Virus record (IMG/VR): IMGVR_UViG_3300031787_007614
Span: 300,405 to 364,404 of that record
Reading direction: 5' to 3' (one strand)
Length of the DNA: 64,000 nt
Shown here: positions 1-64,000 of the stretch, in pieces
Layout: every line of letters begins with the position of its first letter
Numbering within the stretch: the stretch's first letter is position 1
Notes under the pieces: model-generated
The model's database searches: none
Seen by the model: only the letters and a program-made list of their open reading frames with translations
What the model was told of the DNA's origin: nothing
Translations under genes and position numbers: made by a program

Positions 1-3000
1 ACACTCTTCCATATGCCAACAGTTTGCTGTTTGGTGCAAAAGTTTGGGTTGACGACAATGGAGATGGTTTGTGGCAAGTGATTGAAAAACAAAACATTTT
101 CAGCGAAGTTACTTCAATTGCACCAGAGTATCTAGATGCCACAGAGGCATATGGATCAAGCGTATCTCAGGCCACTAATAGATTTGCTGCTTTAGTCGGC
201 AGCCCAAGATATGGATTTCCAACGTCTGCAAATCCAAAAGGCGGCGTTTACACTTATGTAAGAAGCACAAGCGATGTTTACCAGCCAGCTAGTCCTGTAT
301 CAAGCGGCGATGCGCTATTGACTTTGGATATAACTGGAGCAAGAGCGTATGGTACTTCAGTAAAATTTGGCAACAAAGACTGGGCAGTTGCAGGAGCACC
401 ATTGAGCTTGGGATCAGCCAGTCAAACCAATAACGGCTATGCCTGTGTAATCTATCGTGACACTGGATCTTATTTGCCAGACACCAACCCATATTTTAAT
501 TGGCAACTGTTGACCACTCCTGGTAGTGTGAGTGCAGACCAAGGAAGATTTGGCTATTCTGTAGCAATGAGTCTTGACGAACGTTGGATGTACGTTGGTG
601 CACCTGATGTAAACAAAGTGTATGCTTATGGCCGGGTTGACTGGGAAGATCAGTACTTTAGAACTGTAGGCAACGGATCTACAAAAGTATACTTGATCAA
701 TGATTACATCACTATAAGTGCAGCCACACAATTGCGTGTCACAGTTGATGGTGAGATTCAAACGTTGAACACAGATTACACAGTAAATGCTGCGTTGAAC
801 ACAGTGACATTTGTGTCTGCACCTGTAAGTGGATCTGATATTATCATTCGTCGTATTGCATTGCAAGATCTTGATGGCGCTGATTATTTCAGTGTAACAG
901 CCACTGGTGGATCGGGATCAGGAGCCTTGTTCACAGTTAGCAGACGTCGCGGAACTGTCACAGTTGGCGTTCAAGATGGCGGTACAGGTTATACTGTGGG
1001 CAATACATTGACTATTCCTGCTACCAGTTTTGGCGGCGGCACAGTGCCAGCCAATGATATTACATTTACGGTGGGCAGTGTAATAAGTGGTGAAATTATC
1101 ACTATTAGCACACCATCGTACACACCGCCAGCATTGGCAACTGTATTCTCATTAAATGAATATTTCTATCAAGTTGCACTGACAGACAGCACAATATACA
1201 GTTTTCAAATTGAAGTTGATGGAGTGCTTCAACGACCAAACATTGACTACACATTTAACACTTCAACCAAAGATGTTACCTTCTTGAATTCACCAGCCAG
1301 TGGCACCAGTATTTTGGCTCGAGCCAAAGACTATTGGTTGTATGTTGACACACTCACTGCTGGCGGTCTAGCTGCTGGCGCTCAATTTGGCTACAGCGTG
1401 AGTTGTAGTACTGATGGTCGTCAAGTCATGATTGGTGCGCCGTATGCCACTGCTGATGGAGAAACTGAAGCAGGTGTGGTATATGTGTTTGATCGCAATG
1501 TGCAAAAGTTTATCTGGAACAATGATCCAAGCTCGTCAAGTTTCACGGTGCTAGGTACACCAGTTGCGCCGGTGAGTGTGATTGTAAACAATCAGTTCTT
1601 GACCAATCAAAACTCCACCACACAAGATGCAAGCAATACCTTTACGGTCAATGGATCTACTGTGACTGTGAATCTTGCAAGCAATTTACAATCAGGTGAT
1701 ATTGTTGAAATTGAAACCAATCAGTTTGAACTGTTGCAAATCGTAACACAAGACGCTGTAGCTGAATTTAGCAACTTTGGGCAGAGTGTTGATCTCTGCA
1801 AATACAATTGCAGTCTATACGTTGGCGAACCGCAAAGCAGCATCCAGATTTACAAAGGTGGTGTGGTTGAACGAAGTCTAAATCAAAGCAGAGTGTATGG
1901 TGTAATTACTGCGCTGAATGCCAGTCCTGCCCTCACAGCTGGCAATACTTTGCGGGTGAACAATATGGATGTGGCGGTACCAACAGCACCCAACAACACT
2001 GTGTCTGGTTTGGCCGCAGCCATTAACGCTGCTGTGCCCAATGTAACAGCCACAGTGACCAGTGGCCTGCTCACACTCAGCGTGACAAATTTTGATTCTG
2101 CGCCTGCTGGAAACAAACTACAAGTGGCCCCAGGCAGCATAGGAGCAGCATTTGACAGTCTTGGATTTAACACATTTGAATGGACACAAACAATTCAAAG
2201 CCCGTACCCTGTAAAATTTGCTGGGTTTGGCTCCAGTATCAGCGTTGATGATACTGCAACCACTTTGGTAGTAGGTGCTCCTCGTGGAACCATGTACTTG
2301 ATCACAATATTTGATGACTATGTAGAGTTGTTTGATGCAGGTGCAACATCATTCTTTACCACTATAGATCAAAGTGGTGCTGTTTACACATATGATTTGT
2401 TGAACAGTGCCAACAGTAGCATAACCAATCCAAGCAAGTTTATTTTTGGTAATCAGATTGCCATAACTTCAATTGATTATCTGGATCAGTTGGGAGTTTC
2501 GGTTGACTACACATCTGGAGTGCTTTGGATGGGCGCACCTGGTACAGACTTCGGGGACAGTAGCAGTAGCAATTACGGTCAAGCTCATGTGTGGCAAAAT
2601 GCCACACGATCACCAGCTTGGGCTCCAATTAGAATTGAACAACCAGTTGTTGATGTGCGTCTGTTAAACAGCGTTTTCTTGTATGACAGAATATCATCGG
2701 CCACAACAGAATTTTTAGACTTCTTTAATCCATTGCAAGGCAAGATACTTGGTGCTGCTCGTCAGAACATTGATTACATTGGCGCAGTTGACCCTGGCAG
2801 TTACAATGTAGGACCAGTTGGAGTGCGCGGCACCACCTGGGGCGCAGAACATGTGGGAGAAATTTGGTGGGATATCAGTACAGTAAGATTTATTGATCCC
2901 AACCAAGACGATATTGTTTACGCCAGCCGACGTTGGGGACAAGTGTTTCCTGGCAGCTCAATTGATGTGTATCAGTGGATTGTGAGTTCTGTTCCACCTG

Positions 3001-6000
3001 CTAACTATGCTGGTCCTGGAACACCTTACAGCATATCTAGTTATACTATCAACACTGTGTTAAGTCGAGATGGCAACTTTAACACTCAATACTTTTTCTG
3101 GGTGCGTGGTATCACTGATGTGGCCACACAGAAAAATAAAACTCTTAGTGCAGCAACTATTTCTCAGTATATTGAAAATCCTCGATCAACTGGCATTGCA
3201 TATCTAGCACCAATTAATTCCAGCACAGTTGCATTATACAATTGTGAAACATTAATTGAAGCTGAAGATACCATACTCCACATTGAATTTGATAAAGAAC
3301 TAACCAATGCCAATGTTCACGTGGAATATGAACTGATAGCTCAAGGGCGTGCTGATGGCTTCTTGAGTGATAATCTCTATAGAAAACTACAAGATTCATT
3401 CTGCGGAGTTGACACAGCAGGTAATATAGTGCCAGACATTAATCTGGGGCCAGCTGAACGTTACGGAGTACAATTCCGTCCTCGACAGTCAATGTTTGTT
3501 GATAGATTTGCGGCACTAAAAAATTACATTGTTCGAGCCAATACTGTATTAAAACAGTACACAATAAGTGAAAGCCGTAGCTTTGCTTTGTTAAACAGTG
3601 CTGAACCTGAACTGCCATCTACAACGATAGTTAATGGAGCAACAGTAATTAACTGGAACAAGCGGATACCTAACTTAGAAATTTTAACTTATAATTTTGA
3701 AGCACCTGGCGGCGACGCCATTGGTTACAAATATCTTGTGGTTAGCGACAGTGACAATCGAGGTCTTTGGACAATTTACACTGTAGAAGAAAATCCAAAC
3801 ACTGGCAATCCAGAATTGGTATTGAGTCGAGTGCAAAATTATCGCACAACAGACTACTGGAGTTACATTGACTGGTATCGTCCAGGATACAATTCCAGTA
3901 TCAAACCTGTGGCAGAAGTTCCAACTTATTCTAGCTTGGCAACAATATCTGTGACCACAGGAGCCAGCGTAAAAGTAACTGCAAATGCACAAGGCAAATT
4001 TGAAATTTATCTAAAAACTGATCTTGGATTTGAGCGTGTGGGACTTGAAGATGGAACTATTGCAATTTCTGCAGAAATCTATGATTATGCTCTTGGAAGA
4101 TTTGGATTTGACGTTGAAGTGTTTGATGCACAATACTTTGACCAAGAACCTGTAATTGAAACAAGAAAAATTATCCAAGCTATCAATGAAGAATTGTTTG
4201 TGGATGATTTGGCCATTGAACGAAATCGCAGTTTGACTTTGATGTTTGACTTTATACTCAGCGAGTTTGCTGCTCCTGAATGGCTGGTCAAAACATCACT
4301 GATTGACGTTGATCACAGAATTCGAGAATTGCTGCCATTCCAGAATTACAGCCGTGACAATCAAGAATTTGTGATTGACTACCTTCAAGAAGTAAAACCA
4401 TATCACGTGCAAGTGCGCGAGTTCAATCTCACGTACTTTGGCAACGACTTGTACCAAGGAGATTTAACAGACTTTGACGTTCCAGCGTTTTATAACACCA
4501 CATTACCTGTACCACAATATACAAGTCCTATCTTGTTGCCGTACGCACACAGCGCGGCTCAAATTAGTAACACACTAAGTGATACTGAATCAACTGATCA
4601 AATTTGGACAGAGTGGCCTTACAGTCAGTGGTACAACAATTATCTGTTGAGCGTGGAAACAATTGTTGTTACATTCAACGGAACTGGATACACTACTGCA
4701 CCTCAGGTTACCATAGTAGGAGATGCGGTAACGCCCGCAGAAGCCACTGCTTTGATTAATTCAGCAGGACAAGTAGTAGCAATCAACGTAACCAATCCTG
4801 GCAGCGGATACCAAGCAACTCCCGCCATAGTGTTTTCAGGTGGTAACGGCACAGGCGCTCAAGCCTATGCCAACATGATTAACAGAAACTCAGCTGACTT
4901 TGATGCACAAGTTTACAACGTTAACCCTGCGGTAAATTTTGATCAATGGGAAATTGATACCAATAGCAACATACCTCTTACCACGGTGAGAGCATTCAAA
5001 ACAGTAATCAAGTACGACCGTTATCAGTATCAAACATCAGTACAAACTTGGAGTTCTACTGGAATTTACCTCAACGGAACTTTGGTACGTTATGATGATC
5101 GTGTGTGGAGTGCTGACAGTAGCGACGGAAGTTCAGCTGTGGTTGGCCCTACATTTGATCTTGAAGATTGGGTGGAAGTTGACCCGGGCACATTGAGTGG
5201 TGTAGACCGTACCATGGGCTACTATGTGTCTGGCATTAACTCGCCAGGACTTGAATTGCCTTTGTTGATTGATGGTGTTGACTACCCAGGAGTTCAAGTG
5301 TGGGGTGATTACTTCTTGGGCACAGAAATTGTTGATGCTCAATACGAAAGTGAATTTACAGACATTGAATTAGGGCTACGCAACACAGATGTCAATGTAG
5401 ACGGCGGCGAATTTATTGGGCCTTACGAAGGACATGCGCCAGAAGAATTGGTCAACGGATCAGAGTTTGATACATTGGACATAAGAGTTTATACTCGACC
5501 AGGATCTGACTGGCAAATGGACGGTCATGGATTCCAAATTGGTGTTATCAACTATGTGTACAACCCAGCAACATCTTATATTTTGAGCTGGAGCGGAGTG
5601 GTAGATCATCCAGTGCAAGTACTGGTTAGCAATCAAACGTCAGGGCGTACCATGACATTAGATGTGGATTACTACATCAATTGGGGCAACGAAACTGTAG
5701 AAATTGTTCCTAGCGAAGGATTTGCCACTGATGATGTTGTGAACATTTCAGTATATGAATTAGGTGGCGGCAACCAGTTGTATCGGGACAACTATACTGG
5801 TGCAGAAATTGGAAATTCAGTGATAATTCCAGTAGACGATGCAGAAATCTACACTGTGGCTATTTTTGTCAACGGCGAATCGTCTGCTGTCCCGTCTTGG
5901 GAACCATACTACGATGCAGATGCCTGGAACATTTTGCAAAGTTATCCAATCAACATGGTGGTTATTAATACCAGTGTTTACTACAGATCAATACAGGCAG

Positions 6001-7733
6001 TACCAGAAGGCACTGATATAACTGACACAACGTATTGGGAAGTGTATGTTCCCACATTGTTGACCAAAGTAACTTTGGCCAGTACACCCGGCGATGCTGA
6101 CGGTATCGCATTGGTAGCATTTGGAATTCAAACACCAACACAATACTCATGGTCTACTCCACAAGTTCAATATCAAGTGGTTGATGCAACAGTGATCAGC
6201 ACTAGTGGATTTACATTAGATAATTCTGTTGCAGGAACAAATCCTGCCAACATGATTGTAACAGTAAATGGACTGCGCTTGACTCCCCCAGCTGGCATTG
6301 AGTGGCAGGGAGACGACAGCTCAACCAGTTTTGGCCTGCCACAGAGATTGGGAAGTAGCTTTTTACAATCAACTATTAATGCCATAACAGATATACAAGT
6401 ATACAAAAACAGTGAGTTGCAAGTACAGAGCTTTGGTGCAACAGCTGGTGACTATTCTGTAACCAACTGGGACGGATCTAACACTCCAGGAAGACAAGTG
6501 GTGTTCAATGCTGCGCCAGCGGCTGGTGATACAATTTTAATTTCAGTAAGTACCCTGGCTGATTATAGTCTGGCAGGATCGTTATTGCAACTCAATACAA
6601 CACCACCATTGGATAGCATAATATCAGTAACCACATTCAATGAAACCACTCAGCAAAGTATTGCCACATTAGTGTTTGTTGGACCAATTGTTGAAGGTAT
6701 TACTATTGCAGAACCCTACGACAGCACTGATTTTGATACTGGATCAGTCAGCGGATTGCCAGGATCGTTTGACTACAGCGCAGGTACTGCTATCAGCAAA
6801 AATGATTTTTATCTAGATCGTCCAGGCATTGAAGCAGGCAGACTATGGGTAACATTAGATGGTTATCGTTTGTTTGAAGGTCAAGATTACACTGTGGTAG
6901 ACGACTACATAATTTTGGCCAGTGGTGCAATTGGCACATCTCAAATTTTAGCTGTTACAGAATTTACTGAAAGTCTAGTGCCCGAAGCATCCGCATTCCG
7001 CATATTCCAAGACATGCGTGGAGTTCAAGGAACTTACAGAATTACACCAGCAACCACAACCACGCTAACACAACCTTTGTTGGCTGCTGGCAACACAATT
7101 CATGTGGCTGATGCAAACGCATGTGCTGAACCCAATTTGCCAGAAGGTATATTTGGTATAATTACCATCGACGGTGAGCGAATCATGTACAGAGAGCGCA
7201 ATGTGGGCACACATACCTTGACAGGTCTGCGTCGCGGCACAGCAGGAACAGGTGCAGCCGACCATGAAACTGGCGCAGATGTGTATGACATGAGCCGCGG
7301 CAATTTGTTGGCCGAGCAGTATCAAAACTATGTGGTAAGTGATACCAGTGTTGGCGATGGTTCAACAACAATATTCTATGCCCCAAGTATTGATATCAGT
7401 GACTTTGGTGATTCCAGCAGCATTTACACAGAAACTATAGAAGTATATGTTGGAGGTGTTCGTCAGTATAACTACAGCGATAGTTCTGTATCAATTGAGC
7501 CCGGGCAATATCGTTGGATTGTAACTGATTTTGAACCGCTAGCAATTGAGTTTATTACTGATTCAAACCCAATTGATCCTATGTTAGCACCTCCTCCAGG
7601 CGTGGAAATAACCATATTGCAACGCCGCGGCTTGGGCTGGTACGGAACCGGAATCAAAGTCAATGACGGTTTGGCCCTGCAAGAAACTGACACACCGCAG
7701 GCAAGGTTCTTGACCGGGCGGAACGGAGCATAA
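1..7733 (+). CDS. Giant virion structural protein (baseplate/tail-associated) with FG-GAP-like propeller repeats; 5'-truncated
   Basis: Frame is open from the window start (act ctt cca tat gcc aac agt ttg...). Repeated FGxSVxxSxDxxxxxVGAP motifs, VDGxxQxxxxDYT repeats and GxGY beta-rich modules typical of large-phage structural proteins. Confidence 0.75.
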   Translation, partial: TLPYANSLLFGAKVWVDDNGDGLWQVIEKQNIFSEVTSIAPEYLDATEAYGSSVSQATNRFAALVGSPRYGFPTSANPKGGVYTYVRSTSDVYQPASPVSSGDALLTLDITGARAYGTSVKFGNKDWAVAGAPLSLGSASQTNNGYACVIYRDTGSYLPDTNPYFNWQLLTTPGSVSADQGRFGYSVAMSLDERWMYVGAPDVNKVYAYGRVDWEDQYFRTVGNGSTKVYLINDYITISAATQLRVTVDGEIQTLNTDYTVNAALNTVTFVSAPVSGSDIIIRRIALQDLDGADYFSVTATGGSGSGALFTVSRRRGTVTVGVQDGGTGYTVGNTLTIPATSFGGGTVPANDITFTVGSVISGEIITISTPSYTPPALATVFSLNEYFYQVALTDSTIYSFQIEVDGVLQRPNIDYTFNTSTKDVTFLNSPASGTSILARAKDYWLYVDTLTAGGLAAGAQFGYSVSCSTDGRQVMIGAPYATADGETEAGVVYVFDRNVQKFIWNNDPSSSSFTVLGTPVAPVSVIVNNQFLTNQNSTTQDASNTFTVNGSTVTVNLASNLQSGDIVEIETNQFELLQIVTQDAVAEFSNFGQSVDLCKYNCSLYVGEPQSSIQIYKGGVVERSLNQSRVYGVITALNASPALTAGNTLRVNNMDVAVPTAPNNTVSGLAAAINAAVPNVTATVTSGLLTLSVTNFDSAPAGNKLQVAPGSIGAAFDSLGFNTFEWTQTIQSPYPVKFAGFGSSISVDDTATTLVVGAPRGTMYLITIFDDYVELFDAGATSFFTTIDQSGAVYTYDLLNSANSSITNPSKFIFGNQIAITSIDYLDQLGVSVDYTSGVLWMGAPGTDFGDSSSSNYGQAHVWQNATRSPAWAPIRIEQPVVDVRLLNSVFLYDRISSATTEFLDFFNPLQGKILGAARQNIDYIGAVDPGSYNVGPVGVRGTTWGAEHVGEIWWDISTVRFIDPNQDDIVYASRRWGQVFPGSSIDVYQWIVSSVPPANYAGPGTPYSISSYTINTVLSRDGNFNTQYFFWVRGITDVATQKNKTLSAATISQYIENPRSTGIAYLAPINSSTVALYNCETLIEAEDTILHIEFDKELTNANVHVEYELIAQGRADGFLSDNLYRKLQDSFCGVDTAGNIVPDINLGPAERYGVQFRPRQSMFVDRFAALKNYIVRANTVLKQYTISESRSFALLNSAEPELPSTTIVNGATVINWNKRIPNLEILTYNFEAPGGDAIGYKYLVVSDSDNRGLWTIYTVEENPNTGNPELVLSRVQNYRTTDYWSYIDWYRPGYNSSIKPVAEVPTYSSLATISVTTGASVKVTANAQGKFEIYLKTDLGFERVGLEDGTIAISAEIYDYALGRFGFDVEVFDAQYFDQEPVIETRKIIQAINEELFVDDLAIERNRSLTLMFDFILSEFAAPEWLVKTSLIDVDHRIRELLPFQNYSRDNQEFVIDYLQEVKPYHVQVREFNLTYFGNDLYQGDLTDFDVPAFYNTTLPVPQYTSPILLPYAHSAAQISNTLSDTESTDQIWTEWPYSQWYNNYLLSVETIVVTFNGTGYTTAPQVTIVGDAVTPAEATALINSAGQVVAINVTNPGSGYQATPAIVFSGGNGTGAQAYANMINRNSADFDAQVYNVNPAVNFDQWEIDTNSNIPLTTVRAFKTVIKYDRYQYQTSVQTWSSTGIYLNGTLVRYDDRVWSADSSDGSSAVVGPTFDLEDWVEVDPGTLSGVDRTMGYYVSGINSPGLELPLLIDGVDYPGVQVWGDYFLGTEIVDAQYESEFTDIELGLRNTDVNVDGGEFIGPYEGHAPEELVNGSEFDTLDIRVYTRPGSDWQMDGHGFQIGVINYVYNPATSYILSWSGVVDHPVQVLVSNQTSGRTMTLDVDYYINWGNETVEIVPSEGFATDDVVNISVYELGGGNQLYRDNYTGAEIGNSVIIPVDDAEIYTVAIFVNGESSAVPSWEPYYDADAWNILQSYPINMVVINTSVYYRSIQAVPEGTDITDTTYWEVYVPTLLTKVTLASTPGDADGIALVAFGIQTPTQYSWSTPQVQYQVVDATVISTSGFTLDNSVAGTNPANMIVTVNGLRLTPPAGIEWQGDDSSTSFGLPQRLGSSFLQSTINAITDIQVYKNSELQVQSFGATAGDYSVTNWDGSNTPGRQVVFNAAPAAGDTILISVSTLADYSLAGSLLQLNTTPPLDSIISVTTFNETTQQSIATLVFVGPIVEGITIAEPYDSTDFDTGSVSGLPGSFDYSAGTAISKNDFYLDRPGIEAGRLWVTLDGYRLFEGQDYTVVDDYIILASGAIGTSQILAVTEFTESLVPEASAFRIFQDMRGVQGTYRITPATTTTLTQPLLAAGNTIHVADANACAEPNLPEGIFGIITIDGERIMYRERNVGTHTLTGLRRGTAGTGAADHETGADVYDMSRGNLLAEQYQNYVVSDTSVGDGSTTIFYAPSIDISDFGDSSSIYTETIEVYVGGVRQYNYSDSSVSIEPGQYRWIVTDFEPLAIEFITDSNPIDPMLAPPPGVEITILQRRGLGWYGTGIKVNDGLALQETDTPQARFLTGRNGA

Positions 7734-7736
7734 ATA
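7731..7736 (+). promoter_or_regulatory. TAAATA late-promoter-like motif
   Basis: Ends 7 nt before ATG 7744; the same hexamer recurs at a similar distance before many genes. Confidence 0.5.
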
Positions 7737-7743
7737 ATAGACC

Positions 7744-7893
7744 ATGTCAAATACCGAAGTTAATAAACCTCAGAATCCCAAACCCGCTGATCCACAGCGC
7801 CGCCCAAATGAGCAGGGCACTATTTCTGTGCAGGCTCACATGAGGATTTTTGATCCAAAAACCCAAAAAACTTATGTGGAGGGAAGAGCATGA
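7744..7893 (+). CDS. 49-aa hypothetical protein (not in ORF track)
   Basis: MSNTEVNKPQNPKPADPQRRPNEQGTISVQAHMRIFDPKTQKTYVEGRA; fills the gap exactly, with ATGA overlap onto the next gene. Confidence 0.7.
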   Translation: MSNTEVNKPQNPKPADPQRRPNEQGTISVQAHMRIFDPKTQKTYVEGRA

Positions 7894-8495
7894 TAGTACC
7901 AGGACTGTGCAAAATTGAAGGATTTGTAAAAATACATGACCCAGTTTCGGGCGAAATTTTACTAGATAAAAAGAACGCAATTCACTACGAAAATATATCC
8001 ATTGCCATGGCCCAAACACTGAGCAATAGAGGACTGGGTAGAATATACGAAATGGCATTTGGCAACGGCGGCAGCTCTGTAGATCCCACAGGCGTGATCA
8101 CTTACTTGCCCCCAAATACCACAGGACAAAACGCTGATCTTTATAACGAAACATACGCCAAGGTTGTGGACGATAATGATGCAGCAGACACTGACCCAAC
8201 CAATAATAAAATGACAGTGCTACACACATCGGGCACAGTGTACACAGATATCTTGGTAACTTGTTTGCTGGACTACGGCGAACCACCAGAACAACAGGCT
8301 TTTGATAATTCTACCAATTTCAATGGTGAATTTGTTTTTGACGAACTGGGACTCAAATCCTGGAATGGATCTGCTGACGATTTAAGATTGATTACACATG
8401 TGATTTTTCACCCTGTGCAAAAGAGCTTGAACCGTCAAATTCAGATTGACTACACACTGCGGATACAGACGCTGAGCAACATAAACGCTGTATAA
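7890..8495 (+). CDS. Hypothetical virion (baseplate/tail) protein
   Basis: 201-aa ORF coupled between structural genes; beta-rich composition. Confidence 0.6.
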   Translation: MIVPGLCKIEGFVKIHDPVSGEILLDKKNAIHYENISIAMAQTLSNRGLGRIYEMAFGNGGSSVDPTGVITYLPPNTTGQNADLYNETYAKVVDDNDAADTDPTNNKMTVLHTSGTVYTDILVTCLLDYGEPPEQQAFDNSTNFNGEFVFDELGLKSWNGSADDLRLITHVIFHPVQKSLNRQIQIDYTLRIQTLSNINAV

Positions 8496-8498
8496 ATA
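8491..8498 (+). promoter_or_regulatory. T4-type late promoter TATAAATA
   Basis: Exact TATAAATA upstream of the tail-fibre gene. Confidence 0.65.
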
Positions 8499-8523
8499 TT
8501 CGAACTAGGAACAGGTAACTGAC

Positions 8524-10305
8524 ATGGCATATACAATTACACTAACAGACGGCACAGTTTTTGCAACTATTGCTGATGGTGCAACAAACACCGCAAGCGC
8601 AATGACATTAGTGGGCAAAAACTACGCTGGATACGGTCAATTTTTGGACAATAACTTTGTTCGATTGTTGGAAAATGGATCTAACACTTCGGCGCCCGCT
8701 GCTCCGTTGACCGGACAGTTGTGGTGGGACAAAACCAACAACTTGCTGAAAGTTTACAATGGTTCTGTATTCAAAACTATTAGTGCTGCCACTGCAAGTT
8801 CTAGTGCTCCTGCATCAAACGTCACTGGCGACTTGTGGTATGATACCACTAACCAGCAGCTGAAAGTTTGGACTGGCGCTGCATTTATTGTGGTTGGCCC
8901 AGCATACAGTGCCAGCCAAGGAACGTCAGGTGCAATTCCTGAAACCATTACAGACTCAGTTGGTGGTACAAAATACATTACCAGTTTGTATGTAAACAAC
9001 AACCGTGTGGGTATTGTGTATGATACATCAAGTTTTGTTCCTCAAGCCAGCTTGCAAGCAACATTCCCCACAGTTTATCCTGGCATTACATTAACAGCTA
9101 CTAATAGCCCAATTTTTGCTGGTACTGCAAACAATGCCAGCTACCTTAACAGCTTGACCAGTTCACAATTCATGCGCAGTGATACCAATACTTCTACCAC
9201 TGGTATTTTGCGTGTGTTAAACAATTCAGGATTGTTTGTGGGTGCAACCAACGCATTCAGCGTAACACAAAGTTCAAATGATGCACAAATCCGCGGAGAC
9301 ATTTCAGGCGGCAATTTGATTATTCAAGCCAACGTGGGCGGAACTATCTACAACGTTGCTAGAGCATTAGGAGGCAATGGAACATTTGCAGTGGCCAATG
9401 CTGCCACAGTTGGCACCACACTTGGCGTTACAGGCAACGTCACAGGCGGTAACGTATTAACAGGCGGATTGGTCTCAGCCACAGGCAACGTCACAGGCGG
9501 TAACGTGATTGCAACCACCTTGGTACAAGGTGTCACAGTCAGTGCCAGCGGAAACGTACAAGCTGGCAACTTGCGTACTACTGGCCTGGTGTCGGCCACT
9601 GGTAACATTGATTCAGCTGGTAACATTGCTGGCACTTTCTTCCTTGGTAACGGCAGCCAGCTCACAGGGTTGAGCGCAGCGGTTAGCGTGACCAAGATTG
9701 TTAACGGATCCACTGAAGCCAACATTGGCGCACCAGGTGGTAACGCCAACATTTCTGTAGGCGGAACAGGAAACGTAGCAGTGTTTACAACTTCTGGTGC
9801 AATTCTTACAGGCCTAACTGTGCCTAGTATTGACAAGTCTGGCACAAACGCTGTAGGCAACATTGGGTCATCTGTGAATTATTTTAACCGTGTGTTTGCC
9901 ACAGCTACCACAGCCTTGTACGCTGACGTTGCAGAACGTTTTGAAGCAGACGAGTTACTAGAACCAGGCACTGTGGTTGAACTAGGCGGCACAAAAGAAA
10001 TCACTCGAGCACGTAAAGATCTAAGCGAAAATGTGTTTGGTGTGATAAGTACTAGACCAGCTTATACCATGAACGGTGGCGCAGGCGAGGACGATACACA
10101 TCCTCCAGTTGCAATGACTGGGCGTGTACCAGTTCAAGCAATTGGTGTAATACACAAAGGTGATAGATTGGTCAGCGCAGGCAACGGTGTTGCTCGTGCT
10201 GCACAAGCTGGTGAAGCCACAGCCTTCAATGTAATTGGCCGATCACTAGATAACAAACTAGACGCTGGATTGGGTACAATTGAAGCTATTGTGACAATAA
10301 AATAA
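8524..10305 (+). CDS. Tail fibre protein with C-terminal intramolecular chaperone/autocleavage (peptidase G2-like) domain
   Basis: GQLWWD/GDLWYD motifs; 17-aa ATGNVTGGNV repeats; C-terminal YADVAERFEAD..PGTVVELGG..GVIST.PAY.MN..VAMTGRVPV..KGDRLVS. Confidence 0.75.
   Translation: MAYTITLTDGTVFATIADGATNTASAMTLVGKNYAGYGQFLDNNFVRLLENGSNTSAPAAPLTGQLWWDKTNNLLKVYNGSVFKTISAATASSSAPASNVTGDLWYDTTNQQLKVWTGAAFIVVGPAYSASQGTSGAIPETITDSVGGTKYITSLYVNNNRVGIVYDTSSFVPQASLQATFPTVYPGITLTATNSPIFAGTANNASYLNSLTSSQFMRSDTNTSTTGILRVLNNSGLFVGATNAFSVTQSSNDAQIRGDISGGNLIIQANVGGTIYNVARALGGNGTFAVANAATVGTTLGVTGNVTGGNVLTGGLVSATGNVTGGNVIATTLVQGVTVSASGNVQAGNLRTTGLVSATGNIDSAGNIAGTFFLGNGSQLTGLSAAVSVTKIVNGSTEANIGAPGGNANISVGGTGNVAVFTTSGAILTGLTVPSIDKSGTNAVGNIGSSVNYFNRVFATATTALYADVAERFEADELLEPGTVVELGGTKEITRARKDLSENVFGVISTRPAYTMNGGAGEDDTHPPVAMTGRVPVQAIGVIHKGDRLVSAGNGVARAAQAGEATAFNVIGRSLDNKLDAGLGTIEAIVTIK
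9430..9506 (+). repeat. Two identical 26-nt coding repeats, 51-nt period
   Basis: acaggcaacgtcacaggcggtaacgt at 9430-9455 and 9481-9506. Confidence 0.9.
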
Positions 10306-10317
10306 CGGGATACAAGA

Positions 10318-11268
10318 ATGACATATTCATCAGGCGGCTTAATTCAGGCCACAGATTACAACGGTTTTGTTAGCACCACTGCTGGCGCCAACGTTAACGC
10401 CACCTGGAACACAACATATGGGCAAACAGCAGTAGGCACAGTGAGTGCTGCTGGCACAGTAACAGCCACACAATGGGCCAGCTTGGTAAACACTATCAGC
10501 TCGCAGGCCAGCCATCAAGGCACTACAATTACTGCCAGAAGTGCTCCGACCACAGGAACTCTTGTGAGTGTGTTGGCAGCAGTAAACACTGACCTTACCA
10601 ATACCTACAACAATCGATATCAAGCTGTGGCTGTTGGCTCGCAGTTTACTGGCTGGAGTGGTACAAATTCTAAAACAGCAGCCACATCAGGTGCTACCTG
10701 GACTATTACTTTTACTAATACTGTTACCTTTGCATCATCTGCTGCTGCTCAATATTTTTTCAATGCTGGAGGCTTGGTGAAAATTGACGTGGCCAAATCA
10801 GCAACAGGACAAACAGGCGATCCAGAATGGAATGACTTGGCCTCAACCCTGTGCGGCGATATTTGGATTTCAGGACTGGCATCAGCTCACTCCATCGCTG
10901 GTACATCATACACTGGTGTAACCAAAATTGGCGGAACTGGTACACCAAATACATTGACCACAGGCAACGGTTGGGATGCCCTAACCGCTGGTGGAGCTGC
11001 CGTGATAGTTTACAAACAATTTGCTGACACAGCACCTTACACTGCAAACTTCATTCAGCACTCGCTTGCTAAAAATGCAGGATCAACTGCATTGACTATC
11101 ACCACGCTTTGGTCAGCATCTGACGGCGACCCAATTTCAGGCGGTACGGCTGCTTCAGGTGCAACACCTGGCACAGCGCCTTGTACCATTGTGACCTACT
11201 ATCCACCTAGCACAACATATCTAAGCGCAAGTTGGGGAACCCCTTCAGTCGCCGCAACAACAGCTTAA
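10318..11268 (+). CDS. Putative virion structural/tail protein
   Basis: 316 aa, T/A/G/S-rich, follows the tail fibre. Confidence 0.6.
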   Translation: MTYSSGGLIQATDYNGFVSTTAGANVNATWNTTYGQTAVGTVSAAGTVTATQWASLVNTISSQASHQGTTITARSAPTTGTLVSVLAAVNTDLTNTYNNRYQAVAVGSQFTGWSGTNSKTAATSGATWTITFTNTVTFASSAAAQYFFNAGGLVKIDVAKSATGQTGDPEWNDLASTLCGDIWISGLASAHSIAGTSYTGVTKIGGTGTPNTLTTGNGWDALTAGGAAVIVYKQFADTAPYTANFIQHSLAKNAGSTALTITTLWSASDGDPISGGTAASGATPGTAPCTIVTYYPPSTTYLSASWGTPSVAATTA

Positions 11269-11277
11269 CCAAAAGGG

Positions 11278-11306
11278 TTGTAAACCCTTGCACTCTCTGT
11301 TATAAT
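11278..11306 (+). promoter_or_regulatory. sigma70-type promoter (TTGTAA-17-TATAAT, with TG extension)
   Basis: Read directly; -10 ends 5 nt before ATG 11312; the -35 overlaps the hairpin AAGGGTT-gta-AACCCTT. Confidence 0.6.
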
Positions 11307-11311
11307 TCAAT

Positions 11312-11617
11312 ATGGATACTGAAAACTTAATTGCTCATGCACGAGCAAGATTTGATCACGCCACCGCCAAACGTATTCTCCGAGAAAAATACGAAGCACG
11401 GATGATCTTTGCGCACGACGGCGGTATGTGGCGTGCTGGCCCTGAACTCATAAACATCTTGGCCACTGTGCCTCCGGGCAATGCAGTGTTATTGGACTTG
11501 TATGAAACTCCTGTACAAGTTAGACCCGAAGAATTGCGTGGTATGGCCATGACTCGCTGGCAAGAGCAAATGAATGCTTGGCTTGCAGAACACAACAAAC
11601 TTAGCAAAAAGAGATGA
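11312..11617 (+). CDS. Hypothetical protein
   Basis: 101-aa ORF, ATGA-coupled to the next gene. Confidence 0.7.
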   Translation: MDTENLIAHARARFDHATAKRILREKYEARMIFAHDGGMWRAGPELINILATVPPGNAVLLDLYETPVQVRPEELRGMAMTRWQEQMNAWLAEHNKLSKKR

Positions 11618-12411
11618 CCACTGGCGCACTGATATTTGCTTTTGACAACGAGCAAACTGATTATATTTCTATGGCAGCATGGTCTGCCAAAAACATACAC
11701 CGACATCTTGGAATTCCTGTGGCTGTGGTAACTGATTATGAAAACCCGCCAGGCGACTTTGATTATGTCATAAATTCTCAGGCACAAAGTGGTGGTACCA
11801 GATACTTTGAAGATTACAATCAAACTGTGACTTGGCACAATGCTGGTAGAGTAGATGCATATACACTAAGCCCGTGGGAACAGACCCTGGTACTAGATGC
11901 AGACTATGTTGTGGCCAGCTCAGACCTCAAAACTGTTTTGGCATGTGACACAGATTTCATGTGTCACAAAACTGCTGTAAATCTTGCTGGCGGCCATCCG
12001 TTAACAGGACTCAATGTATTTGGACGTCACAACATTCCCATGTATTGGGCCACTGTGATGATGTTTCGACGATCAAACACTGCACAGTACATTTTTGATT
12101 GTATGAACATGATTCGTGACAACTGGCAACACTACAGAGATCTCTATCAGATAGACAAGAAAACTTATAGAAACGACTTTGCGTTGACCATCGCCATCGG
12201 CATTGTAAGCGGGCACACTGGCTCAGTAGACCAAATTCCCTGGCCCTTGATGACTGCCATGCCCGACACTGTGTTGACCAGTAATAGCCCAGACTACTAC
12301 ACAATAAATTACATGGACGGTGATCAAAAGCACAAAACTCTGGGTTGGGCAGGTATGGATTTTCACGCCATGGGCAAACGTCATTTGGAGATGATAATTG
12401 CGTCCCATTGA
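11614..12411 (+). CDS. Putative GT-A-fold glycosyltransferase
   Basis: VLDADY DxD motif, N-terminal hydrophobic strand, RNDFA motif. Confidence 0.55.
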   Translation: MTTGALIFAFDNEQTDYISMAAWSAKNIHRHLGIPVAVVTDYENPPGDFDYVINSQAQSGGTRYFEDYNQTVTWHNAGRVDAYTLSPWEQTLVLDADYVVASSDLKTVLACDTDFMCHKTAVNLAGGHPLTGLNVFGRHNIPMYWATVMMFRRSNTAQYIFDCMNMIRDNWQHYRDLYQIDKKTYRNDFALTIAIGIVSGHTGSVDQIPWPLMTAMPDTVLTSNSPDYYTINYMDGDQKHKTLGWAGMDFHAMGKRHLEMIIASH

Positions 12412-13165
12412 TGAACAAGGTTATGTGATACTGGCTGTCAACTCTGACAAAGTTGACTACTTGGATTGTGCTAGAACATTGACCAAAACAATCAAACGTT
12501 GGGATCCAGGTGCAAAGGTTTGTTTGATCACAGATGCCAAGCAAAGCAACGATCCCGTATACGATCACTATCGAGTGATTGACAATGTGGATCGTGAAAA
12601 CCCTTGGGCCAATGATTGGCAGGTATTCAAGAACTCACCGTTTAGGGAAACCATAAAGCTAGAAGCAGACATGCTGATTGTGAGTGACATATCGCACTGG
12701 TGGACCTTGTTTAGGCATCGTGATGTTGTGGTATCAACTGGTTGCAGAAACTGGCAAGACCAAGTCAGTCTAGCTAGAAACTACAGATCAGTGTTTGATG
12801 CAAACAACTTACCAGATGTGTACAATGCCATAACTTACTGGCGATTGAGCCTCACAGCTCGAGAGTTCTTTATGTTAGTGCGTGATATATTTGCCAACTG
12901 GCCGCAATTCAGGCAACTGTTGAAGTTTGCACCCGAAACAGCAGATACTGATCTAGTGTATGCCATGGCAGCTGAAATAATGGGTGTAGAACGTGTGACC
13001 TTGCCATTTGTTTCATATCCAAAAATTGTACACATGAAACGGCACCACGCTGGCACTGAAACTGAACACTGGGGTCGTGAACTGGTATGGGAATATTCAG
13101 ACTGGCGCCTGCGTATCAACACAGTGGCACAGTGGGGTGCATTTCATTACGGGCGAGGCTGGTGA
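12398..13165 (+). CDS. Putative glycosyltransferase-like protein (paralogue of upstream gene)
   Basis: SPFRETIKLEADM aligns with SPWEQTLVLDADY of the upstream ORF. Confidence 0.5.
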   Translation: MRPIDEQGYVILAVNSDKVDYLDCARTLTKTIKRWDPGAKVCLITDAKQSNDPVYDHYRVIDNVDRENPWANDWQVFKNSPFRETIKLEADMLIVSDISHWWTLFRHRDVVVSTGCRNWQDQVSLARNYRSVFDANNLPDVYNAITYWRLSLTAREFFMLVRDIFANWPQFRQLLKFAPETADTDLVYAMAAEIMGVERVTLPFVSYPKIVHMKRHHAGTETEHWGRELVWEYSDWRLRINTVAQWGAFHYGRGW

Positions 13166-13494
13166 TGACACCTGAAGAATTTTTTGGCGCATTGGAACAC
13201 ATGCCTATGCCTATGCCTGTAACTTATCGACTGTATCACGATGACCAAGGTTGTCCTTTATTTTACAGCATGGAAGGTCTGCCTGGTACATACATAGAAA
13301 TTGATCAAGAAACATTTGCCAAAAATTCCACTCGTGTGCGTGTTCGAGATGGAAAAATTGTAGAAACAACTTGGAAAACCACACAAAAACTTGTACCACA
13401 AAATTCAGGCACAATGTGTCATCCTGATGATGTAACTATTGTGGTAAAAGAACACGGCACATATTGGAGCAAACAAACTTATGAAACAGATTGA
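13165..13494 (+). CDS. Hypothetical protein (start revised to MTPEEFF)
   Basis: TGATG stop/start overlap at 13163-13167. Confidence 0.6.
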   Translation: MTPEEFFGALEHMPMPMPVTYRLYHDDQGCPLFYSMEGLPGTYIEIDQETFAKNSTRVRVRDGKIVETTWKTTQKLVPQNSGTMCHPDDVTIVVKEHGTYWSKQTYETD

Positions 13495-14404
13495 CGTTGC
13501 AGACTTAGATTGCATATACTTGAGCTATGACGAACCACAACGAGAAGAATTTTGGGTCAAGATTAGGAATATGGTTCCTTGGGCACAACGGGTGGATGGC
13601 GTTAAAGGGAGCGATGCAGCTCACAAAGCGGCAGCCTCAGCGTCTAGTACGGATAGATTCATTCTCATCGATGGCGACAATCTCCCCGACCCGGCGTTTT
13701 TTAATCAGACACTTGTTTTTCCTAATGAAGAATATGAGAGTGCTGTGTTCCGGTGGCGGGCACGTAACCATATCAACGGACTGATGTATGGCAATGGTGG
13801 CCTGAGCTCTTGGACCAAAGACTTTGTGGGCAACATGCGTACACACGAAGCCACAGATGGTCGCGCAGAAACTGAAGTGGAGTTTTGCTTTGATCCATTG
13901 TACTGGCCCATGCATGACTGCTACTCCAATACCTATCCCAATGGATCACCATTCCATGCCTGGCGTGCAGGGTTCCGTGAAGGTGTCAAGATGTGCCTGC
14001 AACGTGGGCGCCGACCCACAGTGGAAGAATTTAAAAATCAGGTGCTACGTAATCTTGACAACTTGACTATCTGGCACAACATTGGCACAGACGTTGATCA
14101 TGGAGAATGGGCCATTGCTGGCAGCCGCCAAGGCACATACATGACCATGCTCACAAACTGGGATTACAAGCAGGTGCAAGATTTTGCTGCACTAGAGGCG
14201 CTGTGGAATACTGTGAAAGATTCAAACCCTCGCATACTCAGCAATCAACTGGGCCCAGAACTGGGCACACAATTGGATCTTCCAATGGGTATATTGGAAG
14301 CAGAACAATCAGCGTTCTTCAAATATCACTATCGGTCAGACTGGCGCAATCGTGGTGTTATGACACGCGAGATTGATGTAATTAGACAACAAGAAGGATG
14401 GTAA
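13481..14404 (+). CDS. GT2-like glycosyltransferase domain protein
   Basis: IYLSYDEP...RVDGVKG..AAHKAAA...FILIDGD; AWRAGFREGVKM. Confidence 0.55.
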   Translation: MKQIDVADLDCIYLSYDEPQREEFWVKIRNMVPWAQRVDGVKGSDAAHKAAASASSTDRFILIDGDNLPDPAFFNQTLVFPNEEYESAVFRWRARNHINGLMYGNGGLSSWTKDFVGNMRTHEATDGRAETEVEFCFDPLYWPMHDCYSNTYPNGSPFHAWRAGFREGVKMCLQRGRRPTVEEFKNQVLRNLDNLTIWHNIGTDVDHGEWAIAGSRQGTYMTMLTNWDYKQVQDFAALEALWNTVKDSNPRILSNQLGPELGTQLDLPMGILEAEQSAFFKYHYRSDWRNRGVMTREIDVIRQQEGW

Positions 14405-14405
14405 T

Positions 14406-15326
14406 ATGAAAAAATTAATCGCAACACTTTTGGCCGCACTGGCATTGCATGCTCAGGCAGAAGTAATCACAATCAAGTCTCCATATGGCGCACAGCATGC
14501 AGGGCATGCAGCATTGTATAAAATTATGGAAAAAGCCAATACTGCTCAAACTCAGTACGACTTTATACTAGAGTTAAAACCTGGTGCTAACGGAGTGTTA
14601 GCACTAAAAGATCTGGATCGTGCGCCAGCTACATCGCTGGGATTAATTCATGCTGGCTATGTGCAGAATACCATGGACAATTTGCTAAACGAAACAGACT
14701 ATGTTCCGGTTATGGCTCTTGGCGACGCCTGTTGGTTTGTTGCAAGCAACCAGGGTAATGAACAACAGGGTCTACGCAGTTTATATGGTAACCGTTTAGA
14801 TCTGGTCATGGGCGGTGTTGGCATTGGAACAGCAGCACATTTGACTTCTATGGAGATTGCTGAAAAAATAAATCACCCCATTAGGTTTGTTAGTTTTAAA
14901 TCAGGTGCAGAAGCAAATATTGTATTGGCTGGAGAAAACGGAGTACATGTCAGCATGATGTCAAGCAACGAATTTACAAATTTAAAAACACGGAACCCTC
15001 GCTTGCAAAGACTAGCTGTACATTGTGAACGCAGACTGCCCGAAGCTCCGGGAGTTGCTACCACAAAACAACAAGGCATCACAGCACCGTATGTCTTTAA
15101 CACAATTGTGGCCAATGTACACATGCCCGCAACCAAACTACAAGAAATCAAAGTTATATTAAACAATGCTGTGGTTGCAGTTGGTCAAGATCAAATACTG
15201 GCCATGAGCGATTTTAATCCTCCTAATTTTAGAAATCAAAGTGTTGATGACTATCACAAAGAAAAAGTGCGTGTTATGAAAGCAGCATTGATCAAACACC
15301 GTGCGGCAATTGAGGCTGCAAAATGA
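14406..15326 (+). CDS. Bug/TctC-like periplasmic substrate-binding protein
   Basis: Signal peptide MKKLIATLLAALALHAQA; KPGANGVLA, GxGTAAHL, V.FKSGAEA, VPT-like VATTKQQG motifs. Confidence 0.75.
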   Translation: MKKLIATLLAALALHAQAEVITIKSPYGAQHAGHAALYKIMEKANTAQTQYDFILELKPGANGVLALKDLDRAPATSLGLIHAGYVQNTMDNLLNETDYVPVMALGDACWFVASNQGNEQQGLRSLYGNRLDLVMGGVGIGTAAHLTSMEIAEKINHPIRFVSFKSGAEANIVLAGENGVHVSMMSSNEFTNLKTRNPRLQRLAVHCERRLPEAPGVATTKQQGITAPYVFNTIVANVHMPATKLQEIKVILNNAVVAVGQDQILAMSDFNPPNFRNQSVDDYHKEKVRVMKAALIKHRAAIEAAK

Positions 15327-16408
15327 AACGAGTGGTACTGGCTGTCGCTGACCCTTGGAACTATTTTAATCAATGGCCAGGATACAGCTTGTCCATTATC
15401 AATCCAGACGGCGATGCCAACCGCAAACAATATCTCTTAGACAATTTAGACTGGAGTTTGTTGGTCACATCTGATGGCGTACAACATCGTGATGGTGGTG
15501 ATTACGGCGACGAGAAAATGGTAATGTACACTTCAGGCACAACCGGAGATTCAAAGTTTTTTAGTTATTCCACCACTCAGGTACAGCATGTTGTTGATAA
15601 CATAATTGCCAGCTACGAATTAACAGCCAATGATCGATTTTTGAGCGTTATGCCACTGTGGCATGGCCACGGACATATCCTAAACTATGTTGTTGCAACC
15701 GCTGGCATGCAAGTACACCATGTTCGACCGCCTGACTTGAAAAAACAAATAGAATTCAGCCCAACCTGGGTGTCTGCAATTCCTGACATACTTAGAGTAA
15801 TGTCACGCACTCAAAAATTCCCCGACTTGCGATTTGCTAGATCAGCCAGTGTTGCATTGCCCAACCAAGTGTTTGATGATTTAAAAAGATCATTTAATAC
15901 CCCAATCATTGAATCGTTTGGCATGTCTGAAGCCTGTAGCCATTGCTTTACCAATCCGTTGTATGGTGAACAACGTATAGGAACCATTGGACTTCCTGAC
16001 GGGATTGACGCAGACATACGCAACGGTAGCTTATGGCTGCGCGGCCCACAATGTCACACATCAGATTGGTTTGATACTGAAGACTTGGCTGAGCAAGACT
16101 CTGCAGGATACTACAAAATACTAGGACGTAGATCAGATCGACTGACCTTGCATGGCATCAAACTAAATCCATTGAGCATAGAAAATCAACTGTACAATCA
16201 CATACCACAACTGGATGAAGTTGTGGTGTTTGGCGAAAACAAAATGATGTGTGTGTACACCGGCAATGTTTTGCCCAATCAAGTGCGACAAGCATTAACT
16301 GATATTTCCACACACTGTAACCCCAAGTTCCTTAAACAAGTTGAAAGCATACCTAAAAATACCGCAGGCAAAGTATCACGTTCACTGCTAAAGGAAATTT
16401 ACAATTGA
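15323..16408 (+). CDS. AMP-binding (acyl-CoA/acyl-AMP ligase) family enzyme
   Basis: YTSGTTGDSK P-loop, FGMSE, GRRSD, IPKNTAGKVSR. Confidence 0.85.
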   Translation: MKRVVLAVADPWNYFNQWPGYSLSIINPDGDANRKQYLLDNLDWSLLVTSDGVQHRDGGDYGDEKMVMYTSGTTGDSKFFSYSTTQVQHVVDNIIASYELTANDRFLSVMPLWHGHGHILNYVVATAGMQVHHVRPPDLKKQIEFSPTWVSAIPDILRVMSRTQKFPDLRFARSASVALPNQVFDDLKRSFNTPIIESFGMSEACSHCFTNPLYGEQRIGTIGLPDGIDADIRNGSLWLRGPQCHTSDWFDTEDLAEQDSAGYYKILGRRSDRLTLHGIKLNPLSIENQLYNHIPQLDEVVVFGENKMMCVYTGNVLPNQVRQALTDISTHCNPKFLKQVESIPKNTAGKVSRSLLKEIYN

Positions 16409-17115
16409 ATATCCTAGTGAACGGACCCAGTGTGTCACGAGGCCCTGGCAGTTGGCCGTACTTGTTGCAAGAGCACTACAACGCCGACCTTGTTAATTTG
16501 AGTCAGGCAGGGGCTGGAAATACTTACATTCATGAAACTACCGTGGCTGAACTTGCACAACGATCTTATGATCTAGTGGCAATCATGTGGGGAGATCAAC
16601 AACGACTAGATATCAAAGTAAAAAACATTGATTATTTTCATGATACTATCTACACCAGCAAATTCCAAAAGGCCATGAATGATTGGCCAGAGAAGATAGT
16701 AGAGCCTGTTAACGACCAAGACTATGTGCAAGACAACTGGGTGTTTGGTTGCGGATACATCAATACCAAAGATCCTTGTTTGGTAGAACTGTTTGATTCG
16801 TATTACCAGCATACTGACATTGACTCTCGATACTTTAGCAGTATTATCAAAATGATCAGTCTCCAGGGCGTACTTAAAAATCTTGGAATAAAATATGTAT
16901 TTTGCGGCACCCGCACATTGCCTTTGTTAAAACGCTACGAACATTTGTACAATCTATTAGATTGGAATTGTATAATCAATGATTTTACTCCCCATCACGT
17001 GGCCTACCGGGACAATTGCTGGGAAGCTGATCAACTACACCCTGGCCCGGCCGCACACCAAGAATTTGCCAAACACATGATTGCTCAACTTCAACAAAGA
17101 CATATACTTACATAA
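16405..17115 (+). CDS. SGNH/GDSL-like hydrolase
   Basis: NGPSVS block I, NLSQAGAGN block II, C-terminal DQLHPGPAAH. Confidence 0.6.
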   Translation: MNILVNGPSVSRGPGSWPYLLQEHYNADLVNLSQAGAGNTYIHETTVAELAQRSYDLVAIMWGDQQRLDIKVKNIDYFHDTIYTSKFQKAMNDWPEKIVEPVNDQDYVQDNWVFGCGYINTKDPCLVELFDSYYQHTDIDSRYFSSIIKMISLQGVLKNLGIKYVFCGTRTLPLLKRYEHLYNLLDWNCIINDFTPHHVAYRDNCWEADQLHPGPAAHQEFAKHMIAQLQQRHILT

Positions 17116-18101
17116 TGATTAATATTCCGCACATTGATCTTAAGATTTGGAATCCTGAATTCAAAACAATTGAAATTGTGTCAGAGTTACAACAGCACGG
17201 CAATGTGTCTATTGGCATTGACGGCGAAGGCAGTGATTGTGAAACGCTGGGCTTGTATAAACTATTGGATGCAGTATGCAGTAACTTAGGTTACACACCC
17301 GGCGCCATAAGCATACACACTTGCAATCAATTAGAACACCATTCTTGCTATAAAATTATTAAACATCCGCCGTTGTACATACCCAGCGGGCAACAGTTTG
17401 CATCTCAGCACACGCTACCTGAGAAACGCTGGGACGCAATCAAGCACTTTGGAATTTTTGTTGGACGTAGCAGTTGGCAACGATTGTGGATGGCCAGTCA
17501 CACATGGAGCAACTACGGCGACATAACCTCCATGACTTATCATTACGATAGTAGCGTCGATTATCATCGCACACACTTGAGCTTTGATGAACTAGCATAT
17601 CAAATAGGATTGCCTAATGCAGTTAACACAGCAGGCAAGTTCATGCAACAATTGCCCATCAAGAACGAATCTGTTGATAGCTATCCTATACTAACTCCAG
17701 CACACTTTGCTATTGCTAAACTGTATCCTGATTTTTTTGTGGAAATAGTATGCGAAACTTTTCTAAGCGGCAACAGCTTTTACCCCACGGAAAAAACCTG
17801 GAGACCGTTTATATGTCGTACACCGTTTTTGACTCTGGGCCCACGTGGCTTTTTGGCAAACTTACACAAGCTGGGATTTAGAACATTCTCTCAGTGGTGG
17901 GACGAAAGCTACGACCAAGATGCTGACCTAGACAATGGGCGAATAGCCATCAAGTGTATACAACAAACACAACAACGCTTGAGCATACTCAGCACACAGG
18001 AGCTTGAAGGCATGTACATTGACATGAAAGATACTTTAGAACATAACTATCAACACTTCATGCAGTTAAAAGAAACGGACTTTGTAAAAATATGGCCATG
18101 A
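17115..18101 (+). CDS. 'TEK-motif' putative glycosyltransferase (GT10-like C-terminus)
   Basis: EIVCETF...PTEKTWRP....PF......L..LGFRTF...WDESYD. Confidence 0.5.
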   Translation: MINIPHIDLKIWNPEFKTIEIVSELQQHGNVSIGIDGEGSDCETLGLYKLLDAVCSNLGYTPGAISIHTCNQLEHHSCYKIIKHPPLYIPSGQQFASQHTLPEKRWDAIKHFGIFVGRSSWQRLWMASHTWSNYGDITSMTYHYDSSVDYHRTHLSFDELAYQIGLPNAVNTAGKFMQQLPIKNESVDSYPILTPAHFAIAKLYPDFFVEIVCETFLSGNSFYPTEKTWRPFICRTPFLTLGPRGFLANLHKLGFRTFSQWWDESYDQDADLDNGRIAIKCIQQTQQRLSILSTQELEGMYIDMKDTLEHNYQHFMQLKETDFVKIWP

Positions 18102-19498
18102 ACAAAGGCGATGAAACAGTAGACAACAAGAGTCGGTTCCTAAACTCTGCTGAAAAAATGGCAGAGAACCTAGGCCCTGCGCTGTGCCTGGCCAAATGGA
18201 AGCAAGTGAGCCTGCACCTGCCCACAGGACTTAACAATAGTTGTTACCATCCGCCATTGCACAAGATACCCGTAGAAAACTTAGCTACCAATCCAGGATC
18301 CTTGCACAACACACCGCACAAGAAAGCGCAACGTGTGATGATGCTACGCAACGAAAAGCCCGCAGAGTGCGAGTACTGCTGGAACATGGAAGCGGAAAAC
18401 AAACTGAGTGACAGGCACTATCGTTCAGGCGAGCCTTGGGCCGCAGTGGACTTTGAAAAGATCCAGAACTCAACAGGAGAAGAAAGTGACGTTATCCCTA
18501 GCTACGTTGAGGTTAATTTTAATAATGTTTGTAATCTCATGTGCAGTTATTGCAGTCCGCAATTCTCTAGCAGCTGGCAACAAGAAGTGGATCGATCAGG
18601 CGGCTACCCTACTGCTCGTGTTCACAATGATCCTGGGCATTTTGGTGGAGATCGCCGGGTTATACCAGTTAGAGAGCATAACCCTTATGTAGACGCATTC
18701 TGGGAGTGGTGGCCTACTTTGTACCCAGAACTGGTGCATTTCCGCATGACTGGGGGCGAACCCTTGTTAGACAAGAACACATACAGAGTGTTTGATCATG
18801 TGTTGGAGAACCCATCTGCCAAACTACATTTGAATGTAACATCAAACTTCTCAGTGGATGAAAAGTCATGGCAGAAGTACTTGGGGTATGTCAAGCAGTT
18901 GTGCGACGGGCGCATAGAACACTTCATGCAGTACGTGAGTTTAGACGGCTGGGGCTCACAAGCAGAATACATGCGTCACGGTATGGACTTCAATTTACTA
19001 TGGGACAGGGTAAATCAATTTCTAACAGAAGTACCCAGCTACAACAGTCTAACGTTTATTGTGACCATGAACAATCTATCAGTAACCAGCTTGGAAAACC
19101 TGTTTGCTGGCATTCTAGGTCTGCGTAAAACCTATAGCAAAACCTATCAACGTGTGTGGTTTGATACACCTGTACTACGCGAACCGGCTTGGCAGAGTTT
19201 GCAAATACTGCCAGAAAGCTATGCTGAACGACTGGAATATCTCTGGGCGTGGATGATACGTTGGACAGAAACTGCCGAAGATCCATTCCACGGATTCAAA
19301 GACTACGAACTTGCTAGACTGGACAGAGACATTGCATGGATGCGAGCAGGCCAAGGACAAGATCATTCCGCAGCAAAGGCAGACTTTTATAGATTCTTTC
19401 GAGAACACGATCGCCGCAGAGGCACTGACTTTTTAAAGACCTTTCCAGAAATGAAAAGCTGGTGGGCAGAATGTGCATATCATGCTAGGAACACATAA
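18092..19498 (+). CDS. Twitch/SPASM-domain radical SAM protein
   Basis: CNLMCSYC, GGEP, N-terminal C..KW, CYH and CEYC. Confidence 0.85.
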   Translation: MAMNKGDETVDNKSRFLNSAEKMAENLGPALCLAKWKQVSLHLPTGLNNSCYHPPLHKIPVENLATNPGSLHNTPHKKAQRVMMLRNEKPAECEYCWNMEAENKLSDRHYRSGEPWAAVDFEKIQNSTGEESDVIPSYVEVNFNNVCNLMCSYCSPQFSSSWQQEVDRSGGYPTARVHNDPGHFGGDRRVIPVREHNPYVDAFWEWWPTLYPELVHFRMTGGEPLLDKNTYRVFDHVLENPSAKLHLNVTSNFSVDEKSWQKYLGYVKQLCDGRIEHFMQYVSLDGWGSQAEYMRHGMDFNLLWDRVNQFLTEVPSYNSLTFIVTMNNLSVTSLENLFAGILGLRKTYSKTYQRVWFDTPVLREPAWQSLQILPESYAERLEYLWAWMIRWTETAEDPFHGFKDYELARLDRDIAWMRAGQGQDHSAAKADFYRFFREHDRRRGTDFLKTFPEMKSWWAECAYHARNT

Positions 19499-20585
19499 GC
19501 TCATAGTAGACGAATGGGCCGAAGTCTGGGACTTGCTCAAGCCATATGCTGACAGCAGTTTTTGGCAGTTGCCCAGCTTGGATCCTGCCAATGTGTATGT
19601 TGTTGGCCGTGTGATATTGAAAGACAACTGGCAGACAATAACTGACTGGGCCACTCAGCACCCTGGACGCATTGTGTTCTCCAACCCTGCAGAAGGATCA
19701 GAAACCATACTGCTACAGCTCAAGCGACTGCGCATTGCTGACTTGGTCCAAGACGGGCGCATAGGACTGTTGACGTCTGGGGATTTAGAACCAGGGTGGA
19801 GCTATTGTAAAACAGACTGTTACTTTTCAAACATAGTGGAATACACAGAAAACAAATCGGCGCAACTACAAGCTGACATGGATTCAAAAGCGCATCGCCC
19901 ATATGATTTTCTTTTTTTAAATGGCCGCCTGCGCCCACATCGCAAAGCACTGATAGACGGCCTGCGTGAAAATCAGCTGTTGGATCATGCATTATGGACC
20001 AACCTGGGCAGTTCTGTTGAAATGGCATTTACTTCTGCACTGCAAACCAATCAGCTTGAGCCTATTAGACTGTTGCCCCCAGAATATGAAATTGAACGTG
20101 CTGTACCCAACATGGAATCAGCGTATGCACACAGTTTTTGCAAGCATCATTTGTTTGGCAATACCTGGGGCGATGCCATTGTTAATCCTGCTTGCTACAC
20201 AAGCACATGGTTCTCAGTGGTAACAGAAACCATATTTGATTACCCGCACACATTTAGAACAGAAAAGATATGGAAGCCCATATTAATGGCACACCCATTT
20301 GTGGCAGCTGCCAACAGGGGTTACTTGCGAGACTTGCGCAACGCAGGATTCCGCACGTTCCACAACTACATCGACGAATCCTACGACCAAATTGATTGTC
20401 CAAGCAAGCGAATAGATAGTATAATAGCAACAATTGGCGAGATCTGTCAGAACGGTGCTGCTGAATTCTGGACAGCCGCCCAGGATATCTGTAAATATAA
20501 TCAACAGCACCTAGTGGAGCACAATCAATTGGAACGTGCCCAACTCCCCATCAATTTAGAAAAGTATTTAGATGAACGATCTTGA
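19473..20585 (+). CDS. 'TEK-motif' putative glycosyltransferase
   Basis: SVVTET...RTEKIWKPI...HPF...GFRTF...IDESYD. Confidence 0.5.
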   Translation: MHIMLGTHKLIVDEWAEVWDLLKPYADSSFWQLPSLDPANVYVVGRVILKDNWQTITDWATQHPGRIVFSNPAEGSETILLQLKRLRIADLVQDGRIGLLTSGDLEPGWSYCKTDCYFSNIVEYTENKSAQLQADMDSKAHRPYDFLFLNGRLRPHRKALIDGLRENQLLDHALWTNLGSSVEMAFTSALQTNQLEPIRLLPPEYEIERAVPNMESAYAHSFCKHHLFGNTWGDAIVNPACYTSTWFSVVTETIFDYPHTFRTEKIWKPILMAHPFVAAANRGYLRDLRNAGFRTFHNYIDESYDQIDCPSKRIDSIIATIGEICQNGAAEFWTAAQDICKYNQQHLVEHNQLERAQLPINLEKYLDERS

Positions 20586-21903
20586 GTTCCGTCAGCAAGT
20601 ATTAGACCCTCTCTCAGCCAGCTTTTGTGCGGCAAAATGGTATAACGCAACCATTTGGTTAGGAAGTGGACAGACCACAAGTTGTCATCACCCGCCAGCT
20701 CATTTGATCGACAAAGATAAAGTCAGCATCAACCCTAGGCTACTGCACAATACTGATCAAAAGAAGGCAGATCGCCAACAAATGATCAACGGGGAGCGTC
20801 CCCCTGGCTGTGAGTACTGTTGGAAAATAGAAGACATGGGTCGCAATGCCATTTCAGACCGTGTGTATAAGAGTAAGATATATCCCATAGAGGCATTACA
20901 TGAAGCTAGAAATACACCATACACTGAAGACGTCAACCTCCGTACACTTGAGATCGCTTTTGATCGCACTTGTCAGTTTGCTTGTAGCTATTGTAATCCA
21001 GCTTTCAGTTCAACATGGGTTAAAGACATCCGACGCAACGGAGCTTACCAGAACTTGGTCAGTGATGGTCGCAACCATTTTACCCATGATCATGCTAACG
21101 CACAACTTTGGGATTATGGAGAACACAATCCTTACATTGATGCATTTTTTAAGTGGTGGGAGTCGGATCTGCATCGCACACTGCAAGAGCTCCGTATCAC
21201 AGGAGGAGAGCCCCTCATGTCTGGTCACACATGGAAGCTCATTGACTGGTTTCGAACAAATTCAGGCAAGAGTTCAACACGCCTGGCTATCAACAGTAAC
21301 CTAGGCACAGACGTAGACATTGACCGCTTGCTAGATGCAACGCAAAACATGGCAATTGACATATACACTTCAAACGAAGCTGTGGGTGTGCAAGCAGAGT
21401 ACATACGCGACGGGTTGGTCTGGGCGGACTGGATGAACAATGTCAACCGCTTGTTAAGTTCCAAGCAGTTCCGTAGCATACATGTGATGTGTACCATCAA
21501 TGCCCTGTGCCTAGACAGCTTGGATCAATTGCTAGAGTGCATAGTGAAATGGAAGCTGGAGTATGGGCGTGATGCTATATCATTCACACTAAACATCTTG
21601 CGTTTTCCCAGCTTTCAAAGTCCGTTGATACTGCCTGCGGAGTTGAAAACACACTACAAAACAGTGTTGGAAACTTGGCTCACAAATCACAGCCACAGTG
21701 AATACCTGCACGAACACGAAATCAATCATTTACAAAGATTGATTGATTACCTGGATGTGGTGAAAACACCGCATTCAGACACATTTGAAATGCCCAAGCT
21801 ATTGAATGATTTCAAACAATTCCACACACAGTATGACCAGCGTCGCAACAAAGACTTTGGCACAGCGTTCCCAAATCTGCAGGCCTGGTATAATTCACTA
21901 TAA
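20572..21903 (+). CDS. Twitch/SPASM-domain radical SAM protein
   Basis: CQFACSYC, GGEP, N-terminal CHH and CEYC. Confidence 0.85.
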   Translation: MNDLEFRQQVLDPLSASFCAAKWYNATIWLGSGQTTSCHHPPAHLIDKDKVSINPRLLHNTDQKKADRQQMINGERPPGCEYCWKIEDMGRNAISDRVYKSKIYPIEALHEARNTPYTEDVNLRTLEIAFDRTCQFACSYCNPAFSSTWVKDIRRNGAYQNLVSDGRNHFTHDHANAQLWDYGEHNPYIDAFFKWWESDLHRTLQELRITGGEPLMSGHTWKLIDWFRTNSGKSSTRLAINSNLGTDVDIDRLLDATQNMAIDIYTSNEAVGVQAEYIRDGLVWADWMNNVNRLLSSKQFRSIHVMCTINALCLDSLDQLLECIVKWKLEYGRDAISFTLNILRFPSFQSPLILPAELKTHYKTVLETWLTNHSHSEYLHEHEINHLQRLIDYLDVVKTPHSDTFEMPKLLNDFKQFHTQYDQRRNKDFGTAFPNLQAWYNSL

Positions 21904-21910
21904 TTCACTA
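21891..21910 (+). repeat. 10-bp tandem duplication TAATTCACTA x2
   Basis: Read directly at the gene junction. Confidence 0.9.
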
Positions 21911-21912
21911 TA

Positions 21913-23172
21913 ATGTCATATAATTACAACTCTACAGATCTAGTAAGACCCACAGAATTAACTGAGCGTGAGGAATTCTTACTAAAAGATTCAAAGACAT
22001 TTTGCATTTATCCCTGGATCCATTTGCACGCCTATCCCACAGGCGAGGCATATCCCTGCTGTCATGCTGAAATGAAGCCAGGCATAGTAGGCAACTGTAG
22101 AACAAATACCTTAGAAGAAATATGGCAGGATGCACCCATGCAGAAGCTACGTGCAGACATGCTGAGCGAAACGCCACACGCTGCCTGCACACGTTGTTAT
22201 GAGCAGGAAGAATCAGGATTCTTTTCAGGCCGTAAGAGTGCCAACAAACATCACGGACATCACATAAAGAAGCTGGATCAAAATCCTTTTGAAATGACCT
22301 ACTGGGACATTCGTTTCTCAAACTTGTGCAATCTAAAATGCCGTAGCTGCGGATACATATTCAGCTCACAATGGTATCAGGATCAAGCCAAACTTGCTGG
22401 CGGCGACTGGAAAGCCCGCAACACAGTGCTAAACTATGCAGGGCGTACTGAAACTGACATGTGGGAACAATTAAAGCCTCATTTGGACTATGTGGAACAG
22501 ATCTACTTTGCTGGCGGTGAACCCTTGCTTATGGCGGAACACTACAATATTCTAGACGAGCTGGTGCGAAGAAAACGCTTTGACGTTAGACTCATATACA
22601 ACACCAACTTCACACACACGGATCTCAAGGGTCGTTCAGTATTTGAATACTGGCGCCAGTTCGATTCAGTTGCTGTGGGTGCCAGCCTGGATGCGTCGGG
22701 CGCACGTGGGGAATACATTAGAAAAGGCACAGACTGGGCCGTAGTAGAACAGAACAGACGTGATATGTTGCGTGTGTGCCCTGAAGTGGATTTTTACATT
22801 TCACCTACCTTGAGCATAATGAATGCCTGGCACCTGCCTGATTTCCACCGTGACTGGGTGGAAAAAGGCCTGATCCGCGCACAGGATTTAAATATAAATA
22901 TCCTACAAGATCCTGCGCACTATAGAATAGACATTGCCACAGCCGAATACAAACACTCACTCACAGCACTGTATCAAAATCATATCCATTGGCTTAAAGG
23001 TCAGGACCCGCTAAATCGTGCCACACAAGGCTTTGAATCAGCCATTACCTTTATGATGGCCACAGACAACACACACTTGATAGATACATTCTGGCGCAAA
23101 ACAAATGAACTAGATTCAATAAGAAATGAATCAATATTGGATATAATTCCAGAATTGGCGGCACTAAAATGA
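21913..23172 (+). CDS. Twitch/SPASM-domain radical SAM protein
   Basis: CNLKCRSC, GGEP, N-terminal PCC and CTRC. Confidence 0.85.
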   Translation: MSYNYNSTDLVRPTELTEREEFLLKDSKTFCIYPWIHLHAYPTGEAYPCCHAEMKPGIVGNCRTNTLEEIWQDAPMQKLRADMLSETPHAACTRCYEQEESGFFSGRKSANKHHGHHIKKLDQNPFEMTYWDIRFSNLCNLKCRSCGYIFSSQWYQDQAKLAGGDWKARNTVLNYAGRTETDMWEQLKPHLDYVEQIYFAGGEPLLMAEHYNILDELVRRKRFDVRLIYNTNFTHTDLKGRSVFEYWRQFDSVAVGASLDASGARGEYIRKGTDWAVVEQNRRDMLRVCPEVDFYISPTLSIMNAWHLPDFHRDWVEKGLIRAQDLNINILQDPAHYRIDIATAEYKHSLTALYQNHIHWLKGQDPLNRATQGFESAITFMMATDNTHLIDTFWRKTNELDSIRNESILDIIPELAALK

Positions 23173-24386
23173 ATATTCCACACGATCAATTTTGCGTATT
23201 GCCCTGGGTGAGTTTAGAAGCCTCTCCCATTGGCACTGTACGCCCATGTTGTCTGGCAGATGATGAACTGACGGATGACTCTGGCACAAAGTTCTCGCTA
23301 TTGAATGCTAACTTTGCTGACATACAAAACTCACGTGCAATGACACGCCTGCGTGAACAGTTTCTTGCAGGCGAAAAGCCACAGACCTGCCGCAAGTGCT
23401 GGATGGAAGAACGTGCTGGCCGCACATCAAAACGCATGCACACCTTGGACAGAATGAAACACATGGGCATATCAGGAGAATGGACCACTGACGCCAAGCC
23501 GCTGATGTTCCTGGATTTGAAGCTGGGCAACATCTGCAATTTAAAATGTCGTATATGCGGATCATGGTCATCAAGCCAATTTGCCACAGAAGAATTAAAT
23601 GACATGCATCCAGATGACGATAAGAAAAAGACATTTCCCTATCAGATGCTGCGAGCAGGTGCGTGGCCCAGGGAAAATCAATCATTTTGGACAGAAATTG
23701 ATGCCTGTTTAAATGACATACGCTACATTGAATTTACAGGTGGCGAGCCATTCATGATTGATCAGCACTTTGACATGTTGCAGGGCATTGTGGATCGCGG
23801 AATTGCACATCAAGTGGAAATACACTACAACACAAATGGCACACAATGGCCTGCTCGCGGCCCGGACATCTGGCGCCATTTTAAAACAGTAGAAGTGGCG
23901 TTCTCAATAGATGATGTGGGTGAACGCTTTGAATATCAACGCACCAATGCAGACTGGGCATTGGTGCTGGACACAATCACAAGTTTTCAATATCTTAGAG
24001 ATCAACTGCCCAACCTGCGTTTACAATGCTGTAGTACCGTGAATGTGTTTAATGTGCGGTACATTGATCAACTAGCACACTGGATAGCACTGCAACGCTT
24101 TGACTTTGTGTACTGGAACATGATGCATGATGCCTGGTACTTTTCAATTGCCACACTGCCTGACACAGCCAAAGCTGCTGTCACAGAACACCTACGTTCA
24201 GCAGATGTGCCCGCACAATATCGTGAGGAGTTTGATAGAATCACAGACTTTATGAATGGGGGTGCGTCAACGGACGGCTTTATGTTGCGAATGAAAGTAC
24301 GTGATTTAGATCGCAAAAGAAAACAAAATTTACGTGATGTAGCGCCAGAATTTGCTGAAATAATTGGGTATGACTATGACCAGTAA
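23169..24386 (+). CDS. Twitch/SPASM-domain radical SAM protein
   Basis: CNLKCRIC, GGEP, N-terminal PCC and CRKC. Confidence 0.85.
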   Translation: MNIPHDQFCVLPWVSLEASPIGTVRPCCLADDELTDDSGTKFSLLNANFADIQNSRAMTRLREQFLAGEKPQTCRKCWMEERAGRTSKRMHTLDRMKHMGISGEWTTDAKPLMFLDLKLGNICNLKCRICGSWSSSQFATEELNDMHPDDDKKKTFPYQMLRAGAWPRENQSFWTEIDACLNDIRYIEFTGGEPFMIDQHFDMLQGIVDRGIAHQVEIHYNTNGTQWPARGPDIWRHFKTVEVAFSIDDVGERFEYQRTNADWALVLDTITSFQYLRDQLPNLRLQCCSTVNVFNVRYIDQLAHWIALQRFDFVYWNMMHDAWYFSIATLPDTAKAAVTEHLRSADVPAQYREEFDRITDFMNGGASTDGFMLRMKVRDLDRKRKQNLRDVAPEFAEIIGYDYDQ

Positions 24387-25383
24387 TCTGGTATTGATGC
24401 ACGACACCAGACTGGTTCCTGCCAATTTGTCAAGGCATTTTCCTGTGGACTATGAGTTTTTTGATCCTGGCAAAACATATCCCAGCAACACAGTTTTTGT
24501 TTATGATCATTATCTCAGTGAAATTGCAGTCAAACAGCATCTTGACAGTCATCTGCAAGCTGGCTACAGAGTAATATACGACAACAAAAATGAACATTGG
24601 TTTACCACTGACCAATGGTGGATTGTTGAGCTGCTACAAAAATATCCACAACAACACCTTTTGTTTAGTTTGGGATCACAGCCTGGCGCATTGCCTGGAC
24701 TCAGAGTGCAGGCTGTGCCTGCTTGGATATGGCTGCGTTGCCGAGACTATTGGGAAAAATTGAACTATCACAATATTGCATATACTCCAACTGCACGGTA
24801 TAAAACATTGTGTATGATCAACTACACACGACCCTGGCGAGACCTGGTGTGGCAAGCATTGAATCCCATGGAGGCAGATGTGATGCGTAGTTATTTGTCC
24901 CAGGGGATCAGCATGCCCGACGATGTTACAGGTGATGGACACTTGTGGCAGGTAAATCCACGTTGGTTTCATATTTCTGCAATGAGCTTGGTGTGCGAAA
25001 GTTCAATTGGTGCTGTTTCTGGAGAAATTTCAGTCACTGCACCGTCAGGTGTGTTTGTGAGCGAAAAAAGTCTAAAGCCCATGGCCATGCAACATCCATT
25101 TATTGTGGTAGCAACCCCGGGTACCCTAGCAGAGATACAGAGTTTTGGATTTGAAACATTCCCAGAGTTATGGGACGAAAGCTACGATTCAATTGTGGAC
25201 TTTGGTCAGCGATTAAACGTCATTATGCAACAAGTGCAACAGTTTGATACAGCACAATTAAACCAGCTGGTAGTGCAACAAAAACTCCAACACAATCAGC
25301 ACAGGATTTTTGATCCTGCGGTAACACAGCAATTGCTACAGCAACAGGTGTTGGATCCCATATTAGAATTTTTAAATGAATAA
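24364..25383 (+). CDS. 'TEK-motif' putative glycosyltransferase
   Basis: VCES...VSEKSLKPM..QHPF...GFETF..LWDESYD. Confidence 0.5.
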   Translation: MGMTMTSNLVLMHDTRLVPANLSRHFPVDYEFFDPGKTYPSNTVFVYDHYLSEIAVKQHLDSHLQAGYRVIYDNKNEHWFTTDQWWIVELLQKYPQQHLLFSLGSQPGALPGLRVQAVPAWIWLRCRDYWEKLNYHNIAYTPTARYKTLCMINYTRPWRDLVWQALNPMEADVMRSYLSQGISMPDDVTGDGHLWQVNPRWFHISAMSLVCESSIGAVSGEISVTAPSGVFVSEKSLKPMAMQHPFIVVATPGTLAEIQSFGFETFPELWDESYDSIVDFGQRLNVIMQQVQQFDTAQLNQLVVQQKLQHNQHRIFDPAVTQQLLQQQVLDPILEFLNE

Positions 25384-26665
25384 ACCTGATACCATGTGCC
25401 TGGCACCTTGGGTGCATACCTATCTAAGCCCGCAAACTGAACGGCGCATGTGCTGTGCGTCACGCGAGCCTGCACAGAATTTTCGGCAGTACATAGACAC
25501 TGAGTCAGGTACTGGTCAGTATATTCCTGTCACACTTGAAGAACATTGGAATTCAAATCACATGCGATCAGTGCGTCGCAGAATGATGGCCGGAGAAACT
25601 TTACCTGAATGCGAAGTATGCAATGACCGACTCCTTAACACTAGCGTTTACCGCACCTACTTCGATCATTTATTTCAGCACAAACTGCCAGAAGTATACG
25701 CTAACACACAGCCCGATGGCACTACGACTATGGAACCTGTTTCATGGGATTATAGGTTCTCAAACTTATGTAACTTCAAATGCAGAACCTGCGGAGATAT
25801 GCTTTCAAGTGCCTGGGAGAGTGAACAAAAACAGAACAACATGGTCAACTGGGCTGATCCTAAAAACAATTGGATGCGAGACAGTATACGTGACAGCATC
25901 TCCCAATTTCAGGATAGTCAAATTGAAGCCGAATTTGCTGCCGCCGTTGAACAACATCGTGTAGAAGAAATCTACTGGGTGGGCGGAGAGCCGCTAATGT
26001 ACGAACAGCATTGGCGCCACATGAAAAGAATTGTTGAACTAGGAGATGGACCACGTGTTTATGCTAGATATAATACTAATCTCAGCCGTGTGCGTTACGG
26101 CGGTGTGGATCTATTTGATGATATCCTGGCGCACATTCGCGATTGGCAAATATGTGCTTCCCTGGATGGAACTGAGCAGATCGGGGAATATATTCGTACA
26201 GGATTGGATTATGCACAGTTCTGTCGTAATTTTGAACACGGACTCAAATACGCTACCAACCCTAGACAGATGCGTCTTGACTTTACCCTCACACTGCCCG
26301 GCATGTTCGAGACTGGCGCAATGGAAAAGTTATCACAGACGTATGGGGTACAATTGTTAGCCAAAGTGATATTCAGCTTTAGTCCAGACATTGTTATGAG
26401 TCCACTTGCGCTGCCCAGACACTTGTTGGATCCATGGGTTGACGAACTAGCAGGCCGCTCCGCAGGTGACATGCGTGATGTACTGCTACAATTAAAGAAC
26501 CGTCCATGCTTTGAGGAACAATGGCCGGATACATATCGCGCAGGACTTGCAAAAGGCAAAGCTCGTGTGTTACAATTAGAAAGCATACGCACACAGAAGA
26601 TTACTATGGCAGAAATACTTGCTCAAAGACCAGCAGTGCTAGAATGGTGGAATAAAATTGCTTGA
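25376..26665 (+). CDS. Twitch/SPASM-domain radical SAM protein
   Basis: CNFKCRTC, GGEP, N-terminal MCC and CEVC. Confidence 0.85.
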   Translation: MNKPDTMCLAPWVHTYLSPQTERRMCCASREPAQNFRQYIDTESGTGQYIPVTLEEHWNSNHMRSVRRRMMAGETLPECEVCNDRLLNTSVYRTYFDHLFQHKLPEVYANTQPDGTTTMEPVSWDYRFSNLCNFKCRTCGDMLSSAWESEQKQNNMVNWADPKNNWMRDSIRDSISQFQDSQIEAEFAAAVEQHRVEEIYWVGGEPLMYEQHWRHMKRIVELGDGPRVYARYNTNLSRVRYGGVDLFDDILAHIRDWQICASLDGTEQIGEYIRTGLDYAQFCRNFEHGLKYATNPRQMRLDFTLTLPGMFETGAMEKLSQTYGVQLLAKVIFSFSPDIVMSPLALPRHLLDPWVDELAGRSAGDMRDVLLQLKNRPCFEEQWPDTYRAGLAKGKARVLQLESIRTQKITMAEILAQRPAVLEWWNKIA

Positions 26666-27719
26666 TCACATTGAAATAGACCTACGCGGACAAAACAGCC
26701 TACTAACTGTGCATATAGATGTGGCGGACAACACACTAAGTCGCAAATGGCTAACCGCGCTAAATGACATCATTAGAACTGATCTTCATTTGGAAAAGAA
26801 TTACTGTTGGATGGGATGGACTGAAAGTGAACGAAATGCACAATACCTTTGTGAGCAAATTAATGCTAGTATTGATCACATCAATCGAAGTGGTATTGGC
26901 TATTGTATTGATTGTGATGCTTATACTGTAGAGAATACCATTGAGCCAGGAATCATTGGCACCAATCTAATCATCGGTGGCGTGGTGCATGAAAAAATGA
27001 ACAATCTACACAGGTATTTTGAAGACCTACAAGGGTGGTCAGGTGGCATTTCAAATTATTATACTCGTGCAGATCCTGCTACACGCTGGCACATACGTCA
27101 ACTAAATCTCCTGTGTCATGAATATGAAAGTCTTGTATTGAGCATGCGCAAGGCTGTGCATGCCCCTGAATGGCGCAGACCCTCACAGTTGATGTGTTGG
27201 CTTAATGCACCGCGTTTTGCACTAGAACCCGCGGACTATGAATTGTTTGGCGTAGAAACCATCAACAGAACTCTAGGCGGTGTTTATTTGGGTGTAAATA
27301 AAGCAGTTGGCAAACATCACTGGGAGGTGTTCAATGATGAAGGTAGGGATTCGCGTGTTGGCGAGCTTGTTACTACAGGACTGCGTGCTCAAACTGAAGC
27401 CGCTGGCGACTTTGATATCGAATGGGCCCGTGACCCAGGAGCATATCACTGGCAAATCAAAAAGTTACAAGAATTCCGCGCCTGGCTATTGGACAATGGG
27501 TTTGATCCAGAGGACAAAAGTCTCACCATTGGTCACCCAAAGGTGGCACAAGTTGACGTGATGCGAACATTTGGAACAACGGATTATGAAAAGATTTGGG
27601 CGCAGTTGGCTCAACATCTTGATGTGTTGAGCATACGTACCGGGTGGGGCGAAGCTACATACAACTATCGCTGGAGCGATCCAGACTATCATGAACAGCA
27701 AATAAGGAGATTGAAATGA
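26658..27719 (+). CDS. Hypothetical protein
   Basis: 353-aa coupled ORF; no recognised motif. Confidence 0.7.
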   Translation: MLDHIEIDLRGQNSLLTVHIDVADNTLSRKWLTALNDIIRTDLHLEKNYCWMGWTESERNAQYLCEQINASIDHINRSGIGYCIDCDAYTVENTIEPGIIGTNLIIGGVVHEKMNNLHRYFEDLQGWSGGISNYYTRADPATRWHIRQLNLLCHEYESLVLSMRKAVHAPEWRRPSQLMCWLNAPRFALEPADYELFGVETINRTLGGVYLGVNKAVGKHHWEVFNDEGRDSRVGELVTTGLRAQTEAAGDFDIEWARDPGAYHWQIKKLQEFRAWLLDNGFDPEDKSLTIGHPKVAQVDVMRTFGTTDYEKIWAQLAQHLDVLSIRTGWGEATYNYRWSDPDYHEQQIRRLK

Positions 27720-27817
27720 ATTGGATTAGACAAATTTGGGATAGAATTACACTAGAGTATCGTTATCGTAAAAAACTAAAAGAGCTACGCAAAAGAGATC
27801 CTTTTATCTACAAATGA
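27716..27817 (+). CDS. 33-aa basic peptide (not in ORF track)
   Basis: MNWIRQIWDRITLEYRYRKKLKELRKRDPFIYK; ATGA overlaps at both ends. Confidence 0.75.
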   Translation: MNWIRQIWDRITLEYRYRKKLKELRKRDPFIYK

Positions 27818-28461
27818 AAAATCAGTTACTCACAATAGGTGATAGCTTTACACATGGTGACGAATTGTCAGATGTGTATCAAGCCTGGCCCTATCGTCTG
27901 TCAGACAAACTAGGATACGAAGTCCACAATCTTGGACAGTCAGGGTGCAGTAACGCTAGTATTTTGCGTAGAACATTAGAAGAACTTGCGACCAATCATT
28001 ATGATTTAGTTATTATAGGGTGGACTTATCCGGGTAGAATTGAATGGAAAGATGACATTGGCATAGCGTATGATTTATGGCCAGGTGTGCCCAACGATAC
28101 TAAATTTTTTAAAGATCATCCTTGGAGAGTTGATTTTTTAAACTTTATAAGTCAACATCACAATTCTGCTTATCTATACCAACAGTATCTGATACAAACA
28201 ATTTTGTTGCAATCGTTTTGCCAAGTCAACAGCATTGATTATAGAATGTTAGATGTACAATGGCACAATTACTACAGAAAAGTTGGATCAGAAATGCATG
28301 ATAAGTTAGAAGCAAAAATAGATACAACAAAATTTATAGGTTGGCAAAAGTTTGGTATGAGAGAACTAGTGGCTGATTTACCAAAAGGTCCTCAAAATCA
28401 TCCGCTAGAACAAGGACATGAGAGAATAGCAAATGAAATCGCAAAACATATTGGGAATTAG
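27814..28461 (+). CDS. SGNH/GDSL-like hydrolase
   Basis: IGDSFTHG, NLGQSGCSN, NHPLEQGH. Confidence 0.7.
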   Translation: MKNQLLTIGDSFTHGDELSDVYQAWPYRLSDKLGYEVHNLGQSGCSNASILRRTLEELATNHYDLVIIGWTYPGRIEWKDDIGIAYDLWPGVPNDTKFFKDHPWRVDFLNFISQHHNSAYLYQQYLIQTILLQSFCQVNSIDYRMLDVQWHNYYRKVGSEMHDKLEAKIDTTKFIGWQKFGMRELVADLPKGPQNHPLEQGHERIANEIAKHIGN

Positions 28462-29923
28462 TGCAGGCTTTCATGACGCTGCCTTGACCTTGTTAGACCA
28501 GCACGGCAAGATTGTGTTTGCCGGCCATTCAGAACGTTACAGCAAGCAAAAAAATGATGCTGATATTTCATCAGCCATGCTTGACGAAATTGACATGAGT
28601 CAGGTAGGTACCATTGCGTACTACGAACGTCCGTGGATGAAACAACTGCGTCAATGGTATGCAGGACAGGGTATTGAGTGGAACAAAGTAACCACAAGAC
28701 AAATACTAGAGCAACAGCTTGGCGCTGACCAAGTCAATGGCAAACGCATTAAAAACTACAATCATCATTTGTGTCATGCTGCTGCTGGTTTTCAAACAAG
28801 CCCTTATCCCATAGCCACAGTGGTTGTGATAGATGCTGTGGGCGAATGGGACACAGTGTCAATCTGGGGAGCAATGTATGATAAAAATCTTAAAGCAACG
28901 TATACTCGACTTTGGTCGCAGAGTTATCCACATTCAATTGGATTATTCTACAGTGCTATTACTAAGCGCATTGGCCTACACCCACTAGACGAAGAATACA
29001 TCACCATGGGCATGGCCGGATGGGGAACACCTCGATGGACCGAAGTCATGCGTGATGTACTCGTGGACAATCCAGAACAACTGCGGTTTAGATCAAACTT
29101 ACACACAGGACTTGATTCAAGTTTTTTAGATTGTGCAACCAATGAAGATATTGCTGCTTCGGCACAACAACTCACAGAGTATCTAATACACCAAGTTATG
29201 ACCAAGGCCAAAAACTTTGGGTGGAGTGACAACTTGGTTTACATGGGCGGAGTGGCGCTAAACTGTTTGGCCAATAGGAGGTTAGGTGAATACTTTGATA
29301 ACATATGGATTATGCCTTGTCCTGGTGATGCTGGCAGTAGCCTGGGCGCCGCCGCTCTTGCACACGGCGGTTGTGTTCAGTGGACTAGTGCTAGTCTTGG
29401 CCATAATATACCTGGTGATTACCCTGTTTACAATGCCATGGCTGCTCTTCTCACTGATCGTATTGTGGGTGTGGCATCGGGCCGAGCAGAATTCGGACCC
29501 AGAGCCCTAGGCAATAGATCATTGCTAGCAGACCCCCGTGGCGCTGACATAAAAGACCAAGTGAATTCGATCAAACGCAGACAAAAATTTAGACCTTTTG
29601 CCCCAGTTATTCTGGAGGAGTTGGCTGACGATTACTTTGATATGCCTCGTTGCTGGAGTGACAGTAGGTATATGCAAATTGTCGCTCGTTGCCGGCATCC
29701 TGACTTATTTCCCGCTGTTATTCATGTTGACGGCACTAGTCGTGTACAGACTGTGCCCCGCGACGGATCAGGCATAAGAAAGCTGTTGGAAGCATGGTAC
29801 GCCGAGACAGGTTGCCCTATGTTGCTTAATACAAGTTTAAACATACGTGGGGAGCCAATGGTAAACGACAGAGCAGACGCAGACCGATTTGAAACACTGT
29901 ATGGTGTAAAGGTATGTTCATGA
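28433..29923 (+). CDS. O-carbamoyltransferase (NodU/CmcH family)
   Basis: FHDAA, HHLCHA, GGVALNC, GDAGSSLGAA, EFGPRALGNRSLL, FRPFAP, HVDGTSRVQTV, LNTSLN. Confidence 0.92.
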   Translation: MKSQNILGISAGFHDAALTLLDQHGKIVFAGHSERYSKQKNDADISSAMLDEIDMSQVGTIAYYERPWMKQLRQWYAGQGIEWNKVTTRQILEQQLGADQVNGKRIKNYNHHLCHAAAGFQTSPYPIATVVVIDAVGEWDTVSIWGAMYDKNLKATYTRLWSQSYPHSIGLFYSAITKRIGLHPLDEEYITMGMAGWGTPRWTEVMRDVLVDNPEQLRFRSNLHTGLDSSFLDCATNEDIAASAQQLTEYLIHQVMTKAKNFGWSDNLVYMGGVALNCLANRRLGEYFDNIWIMPCPGDAGSSLGAAALAHGGCVQWTSASLGHNIPGDYPVYNAMAALLTDRIVGVASGRAEFGPRALGNRSLLADPRGADIKDQVNSIKRRQKFRPFAPVILEELADDYFDMPRCWSDSRYMQIVARCRHPDLFPAVIHVDGTSRVQTVPRDGSGIRKLLEAWYAETGCPMLLNTSLNIRGEPMVNDRADADRFETLYGVKVCS

Positions 29924-30606
29924 TTATAATTATGGGCGATAGTTGGGGCGTGGGAGAATGGGGATCGGATAAAGATCGCAGTTGTTGTTTAACGGGTCCG
30001 GGAATAGGTCAATTGTTTTCTTTGCATGGCAAAGTAATAAATTTTAGTCAGGGCGGTGCTAATAATTTTGAACAACAACAGGAGTTTGAACGGTTGTTGG
30101 CAAAATTCAAACCAGATGACAATGATCAATTTTATTGGATAGTTACAGATCCTTTAAGAAATGTTGTACCTAGCACGTTACTAGAAACTGCTTCAAGTAT
30201 TGAATCTGCCGCACAAGAACTGTTAAATTTGTTTTTTAAAAATATTAATTTCATTGCAACTAGTCGCAATATAACCATTAGGTTAATTGGAGGGCTCTGT
30301 GATCTTGAACCTATATCTTACAGCCATTTAAAAGTGGTTGTTCCAAGTTGGTGCAAAATGCTTAATGCAACTCATACATCATCAATTTTTGTAGATGACA
30401 CAATTAAAGAGCTTGCACCATATATTGCAGCGCATAGGCCTGATTTAAAACATGAATGGACAGAAATAGCCAAAACTGCATTGGACAAAAGAAAAAGTGT
30501 TAAGTACTTAGAATCTTGTGGGCTAATAGTGGCAGACCATCCTTCAAGACAAGCGCACAGATTACTAAGAGATTATTTGTCACCGGGCAACGAAAATGTT
30601 TTTTAA
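29914..30606 (+). CDS. SGNH-like hydrolase
   Basis: MGDSWG block I, NFSQGGANN, DHP. Confidence 0.6.
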   Translation: MFMIIIMGDSWGVGEWGSDKDRSCCLTGPGIGQLFSLHGKVINFSQGGANNFEQQQEFERLLAKFKPDDNDQFYWIVTDPLRNVVPSTLLETASSIESAAQELLNLFFKNINFIATSRNITIRLIGGLCDLEPISYSHLKVVVPSWCKMLNATHTSSIFVDDTIKELAPYIAAHRPDLKHEWTEIAKTALDKRKSVKYLESCGLIVADHPSRQAHRLLRDYLSPGNENVF

Positions 30607-30625
30607 AAACATTGGTGTTAATATA

Positions 30626-30751
30626 ATGCTAATTCAATCAGTTGATTCTTGTGGGAGTTTGACCTTGCACATACGTGGTGAGCCCATGGTCAACGATAGA
30701 GCAGATGCAGATAGATTTGAACGTGAGTATGGTGTCAAGGTCTGTTCATGA
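30626..30751 (+). pseudogene. Remnant duplicate of the carbamoyltransferase C-terminus (41-aa ORF)
   Basis: LHIRGEPMVNDRADADRFEREYGVKVCS* vs LNIRGEPMVNDRADADRFETLYGVKVCS* at 29837-29923. Confidence 0.85.
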
Positions 30752-31293
30752 ATGTGCATGCAATTCATTTGCCCAATCAGGCTCGATGTTTTTTAATTGA
30801 CAGCTTTTTCCCACAAAGTCATCTAGCCAGCATACATGAAATATGTGAGGCTTTCAGCAAAGAGTCTGTGGCCTGGCAGCATCCTGAGTGGACCACGTAT
30901 CGTTACATATATCAAAACTGCTCACCTGAATGGCAGTCAGTTGTGGACTATCTAAAAGTTCCCAACCCAGAACTCACTCAAGCACTGGGCTATGCTGTGA
31001 CATGTGATGAAGTGTTGTTATGGGCAGAGTTTCAAGGCATTGGAATATTGCAACCGCATGTTGAAATACCCGGCGGTAAAAATCTCAGTCAGTTGTATAT
31101 TACCAAACAGCCAGTGCCCAATAACGGCACTACCATCTATACCGATCAAAAAGAAATATTATGCTTGTTGCCGTATCGTGACAACTTTGGATGGTTCTTT
31201 GATGACAGTGGTCGAGTCATGCATGGGCGTGACAATGACGTACCACCAGACATCATACGTTTTACCATGATGATGCACTGGTCTAAAGTGTAA
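30748..31293 (+). CDS. Putative 2OG-Fe(II) oxygenase-like protein
   Basis: PHVE ... MHG ... RFTMMMHW jelly-roll-type pattern. Confidence 0.5.
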   Translation: MNVHAIHLPNQARCFLIDSFFPQSHLASIHEICEAFSKESVAWQHPEWTTYRYIYQNCSPEWQSVVDYLKVPNPELTQALGYAVTCDEVLLWAEFQGIGILQPHVEIPGGKNLSQLYITKQPVPNNGTTIYTDQKEILCLLPYRDNFGWFFDDSGRVMHGRDNDVPPDIIRFTMMMHWSKV

Positions 31294-32334
31294 TTACAGA
31301 TAAGTTTCTAAACCGCCACGACGGCGGATATCCTGTGTGCAACAAGATATACCGCCGTCCCAGAAGTAGCTGTGACGCAACTCACATATAATGGGTTCAA
31401 TCCCATGCTTCCTACAGTAATCAAAAACTTCTTTGTTGTACGCACTAAAGATCACGTGCGATTCATCTAACACAAGACAGTTGACATCAAACACAGTTTC
31501 GGCCACAAAGCCAGTCCATTTGGTCAGATAAGTGTTCACAAAGTCTGTGAACTCAGGTGTGGGTGTTTGGCCTTGCACATACCATGCGCCAGGTGATTGT
31601 TCGTACTTGAACTTGCCCACTTCCATAGCGGCCCAGATTGAACTGTCCCAGATCTTACATACGTCCCAGCCAGGAAAGTCTTTGGCTAGATCCAAGTTAA
31701 CATCGTGCTTGCTGGACAGTAACACACCGGGTTTGAGAATAGCAAACACAGCATCACCGTGTCCATCTGTAACAGCTTCGTGTATGCGATACTCTGGACC
31801 TAGGCAATTGTCCACAATCCAACGAGTTTGATCAGGACGCAAAAAGTCTGAGTTGTCAAAGAACACATCACGCCCCACACGCACAATACAACTTGCACTT
31901 GCACCATTTAGTATGCAATCTGGATCCCAGGCGCTTTTGTGTGGGTTAATGACTGCATCTCCGTAGCCTCGGCAAACGTTATCCAGTTCAGGCATGGCCA
32001 ACACACGCAACAATTTGCCGCCCAAGGTGATTTGCCAGTCGCGTGGTGTGAGTGGCGGCAGCGGAGCACCTCCTCCTTCAGTTTGGAACCATACAAATTG
32101 ATCTTTTGCAGGTAGATCTGGACGACGAACTTGAGCTCCAAACTGCTCAATGGTCTTGGACAAGTTAGCAAGATCTTCTTCAGTTTCATGGAGAATCTGT
32201 TGCAGTTGATTGCGCACTTGTGGATTGTCTATGAAATCAAAGTAGTCAGGCGAGTAAGCACGACCCACAATTACTTCTTCAAGTGGTTGCCAGCTGGTGT
32301 AGGAGTTAACGATATTGCTCATGTATTTTCTCAA
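31294..32334 (-). CDS. Amidinotransferase (glycine/inosamine-phosphate amidinotransferase family)
   Basis: SWQPLEEVIVGRA, TPRD, GHGDAVF, DVN, DGGISCCTQDIRR. Confidence 0.85.
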   Translation of the reverse strand: MRKYMSNIVNSYTSWQPLEEVIVGRAYSPDYFDFIDNPQVRNQLQQILHETEEDLANLSKTIEQFGAQVRRPDLPAKDQFVWFQTEGGGAPLPPLTPRDWQITLGGKLLRVLAMPELDNVCRGYGDAVINPHKSAWDPDCILNGASASCIVRVGRDVFFDNSDFLRPDQTRWIVDNCLGPEYRIHEAVTDGHGDAVFAILKPGVLLSSKHDVNLDLAKDFPGWDVCKIWDSSIWAAMEVGKFKYEQSPGAWYVQGQTPTPEFTDFVNTYLTKWTGFVAETVFDVNCLVLDESHVIFSAYNKEVFDYCRKHGIEPIICELRHSYFWDGGISCCTQDIRRRGGLETYL

Positions 32335-33496
32335 TCAAGCTATTTAAACGCTTGCTCTTGTTGGCAACAAATAATTGCTGGTTGTGTTCTATGTCTGCTC
32401 TGGCAGCTTCGAACAACTGCGGTAACCTGGGTTGAGCGGCTGCTATGCTGTCACGCAAGCTCTCCCAACGCTGTGTGTGGTTTGCAATTTTATCGTAACT
32501 GTTATCCAGTATGCCATCAAACACACGATAGCCCAGATCACGCAACACTTGCAAACTACCAGCACCACCGCCCACAAAAAACAACTGCCCGTGTTTGATA
32601 GGTTTGAATGTTTTTTCTGTAACAAATGCACCATTTGACTGATCCACATCAAATTGACTTTCCAACACTATGTTACAGTATGCGTTTGCAAAATATTTTG
32701 GTTCCATTACAGAATGATTGTTGCGATCGCTATCACTTAGTTCATCGCTGATGTAAGGTGCCTGATCCAGGAACCGTTTGCGATCATAACGCAGCTGACT
32801 GATCATATCTACTTCTATTGGGCAGTCGGTATCTTCACCGTAAGGTTCTTCACAATAACTCCAATAACTGTTGCTCAGTATACCAGAGCGATGCAGGTCT
32901 GCCATGGCAGTGGCCCGCCACCATTTGTGCAGTCTGCTCAAACAAGTAAAATCTCGTTCTCGTGGCAAGTTGTGAATTTCTAAAGGCGCACTGTTGATGT
33001 TGCGCTGATAATACCACAGTTCAAAGTCGTGAAATGTAACAAAGCCGGGCAACTGGTCTGCGGATGTATTACTGCTGACAAATATATAACAGTCTGGTGG
33101 CAACAGGTGTTGTTCGGCTAATGCGTCCAGTCTGTTTTTGATTCGTCTAGGACTGTCACCTTCGTGGTACATGAACAACACACGTAACTCACTGCGGTGC
33201 AGTTTTTTTCTTACAGCAACTGTCATTAATTCAAAGTAGTCAATGTCAAAGTCAAAGAATCCCAAGCAAACAGGATAGTATGTGTTGGCTGGCAAGCTGT
33301 GGTCGATGTTGTGAACTGTTAAATCAATACCATGTTGACCACAGTATTCTTGTATTCGCACAGGAGTAGTGTATGGCCAGTGCTCGCCAAACTGTCTCCA
33401 GCCGGGAGTGTAAGGTCTAGCTTCGTGCCGTGCCAGGGCAGGATATATTTTACCTTTGATGGTTTGATCAGCAACAAGATTAAGTTTGTAATTCAT
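32306..33496 (-). CDS. 'TEK-motif' putative glycosyltransferase
   Basis: NIVLES...VTEKTFKPI...LRDLGYRVF...DNSYD. Confidence 0.5.
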   Translation of the reverse strand: MNYKLNLVADQTIKGKIYPALARHEARPYTPGWRQFGEHWPYTTPVRIQEYCGQHGIDLTVHNIDHSLPANTYYPVCLGFFDFDIDYFELMTVAVRKKLHRSELRVLFMYHEGDSPRRIKNRLDALAEQHLLPPDCYIFVSSNTSADQLPGFVTFHDFELWYYQRNINSAPLEIHNLPRERDFTCLSRLHKWWRATAMADLHRSGILSNSYWSYCEEPYGEDTDCPIEVDMISQLRYDRKRFLDQAPYISDELSDSDRNNHSVMEPKYFANAYCNIVLESQFDVDQSNGAFVTEKTFKPIKHGQLFFVGGGAGSLQVLRDLGYRVFDGILDNSYDKIANHTQRWESLRDSIAAAQPRLPQLFEAARADIEHNQQLFVANKSKRLNSLIEKIHEQYR

Positions 33497-34676
33497 ACAA
33501 CATGTTTTGTAGTTCAGGCCAAAGTATGCTAGTCAATCCGCCTTGGTAAAAATGATGAAAGTTGTGTTCTACTAAGGGCACACATGCACGATGAATTTGC
33601 TCACGTTCTTTCAACGACAAACTGTCAAGGTCCTTGAGTAATTTTACTACCTTTTCCACACGCAGTTGATCATCGGTTTCTTGGTCGTAACTTTCGTCAA
33701 ACACAGAATCAAATGTTTTGAAACCATAACTGCGCATGTATTCCAAACTGCCAGCAGGCGCCATCAACACAAACGGCATTTCTAATGCAATGGCCTTGAA
33801 TGTTTTTTCAGTAATGTGCAATCGACGTCCAAAATAAACTGTTTCAGTTGGCACATACACAAGAGAATCCTGCGCTTCTGTAAAATTGGTAAGCCAACAG
33901 CTGGCCATCTGTTGAGTTTCTTCGCCAGCAAACAGTCTAGGCAATTCAGCAGTTCGAAACACTTGCTCAATGTCTGGATATATGTTATTATACTTCTTAG
34001 CAATGTCAACAATGTCAACATTTTCATACACACAGACTCGTGGAGCTGAAATGTGATTGTGTTCCAATTGCTGTTTGAACACATGATACAAAAACAACAC
34101 TCGATGATCACGTTTGCCAGCAACAATCCGATTGGGACTCATGAACGTTTTGGTAGGAGCACGATCACGTGCTCTAGGAATCAAAAAAGACTTATCGTAT
34201 CCACGAAACCAATCTTGACAGGCCCATCCATGATAAAAATAGTAATGACTTTTCCAGCCATATATATCACACAACTGTTCAACTTGTTCTCCATGCTCGC
34301 TAACAATAACATGTCCTTGTGATGTTTTTATTTGTTTGTTTTTAATAATGTTTGCTAAATTTAGATCAGTATAATTTGCAATTAAAAAATCAGCCATGTT
34401 AATGTAGTTGCTGTCAGGATCGTTAAGTCTGTACACAACATCAGCCATGCGATCTAACACTTCGTTAAACAATCCTCCATGTGCATCTAAATGAACTGGT
34501 TCTTGATCATGAAAAAATATATAATCTTCTTCCTCGATGCCATCATACCCAAAATTCAACAATGCGTTGGGGCTGGTATCACCAGGTGGATCACAAAAGA
34601 ACATGCGTGTGCCAGGAACATTTTGCTTGATCCAAGGCCAAAATGTATTGTTGTAAATTTCGTCTATTCTAATCAT
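33480..34676 (-). CDS. 'TEK-motif' putative glycosyltransferase
   Basis: VPTET...ITEKTFKAI...MPF...GFKTF...FDESYD. Confidence 0.5.
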   Translation of the reverse strand: MIRIDEIYNNTFWPWIKQNVPGTRMFFCDPPGDTSPNALLNFGYDGIEEEDYIFFHDQEPVHLDAHGGLFNEVLDRMADVVYRLNDPDSNYINMADFLIANYTDLNLANIIKNKQIKTSQGHVIVSEHGEQVEQLCDIYGWKSHYYFYHGWACQDWFRGYDKSFLIPRARDRAPTKTFMSPNRIVAGKRDHRVLFLYHVFKQQLEHNHISAPRVCVYENVDIVDIAKKYNNIYPDIEQVFRTAELPRLFAGEETQQMASCWLTNFTEAQDSLVYVPTETVYFGRRLHITEKTFKAIALEMPFVLMAPAGSLEYMRSYGFKTFDSVFDESYDQETDDQLRVEKVVKLLKDLDSLSLKEREQIHRACVPLVEHNFHHFYQGGLTSILWPELQNMLYELQT

Positions 34677-37600
34677 GTTTGATGTTTTTTATTCGGGGAA
34701 AAAACCCAATGTTGTGGTGGGAGTACAAGAAGCTGAATCGATTGATCATGCACGTCAGTTGAGTCGCACACGATATTTTTGGTGGATACACTACTTAGCA
34801 GATCTCGAGCACTGGGATTTTTCTTGGGAGCCTGTACCGTGGCAAAGTCACCAACGCCACGCCTGGGCCAACCAACATCAACCTGACGCTGGCATATATC
34901 TTGTGCCTGCAAACTGGGATGGGCAAGAAACCAATTATCACTCTGCTCCTGCAATACATCACGGGGTTGATGCAAACTACTGGCACATTCCCGGCTGGAT
35001 TGATGCTACCAGCATAGATCCACAATGGAGTCCAGACCCAATGGATCCACCTTATATCTACGAGTTTCCTGTGGAGTGGGGATGGGATAGAATTGGTGGG
35101 CCACAGTATCGAGTTCCTGGTGCTAGTGAAATCAAATACGTCAACGCTTTTGTAACAAAAACTCAGCACAATCCATTGCCTTGGTTTCAGCATTGTGAGT
35201 TTAACTGGACTGACGAAGCCTATCGTTGGCGCCCATGTCCCGAAGATCCTCCTTACATCTATGTGTTTGGTAATCAATGGTATCCAGCTGAAGTCATGCC
35301 TACTGTGGAATATCGAGTTCCTGGCGCCACAGAACGCAAATACATGGATCTGCGTGTGCAGTTACCAGAACGTCACACTAACCACTGGCACACTTTGCAT
35401 GATTGCGAATGGGATTATTCATGGGTGCCAGACCCAGGAGATCCACCTTATATCTATGTTTTTGGCAATCAACATTGGCCTGCTGAAAAAATGCCCACAG
35501 TGGAATATCATGTGCCAGGCGCTACCGAGCGCAAGTACATGCACATGACTGCAAGATTACTCAGTGACAAAACCAATTGGACCATACACGAATACATCAA
35601 ACGATGGGACTATTCATGGGTGCCGGATCCAGGAGACCCACCATACATCTACATATGGGGCAATCAACATTGGCCCGGCGAGATCATGCCCACCTTAACA
35701 TATACAATGCCTGGTGCAACAGATATCAAATACGTAGATGGACCACAACCTGAGTTGGGCAGTTGCATGGGCAATTGGGAATGGTGCGAAGATATCAACG
35801 ACAGTGAGTGGGATTGGACGTGGGTACCCAACCCCAAGGACCCTCCCTATATCTATGTGTTTGGCAATCAATGGAATCCGCCAGAATTAAAAGCCAGTAT
35901 CAAGTATCATGTAGATGGTGCTACAGAAGTCAAGTATATGGATCGACGCACCACAAGATTGCCGCAGCCTGATCTTTTTACTAATGTTCTTCCAGTGACG
36001 CAGTTTGATTACTCTTGGGAACCTGATCCCACAGATCCGCCAATGACCTATGTGTTTGGTAGTCAGTGGAATCCTGGTGTGCTAGAACCCGCTGTAACAT
36101 ACAGCACTGGAGGCACAGAAATCAAGTATGTAGACAACATAATTGCTCAAGTGGCACCAAACCCTGAGTCCTGGACACTGCTGGACGATGTGATAGAGTT
36201 TGACTACAGTTGGAGACCAAATCCCACAGATCCCCCTTACATTTATGTGTTTGGTAATCAATGGCTAAGTGCAGAAGTCCGACCTGCACTAGAGTATCAT
36301 GTGCCAGGTGCTACAGAACGCAAGTACATGGATCATCCACGGGCTCAACGTCGTGGCAACCCAGAGTTATTTGTGAAGTTACATCCTTGTGCGTTTGATT
36401 GGTCGTGGGAACCAGAACCAGGATCGCCTCCTTACAAGTATGTGTTTGGTAATCAATGGCACGCCGCAGAAATCATGCCCACAGTTGAATACAACATGCC
36501 AGGTGCTACTGAACTCAAGTATATGGACGAGCCAAAAGCTAAACTACCCGAAAACCCCAATCGACCTTGGTACAATGTAGTTGAGAGCGACATGGATTAT
36601 TCATGGGTACCGGATCCCGGAGATCCTCCATATATCTATGTGTTTGGCAATCAATGGCACTCAGCTGAAATCATGCCCACAGTAGAATATCGCATGCCCG
36701 GCGCTACAGAACGCAAGTACGTGGATATATCCGCACAATTGCTACCTGACTTGACACACTGGCACATACCTGATCATGTTGATGTCACGGACATGGACTT
36801 CTCTTGGGTACCTGATCCAGGTGAGCCGCCCTACATCTATCAGTTTGCCACACAGCACCAAAAAACAGGCGGCCCGCAATATCGGGTGCCATGTGCTAGT
36901 GAAGTCAAGTATGTGGATATGATGCGAGCCGAAGTCAAACGTGAGGCTGTGCCTATTTTTGAAATTGATCACATGGACGGCAATGCTGGTCAGATCCCTA
37001 ACGTGGTCAAAAAGATTCGATATTTTGACAACTATAGAGACACTCTAATACGTCTGGCCAAGAGTCTAGTGGGCGAATACGAGCATGTGTGGGTGTGTAG
37101 CAGTATATGCGATTACACTGACTTTGATTTTTCATGGCATCCAGAAACATGGCAAAGCACCATGCTCCATGTGTTCCCTAGCAACAAACAAAAGTTTGGG
37201 GACACATTCTACATGCATGTGCCTACCTTTGCTGAACGAGCAGAAAAGAAACAGTTGTTAGAATGGTATTCGGTAAACTATGTGTCACGACGGGCAGTGC
37301 CACGCAGACCTATGCCTGTGATTGTGCATGATGGCGACAGTCAAGTTGATGCTGTAAAGTCACAAGACTTTGTGGGTCCATTGGCCATGTTTACCAATCA
37401 TGACTATGTGCCTAGCGACCTTGTTACAGTGCCCTTGTGGCGGCAAGAAACCAAGACTATTGTGCCTGTAAGTTCAGGCGCTGGCAGTGTAGTTGTGCCT
37501 AAAGTGGCTGTGCCCTTTATCAAGACACAGTTGTATGACTATCCGCACATAGACAAAACACAACGAATGTTGAAAGACAAGCCATTAGACATTGTGTTTA

Positions 37601-38274
37601 TCAGCAATGGTGAAATCAACGCTAATCGACACTTTGAACATCTAGCCAGTGCGACTTGTAATTTAAAAAATAAACTGCATCGTGTGGATGGTGTGAATGG
37701 ACGTGTGGCTGCTTATCATGCTGCCGCACAGGTCAGCGGTACACCTTGGTTCTTTGCAGTATTTGCTAAGTTGCAGGTCAATAAAGAATTTGACTGGAAC
37801 TGGCAACCTGACCGCATGCAACAGGCCAAACACTATATCTTTCATGCCAAGAATCCTCTCAATGGACTGGTATACGGACACCAGGCCATGATTGCATACA
37901 ACAAGAAGTTAGTGCTAGAGAACAAAGGTCTGGGCCTAGACTTCACACTAGACCAGCCACACGAAGTAGTACCCATCTTGTCAGGCACAGCATGGTACAC
38001 TGACTCACCGTGGATGGCCTGGCGTACTGCTTTCCGTGAAGTAATTAAACTGATGACCACTTTGCCTGATGTGGAAAGTGAATACCGCTTGAACAAATGG
38101 CTTGATATCAACAGCGACGAAGCGGACCCGCAGTGGAGTCGACTTGGTGCAGAAGATGCTGAGGAATATTACAACTCAGTCAACGGAGACTTTGCAGAAC
38201 TGCGAAAGAGTTATGATTGGGCTTGGCTGGCTAGCTATGCGTTTATTAAACGATCTCTAACAACTGATCAATAA
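34675..38274 (+). CDS. 1199-aa protein: ten ~65-aa W/P/Y-rich repeats plus GT2-like C-terminal domain
   Basis: Repeats DxSWxPDPxDPPYIYVFGNQW..ExMPTVEY..PGATExKY; the C-terminus matches ORF 13481 (RVDGVNG..AAYHAAA; AWRTAFREVIKL). Confidence 0.7.
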   Translation: MFDVFYSGKKPNVVVGVQEAESIDHARQLSRTRYFWWIHYLADLEHWDFSWEPVPWQSHQRHAWANQHQPDAGIYLVPANWDGQETNYHSAPAIHHGVDANYWHIPGWIDATSIDPQWSPDPMDPPYIYEFPVEWGWDRIGGPQYRVPGASEIKYVNAFVTKTQHNPLPWFQHCEFNWTDEAYRWRPCPEDPPYIYVFGNQWYPAEVMPTVEYRVPGATERKYMDLRVQLPERHTNHWHTLHDCEWDYSWVPDPGDPPYIYVFGNQHWPAEKMPTVEYHVPGATERKYMHMTARLLSDKTNWTIHEYIKRWDYSWVPDPGDPPYIYIWGNQHWPGEIMPTLTYTMPGATDIKYVDGPQPELGSCMGNWEWCEDINDSEWDWTWVPNPKDPPYIYVFGNQWNPPELKASIKYHVDGATEVKYMDRRTTRLPQPDLFTNVLPVTQFDYSWEPDPTDPPMTYVFGSQWNPGVLEPAVTYSTGGTEIKYVDNIIAQVAPNPESWTLLDDVIEFDYSWRPNPTDPPYIYVFGNQWLSAEVRPALEYHVPGATERKYMDHPRAQRRGNPELFVKLHPCAFDWSWEPEPGSPPYKYVFGNQWHAAEIMPTVEYNMPGATELKYMDEPKAKLPENPNRPWYNVVESDMDYSWVPDPGDPPYIYVFGNQWHSAEIMPTVEYRMPGATERKYVDISAQLLPDLTHWHIPDHVDVTDMDFSWVPDPGEPPYIYQFATQHQKTGGPQYRVPCASEVKYVDMMRAEVKREAVPIFEIDHMDGNAGQIPNVVKKIRYFDNYRDTLIRLAKSLVGEYEHVWVCSSICDYTDFDFSWHPETWQSTMLHVFPSNKQKFGDTFYMHVPTFAERAEKKQLLEWYSVNYVSRRAVPRRPMPVIVHDGDSQVDAVKSQDFVGPLAMFTNHDYVPSDLVTVPLWRQETKTIVPVSSGAGSVVVPKVAVPFIKTQLYDYPHIDKTQRMLKDKPLDIVFISNGEINANRHFEHLASATCNLKNKLHRVDGVNGRVAAYHAAAQVSGTPWFFAVFAKLQVNKEFDWNWQPDRMQQAKHYIFHAKNPLNGLVYGHQAMIAYNKKLVLENKGLGLDFTLDQPHEVVPILSGTAWYTDSPWMAWRTAFREVIKLMTTLPDVESEYRLNKWLDINSDEADPQWSRLGAEDAEEYYNSVNGDFAELRKSYDWAWLASYAFIKRSLTTDQ

Positions 38275-39361
38275 TGTATTCTACCTCTAAGTCTGTAAGC
38301 TCAGGGTAGATAGGCAAACTCAAACATCTGCGGCTAAGTGCATAACTGGCACTCAACATGTCTGGCCCTTGGTACTGTTGGAATACAGGCAGTTCCTGTA
38401 GTGGTTCGGCATAGTGGATCTTGGTTTCAATCTTGCGCAAAGAGAGATTGCGTTGCACAATGTCACGTTGATCCACTTCAATCACAAACTTGTGATAGCA
38501 ATGTTTGTCAAAATTGCTTTTGTCAATCAATGATCGTATGGGTGACTTTTCCAAGCGGTTCATCCAATAGGCAGCAATAGTACTTCTACGACTTTGCCAT
38601 GCAGCCAAGTGCCGGGTCTTGATCATCATTTGCGCACAGTCCACCTCACTCATGCGTGAGTTGGTGCCTATTTCGCTGTGCTTGAGATACTTGCCGTTGT
38701 TTACATAGTCTCTAGCAAACTCTTGCAGTTCATACCTGTTGGTCACTACAGCACCACCGTTGCCGTAGTTGGCAAAGTTTTTTGTAGGGTCAAAACTTAT
38801 AGCGGCTGATTCGCTATGTCTATGGCATTTGTCGGCCAACCAGTGCTGTGCGGCATCTTCCACAATGATGTCGCCGTGATTGCGCCAGTGCTGATGAACA
38901 CTCTGTCCATACAGGCCAACAAGGCACACTGCTTGATAACTTAGGTCTCGAGGCAACTTTCTATAGTCCATTTGCCCATAGTTGTCTGTGTCCAAGATGT
39001 AGATATTCCAGCCGGCTCGAATCCAAGCATTGGCAGTGGCTGGATAGGTCAGCGCAGGTATGACCACTGTGGGTGGTGTGATGCCGATCTTGCTTCTAAA
39101 GTATTCAGCAATGATCTCTAGGGCATGTGTGCCTGAGTGACACAAGGTAGCATACTTGACACCGTTCTTTCTGCTGATCCAATGCGCAAACTCAGCAGTA
39201 TAGTTGCCATCCATCAGTTGTCCCGAACGCAACACTTCATCAGTCACGTCCAGGATTTCCTGTCGGAGATTGTTATACTGCTTGCGGAGACCAGTAAACG
39301 GAATTGTTAAGCCAGTGGTAGTAATTTTCAAATCCTTCTTGAACATCAACCCGGGGATCAA
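38246..39361 (-). CDS. DegT/DnrJ/EryC1/StrS PLP aminotransferase (start probably TTG near 39330)
   Basis: SGTHALE, TYPATA, EDAAQ, SFDPTKNF catalytic Lys, GNGGAVVT, G.NSRM. Confidence 0.92.
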   Translation of the reverse strand: MIPGLMFKKDLKITTTGLTIPFTGLRKQYNNLRQEILDVTDEVLRSGQLMDGNYTAEFAHWISRKNGVKYATLCHSGTHALEIIAEYFRSKIGITPPTVVIPALTYPATANAWIRAGWNIYILDTDNYGQMDYRKLPRDLSYQAVCLVGLYGQSVHQHWRNHGDIIVEDAAQHWLADKCHRHSESAAISFDPTKNFANYGNGGAVVTNRYELQEFARDYVNNGKYLKHSEIGTNSRMSEVDCAQMMIKTRHLAAWQSRRSTIAAYWMNRLEKSPIRSLIDKSNFDKHCYHKFVIEVDQRDIVQRNLSLRKIETKIHYAEPLQELPVFQQYQGPDMLSASYALSRRCLSLPIYPELTDLEVEYIIDQLLEIV

Positions 39362-40241
39362 AGCCTAATACTTGTCTGGCCTTGTCGATATTTAGTGCGC
39401 CACGGCTGGGAAAGTCTGCGTCTTTGTCTTTTACTTCTATTGAGCCCGAGCCCACAATGTCAACCACCATTTGGGCGGCCTGGAGGAGTGAGACTGAATG
39501 AGATTTAGTGATATTGTAAGTGTCGTTCGCAGCACCCACTTCCAATGCAGCCGCCACAATGCCATCCGCAGCGTCATCAACATAGGTAAAGTCAAGAGTC
39601 TCTCCCGCTCCGTTGACATTGAGAACTTGACCACGCATGGCTCGGAGCATAAATTTTGCCACAACACGATCTTCAACATCCAACGGACCGTATACCGCTG
39701 AGGGGCGTATAATAACATATTCCATTCCTGTTCGACGAGCATAATCTTTTACCAGCCATTCTCCTGCAAGTTTCATGATGCCGTATTGTCCAATTGGATT
39801 GCACGGAGCATCCTCAGTTACCTGATCGTCGAAGTCTCCGTACACCATTGAGCTTGAGATGTACACAAAGCGTCTAACACCGTATCTTTTGGCACTCTCA
39901 AGAACGTTGATCAGGCCACGCATCATTACATCAGCGCCGTGTGCAGGATTGGCGTTGACAACTTTCTGACGTGGAAATGAGGCCATATGGACAATCACTT
40001 CAGGCTGTTGAACTCTGATCACATAGTCAATGGTGTCCGCAGTTTCAATTGAGGCTGCATACAAAGGATGCCGATCAATCTTGACGGCTCGTTCTTCCAT
40101 CAAGTAGTCTAATTCGGCCTGTGGAATAATGCCATAGTTGGTTTTGTTGTCAATGATGCTGACTGTGTGACCCTGGCGTTTGAGCCTTTGCACCACATTG
40201 TGTCCAATTAGGCCGTAGCCACCAGTTGTTAGTATTTTCAT
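39273..40241 (-). CDS. NAD-dependent sugar epimerase/dehydratase
   Basis: MKILTTGGYGLIG, SSSMVYG, YGIMK (YxxxK), RPSAVYGP, LDFTYVDD. Confidence 0.92.
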   Translation of the reverse strand: MKILTTGGYGLIGHNVVQRLKRQGHTVSIIDNKTNYGIIPQAELDYLMEERAVKIDRHPLYAASIETADTIDYVIRVQQPEVIVHMASFPRQKVVNANPAHGADVMMRGLINVLESAKRYGVRRFVYISSSMVYGDFDDQVTEDAPCNPIGQYGIMKLAGEWLVKDYARRTGMEYVIIRPSAVYGPLDVEDRVVAKFMLRAMRGQVLNVNGAGETLDFTYVDDAADGIVAAALEVGAANDTYNITKSHSVSLLQAAQMVVDIVGSGSIEVKDKDADFPSRGALNIDKARQVLGFDPRVDVQEGFENYYHWLNNSVYWSPQAV

Positions 40242-40537
40242 TTGTTTCTCCACTTCATTTGATACCACATATAGACTCGTTCGTCCATTATGGTAAAGTT
40301 GCCTGCTCTACTGTAGTCCCAAAAACGCCCATTGATATATTGTCCTGGATAGCCATAAGTTTCGATCAACCAACGCTCTTGCTCTATAGTATGCACACCT
40401 TTGTGTTTGTACAGTGTCATTGGCACAAACTTTTCACCATCCCATACCTGCTTGCGCACCGGAGGTGGGAGAACTATATCTGACTCGTCGGCATATTCTA
40501 TTACTGGTTGCCACCCCATTTGAGCCTCCAGAAACAT
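40238..40537 (-). CDS. Hypothetical protein
   Basis: ATGA-coupled ORF; start may be 40519. Confidence 0.55.
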   Translation of the reverse strand: MFLEAQMGWQPVIEYADESDIVLPPPVRKQVWDGEKFVPMTLYKHKGVHTIEQERWLIETYGYPGQYINGRFWDYSRAGNFTIMDERVYMWYQMKWRNK

Positions 40538-40830
40538 TCATTCTGTTCGCTGAGTCTGGCCACAATATCATAACGATGCCCGTAACTGGCATAGTCAGTA
40601 GTTCTGTGCCAGTAAGGTTTTTCCACAGCATGTTCCATGACGAATTTACCAGCATCACTTTCTTGCCATTCGTAAATGGGCTGTGCCACAAACAGGTCTG
40701 GATCTTCAACATCGCCCATGCGGATGGTGTGTACTATAACATCACGGAAACTGATCCATTTACCATCAACCCATTTGGTTTGAGATGGTTGCCAGTGAGT
40801 GGGTTTGGTATGATCTTGTGTGATGCCCAT
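40501..40830 (-). CDS. Hypothetical protein
   Basis: 109-aa ORF in the minus-strand operon. Confidence 0.6.
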   Translation of the reverse strand: MGITQDHTKPTHWQPSQTKWVDGKWISFRDVIVHTIRMGDVEDPDLFVAQPIYEWQESDAGKFVMEHAVEKPYWHRTTDYASYGHRYDIVARLSEQNECFWRLKWGGNQ

Positions 40831-40850
40831 GTGCTAGTATAGCACACCGA

Positions 40851-41543
40851 CTATGATTGTGCAACCAAGTCTGCAGCCATTGGAAAGATTGCAGTAATGG
40901 CCTGGGCACAAGCACGGGCAATATCCATGTGTTCTTTTTGGGTGCCATTGCTGGCACGAAGTTCGATGTAATGTATCCACGAGCGCAATGTACCGTTCAT
41001 GTACATGCGGCTAACAGTGAGACCTTCGGGCAACACTGCACGAGCTTGTTCTTTGGCAATACCGTTGTCAATAGCCCACTTGTACTCTTTCTTCACAGCA
41101 TACAACACACGCTTTTGAGCACGTTCCCACTCGTAAGCAAGAAGCTTCTGCTCCTCATCCTCCATGTCCAAGTCTACGCTGTTCTGTCTATTCCGGGTGT
41201 CTTGGAATCGTGCCTCACGTAACACAAACGCCTCATCGAGTTCAGCTGTAGGATCAGCATATCGCTGGGAGAACTCTTGAAAGCTGAAACTTCTGTGACG
41301 TAGAATCTGTCGCGCAATGTCACGGGTGGTGACAATTTCCATGCAGGCAGAGACCATTTCGAGTGGGCTCCAGTGCTGGTGCTTGATAAGGTATCTGATG
41401 AGTCGTTCGCTTGTGTCTGTGTTGAATTGATTGGCTGGGTTGGACACACGGGCGCAATACGCAATGAGTTCCTGAGCGTCATCAACACCTTGGGATCTAA
41501 ATGATTCAGTTGGTTGACTGTAGGAAAGTAGCTTAACATTCAT
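40851..41543 (-). CDS. thyX: FAD-dependent thymidylate synthase
   Basis: HWSPLEM, ARQILRHRSFSFQEFSQRY signature, EQARAVLP, QKEH. Confidence 0.95.
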   Translation of the reverse strand: MNVKLLSYSQPTESFRSQGVDDAQELIAYCARVSNPANQFNTDTSERLIRYLIKHQHWSPLEMVSACMEIVTTRDIARQILRHRSFSFQEFSQRYADPTAELDEAFVLREARFQDTRNRQNSVDLDMEDEEQKLLAYEWERAQKRVLYAVKKEYKWAIDNGIAKEQARAVLPEGLTVSRMYMNGTLRSWIHYIELRASNGTQKEHMDIARACAQAITAIFPMAADLVAQS

Positions 41544-41845
41544 TTTAATTTGATAAGAATTTTATCAGTTTCGGGTTGTACAATTTCGGCAACAGCCGCG
41601 GCATCAACAATAAAGTTAACGGTATGAAGATCAGCTTCAATTTCACTAAGTGTGCGGCCCACAACAATCTCTAGTTCTTCACTGTCGAGACCCTGGCGCC
41701 GCAGTGTCTGCAGATTGATGGTTTTCTGTTTGCCACCTTTCTGCCGAATCACCACTTTTTTAATACATTCAAGTGGAATTTGTGTTTTGGTAACCTCATC
41801 AATGAGGTGCTCCCACTTGGCTAGAAATTCGTCACTGAACGGCAT
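41540..41845 (-). CDS. Hypothetical protein
   Basis: 101-aa coupled ORF. Confidence 0.65.
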   Translation of the reverse strand: MPFSDEFLAKWEHLIDEVTKTQIPLECIKKVVIRQKGGKQKTINLQTLRRQGLDSEELEIVVGRTLSEIEADLHTVNFIVDAAAVAEIVQPETDKILIKLK

Positions 41846-42560
41846 GTGCGGTTACCTTGGCAGGTCGACCACGTTTCTTTGCTGGTGCAGCCACAGGTGC
41901 TTGCACGGTGTTGTTTACAACCACTCCAGGAAACATACGTTCAGCTTCTTTTTTCATTCTAGCAGCTTCGTTGATCAAGCCCTGTGCGTCAGCTTCCATG
42001 CGCTTGGCTTGCGTTAACATATTTGATGCAAGTGTTTTGTCATCCAGTGCATTGGAGGCATCGGCTTGCATGACTGGCATGCCGGCACGTTGTTGAGCAG
42101 CTTCTTGTTCTAAACGTTGACGTTTGAACTCTTGCTCGGCCTGGCGCTTTTGCGCAGGATCAACCAAGCCAGAATTTGAATCTAGATCAGCCATGCGTTT
42201 GGCAGCATCTTGACCTGATTCCATTTCTTTGACCAGTCGATTGAGTTCGTCTAGCTTGACTGAACTGGTTGTGGTAGGAGTAACAATAACTTGATTGGTA
42301 GGAATCTTTTTAAGCATGCCTTCTTTGTGCAATGCTTCAAGGATTGCACGACCATCAGGCAGCAAGCTACGATGTAATGCATTGGCTAATGAAGTTTCTT
42401 GTTGTCCTGTTGGACTTTCTAACACTCTCATTACGGTATCATGAATGTGTGTGGGCAACACATCTGGATAAATTACAAGGCACATGTGATCTTCGCCAGG
42501 TATCTCTCTGAATATAATTGCGACCTTTCGATCGCCGTGACGTCCTACGTGTTTAAGCAT
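41832..42560 (-). CDS. Hypothetical protein (start revised to MLKHVGRHG)
   Basis: GGAG SD before ATG 42560; coiled-coil C-terminus. Confidence 0.7.
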   Translation of the reverse strand: MLKHVGRHGDRKVAIIFREIPGEDHMCLVIYPDVLPTHIHDTVMRVLESPTGQQETSLANALHRSLLPDGRAILEALHKEGMLKKIPTNQVIVTPTTTSSVKLDELNRLVKEMESGQDAAKRMADLDSNSGLVDPAQKRQAEQEFKRQRLEQEAAQQRAGMPVMQADASNALDDKTLASNMLTQAKRMEADAQGLINEAARMKKEAERMFPGVVVNNTVQAPVAAPAKKRGRPAKVTAHAVQ

Positions 42561-42747
42561 TTTGATCTCCTTGTGCTTGTTGTGCTTGTAGTTGAGCTTG
42601 ACTATGGTCGAGAAACTTAGACAGTTTGTCATAGAGTCCACCAACAGTGCTCATTTCGGCTGCTTTGAATGCACCCCGATTGCAAGCCGCTTCGAGAAGC
42701 GACTTCATTGAAGCCATATCGGCTAGGGTAAGTTGTACATTTTCCAT
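42553..42747 (-). CDS. Hypothetical protein
   Basis: 64 aa, preceded by TAAATA 5 nt upstream. Confidence 0.65.
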   Translation of the reverse strand: MENVQLTLADMASMKSLLEAACNRGAFKAAEMSTVGGLYDKLSKFLDHSQAQLQAQQAQGDQNA

Positions 42748-42785
42748 ACAGATATTTAATATATAAACATCTGACGGAAATGTTT

Positions 42786-42992
42786 TTATGGGGTATTTTG
42801 GAAGAATTTGTTGGCCTTTTGGACAGCCTCTTCAATGGTCAGCGCAGGCACTATCACAAATGCCTGGTTGCTCACTATCTCCATGTCGTAAGGTATGCTA
42901 CCAGTAAAACAAAAATCTTCTGGCACTTCCACCTGCACTTCAAAGTCCTGCATGCGGCGTGCTCGATCAATTACGTCAAGATGATCGCTCAC
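42786..42992 (-). CDS. Hypothetical protein
   Basis: 68-aa acidic ORF, coupled to the upstream gene. Confidence 0.55.
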   Translation of the reverse strand: MSDHLDVIDRARRMQDFEVQVEVPEDFCFTGSIPYDMEIVSNQAFVIVPALTIEEAVQKANKFFQNTP

Positions 42993-43177
42993 AGGATCTT
43001 ACGCTCGTGGATCAGTGTTTCAAAGGTATCCCAGACTTTTTGGAACTTGCGTTCGTAGTAGTCAATCAGGACCTTGGTGTCTTCAATGCTGGCACCTTGA
43101 TCAATGTACATTTGCAAATCATTCGTGATCTTCCAGCACTCCATAATTTCTTGCTCAAAATCAAAACGGTCACTCAT
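42989..43177 (-). CDS. Hypothetical protein
   Basis: 62-aa coupled ORF. Confidence 0.6.
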   Translation of the reverse strand: MSDRFDFEQEIMECWKITNDLQMYIDQGASIEDTKVLIDYYERKFQKVWDTFETLIHERKIL

Positions 43178-43413
43178 TTGAACTCCTTTAGTTCTTTGGG
43201 TTTCACAAAAATAAAATTATGCACTCGGCCATCCAGCTTGATAGGCAAATCCAAATGCACACTCACACGCGGACCTTCTACTAAGTTTATCTGCGTGTCA
43301 TTGCCTACAGTGCCTCGGAATGGAATTTTGTTCCAAGTGCCTTGCACACGGTCTCCTATAAACCAAGTTGGCTTATATCCCACACGATTAAAATAATCAG
43401 TTTGATTACCCAC
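43174..43413 (-). CDS. Hypothetical SH3-like small protein (GTG start proposed)
   Basis: WFIGDRVQGTWNKIPFRGTV; a start at 43413 avoids a long overlap with the upstream ORF. Confidence 0.5.
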   Translation of the reverse strand: MGNQTDYFNRVGYKPTWFIGDRVQGTWNKIPFRGTVGNDTQINLVEGPRVSVHLDLPIKLDGRVHNFIFVKPKELKEFK

Positions 43414-43549
43414 GGGGCTGACTCCATTCATCACGTGCCAGTTTGAACTCTGCATACACTCGGCGGAGCATGGTCACCACAGGAATAAAGAAAAAGCCCG
43501 CAATAAATCCATACAGCAACCACTTTACGGCTTCCCATAAATCCATCAT
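43406..43549 (-). CDS. 47-aa membrane peptide (not in ORF track)
   Basis: MMDLWEAVKWLLYGFIAGFFFIPVVTMLRRVYAEFKLARDEWSQPRG; one hydrophobic segment; overlaps the upstream stop. Confidence 0.65.
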   Translation of the reverse strand: MMDLWEAVKWLLYGFIAGFFFIPVVTMLRRVYAEFKLARDEWSQPRG

Positions 43550-43779
43550 ACAATTTGTCCTAGTCCTGCATAGATAAGTTGATCCAGCTCTGTTTGATAA
43601 TCTGTACGACCCATTCTGCGTTTAAGCCAAATAGCGTTCAACAAATCTTTGGCACCATGCGAACTGTCAACAGGCAACTCGGCTCTAGACTCTAGTTCTT
43701 CTAAGAGATCTTCAGTATCAAAGTCACCAAGATCAACATCTACTTCTACTTCTGTGGTAATAGTTCTATACATCTTCAA
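43546..43779 (-). CDS. Hypothetical protein
   Basis: 77-aa acidic ORF. Confidence 0.6.
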   Translation of the reverse strand: MKMYRTITTEVEVDVDLGDFDTEDLLEELESRAELPVDSSHGAKDLLNAIWLKRRMGRTDYQTELDQLIYAGLGQIV

Positions 43780-43990
43780 TTCCTAATGTTGCAGGAGCAT
43801 GATCCAACACATCTTGATCATCGCGGCGATAAAAATGCGCATCTGGATCTGTTATGGTCACACACAAATCACTGTGAGCGATGTCGTAGTCAACAAAGTC
43901 TCCACTGCTATTGTATACTCTAAACAAATAGGTGTCAAGTAATGCACTGTAGATCAAATGCCCTTCCACGCCGTTTGCAGATTGTGTCAT
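43766..43990 (-). CDS. Hypothetical protein (start revised to MTQSANG)
   Basis: ATG 1 nt after the stop of the VWA gene. Confidence 0.6.
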   Translation of the reverse strand: MTQSANGVEGHLIYSALLDTYLFRVYNSSGDFVDYDIAHSDLCVTITDPDAHFYRRDDQDVLDHAPATLGIEDV

Positions 43991-43991
43991 C

Positions 43992-45302
43992 TTACTTTTC
44001 CTCGTAGTAGGCGTATTGACCCCAGGGCGGAACAATGCTGTCGGTGCCATGCAGTATCCATACAGTGTCTGCATAATTCTCATCACCCCACGAACCAAAC
44101 GGGTAGCCGTCTGTAAACACAACCAGACGCTTGGGCTCAATTTCATTTTCTTTGAGATAGCGGAAGATAGCATCAAAGTCTGTTCCGCCGCCACCTGCGA
44201 CTTCGTAATCACAAATACCGTCCAAATTGTCCGAGTCGTATTGTGCAGGGTTATAACACTCGGTATCAAAGGTAACCACATGGATTCGGTATGCAGGGAA
44301 CGATTCCATGATGCCTTGGATTTCGCTTAAGAAGTCCTTGAGCATGCTCTCGCTAATGGATCCACTTGCATCCAACGCCACTGCAATATCAATCATAGGA
44401 TCCAGCTTCATGCCTGGCATCACAGCATCCATGTGCCAACCTTTGCGGCTGGCTCGCATCCATGTGTAGTCTGACTTGATGGTTGACTCCAATTGCATAC
44501 GGAGCAATTCGCGCCAGTTCATCTTGGGCTCGGTCAAGTCCTGAATCAGACGTTTGACACCTGCGGGCAAGTTACCTGCTCCATCCACTGTAGCGGCAGC
44601 CGCTAACATGGCTTCCTTGATCTCGTCCTTAATTGCTTGACGCTCTTCGGGTGTGAGTTTGGGGCGACCCTTGCCTTTGCCTTCCTCGTCTCCGTCTCCG
44701 TCACCATCTGCGGGATCGCCATCACCGTCCAGATGGTCGTCCAACAACTTGTCAACAAGGTCGCTCAAGTTAATTTTCTTGGCGTTCTTCATCAAGTCAT
44801 CATACACTTCCTCCGAACTCATACCCTCATACTTCTTGTCATACAGGCAAGGCACGGAAGTAATGAACTCACCCACATTGTGCTTTTTCAAGTCTGCGTT
44901 AACACAGAAGTCATTGGCAACGTTCCAAATCTGCGGGTCCCGCTCGCCACGGCGTCCAAAGTGGTCATACACACAATGCAACACCTCATGTCCAAACAAG
45001 AATTCAACTTCTTTGGGCTTGAGCAATTTAATGAACTTGCAGTTATAGTAGAAATTGCGTCCATCCGTTGCGGCAGTAGGACACCATTCGTCAGCGTTCA
45101 CCAACTTCAAACGAGTAGCAAGATTGCCAAAGAAACTGGCCTTAAGCAACAAACCCACACGGGCAGTAATCAATTGTTCACGCACCTCGCGATCCAGTTT
45201 GGGATCCATCTTGCCCAATAGATTTTTAAACTTGTCTGCTTCTTTGGAGTCAGCAGTGGTGCCTGCTTTGGCATATAACATGTCTGGATTGAAATATTGC
45301 AT
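43992..45302 (-). CDS. Putative metallopeptidase (DUF2201-like) + VWA domain protein
   Basis: TAATDG, HEVLH (HExxH), DASGS MIDAS motif, GGGTDF, VFTDG; AAGGA SD before ATG 45302. Confidence 0.85.
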   Translation of the reverse strand: MQYFNPDMLYAKAGTTADSKEADKFKNLLGKMDPKLDREVREQLITARVGLLLKASFFGNLATRLKLVNADEWCPTAATDGRNFYYNCKFIKLLKPKEVEFLFGHEVLHCVYDHFGRRGERDPQIWNVANDFCVNADLKKHNVGEFITSVPCLYDKKYEGMSSEEVYDDLMKNAKKINLSDLVDKLLDDHLDGDGDPADGDGDGDEEGKGKGRPKLTPEERQAIKDEIKEAMLAAAATVDGAGNLPAGVKRLIQDLTEPKMNWRELLRMQLESTIKSDYTWMRASRKGWHMDAVMPGMKLDPMIDIAVALDASGSISESMLKDFLSEIQGIMESFPAYRIHVVTFDTECYNPAQYDSDNLDGICDYEVAGGGGTDFDAIFRYLKENEIEPKRLVVFTDGYPFGSWGDENYADTVWILHGTDSIVPPWGQYAYYEEK

Positions 45303-45327
45303 GGGCTGTTCCTTAGTTGATGTGTAT

Positions 45328-45356
45328 ATTATAGCAAAAGATGATTTATTCGTCAA
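45328..45356 (-). promoter_or_regulatory. sigma70 promoter TTGACG-17-TATAAT
   Basis: Read directly; upstream of the VWA gene. Confidence 0.85.
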
Positions 45357-45661
45357 CTTACGACTTCAGTATTAGTTGTGGGTCTGTTCAGGTATTTGAG
45401 CTGGAACCAACTTTGTGCGGCTTCGCTAAAGAAGTCAACATGCACTTGCTGTTCGTAGTGCATGCTGGGACCGTCTTTGTATGGATGCTCGTTTGCAACC
45501 AAGCCACGATGGTGCCGATACGTGAAACCCATCTCTTTTCGAAGCTGAGTCCGCAGTGCCATTTTCATGCCAAAGTCTCGAAGAATCATGGCATAGATGT
45601 CCGACCACTCTCCGGGGTTGTGAAAGATGATCAAGTTCTTTTTGACAGTTACTTTGGACAT
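45353..45661 (-). CDS. Hypothetical protein
   Basis: 102-aa ORF between moxR-like and VWA genes. Confidence 0.6.
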   Translation of the reverse strand: MSKVTVKKNLIIFHNPGEWSDIYAMILRDFGMKMALRTQLRKEMGFTYRHHRGLVANEHPYKDGPSMHYEQQVHVDFFSEAAQSWFQLKYLNRPTTNTEVVS

Positions 45662-45666
45662 ACTCT

Positions 45667-45724
45667 AAAAAGAGAGAGCCGTGTAGTCCACAGCCCGTGT
45701 ATTTAATCTACACAGCCCTCTCTT
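45667..45724 (-). terminator. 17-bp stem-loop (2 G-U pairs) followed by short U run
   Basis: AAGAGAGGGCUGUGUAG / CUACACGGCUCUCUCUU with a 21-nt loop, downstream of the moxR-like gene. Confidence 0.55.
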
Positions 45725-45727
45725 ATA

Positions 45728-46813
45728 TTAGGCTGATGCCTGCAAGATGTACTTGCCGTATTTGCTGTGGAACTCGTCAAAGTTCTTGAGCTTGGTGGGC
45801 AAGAACGGCAAGTCGTATGTGGTAAGTGCAATACGAGCACCCATCACAGTGAGCTCAGTCTCAAAGTTCTTCATCATGAAACCCAGGAAGTTATCCGCCA
45901 TCTCATGGAACTTCTTGTCCTCAACCTTCTTCTCCACTGCATCCTTGAGCTCATAGCACATGGAGATAACCAGTGAGTACATGGCACTGACCTCTTTCAC
46001 GTTCAAGTCCTTGACCTTGCCTGCCAACACATCTGCAGGGTTGGGCATCTTGCTGGACACCTTGCGGTGGGCCATGAACTTAACTGCAAGACCTTCGCCC
46101 ACAGTACCAGCAATCAAGTTGGTAAGGGTATCATTGTCTCCATCCTCGTCCTCCAACAGCTGGCTCACAAAGGTCCAGGTACGTGGAGTAGCAAAGGCAC
46201 GGCTAGAACTCTTGGCATCAAAGTCGTACAAGTCCTGCTTGGCAAAACTCAAGTAACCCACCACGTCCTTGTGGATTTTGTTTTTAACAGCCCAGTCTTG
46301 GTAGCTGGCAAAGTCCACTTTCATTTCCTGGTGCAGGAAACGGTTTGCAAGCGGAGTAGGCATGCGGTAGGTAACACCCTTGTCCGACTCACGGTTACCT
46401 GCGGCAACCATCACAACGTTCTTGGGCAAGTGGTACTTGCCAATGCGTCGATTCAGAATCAACTGGTATGCGGCACTCTGCACTGACGGAGCCGCAGAGT
46501 TGAGCTCGTCCAAGAACAGTACCACAATGGGATACTGGCTGGCAGTAGCCTCATCAGGCAATTCCACAGGAGGTGCCCAATCCATGACACCTTTGTCTTT
46601 GTTGTAATAGGGAATGCCACGGATGTCTGTGGGCTCCATCTGACCCAAGCGGAGGTCAATCATGAGTCCGTCAAGTTCTTTAGTAATGCCCTCAACCAGC
46701 TCTGACTTGCCGATGCCGGGAGGACCCCACAGGAACAACGGACGCTGAACTTTAAATGCTTTGAGCAGGCTTTTACGTGCCTGGACGGAATTGACGGTGC
46801 GGGTATCTGACAT
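45728..46813 (-). CDS. MoxR-family AAA+ ATPase
   Basis: GPPGIGKS Walker A, LFLDELN Walker B, AAGNR sensor, PLANRF. Confidence 0.9.
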   Translation of the reverse strand: MSDTRTVNSVQARKSLLKAFKVQRPLFLWGPPGIGKSELVEGITKELDGLMIDLRLGQMEPTDIRGIPYYNKDKGVMDWAPPVELPDEATASQYPIVVLFLDELNSAAPSVQSAAYQLILNRRIGKYHLPKNVVMVAAGNRESDKGVTYRMPTPLANRFLHQEMKVDFASYQDWAVKNKIHKDVVGYLSFAKQDLYDFDAKSSSRAFATPRTWTFVSQLLEDEDGDNDTLTNLIAGTVGEGLAVKFMAHRKVSSKMPNPADVLAGKVKDLNVKEVSAMYSLVISMCYELKDAVEKKVEDKKFHEMADNFLGFMMKNFETELTVMGARIALTTYDLPFLPTKLKNFDEFHSKYGKYILQASA

Positions 46814-46847
46814 GGGCTGTGTCCTTAAAATGTGTTAGTAAGCCGTT

Positions 46848-46876
46848 AGTATAACTGAAGTTGATTTATTGGTCAA
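46848..46876 (-). promoter_or_regulatory. sigma70 promoter TTGACC-17-TATACT
   Basis: Read directly; upstream of the moxR-like gene. Confidence 0.8.
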
Positions 46877-47049
46877 CTATTGCAAGTCTCAAAAGGACTA
46901 AACAATTCTTCGTGATTGTCGCTTTCTTGCGACAGTTGTTCGTAGACCCACTCCACAGGGATCTCAAGATATCGTGCAATGGCACGAGGTTCGTGGCCTT
47001 CTTCCAGCATGGATTGGATGTCAATGCTAAGTTCGCTCATTCTACTCAT
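46873..47049 (-). CDS. 58-aa hypothetical protein (not in ORF track)
   Basis: MSRMSELSIDIQSMLEEG...PFETCNS; TAATG coupling with the upstream ORF. Confidence 0.7.
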   Translation of the reverse strand: MSRMSELSIDIQSMLEEGHEPRAIARYLEIPVEWVYEQLSQESDNHEELFSPFETCNS

Positions 47050-47330
47050 TATACAGTTCCTTCAAGGTAAGGTTGAATTCGTTTGGCTTGACGGAAATCT
47101 TTTTCGGTCCACAACAGCCAGCTGTCAATGTCTTTTCTAGAGTCAGACAGTGTCATGTAATAACAAATATGGTGTCCACTGGGTGATTTGGCAAGCAGAG
47201 TATTTTTATAATCTTCGTATGTGACAGCGGCTGGATTAAACACCTTGACAAGGCGAGTGTAAGGATCGTAAAAATGCGTCTGTGTGACCAGCTCCACGTA
47301 GAAATCTCTTAGTTCAGAAAAATTACTCAT
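47049..47330 (-). CDS. Hypothetical protein (start MSNFSEL)
   Basis: TAATG coupling. Confidence 0.55.
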   Translation of the reverse strand: MSNFSELRDFYVELVTQTHFYDPYTRLVKVFNPAAVTYEDYKNTLLAKSPSGHHICYYMTLSDSRKDIDSWLLWTEKDFRQAKRIQPYLEGTV

Positions 47331-47593
47331 TATGCAGTCTCCTTCATGCAATATTCAAACAAAACCCACTTGGCGCGGTTCAAAAATTGACGAGCATAGT
47401 CGGCACGCTTGGCGTTAACCTTACCATATTCCGAGTCGATCATTTCCTGGGCATCACTCATCAAACTGGCTACCAACGTAGCAGGACTAGAATAACGATA
47501 GATCAGGTCTTGCTCAACTTCTTCGCGCAATTCTGCTTCGGTCATGCCATACATGTGGATATCGCGTTTTTGACTTTCATTTAGTTGCTTCAT
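47330..47593 (-). CDS. Hypothetical protein
   Basis: AAGGAG SD; first gene after the 47624-47652 promoter. Confidence 0.7.
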   Translation of the reverse strand: MKQLNESQKRDIHMYGMTEAELREEVEQDLIYRYSSPATLVASLMSDAQEMIDSEYGKVNAKRADYARQFLNRAKWVLFEYCMKETA

Positions 47594-47623
47594 TCCAGGC
47601 TCCTTTTTGCTTTGTATGCCACT

Positions 47624-47652
47624 ATTGTAGCAGATAGGGATTTATTGGTCAA
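47624..47652 (-). promoter_or_regulatory. sigma70 promoter TTGACC-17-TACAAT
   Basis: Read directly. Confidence 0.85.
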
Positions 47653-47655
47653 ACC

Positions 47656-47684
47656 AAAAAAAAAGCCCTACATGTTGTAGGGCT
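47656..47684 (-). terminator. Intrinsic terminator
   Basis: AGCCCTACA-aca-TGTAGGGCT then a T run. Confidence 0.85.
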
Positions 47685-47729
47685 ATTGTAACACTTGAGT
47701 ATTACCTTTTGAAATGTAGTACTCTAGTA

Positions 47730-48461
47730 TTACATTGGGATCAAATGCTCCAGCTCGCTTTGCCCATGCACATCAATGATAAAGTGCAGTCTTGGATGTG
47801 GGCTGTTATTTTTTACCCAGTGCTTTAGACCTGCGTTGAAAAAATAAACACGACCGTCTGCTGGTAGGTGCTGTTCTTGTATGCCTTGTTTGGTTAGCAT
47901 AAACATACTGACGTCAGGGTGAGTCAGCACAGGAATGTGAAACCTTGTGACATAACTGGGGTCATAATCAAAGTGCGGTTTGATTTCGTGACCTGCTCCT
48001 AGGTATGCCAGTCTTGCTCTAGTAATTCGACTGGTAAACATGTCAAAAATCCGTTCAATCTCACCAGTCACCATGTTGGTGCGTACTCCGTAGTTGAGAT
48101 CGTCAGCTTCGGGCACATACCGAGGATCATTGGGATCCTGACGCTTGACTCGTTCTATCATGGTTGTGGCTTTAACTTCCACAGGCCCACGGCTTTTTGA
48201 TTTGTCAAACTCAGTAAGTTGTATCTGTCTAAATTTTTCACTTTCCAAACTGGGTGCATCTGCTTCTTTAAACAAATTATCCAAGGTCCATTGGTTGGCT
48301 TTGATGAATGGAGTGAATGCACCATCAGTACTGGCCTTGACATCAACATAGTGATCCCAGTCTAGGAGACTGTTGTCTTTCAAGTGTTTGATCAATTGTG
48401 GTGTGTCTATGTGAAAATTGTTCAGATAGCCAAACGCTGGAAGTTGTTTTCGTGTTTTCAT
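47730..48461 (-). CDS. Aspartyl/asparaginyl beta-hydroxylase-like 2OG-Fe(II) oxygenase
   Basis: IKPHFD, RFHIPV, G.VYFFN..LKHWVKN....RLHFIID. Confidence 0.8.
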   Translation of the reverse strand: MKTRKQLPAFGYLNNFHIDTPQLIKHLKDNSLLDWDHYVDVKASTDGAFTPFIKANQWTLDNLFKEADAPSLESEKFRQIQLTEFDKSKSRGPVEVKATTMIERVKRQDPNDPRYVPEADDLNYGVRTNMVTGEIERIFDMFTSRITRARLAYLGAGHEIKPHFDYDPSYVTRFHIPVLTHPDVSMFMLTKQGIQEQHLPADGRVYFFNAGLKHWVKNNSPHPRLHFIIDVHGQSELEHLIPM

Positions 48462-49189
48462 TGTTTGACCAGTCTAATTAAATATCCAGCAACATCAATT
48501 TGCCACCACTTTAGTCCAAAGCGCCAGTCACTGGGATTGGCATGATGATTGTTGTGCCATCCTTCGCCCCACACAAGTACACCTAAAATAGGATTGTTAA
48601 CACTGGTATCTTTGCCAGGATAATCTTGCCAGCCTATGGTGTGACCAATGTTGTTGATCAAACCGCCTGCATGGAATAAAAACAAAGCAGGCACCAAGTG
48701 AGCATAGACCACAGCCATTGGATCTATAGCATACAGTATCACAGCATACGCACCGTGTATGGCCCAATAGTAATTGTGCATGAATGCATGAAATCTACTG
48801 CGCATGAGATCAGTAACCATTCTAAGACTGGGCTGATTGAACATGATTAAAAATTGCACACGGAAGAATCCTTTGTGCAAGGGACTGTGGGGATCGCGTT
48901 CGGTATCCACAAATTTATGATGTTCACGATGTATGGCAACCCAAGCAATACTAGAGCCCACTCCACCGAGAGTGCCAATTATGGTGCCAAGGTATTCCCA
49001 CCAAGCAGGTGCTTTATAACTTCTATGACTCAATAGTCTGTGAAAAGTTGCACTGGCACCAATACTGCCAGTTACAACGTATACGCCAAACGCTACGGCC
49101 CATTGCCACCATTCACCATTCACCATTAGGCACACCAAGGCAGCTATGCACATGGTTTGAAAAACAAACAACCAGTTTATGCGTTTCAT
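48458..49189 (-). CDS. Membrane fatty-acid (delta-9-like) desaturase
   Basis: His boxes HRLLSH, HREHH, HNNHH; DPHSP; GEGW. Confidence 0.9.
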   Translation of the reverse strand: MKRINWLFVFQTMCIAALVCLMVNGEWWQWAVAFGVYVVTGSIGASATFHRLLSHRSYKAPAWWEYLGTIIGTLGGVGSSIAWVAIHREHHKFVDTERDPHSPLHKGFFRVQFLIMFNQPSLRMVTDLMRSRFHAFMHNYYWAIHGAYAVILYAIDPMAVVYAHLVPALFLFHAGGLINNIGHTIGWQDYPGKDTSVNNPILGVLVWGEGWHNNHHANPSDWRFGLKWWQIDVAGYLIRLVKQ

Positions 49190-49887
49190 GATCTTACTAC
49201 CTCGCCATAGATTCTTCTAGTGTTGTTGCCACCAGCCAAAGAAACAATCTCTCCCGGTTCTACATCTCTAGTAACAGTGATTCGAGGATGTAGTTCAGCA
49301 TTACTACCAATATTTGGTCCGCGCTCATTGTTAAATTTGCCGTACCCTACAATTGCAGTGTCAGGGTGAATTAACACATTGTCACCTAATGTTACTCTAC
49401 TACAAATTTTTACAAATTCATGTAGGATGCAATTTTTTCCAATAGTGGTATGATGCGCAACAGTAGTAGAATTATGTATTCGGCTGTGAGCACCAATCTT
49501 TGTATAATGTGCTACTCCGGCGTTGAATCCAATATAGCACCCTGGGCCAATTTCTGCTTCGTCATACACCTCACTGGCTGGATGTATCAGCGTTGCACAG
49601 TTGAGTTTATGTTGATCAATCAGATCAATATACGCAAGTCTTTTGGATTTCGATCTTAGATCAAGACTTGACCAAGACATTCCAACAAAAAAATCATACT
49701 GGTCTCGAGCAGCCTCAAAATCAAACGAGTCTTCGCTTCCAATCACAGGCAATCCATTTTTAGTATCAGTGTTCCTGTAATAATCACTGTCAACAATACC
49801 TGCAACGGGTATGTTACGAAGAGTACACACTCTTATAAAAATTTCTAAGTTTGTACTGGTGCCTAAAAAAACAATTGGTTTGTGCAT
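49186..49887 (-). CDS. Hexapeptide-repeat O/N-acetyltransferase (PglD/NeuD-like)
   Basis: N-terminal Rossmann-like segment, TLIHPA, left-handed beta-helix repeats with H residue; start MHKPIV. Confidence 0.75.
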   Translation of the reverse strand: MHKPIVFLGTSTNLEIFIRVCTLRNIPVAGIVDSDYYRNTDTKNGLPVIGSEDSFDFEAARDQYDFFVGMSWSSLDLRSKSKRLAYIDLIDQHKLNCATLIHPASEVYDEAEIGPGCYIGFNAGVAHYTKIGAHSRIHNSTTVAHHTTIGKNCILHEFVKICSRVTLGDNVLIHPDTAIVGYGKFNNERGPNIGSNAELHPRITVTRDVEPGEIVSLAGGNNTRRIYGEVVRS

Positions 49888-49892
49888 GCGAT

Positions 49893-49922
49893 TATTTAAG
49901 TTAGTGTGCGAGCAAATAAATA
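49893..49922. promoter_or_regulatory. Back-to-back TAAATA motifs driving divergent genes
   Basis: Minus TAAATA at 49893-49898 (5 nt to ATG 49887); plus TAAATA at 49917-49922 (6 nt to ATG 49929). Confidence 0.55.
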
Positions 49923-49928
49923 TTTCAT

Positions 49929-50711
49929 ATGAAAATCTCTCGCTCCTTGATCGACCCAGTGGCACTCAGTTCCGTTGGCATGTTATTTCCAATTTGGACA
50001 GTGATCTGGTTGACAATAAACTGGTCATGGACTACATTTTTTGTTGTGCTATTGACCAGTTGGTTTATGGGAATTCACATCACTATGTTTGCGCATCGCG
50101 CCTGGTGTCATCGCGCCTGGAAACCTAGTTCAGTAGTTGATTTGTATGGACTTGTTGTATTTACCTTGTGCCTAGTAGGCAACAGCATTGGATGGGTGGG
50201 AATTCATCGCGAACATCATGCACATTGTGACACTGACCGTGATCCACATTCTCCATATCATAAGAGTCGGTGGGCTATTCAATTTTTGAGCTATTTCAAT
50301 CAAGTCAAAACCAAATACATTGTGGACCTTGGTAGAGATTCTCGCCATCTTTGGTTTTATCATTGGTACTGGGCCCTCAACATAGTTTGGTTTGCATTGT
50401 TATTTGCAATTGATCCTGCCCTGGTAGGATTATGGATAGCAGTAATTGGACTCACAGTGTTCAAACTTCACACAATCAATTCATTGTGTCATCGCACACC
50501 TTGGTTCTTGCTACCTATACACAATGATGACACCAGCAGTAACAGTGTGCTGATGGTGTTATTAAACATCAACAATGGCGAAGCTTGGCACAAGAACCAT
50601 CATCAAAATGCAGCCAACTATAGATTCAGTCAACGCTGGTATGAAATTGACCCACCTGCCAGAATAATTGAACTACTGGCGCAATTCAAGCTGGCCAGTA
50701 TCAATCGCTGA
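49929..50711 (+). CDS. Membrane fatty-acid desaturase
   Basis: HRAWCH, HREHH, HKNHH; DPHSP. Confidence 0.9.
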   Translation: MKISRSLIDPVALSSVGMLFPIWTVIWLTINWSWTTFFVVLLTSWFMGIHITMFAHRAWCHRAWKPSSVVDLYGLVVFTLCLVGNSIGWVGIHREHHAHCDTDRDPHSPYHKSRWAIQFLSYFNQVKTKYIVDLGRDSRHLWFYHWYWALNIVWFALLFAIDPALVGLWIAVIGLTVFKLHTINSLCHRTPWFLLPIHNDDTSSNSVLMVLLNINNGEAWHKNHHQNAANYRFSQRWYEIDPPARIIELLAQFKLASINR

Positions 50712-51584
50712 CCCATCAAATGGGCTAACATAGCCCATGGCTCTCCACAACAGACGGTTTTCAATATTTTCAAATGCAGGACGAGCATGCATGCTCAACC
50801 ACTGGCAATTGATAATTATTTCATAGTCTTGCCAATGATGAGCGTACTGGTACTTGGGCTGAGTTAGAAATTTGTACAGATAACTGAACCATGCTTGTTG
50901 TCCAGCGTTTGGAACTGGTGTTTTGCCAATATAGAATATTGGATTTTGCATGGGTGACCAATGGATGCCCGTGGCCCCTGATTTGTTTTGAGTAACAAAT
51001 TTGTTAAATCCTGTTCTGCCTTGATAGTTAACGTCTGCAGCCATAGGCCCGTTATCTGTACTGCCTGAGTAATTGTAATAACACATGAGCTGATCCAGAC
51101 TTCTTAATAGTCCAACTGGTGTATCGGTTGCTTGCCTAAGATCGTTTAATGCTTGTATGCTGTTGGTAAATCCTGTGATGCTGCCTTCAGTATGTTCTAC
51201 CCCGTACAAACACAAAGCATCGGGACGTTCTGCGGCAGTTCTTCCTGGTTCGTTGCAGTGCCAAGGCAAATCATCTGGCATGCCAAATAATCCAGTGATT
51301 TCACCGTGGACATCTTTCTTACCAGTGACTCTGATAATTTCTTTGTTGGTTTGTTCGACAAATATTTTTTCTTTGGCTGGAAGATCGTTATTGAGATCAT
51401 CAAACACACCAGAAGTAAATTGATGATATTGATCAATGGTTAACGGTTGCGTGTTATGGATTACAACCAGCAAGTTGGTATAAGGTAGCGTTCTTAATTG
51501 ATCGCGTTCGGTGCTGTTTACATCTAGCACGTTTAGTTGATCTACATGCACTACCCAGCCGTTTGGATCTAAAGTTAATTTCAT
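50673..51584 (-). CDS. TauD/TfdA-family dioxygenase
   Basis: GWVVHV, WHCN, T.F.N...A, Y.HHWQDY.....NQW.SMHAR. Confidence 0.75.
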   Translation of the reverse strand: MKLTLDPNGWVVHVDQLNVLDVNSTERDQLRTLPYTNLLVVIHNTQPLTIDQYHQFTSGVFDDLNNDLPAKEKIFVEQTNKEIIRVTGKKDVHGEITGLFGMPDDLPWHCNEPGRTAAERPDALCLYGVEHTEGSITGFTNSIQALNDLRQATDTPVGLLRSLDQLMCYYNYSGSTDNGPMAADVNYQGRTGFNKFVTQNKSGATGIHWSPMQNPIFYIGKTPVPNAGQQAWFSYLYKFLTQPKYQYAHHWQDYEIIINCQWLSMHARPAFENIENRLLWRAMGYVSPFDGSAIDTGQLELRQ

Positions 51585-51599
51585 AATTGTAATAAAATT

Positions 51600-51703
51600 A
51601 CCGGTTACGACTCCGGTGCTGAACTATGGTGTCAGCCGTTCTGATCTGTACCCTATCACTTCACCATACTTTCACAAGCAGAGGGCTAGGCAGAAAGCCG
51701 CCT
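51600..51703 (-). ncRNA. Candidate structured RNA with pseudoknot
   Basis: Four hairpins/stems plus 7-nt loop complementarity UAUGGUG/CACCAUA. Confidence 0.45.
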
Positions 51704-52324
51704 TTAATCTACATGATGCTCAGTTTTGAAATTGCCGTTTTGCAAGCCAATCCGTCCACCTTCTGCTTCAATGCGTTTGTACACATCTTCCAACAAGATA
51801 GGCGCAAAATCAGTCTGCTCCACACATACGCAATGATACCGCACATCCAGTTCTGTGCCATACAAGATCTCTCCTGTACGGGCATCAACACCACGAGCTT
51901 TCTTAACTCGAGTGGCGTGCAAGTGTCCGTGGATGTTTACACCAAAGCGACCCAAGCTAGATTCATGCACAGGAATGTGACTCAAGATCATTCCGTTCAA
52001 CACATGATATGCTCGCAATTCACGAAAGTACCTGCGGTACTCATCATCACGGAAGATATCATGGTTGCCGCGGATCAATACCTTGTCGCCGTTCAAGCGA
52101 TGTAACGTAGGCAATGCCTTGCGGTTAATAACCACGTCACCCAAATGGTAGACCTTGTCTGATGGACGAACACGGTCGTTCCAACGGCGGATCATTTCCT
52201 CATCCATCTCTGCAGGATCATCCCACGGACGCAATTTCACAGTGTCATCATCTGGGTGTGTAAACTTGCACACGCCAACATGACCAAAATGCGTGTCGCT
52301 TACCAAAAATGTTGCTGGCATCAT
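51704..52324 (-). CDS. Calcineurin-like metallophosphoesterase
   Basis: DTHFGH, LGDV, GNHD, SHIP, HGHLH; AGGAGG SD. Confidence 0.9.
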   Translation of the reverse strand: MMPATFLVSDTHFGHVGVCKFTHPDDDTVKLRPWDDPAEMDEEMIRRWNDRVRPSDKVYHLGDVVINRKALPTLHRLNGDKVLIRGNHDIFRDDEYRRYFRELRAYHVLNGMILSHIPVHESSLGRFGVNIHGHLHATRVKKARGVDARTGEILYGTELDVRYHCVCVEQTDFAPILLEDVYKRIEAEGGRIGLQNGNFKTEHHVD

Positions 52325-52335
52325 GTGCCTCCTTT

Positions 52336-52569
52336 TTATTCTACTACTTTACAATAACGGCACTGAAATGCAAATGCTAATTTTTGATGAGTTTTTCTCT
52401 CACCATTGTCTTGCCATTCGTATTCAATCCAGTCACCGTCTACTGTGACAATTTTGACTTCGCGGTTACTGCCGTCGGCAGGTGCCCAGCGTTGACCGCT
52501 TGCAAGCTCGTCGGCCGGGAAGAAGTGGCCACAAACAAGGTTGCGACCGTTTACAGTTTCAATTCTCAT
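52336..52569 (-). CDS. Hypothetical protein
   Basis: AAGGAG SD; downstream of promoter 52596-52624. Confidence 0.65.
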   Translation of the reverse strand: MRIETVNGRNLVCGHFFPADELASGQRWAPADGSNREVKIVTVDGDWIEYEWQDNGERKTHQKLAFAFQCRYCKVVE

Positions 52570-52595
52570 TTTGCACTCCTTTCTGTTAATGTGTA

Positions 52596-52624
52596 ATTAT
52601 AGCAGATCAGGAATTTTTGGTCAA
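52596..52624 (-). promoter_or_regulatory. sigma70 promoter TTGACC-17-TATAAT
   Basis: Read directly. Confidence 0.85.
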
Positions 52625-53494
52625 TCACACTAAAGTATTAGAAATGTTGCAGTGATCAAAGTTAAGAGCAATGCGATGCACCACTCGATTCTGAATGTTT
52701 TCACAGCGCCATCTTTTGTGAATACTTAACCATTGTTCACTTAACACAATGTCACCGTCTTGCCAATCGTGGTGATATGTGTATTTTTCTTGCTCCACAT
52801 GTTGTCGTAATTTTTGAATTAGGGCATCGCTTTTGTCTTTGTCAAAACCCAGTATCTGATGAATTTGTAAAAACGAAAAAAACATGCCTGTGACACCAGC
52901 CTGGTTGGTGTGTAACAAACTTGGATACCAATTGTGGTTGATGGCATTTGAATCTCGACTGGTGATTGTGTAAGTGTCTTCAGAGATCACCCTAGCATCA
53001 AACCCCATGACCAGTTTTAAATCTTTGATTTGTTCTTTGAGTTCTTGGTCAAGATCTTGATAACTCAAAATGTTGTTGATCCAACTGGTTCGGCTGCCAA
53101 CAGAATCTTTTACTGAATACAACCAAATCAACGGATCTCGGTCTTCACTACCGGTTCTATTGCAGTGCCAATCTAGATCACTCACATGTTCAAACACACC
53201 TGGTTGTCCATGATGGTGACCACCGCCACCTACTCTGACAATTTTACCACGCCCGCCTTGTACTAATTTTGTGCCCGGTGTTGGCGTATTAGCCGGCGCC
53301 ACTTGCTCACATGCACCAATTTTTTCACAGATGTCAACTTCGTCTCCGGGCAAAAGGTGTTGATCGCGTATCACAACCACGGTGTCTTTGGCAGCAAGCC
53401 AAGCAATGGTATTCATCTCTTGCTGTGAAGCAGAACGTAAATCAATATCAGTAATGATTGAAGTCCAACCATTTTCGTGTAGTTGTATTTTCAT
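52625..53494 (-). CDS. TauD/TfdA-family dioxygenase
   Basis: VVIRDQHL, WHCN, Y.HDWQDGDIVL.EQW.SIHKR, RVVHRI. Confidence 0.8.
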   Translation of the reverse strand: MKIQLHENGWTSIITDIDLRSASQQEMNTIAWLAAKDTVVVIRDQHLLPGDEVDICEKIGACEQVAPANTPTPGTKLVQGGRGKIVRVGGGGHHHGQPGVFEHVSDLDWHCNRTGSEDRDPLIWLYSVKDSVGSRTSWINNILSYQDLDQELKEQIKDLKLVMGFDARVISEDTYTITSRDSNAINHNWYPSLLHTNQAGVTGMFFSFLQIHQILGFDKDKSDALIQKLRQHVEQEKYTYHHDWQDGDIVLSEQWLSIHKRWRCENIQNRVVHRIALNFDHCNISNTLV

Positions 53495-53916
53495 GTGTCT
53501 AATTGCACTTCTTGCCAGGTCGAGTCGCCGAGCATTTTAACTGCCATCACGTAGGTGTGCTGTTCTCCAGGGCCAGCGCACCAGTGATGCGGATGATTCA
53601 TACTCAACCAATGCTCGTTTTTTATTGAGTTAAAATACACATAGTAAGTTTTACCATGTCGAGGTTGTAAGCCGTACTTGACGCCGTGCATGATCTCACT
53701 AACATGCAGGCGTTGTTGAAGTGCGTCGGCCTGTTGTTTTAACACTTCAACTTGTTGCATGATCCTGTCATATTCTTGTTGAGCATGCATTCGCCCTACA
53801 TTGAGTATGACATCTTTTTCTCGTTCAACAGGAACAGGGGCAAACGCAGGACTGCCCAACTCCATTGGGTAAGGCAGACTGTTTCTTCTATCTCCGTCTT
53901 CTTTAGATAGATCCAT
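53491..53916 (-). CDS. Hypothetical protein (DUF2452-like)
   Basis: LPYP..LGSPAF, coiled coil, P.HGKTYYVY. Confidence 0.5.
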   Translation of the reverse strand: MDLSKEDGDRRNSLPYPMELGSPAFAPVPVEREKDVILNVGRMHAQQEYDRIMQQVEVLKQQADALQQRLHVSEIMHGVKYGLQPRHGKTYYVYFNSIKNEHWLSMNHPHHWCAGPGEQHTYVMAVKMLGDSTWQEVQLDT

Positions 53917-54172
53917 TGGTTCTACGTCTACGTCGGGGTTCTAAATCTTGTTCGCGATAGAGATAGTCTCTTGTGATTTTGCCTTGTTCAATTTCTTCAA
54001 GTACTGCCACTGAGTTGCTGTTTTTACTTGCAACTTTTCGCATGTCGCCGCGATTGAGTTCGCGCAATCGTCGAGAAGCCACTAGCACCAAGTCATAGCG
54101 ATTGCCAATTGCGGCTACTGCGGCTTCGCTGGTCAACCCGGCTGTTCTGTCGTTACTGTGAATAATTTTCAT
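53903..54172 (-). CDS. rpoZ: RNA polymerase omega-subunit-like protein
   Basis: SEAAVAAIGNRYDLVLVASRRLREL...AVLEEIEQGKI matches the omega pattern NR(F/Y)xLVxxAxxRAxQL...ALxEIxxG. Confidence 0.75.
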   Translation of the reverse strand: MKIIHSNDRTAGLTSEAAVAAIGNRYDLVLVASRRLRELNRGDMRKVASKNSNSVAVLEEIEQGKITRDYLYREQDLEPRRRRRTNGSI

Positions 54173-54458
54173 TGTTGTTTCCGTTTGAGTGATGGTGGTT
54201 GAGGGAATCTAAATCTTGAAATAGTTTTTTCTCTTGGGCTGTAAGTTTGTCTTTATGTGTCTTACGTGGATTGCCACACAAGTAACATGCAGGATTGCCG
54301 CAGTCCATGGCATGATGTTTGGCCAGGCGATGTGTTTGCCTAATGCTTCGTAAGTTGTAGGTGCTATGACTTTTGGCAATTTTGACTTGTCTAGCAATTG
54401 CAACATCTGTTTTATGACGGCGAGCTGAGTTTTTGAATTTAGCAAAGTCGTTAGCCAT
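54153..54458 (-). CDS. Hypothetical basic protein with CxxxxCxxC motif
   Basis: CGNPACYLCGNPR. Confidence 0.6.
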   Translation of the reverse strand: MANDFAKFKNSARRHKTDVAIARQVKIAKSHSTYNLRSIRQTHRLAKHHAMDCGNPACYLCGNPRKTHKDKLTAQEKKLFQDLDSLNHHHSNGNNNENYSQ

Positions 54459-54631
54459 CAGCCACCTCTTCCGCTGGCTTTTCTAACAGGTGCTCCTTTG
54501 ATCATTGGTGCGCCGTAGTTTTGTTTGGTCTTGGTAGTTTTGGTTTTTACTGTGGGTCGAGCAGCCTCATGCTTTTTGGCAAGAGCCTCTCGCACAGCGT
54601 CAGTGAGTTTGGAAGATTTTGGATCGTTCAT
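54458..54631 (-). CDS. 57-aa basic hypothetical protein
   Basis: Start MNDPKS, 5 nt after TAAATA. Confidence 0.55.
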   Translation of the reverse strand: MNDPKSSKLTDAVREALAKKHEAARPTVKTKTTKTKQNYGAPMIKGAPVRKASGRGG

Positions 54632-54655
54632 ATAACTATTTAACAATGTAGAACC

Positions 54656-54684
54656 AGTATAACACAGTTCTACATTGTTGTCAA
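54656..54684 (-). promoter_or_regulatory. sigma70 promoter TTGACA-17-TATACT
   Basis: Read directly. Confidence 0.8.
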
Positions 54685-54685
54685 G

Positions 54686-54814
54686 TTACATTGCCTGGAA
54701 TTCTTCCTTACCGCAACCACACTCTGGACAGTTATAGTATTTTGGCAAATCGTCAAATTTACCATCTGTCTCTTCATTGTGGACATGGCCACATACAGTG
54801 CATACGTATTCCAT
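54686..54814 (-). CDS. Rubredoxin (42 aa)
   Basis: MEYVCTVCGHVHNE...FDDLP..YNCPECG.GKEEF; GGAG SD. Confidence 0.9.
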   Translation of the reverse strand: MEYVCTVCGHVHNEETDGKFDDLPKYYNCPECGCGKEEFQAM

Positions 54815-54824
54815 TTCCGTCTCC

Positions 54825-55262
54825 TTATTGTGCTTCTTTGTGAGCAGCCAGGGCTTTGGTGAAACGATTGGCATGTGAGCGTTCGGCTTTGGCCAGTGTT
54901 TCAAACCAGTCAGCAATCTCGTCTAAGCCTTCGTCTCTGGCAGTTTTGGCCATGCCAGGATACATGTCAGTGTATTCATGTGTTTCGCCATGAATAGCAC
55001 TTTCCAGAGCCTGCTCAACAGATTTGGCACTCATGCCAGTGGCGGGATCTCCAGCACCACCTTCGATCAAGTATTCCATATGACCGTGTGCATGTCCAGT
55101 TTCGCCTTCGGCAGTTGAACGGAACAAGGCAGCAACGTCATTGTCGCCTGCTACGTCGGCCATGTTTGCGAAATACAAGTATCGACGATTGGCTTGCGAT
55201 TCTCCGGCAAATGCCGCCTTCAAGTTTTCTTCGGTACGGGTACCTTTTACAGATTGTGTCAT
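54825..55262 (-). CDS. Rubrerythrin (four-helix diiron domain)
   Basis: [35 protein letters not shown]; GGAGG SD. Confidence 0.92.
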
Positions 55263-55364
55263 GTTTCCTCCTATAGTGACATCACTAGTATATAGTATAG
55301 AACATACCTAAGTCAAGGCATTTTGCTATTGTATTTTTCTATGACGGAGTTTGAGGTTTTTTAT

Positions 55365-55439
55365 TGGCCGGCCCTGAGAGGATCGAACTCCCACCGCTTG
55401 TTTCGAAGACAAGCATGATATCCATTTCACCAAGGGCCG
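55365..55439 (-). tRNA. tRNA-Arg(UCG)
   Basis: Cloverleaf; CTTGT-CT TCG AA-ACAAG; CCA end. Confidence 0.9.
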
Positions 55440-55444
55440 AGAAT

Positions 55445-55518
55445 TGGTGCTCCCAACTGGTAACGATCCAGTGTTTCTACATTACCAATGTAGTGTAATG
55501 CCTTTATACTATGAGAGC
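55445..55518 (-). tRNA. tRNA-Thr(GGU), non-canonical T-loop AUCGUUA
   Basis: CTACA-TT GGT AA-TGTAG; CCA end. Confidence 0.85.
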
Positions 55519-55522
55519 TAAG

Positions 55523-55596
55523 TGGAGCAGGATACCAGAATCGAACTGGTGACTGGACCTTGGCAAGGTTCTATTTTACCCCTAAACTAATCCTGC
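55523..55596 (-). tRNA. tRNA-Gly(GCC)
   Basis: GAACC-TT GCC AA-GGTCC; U73, CCA. Confidence 0.9.
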
Positions 55597-55609
55597 ATTC
55601 CGTTACTTA

Positions 55610-56086
55610 TTAGGCAGCTCGTAAACTCTTAAATCTATCTGCCGCGTATGATGCTGCAAATGCTTCTGGCTTCACAAACGGAATCACATTGCATGTTCCT
55701 TTGATGTAGCCCACAGCTTGCGAGATCACACAACTTGAACCGTATTGTTCGTCTGGGTTGATGTCCAAGTGAACTTCAACTTGACGGCCTTCTAGTACGT
55801 CAGCCAGTTTCAAATACAGTTCTGAAACCTTGTACACTTCGGTCATCAAACGCATGGCAGGTTTGCCTGGTTTCACGTCCCACACACGCTCGCGTTGAAC
55901 TTCGCCAAACAGTTTGCAGCCGTTGTTGCCGTTGATGTGTACCACAATGGCCAACACATAGTCGGCATACCAGGTACCGTCAATTTTGATTCGTTCAGAG
56001 TCGCAGCCAAGGTAGATGCGAGTTTCGGGCGTTTGTTTCTGGATAAATTCTGCTACTGATGCTATATCGAGCTTTTTCATTTTCAA
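55610..56086 (-). CDS. RNase H-like YkuK/DUF458 family protein
   Basis: IYLGCDS, RL..EV..., EVHLDIN, KPEAFAASYAAD. Confidence 0.8.
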   Translation of the reverse strand: MKMKKLDIASVAEFIQKQTPETRIYLGCDSERIKIDGTWYADYVLAIVVHINGNNGCKLFGEVQRERVWDVKPGKPAMRLMTEVYKVSELYLKLADVLEGRQVEVHLDINPDEQYGSSCVISQAVGYIKGTCNVIPFVKPEAFAASYAADRFKSLRAA

Positions 56087-56109
56087 CTTTCAAAAATATT
56101 TATTGATAG

Positions 56110-56186
56110 TGGTACCCCAGGAGGGATTCGAACCCTCAGAATTCTCCTTTTGAGAGAGACACGTATTCCAGTTCCGTCACCGGGGC
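56110..56186 (-). tRNA. tRNA-Leu(CAA), short variable loop
   Basis: TCTCT-CT CAA AA-GGAGA; 5-nt V region; A73, CCA. Confidence 0.88.
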
Positions 56187-56192
56187 ATTTGC

Positions 56193-56227
56193 AAAAAAAA
56201 AAACAGTAGGACTGGCCTACTGTTTTT
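56193..56227. terminator. Bidirectional intrinsic terminator
   Basis: A11-CAGTAGG-actgg-CCTACTG-T5. Confidence 0.8.
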
Positions 56228-56257
56228 ATAACTTGTGTCAGACAATCTGATCATGCG

Positions 56258-56557
56258 TTATTCTGTATAATCTTCTACAGTAAATGACACAGGAACAACA
56301 CTAAAAGTTGAAAGTTGTGCAGTCATCCATTCAACAAAGTCTTCTGCATTTTTTTTGTTTTCCCATTTTCGAGTTACAGTTAAATGGGTGGGACCTAGTT
56401 CTGACGGGTCGAGACCTGCGGTACCAACCACAGTAAAGTCATCATGCCCACCGTCTCCAACAATTTGTAAATAATTACTCCAAGGGATAATAGTTCTTGC
56501 TGTTTCTCGATCTTCTACAGACGCATACACCAACACAGTTTTAGCAACTATAGCCAT
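56258..56557 (-). CDS. Hypothetical protein (start MAIVAK)
   Basis: AAGGAG SD and upstream TAAATA. Confidence 0.65.
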   Translation of the reverse strand: MAIVAKTVLVYASVEDRETARTIIPWSNYLQIVGDGGHDDFTVVGTAGLDPSELGPTHLTVTRKWENKKNAEDFVEWMTAQLSTFSVVPVSFTVEDYTE

Positions 56558-56576
56558 AATAATCTCCTTTTTGTAT

Positions 56577-57350
56577 TTATTGCTTTGCGGCAATCACGCT
56601 TAAATGCCAACCTAGCTGTTGATTGACAGCCTGGCGTTGTGCATCGCTCATGGCAGCAAACCATGGTTCCAACACATAATTTCCTTGTTTGTACTGCTCT
56701 ACATTGTACATAAAACAGTAATCTTGCTTGATGCTTTTGATATCAAAGTGTACGTCCAGCAGTTTTTGTATTTCTCCTTGACTGTAAACTCTGGCATATG
56801 GGCAGTTGTCTTGCGCTTCAAACTGGTCCAGCCCAGACTGAATCATTGCCCATTTCCAACTGTTGCGAGCATACACTAGGAAACGAAACTCCCCATCAGA
56901 TGCTAGACTTGCGTAAGCATTGCTGACCACTTGTTCTACATTGGGATAGTGATGCAATACACCACAAGCATACACCATATCAAATTGTCCTAGCCCTGCA
57001 ACACGCTGACTGTCGCCTGCGTCCATGTGATAGAATTCAGCATCTAATCCCATAACAGTAAATCTCTGCTCACAAAGTTCTATGCTACGACTGCTAAGAT
57101 CAATCCCAACGTATTCAGCACCATGCCGTACAAATTGTTCAGCATCAGATCCAATGCCGCATCCTAGTTCTAGCACCCGCCGTCCCTTGCAGTTTTCAAA
57201 GTCGGCCAACTGCCACAAATGCGGCCCAACAAACCATCTACGACGATTGATGTTGTTCCAAAATTCTTCTGTGCCTTCTGGTGCCAACCCATGCTTTATA
57301 TTACAAGGTTGTTGATCCCAGTACTGTTCTATTTGAGTAATTGTAGCCAT
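56577..57350 (-). CDS. Class I SAM-dependent methyltransferase
   Basis: VLELGCGIGSD, GIDLS, FDMVYACGVLHH. Confidence 0.9.
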   Translation of the reverse strand: MATITQIEQYWDQQPCNIKHGLAPEGTEEFWNNINRRRWFVGPHLWQLADFENCKGRRVLELGCGIGSDAEQFVRHGAEYVGIDLSSRSIELCEQRFTVMGLDAEFYHMDAGDSQRVAGLGQFDMVYACGVLHHYPNVEQVVSNAYASLASDGEFRFLVYARNSWKWAMIQSGLDQFEAQDNCPYARVYSQGEIQKLLDVHFDIKSIKQDYCFMYNVEQYKQGNYVLEPWFAAMSDAQRQAVNQQLGWHLSVIAAKQ

Positions 57351-57388
57351 ACAGTGTATTTAAAAGTCTGTGCAAGCTACATTAAATT

Positions 57389-57465
57389 TGGTGCCCCAGA
57401 GGAGACTCGAACTCCTAAAATTTGGCTTCTAAGACCAACACGTATACCAATTCCGTCACCGGGGC
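57389..57465 (-). tRNA. tRNA-Leu(UAG), short variable loop
   Basis: TTGGT-CT TAG AA-GCCAA; 5-nt V region; CCA. Confidence 0.88.
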
Positions 57466-57476
57466 TTAAATACATC

Positions 57477-57680
57477 ATGCAAACCAAACAAGACTCCATC
57501 AAAAAAATAGAGCGTTTGCTTGCAATGGAAACATTGGGCAAAACGTTTGTGACCAAACAACAACAGTTGGCCTACGAGCGCGGATATCTAACAGGCTTGC
57601 TGGCTGCTATGGCCTACAACGACAATTCAGTCGAGCATGTGGTGAATCAACGCATCAAACATCTTACACCTAAAATCTAA
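57477..57680 (+). CDS. 67-aa hypothetical protein on the strand opposite the tRNAs
   Basis: MQTKQDSIKK...; TAAATA 4 nt upstream; fills a tRNA spacer. Confidence 0.6.
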   Translation: MQTKQDSIKKIERLLAMETLGKTFVTKQQQLAYERGYLTGLLAAMAYNDNSVEHVVNQRIKHLTPKI

Positions 57681-57681
57681 C

Positions 57682-57757
<76 letters not shown>

Positions 57758-57762
57758 ATGAA

Positions 57763-57837
57763 TGGTGGGTGATGAGAGGATCGAACTCCCGACAAACTGC
57801 GTGTAAGGCAGCGACTCTACCGCTGAGCTAATCACCC
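57763..57837 (-). tRNA. tRNA-Val(UAC)
   Basis: Canonical cloverleaf, CCA. Confidence 0.95.
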
Positions 57838-57842
57838 GTATA

Positions 57843-57933
57843 TGGTGGAAGTGGTGAGATTCGAACTCACGGACCCCTTTCGGAGCCGGCAGTTTTCAAG
57901 ACTGCTGCAATCAACCAACTCTGCCACACTTCC
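57843..57933 (-). tRNA. tRNA-Ser(UGA)
   Basis: Long V arm; GCAGT-CT TGA AA-ACTGC; CCA. Confidence 0.95.
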
Positions 57934-57949
57934 TAAAAAATTAAAAAAG

Positions 57950-58100
57950 ATACTGCTTTGCGTTTAAAGGTACTGAACATCCTTTCGGGTAGCTCACATC
58001 CTTCCTGGCACATGGTTCGACTGTGACTAGCAGTCTGGAACTTAATCCCAGCGGCACCTGGATAACGTTAAGGTCCCTAGCAGTTGGGCCCATAGTCAAT
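57950..58100 (-). ncRNA. Candidate structured spacer RNA
   Basis: Possible closing helix ACUGCU/AGCAGU, CC-GAAA-GG hairpin, CTAGCAGT repeated twice; no ORF called. Confidence 0.3.
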
Positions 58101-58127
58101 GAGTTTTTCACACATCTTTTCTAAACT

Positions 58128-58203
58128 TGGAGTAGGTGACAGGACTCGAACCTGCATTATACGGATTTGCAATCCGGCGCCTAGCCATTCGGCACACACC
58201 TAC
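58128..58203 (-). tRNA. tRNA-Cys(GCA)
   Basis: U73, CCA; TT GCA AA loop. Confidence 0.92.
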
Positions 58204-58209
58204 ATCTAT

Positions 58210-58286
58210 TGGTCGGAGTACGAGGGTTCGAACCTCGGACCTCCTGGTCCCAAACCAGGCGCACTACCAGGCTGTGCTATACTCCG
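58210..58286 (-). tRNA. tRNA-Pro(UGG)
   Basis: C1-G72; CCTGG-TT TGG GA-CCAGG. Confidence 0.95.
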
Positions 58287-58292
58287 TGTATT

Positions 58293-58511
58293 TTATTTTA
58301 CTTTGGGTTCTTGACTTTTGTCAAGTTCATGGGGTTCAGCAAATCTTGTGCCGTGGCCCAGATTCCAACTGTCTGCTGTGAAAATTTTTACAGGCTTCCA
58401 GTAACGACTTATGATGTTGTTGACAGCAACAGCCGCCGCCACAATCACTACAAATCCTATTGCTGTCAAAATACTACCAGCTAAGAATACAGCCGCTTGA
58501 TCCATGTCCAT
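58293..58511 (-). CDS. Small membrane protein
   Basis: One hydrophobic helix; fills the spacer between tRNA-Gly and tRNA-Pro. Confidence 0.6.
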   Translation of the reverse strand: MDMDQAAVFLAGSILTAIGFVVIVAAAVAVNNIISRYWKPVKIFTADSWNLGHGTRFAEPHELDKSQEPKVK

Positions 58512-58524
58512 TGTTTGTTCCTTG

Positions 58525-58598
58525 TGGAGCAGGGTAGGGGAATCGAACCCCTCGCTTTAGCTTGGAAGGCTAAGGTATTACCACTATACGAACCCTGC
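58525..58598 (-). tRNA. tRNA-Gly(UCC)
   Basis: TTAGC-CT TCC AA-GCTAA; CCA. Confidence 0.95.
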
Positions 58599-58610
58599 GT
58601 TAAAATACTT

Positions 58611-58639
58611 ATTATACAACACTCAGACACTGTTGTAAA
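58611..58639 (-). promoter_or_regulatory. Internal sigma70 promoter TTTACA-17-TATAAT
   Basis: Read directly; just upstream of tRNA-Gly(UCC). Confidence 0.65.
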
Positions 58640-58646
58640 GATCATT

Positions 58647-58721
58647 TGGTTGCCATGGACAGTTTCGAAATGTCGACCTATCGCTTATCAAGCGATTGCT
58701 CTTCCTCTGAGCTACACGGCA
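58647..58721 (-). tRNA. tRNA-Ile(GAU)
   Basis: ATCGC-TT GAT AA-GCGAT; CCA. Confidence 0.9.
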
Positions 58722-58727
58722 AAAACT

Positions 58728-58801
58728 TGGCACGGGTACTAGGGCTCGAACCTAGAATGACAGAGTCAAAGTCTGTAGTGTTACCATTACACTATACCCG
58801 A
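58728..58801 (-). tRNA. tRNA-Gln(UUG)
   Basis: ACAGA-CT TTG AC-TCTGT; G73; U1-U72 mismatch. Confidence 0.92.
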
Positions 58802-58813
58802 ACAAAAACTATT

Positions 58814-58888
58814 TGGTGGATGTAAGTAGAGTCGAACTACCACTTGACTCCGTATGAAGGAGGCGCACTACCATTATGCTATACATCC
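58814..58888 (-). tRNA. tRNA(CAU): elongator Met or Ile2
   Basis: G1-C72, A73, loop TT CAT AC; identity not resolvable by eye. Confidence 0.85.
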
Positions 58889-58892
58889 ATGT

Positions 58893-58984
58893 TGGTACCC
58901 CCACCGGGAGTCGAACCCAGATGAACCAATTATCTGTTGCTTACGGGATATAAATCCGCCGTTTTACCATTAAACTATAGGGGC
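58893..58984 (-). tRNA. tRNA-Ile(UAU)-like with 22-nt variable arm
   Basis: Loop TT TAT AT, A31-C39 mismatch, canonical T-arm, CCA; 92 nt. Confidence 0.7.
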
Positions 58985-58989
58985 ATGTC

Positions 58990-59064
58990 TGGGGTGTCGT
59001 ATGAGAATCGAACTCATGACAGCGGAATCACAACCCGCGGTTTTGCCACTAAACTAACGTCACC
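58990..59064 (-). tRNA. tRNA-His(GUG)
   Basis: G-1:C73 encoded; TT GTG AT loop. Confidence 0.92.
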
Positions 59065-59153
59065 ATATAGGAACACACTCAGGCGTAGTAGTTCGTTAGC
59101 CCACTAAGATACACGGCTACCACCCGTGTCATTAGTTGAATGTGTTTTTATAT
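59065..59153 (-). ncRNA. Closing-stem spacer element A
   Basis: 16-nt arms AUAUAAAAACACAUUC / GAGUGUGUUCCUAUAU filling the whole Lys-His spacer. Confidence 0.55.
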
Positions 59154-59227
59154 GGTAGGGGCGCCGGGATTCGAACCCGAAATTGGCAGATTAAAAGTCT
59201 GCTGTGATACCGTTTCACCACACCCCC
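59153..59227 (-). tRNA. tRNA-Lys(UUU)
   Basis: GCAGA-CT TTT AA-TCTGC; CCA. Confidence 0.95.
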
Positions 59228-59288
59228 GGTATCTTGTCACTCTTGTCACTATTCATGACAGACTCTCCTTTTTAAAATAAGTATTTGA

Positions 59289-60413
59289 ATGAACAAATAT
59301 TGTCCAAAACCATTTGTTAGTATTCATATGTATACTGATAAAGATCTCAATCCAACTGTTAGGCCTTGTTGCAATTACAAACCTATCAAGCAGTACGCAA
59401 CGATTAATGATTATTTGCAATCATCTGAACTAGCGTCTCTTCAGCAACATTTGCTTACAAAAGAATCATTGCCAGATGGATGCAAGGCATGCAAAGTAGA
59501 CGAAGATAATAACTTGCCTAGTATCCGAAACAAGTATATTAAAGTGTTTGAGCATGAAACCAAAACTAAAATTGTTGACTTGGAAATTTTCCCTGGCAAC
59601 GCATGTAATCTCAGTTGCTTGTCGTGCAATCCTTCTCATAGTACCAAATCAGGTCAGGAATATGCCAAACTTGGATGGATTAAACAATCAATAGTGATCA
59701 ATCACGAAGATCATGCACTTGAAGTTATTAAACAGTTGCCAGACCTTAAATCAATAGGTTTTATTGGCGGCGAATTTTTTGTAACCAAACACAATATTGA
59801 ATTGCTCGATGCGGTTATTGAAAAAAATCTTAAAACACGAATTATTACCAATGCCACTCAACTAACCAAAAAACATCTTGAGCGGTTACAAAAAATATCT
59901 GACCTTGATGTGATGGTTAGTGTAGACGGTACTGGGCCAACATTTGAATTTTTACGCTATCCGGCACAATGGTCAGTTGTGCAATCAAACATTGTTGCAC
60001 TACAACAGGCATTGCCCGGAGCAAAGATACATTTGTCGGCAGTGTTGCAATTTTTAAATTTGCAAAATATCATTGAACTGTTTGAATACGCCAATGTCCG
60101 TCGACTGCCATTTAATGTGATCCCTTTATCTTATCCTGTTTGGCTACAGTCAGAAGTGCTTACCACTCTCGAACGTCAGCAGTTGATTGCAGTTATACAA
60201 AAACAACTAACAGTTGCAAAACTTACCAAAACACAAAAACAGTTAATGACTGATACATGTAGTATGCTAGAAACAATACAGCACTCACCTGCTCAACGAG
60301 AACAGTTTGTGTCTCGAACAAGCCAGCTGATTCGACTGCGCAACATCACACAACACACAATCAACTCAGTGTTTGGTGTGCTAGAAAATTTAGCGCAAGA
60401 AGTTATACAATAG
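59289..60413 (+). CDS. Twitch/SPASM-domain radical SAM protein inserted in the tRNA array
   Basis: CNLSCLSC, GGEF, N-terminal PCC and CKAC; TAAGTA 5 nt upstream. Confidence 0.85.
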   Translation: MNKYCPKPFVSIHMYTDKDLNPTVRPCCNYKPIKQYATINDYLQSSELASLQQHLLTKESLPDGCKACKVDEDNNLPSIRNKYIKVFEHETKTKIVDLEIFPGNACNLSCLSCNPSHSTKSGQEYAKLGWIKQSIVINHEDHALEVIKQLPDLKSIGFIGGEFFVTKHNIELLDAVIEKNLKTRIITNATQLTKKHLERLQKISDLDVMVSVDGTGPTFEFLRYPAQWSVVQSNIVALQQALPGAKIHLSAVLQFLNLQNIIELFEYANVRRLPFNVIPLSYPVWLQSEVLTTLERQQLIAVIQKQLTVAKLTKTQKQLMTDTCSMLETIQHSPAQREQFVSRTSQLIRLRNITQHTINSVFGVLENLAQEVIQ

Positions 60414-60453
60414 CCAGGGACCTAACTCGTCAAGGGAGAGTATGGCTATGTGT

Positions 60454-60531
60454 TGGTACCACCTGAGAGATTCGAACTCCCCGCCCCTGCGTTCGTAGCA
60501 CAGTGCTCTAATCCAAATGAGCTAAGGTGGT
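60454..60531 (-). tRNA. tRNA-Arg(ACG)
   Basis: CTGTG-CT ACG AA-CGCAG; CCA. Confidence 0.92.
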
Positions 60532-60539
60532 GTATTGAA

Positions 60540-60739
60540 TTTGAGAGTAGTAGCATCACTGTTATTGCTACCATTGACCCGTGTAATAAAGCCGGCCGGG
60601 AGGGTGATACGTCACTTGGAATACTTAACACACAGATTGATTACTTAGTTGTGTACGGAATCACGCCGCCCGTGCTTTACACTAGGTTGACCTTCGAAGA
60701 ATCTTCCTAGCGTGTCTTTCTCTTGCTGACACTCTCAAA
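60540..60739 (-). ncRNA. Candidate ~200-nt multibranched RNA
   Basis: Perfect 9-bp terminal stem UUUGAGAGU/ACUCUCAAA enclosing at least six hairpins. Confidence 0.6.
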
Positions 60740-60742
60740 ACT

Positions 60743-60816
60743 TGGTGCCCCACGACAGAATCGAACTGCCATCACAGGATTACAAAACCAGTGTACTACC
60801 ATTGTACTAGTAGGGC
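60743..60816 (-). tRNA. tRNA-Thr(UGU)
   Basis: TT TGT AA loop; weak anticodon stem; CCA. Confidence 0.85.
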
Positions 60817-60822
60817 GAATTG

Positions 60823-60912
60823 TGGTGGAAGACTAGGGAGTCGAACCCTATGACCCTATTACTAGAATCTACAGATTAGCAATCTGCTGCATTACCGTCC
60901 TGCCCGTCTTCC
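60823..60912 (-). tRNA. tRNA-Ser(GCU)
   Basis: Long V arm; TT GCT AA; CCA. Confidence 0.93.
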
Positions 60913-60917
60913 TGACT

Positions 60918-60993
60918 TGGCTCCCCAGCGTGGGATCGAACCACGGACACCTTGATTAACAGTCAAGTGCAACTACCGCTGTGCTACTAGGGA
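60918..60993 (-). tRNA. tRNA-Asn(GUU)
   Basis: CTTGA-CT GTT AA-TCAAG; G73. Confidence 0.95.
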
Positions 60994-61033
60994 ATAATCT
61001 ACTTAGTAGGCACTCGAGCCTACTACAAAAATA

Positions 61034-61126
61034 TGGTGGAGCAACTTGGAGTCGAACCAAGAATGTTTACCACGAGGGGACGGATTTACAGTCCGCCGAT
61101 GCACACGCCATAGCATCAATTGCTCC
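61034..61126 (-). tRNA. tRNA-Tyr(GUA) with extended D-arm
   Basis: GCGGA-CT GTA AA-TCCGT; D stem GATGC/GCATC; 18-nt V region. Confidence 0.85.
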
Positions 61127-61131
61127 ATATT

Positions 61132-61206
61132 TGGTGGACCGGCGGGGGATCGAACCCCGACTAAAGGCTTGCAAAGCCCCTGTGCTCCCATTATCACTAC
61201 CAGCCC
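61132..61206 (-). tRNA. tRNA-Ala(UGC)
   Basis: G3-U70 identity pair; TT TGC AA. Confidence 0.93.
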
Positions 61207-61212
61207 AAATTT

Positions 61213-61286
61213 TGGCATCCCGGGAGGGACTCGAACCCCCACGAACGGTTTTGGAGACCGTCATGCTGCCATTACACCACCGAGAC
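61213..61286 (-). tRNA. tRNA-Trp(CCA)
   Basis: ACGGT-CT CCA AA-ACCGT; G73. Confidence 0.93.
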
Positions 61287-61294
61287 ATAATTTT

Positions 61295-61370
61295 AACACA
61301 CTCTTGCGAATGTGTGTATTAAAACATTCTAAACTACTTAGGCTGCCTGTTTGTAAAGAATGTTTTAATA
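61295..61370 (-). ncRNA. Closing-stem elements B and C (tandem)
   Basis: ACACAUUC-GCAA-GAGUGUGU hairpin, and a perfect 14-bp inverted repeat UAUUAAAACAUUCU/AGAAUGUUUUAAUA. Confidence 0.55.
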
Positions 61371-61468
61371 CGCTCGGATTTTTTTATGTACAAGAACATA
61401 AGCCATCCCCGAGGCCGCCCATTTGTAGTTTAGAGTGATACAGGCTCGCGTTGCCGTTGCACTAAATG

Positions 61469-61496
61469 AAAAAACCCAGGGTTTTTACGCCTGGGT
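61469..61496 (-). terminator. Attenuator terminator
   Basis: ACCCAGG-9nt-CCUGGGU followed by U5. Confidence 0.8.
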
Positions 61497-61524
61497 CCTT
61501 GGGTAAGATACGGTTGTATACTAC

Positions 61525-61632
61525 TTAGGACCCTCTGCCTCCTGGAATGCTATTCATGCGACCATAGGCGTGTGACCAAACTGGTGTCTGGGCAAACTTG
61601 GGTAGCAGTGAACAATATTGTGTTTTCATCAT
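61525..61632 (-). CDS. Putative 35-aa leader peptide (leaderless)
   Basis: MMKTQYCSLLPKFAQTPVWSHAYGRMNSIPGGRGS*; the stop codon overlaps the antiterminator 5' strand. Confidence 0.6.
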   Translation of the reverse strand: MMKTQYCSLLPKFAQTPVWSHAYGRMNSIPGGRGS

Positions 61633-61639
61633 AAGTCCT

Positions 61640-61668
61640 ATTGTACAGTATTTACCTTTTGAGGTCAA
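61640..61668 (-). promoter_or_regulatory. sigma70 promoter TTGACC-17-TACAAT (nested TAAATA in spacer)
   Basis: Read directly; the -10 lies 7 nt before the leader ATG. Confidence 0.85.
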
Positions 61669-61704
61669 CCACTGTGTTAAAGTTATTTAGCCTTTCGGCT
61701 GAAT

Positions 61705-61779
61705 TGGTTGCGGGGGAAGGAATCGAACCTCCGTCTCCCAGGTTATGAGCCTGGTGGTCTACCGCTGACGTACCCCGCG
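61705..61779 (-). tRNA. tRNA-fMet(CAU)
   Basis: C1-A72 mismatch; CT CAT AA; CCA. Confidence 0.9.
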
Positions 61780-61790
61780 ATTGAATTATT

Positions 61791-61872
61791 TATATAGAAA
61801 CACACTCTATGCTTGGGGAACAATTCATTGAATTGAGCAACCACCAACGGGTACGGAGTGCGTTTGTATATA
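61791..61872 (-). ncRNA. Closing-stem spacer element D
   Basis: 17-nt arms UAUAUACAAACGCACUC / GAGUGUGUUUCUAUAUA. Confidence 0.55.
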
Positions 61873-61875
61873 AAG

Positions 61876-62774
61876 TGGCGGACTGAGAATACATCCTAAC
61901 CCAGTAACACCTCGGACATTATTACAAACCTTGCGAGTCTGCTTTCTTCCGATTTCCACTGCAACCATATTGCTATGTATCACAGTCTGTTACCAGTATC
62001 GCCGTTTTTAAAGACAGGCAGTAGTCTTGTCATCACATGCTACTCTACACCATCTATCCCGTTGACCTTTAGAGCCATTCACTGTCGCTAAACAGTTACG
62101 AAACTTCCAGTATAAACAGATTTCACCTTGCGAGTTACGTCTGACTGTATTGCCTTGCGGCTACAGCATTAGATACTTTTCACACATGACCGAGTCAGTC
62201 TTTGCTTTTATGTTAGATAGTGGTTTTGAAGCCACAGCCTATTCCTTAACAGGGAATTGCTCTACGATGAGCTATATCAACCTACTGCGATGTGCTGACT
62301 CAGTTGCTTCATACTCTTTTGGAATACAAAATACAACACACCACGTTCCTTTTGTCTTGCGAACTACTCAGACGTCTTTTGCGATCAGTGTCGGGTCTCG
62401 GCTTTCGCGTACCTCCACCAACCACTCAAACTGCATACGAGCCCTTGGGTGCAACCCCTCGGACCGATACGCTACCCTTTCTCATACCAATTAACTGGGC
62501 TGGTTTTGTATAGAAGTCAGCACCACCTGTTACTTTTCTGCAACTCCGGTTACCCTTGCGGGCCGGTAAGTTACAGCTCTTTCCTATACTCCCAGCGTCA
62601 TTGTTACAACCACCGGTCTTATCAGTGATCGGATCCTCACGGACCTGAGCAGGCTTGTTTACATGAACCATTGCTGGCGGACTTATGTAGGCATACATCC
62701 TTTGGCTGGGTCACCCCAGTTATTCTTCGTACAGCTGGGCGAACCATACTGCACAGGACAATAAACTGCCCTAT
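61876..62774 (-). ncRNA. ~900-nt highly structured ncRNA, GOLLD-like candidate
   Basis: Own consensus promoter, many GCAA/GAAA tetraloop hairpins on the minus strand, long-range complementarities, no credible ORF, heads a phage tRNA array. Confidence 0.65.
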
Positions 62775-62780
62775 GTATCT

Positions 62781-62809
62781 ATTGTAAGACAAACGTCTTT
62801 TGTTGTCAA
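62781..62809 (-). promoter_or_regulatory. sigma70 promoter TTGACA-17-TACAAT
   Basis: Read directly. Confidence 0.9.
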
Positions 62810-62900
62810 ACAGTTTTGGATAAATTTGTTGTTTATCTATCCAAAATAGTCTGTAACAGTTTTCTGCAGTCGTGTTACAGTGGGCAAATAAGTACCCCAC

Positions 62901-63872
62901 ATGATCACTGAAATCTTAACCTATCACCACAGTCTCGACTGGAACATTGAACAATTCGTTGATAGCACATGTCTAGCAAACATTGTTCAGCCACACTGGC
63001 CAATGGTAACTTCTTCCAAAGGAGGATTGATACCAACAAATAAACCCAGCCGAGACTTTTTTGAGCTCAATAAAAAACGAGGACGTCCTACTGAACTTAG
63101 GAACAGTACCATTGACGCCTTGGTCAGTCTTGTGGCAACAAAATTGCATCTCAACGGATTTGTTACGAATGTGGTAGCAGAATGCAGTGGAAGCATGCAT
63201 GCCTTGTACACTGCATCCATGGTGAGCTTGCAACACCAATTACCAGTGATTGTTTTTTGTGCTGATAATTTAGTTGATGACGAACTTCACATGTGGCGAT
63301 TTGCCAGTATGGGTGCATTGGATCAATCCTCAGGAAGAGCATTTGACTCAACCAGTACTGGATTTCGAATGGGTAGAGGCATGGCTGCAATGTTGATAAA
63401 ACATCCAAGTGTAAAATTCAACATGAGTGCATTTGCCACAATCAGCAATTATATCTTTCGTACCAACCCCACACTCATAGCCAATCCAGGTGATGCGCAC
63501 CAATTGGCCAGAGATATTTCTGGCATCAATTTTGACACCATTGATTTTTGGAATGCACATGCAACAGGCACTCCAGTGGGAGATCAATTTGAGTACAATG
63601 TTTTTAATTCTTTAGTTCACAAAGACATACCTATTGTCAGCTACAAAAGCCGCATAGGGCACTGTATCTCAGCCAGCGGCGCCATTGAAATGTGCATGAG
63701 TTTTGACGATTACCGTGCAAAAACCCTAAGACCCAATGTGTTAGCTGGTGATCTCATAGTCAAAGATTCAAGGATCATCGTAGATGCTGTGCCGTTTCCG
63801 GGCAAACGCATACTCAAGGCCAATTTTGGATTTGGCGGCAAAAACAGTTTTTGCCAAATTGACATTGAATAG
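62901..63872 (+). CDS. Beta-ketoacyl synthase (FabF/FabB-like, short)
   Basis: AECSG catalytic Cys, NAHATGT, SYKSRIGHCISASGA, NFGFGGKN; TAAGTA 6 nt upstream. Confidence 0.88.
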   Translation: MITEILTYHHSLDWNIEQFVDSTCLANIVQPHWPMVTSSKGGLIPTNKPSRDFFELNKKRGRPTELRNSTIDALVSLVATKLHLNGFVTNVVAECSGSMHALYTASMVSLQHQLPVIVFCADNLVDDELHMWRFASMGALDQSSGRAFDSTSTGFRMGRGMAAMLIKHPSVKFNMSAFATISNYIFRTNPTLIANPGDAHQLARDISGINFDTIDFWNAHATGTPVGDQFEYNVFNSLVHKDIPIVSYKSRIGHCISASGAIEMCMSFDDYRAKTLRPNVLAGDLIVKDSRIIVDAVPFPGKRILKANFGFGGKNSFCQIDIE

Positions 63873-64000
63873 ATTCTATAGTCAAGCACCGAGAGATGCT
63901 CAATTTATGCGTCCTCCGCTAAGAGTGCAATAGCCGATAGCAGTTATATTAGGATCCGTTCCCGGCCGGTTGGACCCGAATAGCGTAAGCGTCCTTACAC

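What the first reader, a model, noticed from the sequence alone, without database searches (positions are those of the whole stretch)
18092..26665. Array of five N-terminal-twitch radical SAM enzymes (sixth copy at 59289)
Each has an auxiliary Cys cluster before the CxxxCxxC motif, the reverse of the usual C-terminal SPASM order. The auxiliary motif varies (CC in 21913/23169/25376/59289, CYH and CHH in 18092/20572). Twitch-type rSAMs such as BtrN act on sugars, so this may be an unknown radical sugar-tailoring pathway; the substrate is not evident from sequence.
Basis: partly seen in the sequence, partly recalled or inferred. Interest (0 to 1): 0.6.

Follow-up and report, generated by a model that had tools for sequence, protein, structure and literature searches.

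The report
Phage N-twitch radical SAM enzyme array
A widespread freshwater jumbo phage carries five adjacent (nine in all) radical SAM enzymes of a catalogued but never characterised family, whose extra iron-sulfur domain sits in front of the catalytic core; they lie among sugar-building genes, so they most likely do unknown radical chemistry on a phage-made glycan.

Summary
ORFs 18092, 20572, 21913, 23169, 25376 and 59289 all match NCBIfam NF033640 (N_Twi_rSAM, "twitch domain-containing radical SAM protein") at 199-387 bits against a cut-off of 170. Each has four invariant N-terminal Cys, spaced as in the BtrN twitch domain, ahead of CxxxCxxC.

The architecture is therefore already catalogued, but I found no characterised member. 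The window belongs to a 364-kb terminally repeated phage genome with nine such genes and five other radical SAM genes.

The five-gene array keeps its order in 72-80 of 80 related phage contigs and is under purifying selection. Its conserved neighbours are GT8-like and GT2-like glycosyltransferases, a carbamoyltransferase, a StrB1-like amidinotransferase, a DegT aminotransferase and an NDP-sugar dehydratase/epimerase. GT-B glycosyltransferases are swapped in and out between the radical SAM genes.

Two unrelated cultured jumbo phages (Ralstonia RsoM2USA, Vibrio K566) and some bacterial clusters also pair the family with glycosyltransferases.

Best reading: radical tailoring of amino sugars or a glycan. 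This rests on context, not proof. Substrate, reaction and target (virion fibres, host envelope or DNA) remain open.

These are new members of a known, uncharacterised family, and the phage module has not been described. Interest is moderate to high.

The parts
18092..19498 (+). N_Twi_rSAM 1 (468 aa, 'type A'). Twitch Cys 32/51/93/96; radical SAM Cys 147/151/154.
   Evidence: NF033640 at 315 bits. Cys positions. Conserved in 77/80 related loci, with all seven Cys 77/77. 33% identical to Ralstonia phage RsoM2USA_349.
20572..21903 (+). N_Twi_rSAM 2 (443 aa, 'type A', paralogue of 18092 at 31% identity).
   Evidence: NF033640 at 297 bits..
21913..23172 (+). N_Twi_rSAM 3 (419 aa), the closest of the six to the family consensus.
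   Evidence: NF033640 at 387 bits. Pfam SPASM at residues 31-96, then Radical_SAM. AF2 model pLDDT 80. Present in 80/80 loci.
23169..24386 (+). N_Twi_rSAM 4 (405 aa). Its start overlaps the stop of the previous gene.
   Evidence: NF033640 at 329 bits. Pfam SPASM at residues 9-78. Present in 79/80 loci.
25376..26665 (+). N_Twi_rSAM 5 (429 aa).
   Evidence: NF033640 at 281 bits. Present in 72/80 loci.
59289..60413 (+). N_Twi_rSAM 6 (374 aa), isolated. It lies on the opposite strand inside a 25-gene tRNA array.
   Evidence: NF033640 at 199 bits. tRNAs.
17115..18101 (+). GT-B glycosyltransferase-like protein (GT10-like family, 13 or more paralogues in the genome). Variable cassette.
   Evidence: Paralogy and alignment A2. 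Present in only 8/80 loci.
19473..20585 (+). GT-B glycosyltransferase-like protein of the same family.
   Evidence: Present in 37/80 loci.
24364..25383 (+). GT-B glycosyltransferase-like protein of the same family (the modelled member). Variable cassette.
   Evidence: AF2 model pLDDT 68. Foldseek top hit is H. pylori alpha1,3-fucosyltransferase, and all strong hits are GT-B. All 50 best VIA rows are GT-B glycosyltransferases, Z 8-10.8. Present in 7/80 loci.
11312..11617 (+). Small conserved protein (101 aa, no Cys) at the head of the module. Function unknown.
   Evidence: Conserved in 54/80 loci, in L090 and as RsoM2USA_354.
11614..13165 (+). Two paralogous GT8-like (GT-A) glycosyltransferases (11614-12411 and 12398-13165).
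   Evidence: Profile A4 hits glycogenin (GT8) at E 9e-5. Orthologues are RsoM2USA_353/352. Present in 56-70/80 loci.
13481..14404 (+). Probable GT2-like glycosyltransferase (a lead only).
   Evidence: Atlas neighbours are named 'Glycosyltransferase 2-like'. No PDB or Pfam hit. Homologues flank the radical SAM gene in RsoM2USA (genes 350 and 348). Present in 70/80 loci.
14406..17115 (+). Variable cassette: TctC-like binding protein, AMP-binding (adenylating) enzyme, and a weakly SGNH/GDSL-like protein.
   Evidence: Pfam. Present in 8-11/80 loci.
26658..27719 (+). Conserved protein of unknown function (353 aa). Its start overlaps the end of N_Twi_rSAM 5.
   Evidence: Present in 66/80 loci; 62% identical in L093. 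No family, atlas or PHROG hit.
27814..28461 (+). DUF6071 / GDSL-like hydrolase or acyltransferase. Variable.
   Evidence: Pfam. Present in 5/80 loci.
28433..29923 (+). NodU/CmcH-type carbamoyltransferase. Always follows the radical SAM array.
   Evidence: Pfam Carbam_trans_N and Carbam_trans_C at E 1e-38 to 1e-49. Present in 66/80 loci and in L090, L093 and L097.
31294..32334 (-). Amidinotransferase.
   Evidence: Profile A5 hits StrB1 inosamine-phosphate amidinotransferase at E 4e-42, and glycine amidinotransferase at 1e-33.
32306..34676 (-). Two more GT-B (GT10-like) family members (32306-33496 and 33480-34676).
34675..38274 (+). 1,199-aa protein whose C-terminus resembles the 13481 protein. 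Conserved in distant relatives.
38246..40268 (-). DegT/DnrJ/EryC1 sugar aminotransferase (38246-39361) and NAD-dependent NDP-sugar epimerase/dehydratase (39273-40268).
   Evidence: Pfam at E 5e-53 and 3e-46. Same arrangement in L090 and L093.

Best explanation
The six ORFs are intact, selected radical SAM enzymes of family NF033640. Each has an N-terminal, fully Cys-ligated twitch [4Fe-4S] domain in front of the CxxxCxxC core.

The five arrayed copies are ancient paralogues. They form the conserved core of a phage carbohydrate-tailoring and glycosylation module.

Inferred mechanism: NDP-sugar enzymes (4,6-dehydratase/epimerase, DegT aminotransferase) supply amino-sugar precursors, and GT-A and GT-B glycosyltransferases assemble a glycan. 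Each radical SAM enzyme uses the 5'-deoxyadenosyl radical to abstract a hydrogen atom from a specific sugar C-H. The twitch cluster then acts as an electron conduit, giving BtrN-like oxidation to a keto sugar, or a related epimerisation or dehydration. Carbamoyl-, amidino- and acyl-transferases decorate the product.

What is shown: family membership, cluster motifs, conservation, and gene association. What is inferred: that the substrate is a carbohydrate, the type of reaction, and that the product decorates virion fibres or the host envelope.
For: Identity and motifs:
- NF033640 at 199-387 bits against a cut-off of 170; nine copies in the genome.
- Seven invariant Cys plus GGE across paralogues and in 100% of orthologues.
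- The N-terminal domain is homologous to the BtrN twitch domain at E 2e-5.
- The radical SAM fold is confirmed by an AF2 model of pLDDT 80, with best Z 13.1 to BlsE and 12.9 to anSME.

Selection and conservation:
- pN/pS is 0.13-0.34 with synonymous sites saturated.
- The five genes keep their order in 72-80 of 80 related phage loci.
- Orthologues of each paralogue type at 40-72% identity occur in distant contigs L090 and L093. Paralogues are only 20-31% identical to one another.

Carbohydrate context in the window:
- GT8-like pair and a GT2-like lead.
- GT-B family, with all top structural hits being glycosyltransferases.
- Carbamoyltransferase, DegT and epimerase/dehydratase.
- StrB1-like amidinotransferase.

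Independent contexts elsewhere:
- In RsoM2USA, one radical SAM gene is flanked by homologues of the GT8-like and GT2-like genes, with an epimerase nearby.
- In Vibrio phage K566, four copies are interleaved with Pfam-significant GT8 and GT4-like genes.
- Bacterial clusters hold GT2, GT4, GDSL and B12-radical SAM genes, or a sugar nucleotidyltransferase followed by nine radical SAM genes.

Support functions: the phage encodes two IscA-type Fe-S carriers and a rubrerythrin.
Against: - No member of the family has a known substrate (searches found no paper).
- Structural neighbours do not discriminate. Peptide or protein enzymes (anSME, SkfB, SuiB, CteB) tie with the sugar enzymes BlsE and DesII.
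- Relatives are often fused to TPR or Sel1 repeats, which are protein-binding modules.
- Several lone bacterial copies have no sugar genes nearby, so the family may not have a single function.
- The glycosyltransferases directly between the radical SAM genes are the variable part of the locus.
- The GT2-like call for 13481 is only a lead.
- The conserved partner 26658 is unexplained.
- Transcription is not shown.
Confidence: 0.55

Rival explanations
1. The enzymes are protein or peptide maturases. They install cross-links, epimerisations or oxidations on phage structural proteins (for example the giant fibre proteins encoded just upstream) or on an unrecognised peptide, as SPASM/twitch enzymes such as anSME, SkfB and EpeE do.
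For: - Top structural and sequence neighbours include anSME, SkfB, SuiB, CteB, TigE and EpeE.
- TPR and Sel1 fusions are common in relatives.
- The module lies directly downstream of a 4,900-aa tail-fibre-like ORF and other fibre-like genes.
- GT8 relatives such as glycogenin and NleB act on proteins.
Against: - No RRE-type peptide-recognition domain was detected; the N-terminus is taken up by the twitch domain.
- There is no room for, or sign of, a short precursor gene between the overlapping ORFs.
- The constant partners are carbohydrate and amino-group transferases.
- A single radical SAM gene in RsoM2USA is embedded between glycosyltransferase-like genes, not structural genes.
Confidence: 0.17
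2. The module hypermodifies nucleotides or phage DNA, for example a glycosylated and aminated or carbamoylated base, to evade host restriction. The radical SAM enzymes would act on a base or sugar appended to DNA.
For: - T4 beta- and alpha-glucosyltransferases, which modify DNA, are among the tied best structural matches of the GT-B family (Z 10.3 and 10.1).
- ThyX lies about 1 kb beyond the module.
- From my own knowledge, radical SAM enzymes are known in phage thymidine hypermodification and deazaguanine pathways.
Against: - Thirteen or more GT-B paralogues, plus GT-A genes and strain-variable cassettes, look like a surface-glycan locus rather than a fixed DNA modification.
- No DNA-modification hallmark, such as a pyrimidine hydroxymethylase or a DNA kinase, turned up among the window ORFs scanned against Pfam.
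- ThyX alone is ordinary dTMP synthesis.
Confidence: 0.1
3. The module makes a diffusible small molecule, for example an aminoglycoside- or aminocyclitol-like compound, or a lipid-linked product that remodels host LPS or lipid A, rather than a virion glycan.
For: - The enzyme set mirrors aminoglycoside logic: a twitch radical SAM enzyme (BtrN), a StrB1-like amidinotransferase, a TobZ/NodU-type carbamoyltransferase and a DegT/StsC-type aminotransferase.
- The window also holds a ketoacyl synthase, desaturase-like genes, a hexapeptide acyltransferase and an Asp/Asn hydroxylase.
- K566 has LpxC and PagP beside its array.
Against: - No cyclitol synthase such as a 2-deoxy-scyllo-inosose synthase was seen among the ORFs scanned.
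- The many interchangeable glycosyltransferases fit a polymer better.
- This rival overlaps the best explanation. It proposes the same chemistry with a different product and target.
Confidence: 0.15

Closest known systems
NCBIfam NF033640, N_Twi_rSAM (twitch domain-containing radical SAM protein)
   Same: Full-length matches above the curated cut-off for all six ORFs, with the same N-terminal twitch then radical SAM order.
   Different: The family is a sequence definition only. No substrate, reaction or structure is known. A conserved array of five to eight copies in phages is not part of its description as far as I could find.
BtrN (butirosin 2-deoxy-scyllo-inosamine dehydrogenase), the founding twitch enzyme
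   Same: One auxiliary cluster bound by four Cys with the same C-x17-C ... C-x2-C spacing. The twitch domains align at E 2e-5. Both are set among aminotransferase-type sugar genes.
   Different: The twitch domain is C-terminal in BtrN and N-terminal here. There is no detectable similarity beyond the generic radical SAM core. The substrate here is unknown. An extra helical region of about 100 residues lies at the C-terminus.
SPASM maturases (anSME, CteB, SuiB, SkfB) and BlsE
   Same: These are the best structural neighbours of the core barrel: Z 11.9-13.1, Foldseek E 3e-6 to 1e-4.
   Different: They carry the auxiliary domain C-terminally, mostly with two clusters (seven or eight Cys), and many have an RRE for peptide binding. 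Here there is one cluster, it is N-terminal, and there is no RRE.
Virus-encoded glycosylation islands (own knowledge, not tested here: chlorovirus and mimivirus glycan machinery, cyanophage LPS-like gene islands, mycobacteriophage virion glycosylation)
   Same: A virus carries its own NDP-sugar enzymes, aminotransferase, glycosyltransferases and decorating transferases, next to structural genes and with strain-variable content.
   Different: None of those systems is known to me to be built around multiple radical SAM enzymes. Here five to eight of them are the most conserved part of the island.
Aminoglycoside tailoring sets (StrB1 amidinotransferase, TobZ carbamoyltransferase, StsC/BtrS aminotransferase, BtrN)
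   Same: All four enzyme classes are present in the module.
   Different: No inosose or cyclitol synthase was identified. The glycosyltransferase count is far higher. Similarity is at family level only.

Membership tests
NF033640 N_Twi_rSAM | HMM score at or above the curated cut-off (170 bits) over nearly the whole model | tested here: met
   Scores of 315, 297, 387, 329, 281 and 199 bits, covering model positions about 1-398. Nine genomic copies are over the cut-off.
NF033640 N_Twi_rSAM | Twitch-type Cys cluster N-terminal to the CxxxCxxC motif | tested here: met
   Four invariant Cys precede CxxxCxxC in all nine paralogues. Pfam SPASM matches the N-terminus. Homologous to the BtrN twitch domain at E 2e-5.
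Radical SAM superfamily | CxxxCxxC cluster motif, GGE SAM-binding motif and partial TIM-barrel fold | tested here: met
   The motifs are invariant. The model matches radical SAM structures at Z up to 13.1.
Radical SAM superfamily | Reductive cleavage of SAM by a bound [4Fe-4S] cluster | not testable with these tools
   Needs anaerobic reconstitution and a 5'-deoxyadenosine assay.
SPASM subfamily (two auxiliary clusters) | Seven or eight conserved Cys in a C-terminal domain binding two extra clusters | tested here: not met
   Only four Cys are invariant outside the radical SAM motif, and they are N-terminal. No conserved C-terminal Cys motif exists across paralogues.
BtrN-like twitch dehydrogenases | C-terminal twitch domain with a fully Cys-ligated cluster, and oxidation of a sugar or cyclitol alcohol | tested here: inconclusive
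   The four-Cys site and spacing are the same. The position is N-terminal rather than C-terminal. The reaction and substrate cannot be tested here.
RiPP radical SAM maturases | RRE/PqqD-like peptide-recognition domain and an adjacent precursor-peptide gene | tested here: not met
   No RRE or PqqD hit in Pfam or NCBIfam. The ORFs overlap or abut, leaving no conserved short ORF. This does not rule out absence of an unrecognised substrate elsewhere.
GT-B glycosyltransferases (interleaved ORFs 17115, 19473, 24364, 32306, 33480) | Two-Rossmann-domain GT-B fold | tested here: met
   All 50 best VIA matches (Z 8-10.8) and all strong Foldseek matches are GT-B glycosyltransferases. The top Foldseek hit is a GT10 fucosyltransferase. 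Model pLDDT is only 68, and there is no sequence-level family hit.
GT8 glycosyltransferases (ORFs 11614, 12398) | Sequence similarity to GT8, including the N-terminal nucleotide-sugar binding region with a DxD-type motif | tested here: inconclusive
   The profile hits glycogenin at E 9e-5 over the first 100 or so residues, but no Pfam hit passes threshold. The K566 neighbours do pass Pfam GT8.

The most novel reading that the evidence does not exclude
The N-twitch radical SAM family is a large, unexplored class of carbohydrate C-H functionalising enzymes. Abundant freshwater jumbo phages would use an assembly line of five to nine of them, possibly as physically coupled pairs, to build a heavily modified, nitrogen-rich (amino, guanidino, carbamoyl) glycan or aminoglycoside-like product. 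That product has no known counterpart and would be displayed on giant virion fibres or released during infection.
Probability: 0.2. Interest if true: 0.85.

Novelty: new member of a known kind. Interest (0 to 1): 0.58.

Why it matters
NF033640 has more than 8,000 clusters at 50% identity with E at or below 1e-30, yet I found no characterised member. Any assigned reaction would annotate thousands of genes.

This phage clade offers an unusually clean entry point. It has five ancient paralogues in a fixed order with a defined set of partner enzymes. Near-identical DNA turns up in freshwater and lake metagenomes from about 15 studies.

If the product is a virion or envelope glycan, this would be the first virus glycosylation system built around radical chemistry. 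It would bear on phage adsorption, immune or defence evasion, and superinfection exclusion in lakes. A phage that carries 14 radical SAM genes, its own Fe-S carriers and a rubrerythrin is also a striking case of viral investment in oxygen-sensitive metabolism.

Tried and rejected
- Megablast of the array against 50,697 phage records found no match.
- The genome search 'relatives' is not available for a virus record.
- Literature searches for NF033640, N-terminal twitch or SPASM, radical SAM with jumbo phage, and radical SAM with carbamoyltransferase and phage found nothing relevant.
- PDB sequence searches for the GT-B family and the 13481 family were blank or noise.
- The atlas feature search for ORF 26658 gave no usable hit. 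Relaxed Pfam on the unexplained ORFs gave nothing.
- The promoter and terminator scan of 10-30 kb was not above shuffled expectation, so no operon boundaries are claimed.
- Complex prediction for 21913 with 23169 gave no verdict (score 0.00). It is evidence neither for nor against binding.
- Metatranscriptome contigs lie on parts of the array at only 90-95% identity. They may come from relatives or from DNA carry-over, so expression is not claimed.
- I considered that the CC versus CY/CH difference marks different cluster types. I rejected this because the second position is not conserved among the nine paralogues, while the four-Cys set is.
- I considered recent tandem duplication. I rejected this because paralogues are 20-31% identical, while each has 40-72% orthologues in distant phage contigs.


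Full report
**Where the window lies.** The window is bases 300405-364404 of a 364,404-bp IMG/VR virus record with direct terminal repeats, estimated to be complete. A simple ORF call gives 404 ORFs and 94% coding. The window starts inside a 4,900-aa ORF that has a T7 tail-fibre N-terminal domain and FG-GAP repeats. It also holds 25 tRNA genes. Near-identical DNA is present in freshwater and lake metagenomes from about 15 studies. IMG/VR holds 234 related loci, on contigs up to about 353 kb. This is therefore a real, widespread, uncultured freshwater jumbo phage. Megablast found no cultured relative.

**The observation.** ORFs 18092-19498, 20572-21903, 21913-23172, 23169-24386, 25376-26665 and 59289-60413 exist as described.
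- All six match NCBIfam NF033640 ("N_Twi_rSAM, twitch domain-containing radical SAM protein") over nearly the full model, at 199-387 bits against a cut-off of 170.
- Pfam puts a SPASM-type match N-terminal to Radical_SAM.
- Each protein has C-x17/18/21-C ... C-x2-C followed by CxxxCxxC. Four of the six also show the canonical C-x12/13-G-x4-C signature, read directly from the sequences.
- The genome holds three more copies over the cut-off. In an alignment of all nine, the four N-terminal Cys, the three radical SAM Cys and the GGE motif are invariant.
- Across 77-80 orthologues of each arrayed gene, all seven Cys are conserved without exception. Each paralogue also has its own extra invariant Cys in the second half of the barrel: C271, C313, C289, C288 and C260.
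- The N-terminal profile region aligns to the BtrN twitch domain (residues 167-263) at E 2e-5.
The predicted ligand set is the same in all copies, and it binds one cluster (twitch), not two (SPASM).

**Fold.** An AlphaFold2 model of the 21913 protein (pLDDT 80) shows a small N-terminal domain, the radical SAM barrel and a C-terminal helical region of about 100 residues. Its best structural matches are tied: BlsE Z 13.1, anSME 12.9, SkfB 12.6, SuiB and CteB 11.9, viperin 11.8, MoaA 11.7 and DesII 11.0. The fold places it in the SPASM/twitch neighbourhood but does not reveal the substrate.

**Are the genes functional and old?**
- The paralogues are only 20-31% identical to one another.
- Each type has orthologues at 40-72% identity in much more distant phage contigs. 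One of these (L090) has eight such genes in a row.
- In 80 related loci, the five genes are present in the same order in 72-80 loci.
- Uncorrected pN/pS against seven relatives is 0.13-0.34, with synonymous sites near saturation.
- The duplications therefore long predate this clade, and every copy is maintained by selection.
- Starts and stops of successive genes overlap or abut from 13481 to 27719.

**Neighbours.** The ORFs interleaved with the radical SAM genes (17115, 19473, 24364, and also 32306 and 33480) had no Pfam, NCBIfam or PHROG assignment.
- They belong to a family with at least 13 paralogues in this genome. The family shares a C-terminal motif, E..(T/S)EK..KP...PF...G.L..L..GF.TF...DESYD.
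- A model of 24364 (pLDDT 68) matches only GT-B glycosyltransferases. The Foldseek top hit is H. pylori alpha1,3-fucosyltransferase, and all 50 best VIA rows are GT-B (Z 8-10.8).
- Upstream, 11614 and 12398 are paralogues whose profile hits glycogenin (GT8) at E 9e-5. For 13481, the nearest atlas clusters are named "Glycosyltransferase 2-like", which is only a lead.
- Downstream lies a NodU/CmcH-type carbamoyltransferase.
- On the other strand are an amidinotransferase whose best solved relative is StrB1, the inosamine-phosphate amidinotransferase (E 4e-42), a DegT/DnrJ/EryC1 aminotransferase and an NAD-dependent NDP-sugar epimerase/dehydratase.
- Across relatives, the radical SAM genes, the GT-A-like genes, ORF 26658, the carbamoyltransferase, the amidinotransferase, the 1,199-aa protein, DegT and the epimerase are the conserved core. 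The TctC-like, AMP-binding, GDSL-like and most GT-B genes are strain-variable cassettes.

**Independent contexts.**
- Ralstonia phage RsoM2USA (343 kb) has one type-A copy, 33% identical to 18092 and 20572. It is preceded by homologues of 11312, 11614 and 12398, and flanked on both sides by homologues of 13481, with an epimerase nearby.
- Vibrio phage K566 has four copies interleaved with genes that pass Pfam GT8 (32.6 and 47.4 bits) and with a GT4-like gene, close to LpxC and PagP.
- A profile search of 1.84 billion representatives found 8,350 clusters at E 1e-30 or better.
- Sampled bacterial contexts were mixed. Two were clearly glycan-type: GT2/GT4/GDSL/TPR/B12-radical SAM, and a sugar nucleotidyltransferase followed by nine radical SAM genes. 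One sat two genes downstream of another radical SAM-SPASM gene, which abuts a PMT_2-type transferase. One had only a weak GT2 gene nearby. Two had no sugar genes at all.
- Many relatives are fused to TPR or Sel1 repeats.
- About 800-aa tandem fusions reproduce the neighbour order seen here: 21913-like + 23169-like, 18092-like + 20572-like, and 23169-like + 25376-like. This hints that neighbours work together. A complex prediction gave no verdict.

**Interpretation.** Membership in NF033640, the twitch-first architecture and functional conservation are all shown. Carbohydrate action is an inference from recurrent gene association in four independent phage lineages and some bacteria.

The four-Cys (closed) twitch site argues for an electron-transfer role, as in BtrN, rather than direct substrate ligation as in MoaA. 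This point rests on established knowledge of those two enzymes. I therefore favour hydrogen abstraction from a sugar C-H followed by oxidation, epimerisation or dehydration, feeding or following the amino-, amidino-, carbamoyl- and acyl-transfer steps.

The target is open. The position next to giant fibre genes and the strain-variable glycosyltransferase cassettes fit a virion surface glycan. Lipid A and LPS-type genes here and in K566 fit host-envelope remodelling. A DNA modification or a diffusible aminoglycoside-like product is not excluded.

The phage also has five other radical SAM genes, two IscA-type Fe-S carriers and a rubrerythrin. It has no flavodoxin or plant-type ferredoxin.

**Novelty.** The reversed domain order is already captured by a curated NCBIfam model, so the enzymes are new members of a known, uncharacterised family. 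In the held literature I found no description of the family's function or of phage arrays of it.

**Expression.** Two metatranscriptome runs hold short contigs at 90-95% identity on parts of 19545-24651. These may come from relatives or from DNA carry-over, so I do not claim expression.

Noticed in passing
window 55365-61779 (minus strand): An array of 25 tRNA genes covering most amino acids. The sixth N_Twi_rSAM gene (59289-60413, plus strand) is embedded in it on the opposite strand.
   Followed up: no
window 54825-55262 (-); G000 99115-99417 (-) and 168852-169154 (-): A rubrerythrin and two IscA/HesB-type Fe-S carrier genes. No flavodoxin or Fer2 gene was found. This suggests the phage supports and protects its 14 radical SAM enzymes.
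   Followed up: partly
window 3-7733 (+), part of G000 293435-308137: A 4,900-aa ORF with a T7 tail-fibre N-terminal domain and FG-GAP repeats. It is followed by fibre-like and repeat proteins (8524-10305, and the Ser/Thr/Ala/Gly-rich 10318-11268) directly upstream of the glycan module. These are candidate glycosylation targets.
   Followed up: partly
window 31294-32334 (-): An amidinotransferase, closest to StrB1 of streptomycin biosynthesis (E 4e-42), with two more paralogues in the genome (G000 43776-44840 and 140498-141415). This is unusual for a phage.
   Followed up: partly
whole genome; window 17115, 19473, 24364, 32306, 33480: At least 13 paralogues of an unannotated GT-B (GT10-like) family. 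Atlas structural neighbours are virus-only clusters, some fused to a methyltransferase domain.
   Followed up: partly
window 14406-17115, 24364-25383, 27814-28461, 29914-31293: Between the conserved radical SAM and transferase genes, related phages carry different cassettes. These ORFs are present in only 3-11 of 80 loci. The pattern is hypervariable, like an O-antigen locus.
   Followed up: partly
proteins P0121, P0124, P0125, P0128 (metagenomic): Single ORFs of about 800-950 aa fuse two N_Twi_rSAM units in the same order as neighbouring genes of the array. I could not tell whether these are true fusions or gene-calling read-through.
   Followed up: partly
window 40851-53494 and 62901-63872: A dense set of auxiliary metabolic genes. 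It includes ThyX, a DUF2201/VWA protein with a MoxR-type AAA ATPase, an Asp/Asn beta-hydroxylase, a fatty-acid-desaturase-like protein (six paralogues in the genome), a hexapeptide acyltransferase, two TauD dioxygenases and a ketoacyl synthase.
   Followed up: no
G000 77189-78103, 232495-233412, 193841-194758, 274822-275910, 48366-49469: Five further radical SAM genes that lack the N-terminal twitch domain; one has a C-terminal SPASM hint. An FkbM-type methyltransferase lies at G000 197831-198493, in a second glycan-like region.
   Followed up: partly
L008 (Vibrio phage K566, OZ196521.1 161548-168284): The cultured phage K566 (and K567) has four N_Twi_rSAM genes, one of them annotated only as 'hypothetical protein'. 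They are interleaved with GT8 and GT4-like genes next to LpxC and PagP. This is a tractable laboratory system for the family.
   Followed up: partly

What the first reader, a model, noticed from the sequence alone, without database searches (positions are those of the whole stretch)
53903..54172. Phage RNA polymerase omega homologue lacking the ppGpp-site N-terminus
The omega core is recognisable, but the MARVT N-terminus that forms ppGpp site 1 in proteobacterial RNAP is replaced by an extension ending AGLT. Inference: swapping it into host RNAP could blunt the stringent response and keep the sigma70-driven tRNA/ncRNA array active.
Basis: partly seen in the sequence, partly recalled or inferred. 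Interest (0 to 1): 0.6.

Follow-up and report, generated by a model that had tools for sequence, protein, structure and literature searches.

The report
Jumbo-phage RNA polymerase omega subunit variant
A 364-kb freshwater phage that has no RNA polymerase of its own carries a true copy of the small omega subunit of bacterial RNA polymerase. In this copy the arginine that helps hold the starvation signal ppGpp is replaced by glycine behind an added N-terminal tail. The gene belongs to a large family of phage omegas that I could not find described anywhere.

Summary
Window 53903-54172 (-) encodes an 89-aa omega subunit: Pfam PF01192 and TIGR00690 score above their cut-offs, it is 41% identical to E. 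coli omega, and the predicted fold matches omega chains of solved RNAP structures.

The E. coli N-terminus MARVT aligns with T10-A-G-L-T14, so Arg3 is Gly and 9 extra residues precede the motif. Gly is invariant in 119/119 close homologues. The gene is under purifying selection (dN/dS about 0.2).

The window is the end of a complete 364-kb DTR myovirus. No beta, beta', sigma-70 or T7-type RNAP domain was detected in it.

Omega is widespread in this freshwater jumbo-phage lineage: at least 83 IMG/VR loci and 206 + 456 protein clusters. Most sister phages keep a canonical MAR(I/L)T start, so the Gly form looks derived.

Best reading: the protein replaces host omega on a proteobacterial-type host RNAP and probably weakens ppGpp site 1.

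- The array's candidate promoters have AT-rich discriminators.
- The host is unknown.

No paper on phage-encoded omega was found.

The parts
53903..54172 (-). Phage rpoZ: 89-aa omega-subunit homologue. Residues 1-9 are a variable N-terminal extension. Residues 10-15 (TAGLTS) are the counterpart of E. coli MARVTV, with Gly12 at the Arg3 position. Residues 16-72 are the conserved omega helical core. Residues 78-84 (EPRRRRR) are a conserved basic tail.
   Evidence: dN/dS about 0.2
54153..54458 (-). Upstream 101-aa basic protein ('up101', phrog_4499, motif HHAMDCGNPxCxLCGNPRK). It overlaps the omega start by 20 nt here and by 4 nt (ATGA) in relatives. It is a core gene of the whole phage lineage and is adjacent to omega only in this subgroup.
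54458..54646 (-). First small ORF of the operon (62 aa as listed; the true start is probably an internal ATG). Function unknown.
54656..54684 (-). Sigma-70-like promoter candidate, TTGACA-17-TATACT with an extended -10 TG (11/12). It lies in the gap just 5' of the operon.
   Evidence: This is a consensus match only; the total count in the region is not above shuffles.
53491..53916 (-). Downstream 141-aa DUF2452 protein, overlapping the omega stop by 14 nt (same operon).
52625..53494 (-). TauD/TfdA-family dioxygenase, last gene of the operon. The next promoter-like site is at 52624-52596.
51704..52324 (-). 206-aa calcineurin-like phosphoesterase (Metallophos). It is a recurrent near-neighbour of omega in nearly all viral omega groups, at 66-87% identity.

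Best explanation
The ORF is a phage-encoded omega subunit of bacterial-type RNA polymerase. The proposed mechanism has four steps.

(1) Expression. The gene is expressed as the third gene of a five-gene operon (up62, up101, omega, DUF2452, TauD) from a near-consensus sigma-70-type promoter. This is inferred, with weak support from metatranscriptome contigs.

(2) Binding. The protein binds the beta' subunit of the host's own RNA polymerase at the normal omega site, in place of or alongside host omega. This is inferred from three things: 41-46% identity to E. coli and Vibrio omega, retention of the GNR[YF]DLVL..RR.REL and EIExG core, and the absence of any detectable phage RNAP. I put this at about 0.75.

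(3) Effect on site 1. In this subgroup the residue equivalent to Arg3 is an invariant Gly, and the N-terminus no longer ends at Ala2. The omega half of ppGpp site 1 is therefore altered, and ppGpp binding there is probably weakened. This is inferred; about 0.5 given that the protein binds.

(4) Consequence. Following the current E. coli picture, the expected result is not loss of stringent promoter control, which is carried by site 2 with DksA. It is RNAP whose elongation is less slowed or paused by ppGpp in a starved freshwater host. That would help a phage that must transcribe 364 kb. This step is speculative.

Most sister phages carry a MAR-type omega, so the family-wide benefit of carrying omega must be something else. 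Candidates are supply of the beta'-folding and assembly factor, or a shift in sigma competition. The Gly variant is then a derived refinement.
For: Identity as omega. The AF2 model has pLDDT 77.5. All top Foldseek hits are omega chains of E. coli and V. cholerae RNAP, with rmsd 1.4-1.9 A over about 62 residues.

Phage origin and dependence on host RNAP: the record is a complete DTR virus. It has a T4-like myovirus tail sheath, baseplate and DNA polymerase, and is related to PA5oct, Atu_ph07 and Phosso. No Rpb2_6, Rpb1_2, Sigma70_r2, Sigma70_r4 or T7 RNAP domains were found. Group 2 jumbo phages are described as lacking their own RNAP (PMC7824862).

Functional constraint: Gly is 119/119 at the Arg3 position, and L/I, T and S are nearly invariant beside it. 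dN/dS has a median of 0.20.

Derived state: MAR-type phage omegas dominate the sister set (97 of 120 listed start at the Met1 position) and sit in phage contexts on 271-351-kb contigs. They branch nearest the E. coli root in the tree (weak support).

ppGpp contacts of omega residues 2-4, and loss of binding in omega-delta2-5.

Proteobacterial type: the Bacteroidota MAG that holds related phage contigs has an unrelated omega, and its beta' lacks the site-1 residues.

Promoter.

RNA-library contigs span the up101/omega junction (54067-54318, 0 differences) and the omega/DUF2452 junction.
Against: No binding, expression-timing or ppGpp data exist.

The host is unknown, so whether its beta' has a site-1 pocket is an inference.

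The 3'-phosphate contacts of omega 2-4 are made by main-chain atoms, so Gly plus an extension may still bind ppGpp.

Conservation of TAGLTS could mean that a ligand or partner is still bound there.

MAR-type omegas in sister phages show that ppGpp-blindness is not why phages carry omega.

Omega is dispensable in E. coli, and site-1 mutants grow normally under starvation, so any phenotype may be small.

RNA-library contigs can come from DNA carry-over.

Very divergent phage RNAPs could escape Pfam.
Confidence: 0.55

Rival explanations
1. Plain omega supply. The phage omega only provides the beta'-folding, assembly and stability function, or shifts sigma competition toward the primary sigma, during a long infection. 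The N-terminal change would then be neutral or irrelevant to ppGpp.
For: Most phage omegas of the lineage keep the canonical MAR start, so the common function cannot be loss of site 1. Omega's role in beta' assembly is established knowledge. Part of the ppGpp contact is main-chain.
Against: Gly at the Arg3 position is invariant in 119/119 sequences and the flanking LTS is nearly invariant. That argues the segment is functional and specifically changed, not drifting.
Confidence: 0.25
2. The altered N-terminus plus the basic tail create a new docking surface. The TAGLTS segment and the EPRRR tail would bind a phage factor (for example up101 or another early protein) or nucleic acid, retargeting host RNAP to phage templates.
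For: TAGLTS and the P-R-R-R tail are conserved: 110 of 120 close homologues carry the P-basic-basic-basic motif and 112 of 120 have three consecutive basic residues near the C-terminus. up101 and omega are translationally coupled in 44 loci.
Against: up101 is present in all lineage genomes tested, including the MAR-type ones, where it lies 4-140 kb from omega. The adjacency is therefore not a specific association. No partner has been identified.
Confidence: 0.12
3. The host is not a proteobacterium (for example a Saprospiraceae host, as the binned MAG might suggest). Site 1 would then not exist in the host, and the N-terminal difference would have no ppGpp meaning.
For: Two related phage contigs are binned in a Haliscomenobacter MAG. 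Group 2.2 jumbo phages include Bacteroidetes phages.
Against: The MAG's own omega is unrelated to the phage type, and 0 of 40 other genomes of its family match the phage profile. Its beta' lacks the site-1 residues, whereas sister phage omegas conserve the MAR motif, whose only known role is site 1. The phage omega is closest to gammaproteobacterial omegas. Binning is weak evidence for a host.
Confidence: 0.08

Closest known systems
Bacterial RNA polymerase omega subunit (RpoZ; E. coli and Vibrio cholerae type)
   Same: Same Pfam and TIGRFAM family. 41-46% identity, the same helical fold and the same conserved core motifs.
   Different: It is encoded by a phage, outside the gmk-rpoZ-spoT context. 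Arg3 is Gly, there is a 9-aa N-terminal extension, and a basic EPRRR tail replaces the acidic disordered C-terminus.
Engineered E. coli omega-delta2-5 (site 1-minus RNAP)
   Same: The omega residues that contact the ppGpp phosphates are changed. The expected effect is a weakened site 1.
   Different: The natural variant keeps A, L and T at positions 2, 4 and 5 and adds residues rather than deleting them. Its effect on ppGpp binding is untested.
MAR-type omegas of sister jumbo phages (for example L050/L051, P0121-P0160)
   Same: Same phage lineage and the same core. They share neighbouring genes such as the Metallophos and RNaseH-like proteins.
   Different: They start MAR(I/L)T with no extension, so they are predicted to be site-1 competent. 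In them up101 is not adjacent to omega.
Phage-encoded modifiers of host RNAP (T4 gp55/gp33/AsiA/Alt, T7 Gp2, Xp10 P7, phage sigma factors)
   Same: Same general strategy: a phage without its own RNAP reprogrammes the host enzyme.
   Different: Those are sigma-like factors, inhibitors or modifying enzymes. I could find no core-subunit substitute of this kind described.

Membership tests
RNA polymerase omega / Rpb6 (PF01192; TIGR00690 rpoZ) | Profile match above the curated cut-off | tested here: met
   PF01192 scores 41.4 bits against a cut-off of 26. TIGR00690 scores 34.4 against 23.6.
RNA polymerase omega / Rpb6 (PF01192; TIGR00690 rpoZ) | Omega helical fold | tested here: met
   The AF2 model has pLDDT 77.5. 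The top 40 Foldseek PDB hits are all omega chains, with TM 0.47-0.79 and rmsd 0.9-2.6 A. This rests on a predicted model only.
RNA polymerase omega / Rpb6 (PF01192; TIGR00690 rpoZ) | Conserved core motifs (GNR[FY]xLV..A.RRAR.. and EIExG) | tested here: met
   Alignments. G14, N15, R16, R26, R28, E53, I54, E55 and G57 (E. coli numbering) are invariant.
RNA polymerase omega / Rpb6 (PF01192; TIGR00690 rpoZ) | Stoichiometric binding to beta' in RNAP core | not testable with these tools
   The host is unknown.
ppGpp site-1-competent ('MAR-motif') omega of Proteobacteria | Met-Ala-Arg at the extreme N-terminus | tested here: not met
   The aligned residues are T10-A11-G12, preceded by 9 residues. 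Gly is found in 119/119 homologues. The motif definition comes from PMC6912228.
ppGpp site-1-competent ('MAR-motif') omega of Proteobacteria | Binds ppGpp together with beta' R362, R417, K615, I619 and D622 | not testable with these tools
   This needs reconstituted RNAP and a binding assay. The host beta' is unknown.
Group 2.2 jumbo myoviruses (Atu_ph07, PA5oct, Rak2-like) | T4-like structural and replication core, MoxR AAA+ gene, no own RNAP | tested here: met
   Tail sheath 43-44% identical to Phosso, PA5oct and Atu_ph07. Baseplate wedge, family-B DNA polymerase and RNR are present. A homologue of a gene that carries faint to weak AAA/AAA_3 (MoxR-type) hits in related phage loci lies at G000 346132-347217 (86-87% identical). 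No RNAP domains were found. Group criteria are from PMC7824862.

The most novel reading that the evidence does not exclude
Freshwater jumbo phages carry interchangeable 'flavours' of the RNAP omega subunit. The MAR type would be ppGpp-competent and the xAG type ppGpp-blind. The phage would use them to set how the hijacked host polymerase responds to the starvation alarmone. The Gly-type omega of this phage would make host RNAP elongation insensitive to ppGpp. That would be a new anti-alarmone strategy acting by core-subunit replacement rather than by degrading ppGpp.
Probability: 0.2. Interest if true: 0.8.

Novelty: new variant of a known kind. Interest (0 to 1): 0.62.

Why it matters
Omega is the least understood core subunit of bacterial RNAP. 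Its one clear regulatory role is forming ppGpp site 1. I could find no description of a phage-encoded core-subunit homologue for the host enzyme:
- PHROGs has no such family.
- Among 50,697 GenBank phage records, the only records with omega hits look like bacterial sequence, not true phages.
- Two jumbo-phage reviews do not mention it.

The gene is nevertheless common in abundant freshwater jumbo phages. It also shows natural variation exactly at the ppGpp-contacting residues: MAR, xAR with an extension, MxG, and xAG with an extension.

That gives a ready-made natural mutant series for asking what site 1 does in vivo, and how phages cope with starved, ppGpp-rich hosts. The series can be tested by simple reconstitution experiments.

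Tried and rejected
(1) Complex prediction on omega + up101 returned 'no answer' (score 0.00). This is no evidence either way.

(2) I suspected up101 was an omega-specific partner. The pair is adjacent and translationally coupled in 44 loci. I rejected this as a specific association because up101 is present in every lineage genome tested, including MAR-type ones, at 4-140 kb from omega.

(3) up101 has no Pfam, NCBIfam or PDB match. The Atlas gives only viral hypothetical clusters. The AF2 model was too poor (pLDDT 63.7) for a fold search.

(4) Phage-encoded ppGpp tools: no RelA/SpoT domain and no DksA/TraR zinc finger were found. There is only a sub-threshold MazG-like hit at G000 15566-15757.

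(5) A cryptic phage RNAP: no Pfam hits. A D[FY]DxD motif scan gave four hits (two in virion-structural proteins, two in unannotated ORFs), none in an RNAP-like context.

(6) Host identification: the genome search draws no relatives for a virus record. The only 'cellular' hit was a MAG that contains phage contigs. The taxonomy of handles is hidden. The host therefore remains unknown.

(7) I considered an alternative TTG start at Leu13. I rejected it because the upstream residues T-A-G are conserved as protein and the extension recurs in homologues.

(8) Literature searches for phage-encoded omega or rpoZ found nothing. The search tool does not match the Greek letter omega, so a paper that writes only the symbol could have been missed.

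(9) The large representative-protein search was not run, because family scans already identified the protein.

Full report
**The feature**

The ORF at window 53903-54172 (minus strand) runs ATG to TAA and encodes 89 aa. It matches Pfam RNA_pol_Rpb6 at 41.4 bits (cut-off 26) and NCBIfam TIGR00690 rpoZ at 34.4 bits (cut-off 23.6). No PHROG family matches it.

A profile of 20 family members (alignment A1) hits PDB omega chains. The Vibrio cholerae chain scores E 1.6e-16, E. coli 1e-14, and the Pseudomonas, Xanthomonas, Caulobacter, Francisella and Firmicute omegas score far weaker. BLASTP against E. coli RpoZ, taken from NC_000913, gives 41% identity over 63 residues.

An AlphaFold2 model has mean pLDDT 77.5. 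Residues 1-6 fall below 50. The helices are at 15-22, 25-41, 53-62 and 68-72. Its best Foldseek PDB hits are all omega chains of RNAP structures, with rmsd 1.4-1.9 A over about 62 residues and 44-46% identity to E. coli and V. cholerae. The omega assignment is secure.

**The N-terminus**

All alignments put phage A11-G12-L13-T14-S15 on E. coli A2-R3-V4-T5-V6. The motif is therefore retained in register but with Arg3 changed to Gly, and nine extra residues (MKIIHSNDR, then T10) precede it.

Among the 119 close homologues that could be anchored:
- The Arg3 position is Gly in 119 of 119.
- Position 4 is L or I, position 5 is T in 111, and position 6 is S in 116.
- The extension varies from 4 to 16 residues and is poorly conserved.

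Pairwise dN/dS across the gene has a median of 0.20, with dS near saturation. A conserved basic C-terminal tail (EPRRR) replaces E. coli's acidic tail.

The annotated ATG is the real start. The extension sequence recurs in homologues only about 65% identical overall. In relatives the omega ATG overlaps the upstream stop as ATGA.

**Genomic setting**

The window is the last 64 kb of a 364,404-bp IMG/VR virus record with direct terminal repeats. CheckV estimates it as 100% complete.

PHROG scans identify a tail sheath, a baseplate wedge, virion proteins, a T4-type DNA polymerase, RNR and an ATP-dependent protease. The tail sheath is 43-44% identical to those of Sinorhizobium phage Phosso, Pseudomonas phage PA5oct and Agrobacterium phage Atu_ph07. 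This places the phage in the group 2.2 jumbo myoviruses, which are described as lacking their own RNAP (PMC7824862).

Consistent with that, no Rpb2_6, Rpb1_2, Sigma70_r2, Sigma70_r4 or T7-type RNAP domain was found in the genome. No RelA/SpoT or DksA/TraR domain was found either. There is only a sub-threshold MazG-like hit.

Omega sits in a tightly packed minus-strand block: up62, up101, omega, DUF2452, TauD. A TTGACA-17-TATACT promoter-like site with an extended -10 TG lies in the gap immediately upstream, at 54684-54656. Another 11/12 site lies just after the block. These are consensus matches only.

Metatranscriptome contigs identical or nearly identical to the window span the up101/omega and omega/DUF2452 junctions. 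That is compatible with transcription, but DNA carry-over cannot be excluded.

The phage DNA is held in freshwater runs from 16 studies.

**A large, undescribed family of phage omegas**

The word-based protein search found 206 clusters at E<=1e-3, all 80-102 aa. The longest contigs reach 361 kb.

IMG/VR holds at least 83 loci, many on contigs of 100-350 kb.

A second search was seeded with the omega of L050, an IMG/VR record of 262 kb. It found 456 further clusters, none shared with the first list among the 120 shown for each. Three of these were inspected (contigs of 351, 281 and 271 kb). All lie in phage-like contexts without gmk or spoT.

Among the 120 listed from the second search, 97 begin at the same position as E. 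coli Met1, nearly all with MAR (MARIT in 80, MARLT in 12). A few start MDGIT or MNGLT, that is Gly with no extension.

Other IMG/VR groups read MSQS-RARYTS, with Arg kept and a 4-aa extension, or are more divergent.

These groups belong to one phage lineage. They share highly conserved neighbours, for example the 206-aa Metallophos protein at 66-87% identity. The complete genomes are of similar size, 338-349 kb.

A tree rooted on E. coli places the MAR-type nearest the root and the xAG group as a clade with SH-aLRT 92. With 85 columns and one long outgroup, this is weak. Taken together, the Gly-plus-extension form appears derived from a MAR-type phage omega.

**Partner hypothesis, tested and weakened**

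The 101-aa upstream protein up101 has invariant H43, C53, C58 and C61. It directly precedes omega in 44 loci. However, a profile of it also hits every lineage genome tested, including MAR-type genomes, at distances of 4 to 140 kb from omega. It is a lineage core gene, not an omega-type-specific partner.

The complex prediction for the pair gave no verdict.

**Host**

The host is unknown. All cultured relatives infect Proteobacteria. The phage omega is closest to gammaproteobacterial omegas among solved structures.

The one 'cellular' genome with a close homologue is a Haliscomenobacter MAG. Its two matching contigs (183 kb and 23 kb) are syntenic with this phage and are therefore binned phage DNA.

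Three further points argue against that MAG as the host:
- Its own omega is a typical 114-aa Bacteroidota form that the phage profile does not detect.
- 0 of 40 other genomes of its family match the phage profile.
- Its beta' lacks the site-1 residues: R362K, R417K, K615A, I619D, Q623E and Y626E.

Strict conservation of MAR in sister phage omegas argues that the lineage's hosts have a site-1 pocket, which points to Proteobacteria. This is an inference.

**What the N-terminal change should do**

In E. coli the ppGpp phosphates at site 1 are held by omega residues 2-5 and by beta' R417 and K615. RNAP with omega-delta2-5 binds ppGpp with Kd >100 uM (PMC7676912).

High-resolution structures show main-chain contacts from Ala2, Arg3 and Val4 (PMC10191844), and contacts of Ala2 and Arg3 to the 5'-diphosphate (PMC13192712).

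The MAR motif is used to predict site 1. It is conserved in alpha-, beta-, gamma- and deltaproteobacteria (PMC6912228).

Loss of the Arg side chain and of the free N-terminus at this spot is therefore likely to weaken ppGpp binding, but this is not certain.

Site 1 is dispensable for the stringent response in E. coli. Site 2 with DksA carries that response. Site 1 instead controls elongation, pausing and backtracking, and transcription-coupled repair. It also slows RNAP genome-wide at high ppGpp.

The near-consensus promoters just 5' of the tRNA blocks and of GOLLD have AT-rich discriminators: AAAATACA, AAGTATTT and AGATACAT. This is not the GC-rich type that ppGpp/DksA inhibits in E. coli.

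That is the weakest part of the interpretation. A more consistent prediction is ppGpp-insensitive elongation.

**Verdict**

This is a real phage-encoded omega subunit. It belongs to a large family in freshwater jumbo phages that I could not find described in the literature. The search tool does not match the Greek letter omega, so this negative is not airtight.

The N-terminal variant is a conserved, apparently derived state at exactly the ppGpp-contacting residues. Binding to host RNAP and loss of ppGpp binding are both untested inferences.

Noticed in passing
window 61880-62344 (-), with 55365-61779 (-): A full-length GOLLD RNA (Rfam RF02032, 204 bits) with an embedded tRNA-like element at 62211-62281 sits at the head of a 25-tRNA array on the same strand. 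Near-consensus sigma-70-like promoters lie just 5' of GOLLD (62809-62781) and of two tRNA blocks (58639-58611, 58324-58295). All have AT-rich discriminators.
   Followed up: partly
window 54153-54458 (-): up101 is a 101-aa basic protein with invariant H43/C53/C58/C61 (motif HHAMDCGNPxCxLCGNPRK) and a C-terminal HSNG. It is a conserved core gene of the whole jumbo-phage lineage (E 1e-41 to 1e-52 in five genomes). It has no Pfam or PDB relative, and its function is unknown.
   Followed up: yes
window 51704-52324 (-): A calcineurin-like phosphoesterase (Metallophos, 206 aa) recurs within a few kb of omega in almost all viral omega groups, at 66-87% identity. It is far better conserved than omega itself. 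Its substrate is unknown.
   Followed up: partly
L089/L113-L118 (NZ_JBBAKG010000090.1 and contig C1 of the same MAG): A public Haliscomenobacter MAG contains two jumbo-phage contigs (183 kb and 23 kb) syntenic with this phage. This is either a binning artefact or a host hint. The MAG's own omega and its beta' site-1 residues are unlike the phage or proteobacterial type.
   Followed up: yes
window 54825-55262 (-) and about 54686-54814 (-): A rubrerythrin ferritin-like domain and a separate small rubredoxin ORF lie just upstream of the omega operon (a split rubrerythrin). The rubrerythrin is 91-92% identical in several related phages (75-76% in one, with a distant 42% hit in another). It has the deepest metatranscriptome contig coverage in the stretch.
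   Followed up: no
window 52625-53494 (-) and 50673-51584 (-): There are two TauD/TfdA-family dioxygenase paralogues. The first is the last gene of the omega operon.
   Followed up: no
window 3-7733 (+) (G000 293435-308137): A single 4900-aa ORF follows the baseplate-wedge gene. Its C-terminal 2576 aa lie in the window. It was not annotated here.
   Followed up: no
window 58893-58984 (-) and 61034-61126 (-): Two unusually long tRNA calls: tRNA-Ile(tat) at 92 nt and tRNA-Tyr at 93 nt. The Ile(UAU) call may be a long-variable-arm tRNA, an intron-bearing tRNA, or a miscall.
   Followed up: no
L122 (JGI 3300071634 contig, 351 kb): A related MAR-type-omega phage carries outer-membrane and curli genes (Porin_4, OmpA, CsgF, CsgG, a curlin repeat, FecR) next to omega. 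Other relatives carry TctC, AhpC, AdoHcyase and TerC. This points to Gram-negative hosts.
   Followed up: no

Follow-up and report, generated by a model that had tools for sequence, protein, structure and literature searches.

How a bacterial virus could read the rare isoleucine codon AUA through an unmodified-C-free UAU anticodon, and why the tRNA that would do so carries a 22-nt variable region, are the questions raised by one tRNA gene of a freshwater jumbo phage. The gene lies in the window analysed here, namely the last 64,000 nucleotides of the 364,404-bp viral record IMGVR_UViG_3300031787_007614 (positions 300,405 to 364,404), which has direct terminal repeats and whose sequence recurs in freshwater and lake metagenomes from many studies. 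The original prediction, made from the sequence alone, described a tRNA(UAU) with a class-II-like arm, unusual for Ile, and an A31-C39 mismatch, sitting among tRNA-Ile(GAU) and a CAU tRNA, proposed that it would bypass TilS, and suggested that, together with the short-arm tRNA-Leu genes, the arm classes look swapped. Every element of that observation was confirmed, whereas its interpretation was only partly supported, and it missed the main point, namely that the insert is a conserved copy of an Ile(GAU) anticodon loop.

A 92-nt tRNA(UAU) and its genomic setting

ARAGORN calls a tRNA-Ile(tat) at window 58893-58984 on the minus strand, and the Rfam tRNA model RF00005 scores it at 53.7 bits against a gathering score of 29 (E 1e-9 in 7.5 kb), with a full-length match to model positions 1-71 and a 19-nt insertion placed in the variable region. 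Read by hand, the gene comprises a 7-bp acceptor stem with G1.U72, a D arm of class I type (58961-58975) with a 4-bp stem GUUU/AAAC and the 7-nt loop AAUGGUA, an anticodon arm, hereafter arm A (58943-58959), with the stem GCGGA/CCCGU, the A31.C39 mismatch and the loop UUUAUAU, the anticodon UAU at 58950-58952, 22 nt between the anticodon stem and the T stem, a T arm (58904-58920) with the stem CUGGG/CCCGG and the loop UUCGACU, the discriminator A73 (58896) and an encoded CCA (58893-58895), all on the minus strand. The anticodon thus lies in a 7-nt loop with U33 and a purine at 37, and U33 is present in 135 of 137 family and companion UAU tRNAs. Of the isoleucine identity elements outside the anticodon in E. 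coli, A73, C4-G69 and U12-A23 are present in this gene, while 29-41, C29-G41 in E. coli, is G-C; across the family, A73 occurs in 102 of 105, C4-G69 in 48 of 72 and U12-A23 in 71 of 72.

The gene belongs to a cluster in a genome that carries 30 tRNA genes. A tRNA(CAU), called tRNA-Met by ARAGORN, lies 4 nt downstream at 58814-58888 (-), tRNA-Ile(GAU) with the anticodon loop UUGAUAA at 58647-58721 (-), and tRNA-His at 58990-59063, with a tRNA-Gln nearby. The tRNA(CAU) is also the commonest tRNA directly downstream in the family, in 30 of 90 contexts although CAU tRNAs are 8% of all tRNAs, a count in which shared ancestry of the arrangement was not controlled for; it could be a competitor tRNA-Met for AUG or a tRNA-Ile2. 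Three protein genes are embedded in the cluster, encoding a PF04308 RNaseH-like protein (55610-56086, -), a class I SAM methyltransferase (56577-57350, -) and a twitch-domain radical SAM protein (59289-60413, +; NF033640, 198.7 bits). A full-length GOLLD RNA (RF02032, 204 bits) lies at the upstream end of the cluster at 61880-62344 (-), with an embedded tRNA-like element at 62211-62281 that has an Asn-type GUU loop, and next to the cluster lie auxiliary metabolic-type genes, two TauD/TfdA dioxygenases, a rubrerythrin and a ketoacyl-synthase-like protein (50673-51584, -; 52625-53494, -; 54825-55262, -; 62901-63872, +). Outside the window, at 2616-3134 of the genome, the phage encodes a permuted (two-piece) tmRNA with the tag peptide ANDEKFLMAA, of a type typical of alpha- and betaproteobacteria and cyanobacteria, which is a hint to the host.

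A megablast of the tRNA cluster against cultured phages returned only an unrelated tRNA-Ser hit. The closest relative found for the tRNA-cluster region, a contig (L004) matched through the radical SAM gene at 80% amino-acid identity, has the same GOLLD arrangement (12683-13148) but a 178-nt spacer in place of the tRNA(UAU) gene, which is therefore dispensable.

A second arm tied to the UAU anticodon

To determine whether the insert is conserved, viral contigs were first scanned with a pattern that fixed only part of the anticodon arm and the T arm and left 10-40 nt free between them, and at least 119 contigs were hit, every one with the same long spacing. The 72 distinct full-length sequences align as a cloverleaf plus an extra hairpin that is 93.9% paired, 16 of 26 pairs show compensatory changes, including 7 of 7 acceptor, 3 of 4 D and 3 of 5 T pairs as well as pairs of the insert stem, and 0 of 500 shuffles reach the observed covariation. 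In the unconstrained insert the letters A-G-A-U-x-A were invariant. The reciprocal scan, which fixed only that loop and the T arm, gave at least 120 loci, and of 82 new distinct sequences 74 had a UAU anticodon arm just upstream, on very different tRNA bodies that include a cyanophage lineage with a reduced D arm and no encoded CCA. The remaining 8 included a few ordinary tRNA-Ile(GAU) genes, in which the motif is the real anticodon loop, and some odd cases. Among 1995 distinct tRNAs predicted in 229 loci, the motif lies 3′ of the anticodon arm in 132 of 132 long tRNA(UAU) and in only 2 others. Because both scans were anchored on family motifs, these counts are lower bounds and members with other loops could have been missed. 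One tRNA-like variant (locus L193, around 10040, +) has as its first arm a closed 7-bp hairpin with a 3-nt loop and no UAU anticodon, while its GAU arm has a 5-bp stem, and it may be a relative in which only the GAU arm can decode.

The anatomy of the module was derived from 98 distinct modules in 201 loci. In arm A, pairs 27-30/40-43 are 98-100% paired, and position 31.39 is A.C in 50 and C.A in 5, so the mismatch of this gene is real and recurrent. After a linker of 1-2 nt follows the extra hairpin, arm B, whose layers 1-3 are 100% paired with 3-5 pair types each, and whose fourth layer is G.G in 61, C-G in 29 and A.G in 8. Its 7-nt loop, of the general form YAGAUWA, reads CAGAUAA (59), CAGAUUA (35), CCGAUAA (2) or UAGAUAA (2), and a linker of 5-6 nt leads to the T stem. 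In the present gene the arm B core spans 58926-58940 (-), with a G.G closing layer, the 3-bp stem CAA/UUG and the loop CAGAUAA (58930-58936), and two weaker outer A-U pairs extend it to 58924-58942. The linker after the four-layer core is 5 nt when the outer-pair nucleotides are included; its last three nucleotides, CAU, lie at 58921-58923 (-), and its last base, U, acts as N48. Positions 15 and 48 covary (A15-U48 in 97, G15-C48 in 6), as expected for a normal tRNA core. In this gene arm B is thermodynamically marginal (-20.6 kcal/mol with it, -20.3 without it, MFE -20.9), and therefore its reality rests on the comparative evidence.

These findings bear on whether the gene could be decaying or inactive with a chance insertion, or a precursor whose insert is removed. 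The negligible folding energy of the hairpin, a whole-tRNA MFE z-score of only 0.94 and the lack of the gene in the closest relative of this region could be taken in favor of that view. However, more than 200 loci in very different phages keep the module with compensatory changes in every stem including the insert, and some phages carry it as their only annotated tRNA, for example Vibrio phage henriette 12B8 in the 3-kb stretch examined. Bacteria are not known to have protein-dependent tRNA splicing machinery, and 22 nt is too short for a self-splicing intron. Contigs from four metatranscriptomes cover the tRNA cluster and no deletion of just the insert was listed, although these are dominated by tRNA cross-matches from other organisms and so are uninformative either way. 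Decay or splicing is accordingly considered very unlikely.

Three further readings of the insert sequence were rejected. AUA in loop B could pair with the UAU anticodon, but a third of members have AUU there and overall loop-loop complementarity is not conserved. An apparent covariation between anticodon-loop position 38 and loop B position 6 (A38 with U, U38 with A) follows two clades and so represents about one event. An alternative pairing CAGAU/AUCUG in this gene would break the T stem, is less stable (-17.9 against -20.6 kcal/mol) and is not conserved in homologues.

The suggested class-II-like nature of the arm was not supported beyond its length. Like the bacterial Leu, Ser and Tyr tRNAs, this tRNA exceeds 85 nt and has a covarying stem-loop of more than 10 nt between the anticodon and T arms; however, class II arms start after nucleotides 44-45, end 1-2 nt before the T stem, have 3-5 nt loops and come with 3-bp D stems and a large D loop, whereas here 1-2 nt precede the arm and 5-6 nt follow it, the 7-nt loop is conserved in sequence, and the D arm is class I. 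Nor was the idea of swapped arm classes supported. The two 77-nt genes, tRNA-Leu(CAA) at 56110-56186 (-) and tRNA-Leu(UAG) at 57389-57465 (-), are real, with Leu-type D arms and A73 but a 5-nt variable loop, and since E. coli LeuRS needs neither the anticodon nor the long arm (PMC9976931) they are plausible Leu acceptors. Short tRNA-Leu is, however, a separate and widespread phage phenomenon (82 of 221 distinct tRNA-Leu genes in the 229 loci are shorter than 82 nt), and among loci with at least 15 tRNAs that carry the two-arm tRNA, 41 have a short tRNA-Leu and 30 do not, so the combination is a coincidence of two separate phage peculiarities. The phage also keeps a normal long-arm tRNA-Leu(UAA), two tRNA-Ser and a tRNA-Tyr; the last, a 93-nt tRNA-Tyr(GUA) at 61034-61126 (-), is an atypical class II tRNA that scores better against the Rfam tRNA-Sec model (29.8 bits, below threshold) than against the general tRNA model. 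Other phages hold tRNAs of class II length (84-89 nt) with Thr, Gly, Met, Ile(GAU), Lys, Trp or Gln anticodons and Leu/Ser-like D arms (loci L030, 6489-6575 and 9934-10019; L065, 9190-9277; L113, 2221-2308; L077, 1858-1941; L100, 3528-3613 and 10416-10504; L104, 404-489).

The amino acid at AUA and the carriers of the tRNA

AUA makes up 12.9 per 1000 codons and 22% of the Ile codons of this phage. To infer which amino acid it specifies, about 104,000 residues were aligned at a mean identity of 48% with a 343,632-bp relative that carries the same tRNA. AUA codons of this phage align with Ile in 33%, Val in 21% and Leu in 17%, AUU/AUC codons with Ile in 47-51%, Val in 17-19% and Leu in 12-13%, and Leu codons with Leu in 59-65% and Ile in 7-9%. 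In both directions the Ile profile fits AUA best, beating Val by 174-250 log-likelihood units, Leu by 369-629 and Ser/Tyr by more than 1300; the code is therefore standard.

This result weighs against a recoding tRNA charged by LeuRS, SerRS or TyrRS. A length over 85 nt, A73, an A15-U48 Levitt pair and G18G19 fit the minimal E. coli Leu identity set, which ignores the anticodon (PMC9976931), and precedents exist. Nematode nev-tRNAIle(UAU) likewise combines a UAU anticodon with a long extra arm and A73, but nev-tRNAs are true class II bodies derived from tRNALeu and are charged with Leu in vitro (PMC3333845, PMC4300185), whereas here the body is class I, the arm is inserted at a different point, its loop is an Ile anticodon copy and AUA behaves as Ile in silico. 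Bacterial allo-tRNAs, found in bacteria and metagenomes, also combine non-Ser/Leu anticodons, UAU prominent among them, with a long extra arm, but have an 8/4 or 9/3 acceptor/T structure, a long D stem with a tetraloop and G73 or U73 for Ser identity (PMC5389517), whereas this tRNA is 7/5 with A73 and a 4-bp D stem with a 7-nt loop. Moreover, A73 is an antideterminant for bacterial SerRS-type identity, which needs G73, and sub-lineages with G15-C48 bodies carry the same module. Insertion of Leu, Ser or Tyr by such a highly conserved tRNA is thus very unlikely.

The phage encodes neither TilS nor an IleRS-type synthetase, so the tRNA depends on host enzymes. Cultured carriers include about 40 Vibrio phages of the Thalassa group, in which the gene is annotated simply as tRNA-Ile(tat), 93 nt, henriette 12B8, Acinetobacter phage vB_AbaS_qsb1, and Synechococcus phages S-SRM01 and S-SKS1, whose reduced-D-arm members carry no annotation under the match, a practical point for annotation. 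With Vibrio harveyi and Thalassa-like phages, the Acinetobacter phage, and Synechococcus WH7803 and S-SKS1, the family occurs in cultured systems in which its role is directly testable. A scan of 185,579 species genomes for the arm A subfamily found only a handful of carriers, namely Pseudoxanthomonas, Rudaea, a Kiloniellaceae genome (twice), a Verrucomicrobiales MAG, and a contig labelled Bacteroidetes that holds 18 tRNAs and is probably phage. All four real bacterial carriers have TilS, so the proposed bypass of TilS was not supported as a replacement; the tRNA supplements AUA decoding instead, although it is, as had been suggested, a genuine UAU tRNA that needs no lysidine, and the phage itself has no TilS. 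In loci with only 2-4 tRNAs its companions are tRNA(CAU), Leu(UAA) and Arg(UCU), which serve rare A-ending codons.

No universal phage partner emerged when ORFs within 4 kb of the tRNA were clustered in 173 loci. The commonest family, the PF04308 RNaseH-like protein, occurs in only 24 loci, and the others are epimerase, metallophosphatase, an Rpb6-like protein, a phosphatase and unknowns. In the two bacterial isolates Pseudoxanthomonas jiangsuensis (L127, 5293-6926) and Rudaea cellulosilytica (L132, 940-1782), calcineurin-like metallophosphoesterase genes follow the tRNA(UAU) closely, 261 nt and 46 nt downstream, respectively, and a smaller metallophosphatase family is near the tRNA in 14 phage loci.

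A possible division of identity and decoding

Based on these results, we tentatively propose that this is a functional phage tRNA that reads AUA as isoleucine without a lysidine step, and that phages carry it, often with tRNAs for UUA and AGA, to supply A-ending codons that they use heavily. The gene, its fold, its conservation, the link between UAU and the GAU loop (exclusive but for the two other tRNAs noted above) and the Ile-like use of AUA rest directly on the sequence comparisons; expression, AUA decoding, charging with Ile, which we consider likely, and any recognition of arm B by IleRS, which is possible but less likely than not, are inferences from sequence. Loop B has G, A, U and A at positions 3-5 and 7, corresponding to G34, A35, U36 and A38, the anticodon-loop nucleotides that bacterial IleRS uses as identity elements, while the U33 needed for a decoding U-turn is always replaced by A or C, which fits a loop that must be recognised but must not decode. 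Ile identity in E. coli rests mainly on the anticodon positions, t6A37 and A73 (PMC9976931). Any UAU tRNA in an ordinary bacterium faces two problems, as E. coli IleRS is about 100-360-fold less efficient on UAU than on LAU, and on E. coli ribosomes an unmodified UAU anticodon reads AUG as well as AUA (PMC3575796). Since the carriers infect hosts as far apart as gammaproteobacteria and cyanobacteria and no neighbouring protein family is shared by more than 24 of 173 loci, the partner of arm B should be a universal host factor, and IleRS is the only one known to read G34-A35-U36. Arm B may therefore present to host IleRS, or to another factor specific for tRNAIle, the signal that a U34 anticodon lacks.

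There are reasons for caution. The loop B position equivalent to 37 is U in about a third of members although t6A37 is a strong determinant for E. coli IleRS, and the minor E. coli determinant C29-G41 is G29-C41 here. As a class I enzyme, IleRS is expected to face away from the variable region, and a 3-4 bp arm cannot obviously reach the anticodon-binding domain while CCA sits in the active site. Furthermore, the length of arm B varies from 3 to about 9 layers, which argues against its substituting exactly for a canonical anticodon arm.

The main rival, also possible and only slightly less favored, is that arm B of an AUA-decoding tRNAIle serves something other than IleRS. It could restrict U34 so that AUG is not misread, keep host U34-modifying enzymes off, be a handle for a modification enzyme, or protect against or titrate a host nuclease that targets the tRNAIle anticodon loop. 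The misreading of AUG by UAU shows that a fidelity problem exists, the weak 31.39 pairs (A.C or C.A in 55 of 98) suggest a tuned anticodon arm, and arm B always lacks U33. Anticodon loops without U33 (C33 or A33) are also enriched in phage tRNA-Ile(GAU), 8 of 65 against about 1% of other tRNAs (Vibrio phage Thalassa, L245, 1404-1479; L153, L235 and others), which hints at selection on Ile anticodon loops, as anticodon nucleases would impose. However, no known bacterial factor other than IleRS reads G34-A35-U36 specifically, the variable region is far from the decoding centre, and no candidate nuclease or enzyme co-occurs with the tRNA in the loci clustered.

A two-headed tRNA, in which either arm could stack under the D stem so that the same Ile-charged molecule would decode AUA through arm A or AUC/AUU through arm B, is very unlikely. 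Topologically either arm could be the anticodon arm, because arm A follows N26 directly and arm B is followed by a normal-length variable loop of 5-6 nt. In Vibrio phage Thalassa the tRNA(UAU) shares its D arm, variable loop and T arm with the adjacent tRNA-Ile(GAU), so that the module there looks like two arms placed where one anticodon arm normally sits, and a few real phage tRNA-Ile(GAU) genes have exactly the loop CAGAUAA or CCGAUAA. Nevertheless, the arm B stem has only 3-4 layers in most members, its length is variable, it never has U33, and all these phages with large tRNA sets also carry a normal tRNA-Ile(GAU).

How AUA is read as Ile without misreading AUG is a classic problem, for which the known answers are lysidine, agmatidine, ava2C, pseudouridine/inosine in eukaryotes and, in Mycoplasma mobile, a co-adapted IleRS and ribosome. 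The tRNAIle2(UAU) of the TilS-less M. mobile also decodes AUA without lysidine and has A37 after U36, but it is an ordinary class I tRNA that relies on an altered IleRS (Arg in place of Trp905) and on its own ribosome to avoid reading AUG (PMC3575796), whereas the phage tRNA has to work with unaltered host enzymes and carries an extra GAU-loop hairpin. In the E. coli thrS operator, a hairpin outside the decoding anticodon likewise copies the anticodon loop of the cognate tRNA and is read by the anticodon-binding domain of the synthetase, but that mimic lies in an mRNA and represses translation, whereas here it would sit inside a tRNA and promote charging, the binding being hypothetical. Database records name the gene tRNA-Ile, and full-text literature searches found no description of the two-arm architecture or its link to UAU, although their coverage was incomplete and prior description cannot be excluded.

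A mobile, host-independent solution carried by many phages would be a further answer to this problem. If the extra arm is an identity surrogate, which is possible but less likely than not, this would be the first natural tRNA in which the synthetase signal and the codon-reading signal sit on different loops, a principle of direct use for engineering orthogonal or anticodon-independent tRNAs. In that case the host IleRS would read the G-A-U-N-A loop of the extra arm while the ribosome reads UAU on the canonical arm, which would let phages decode AUA in any host without TilS and without an adapted IleRS.
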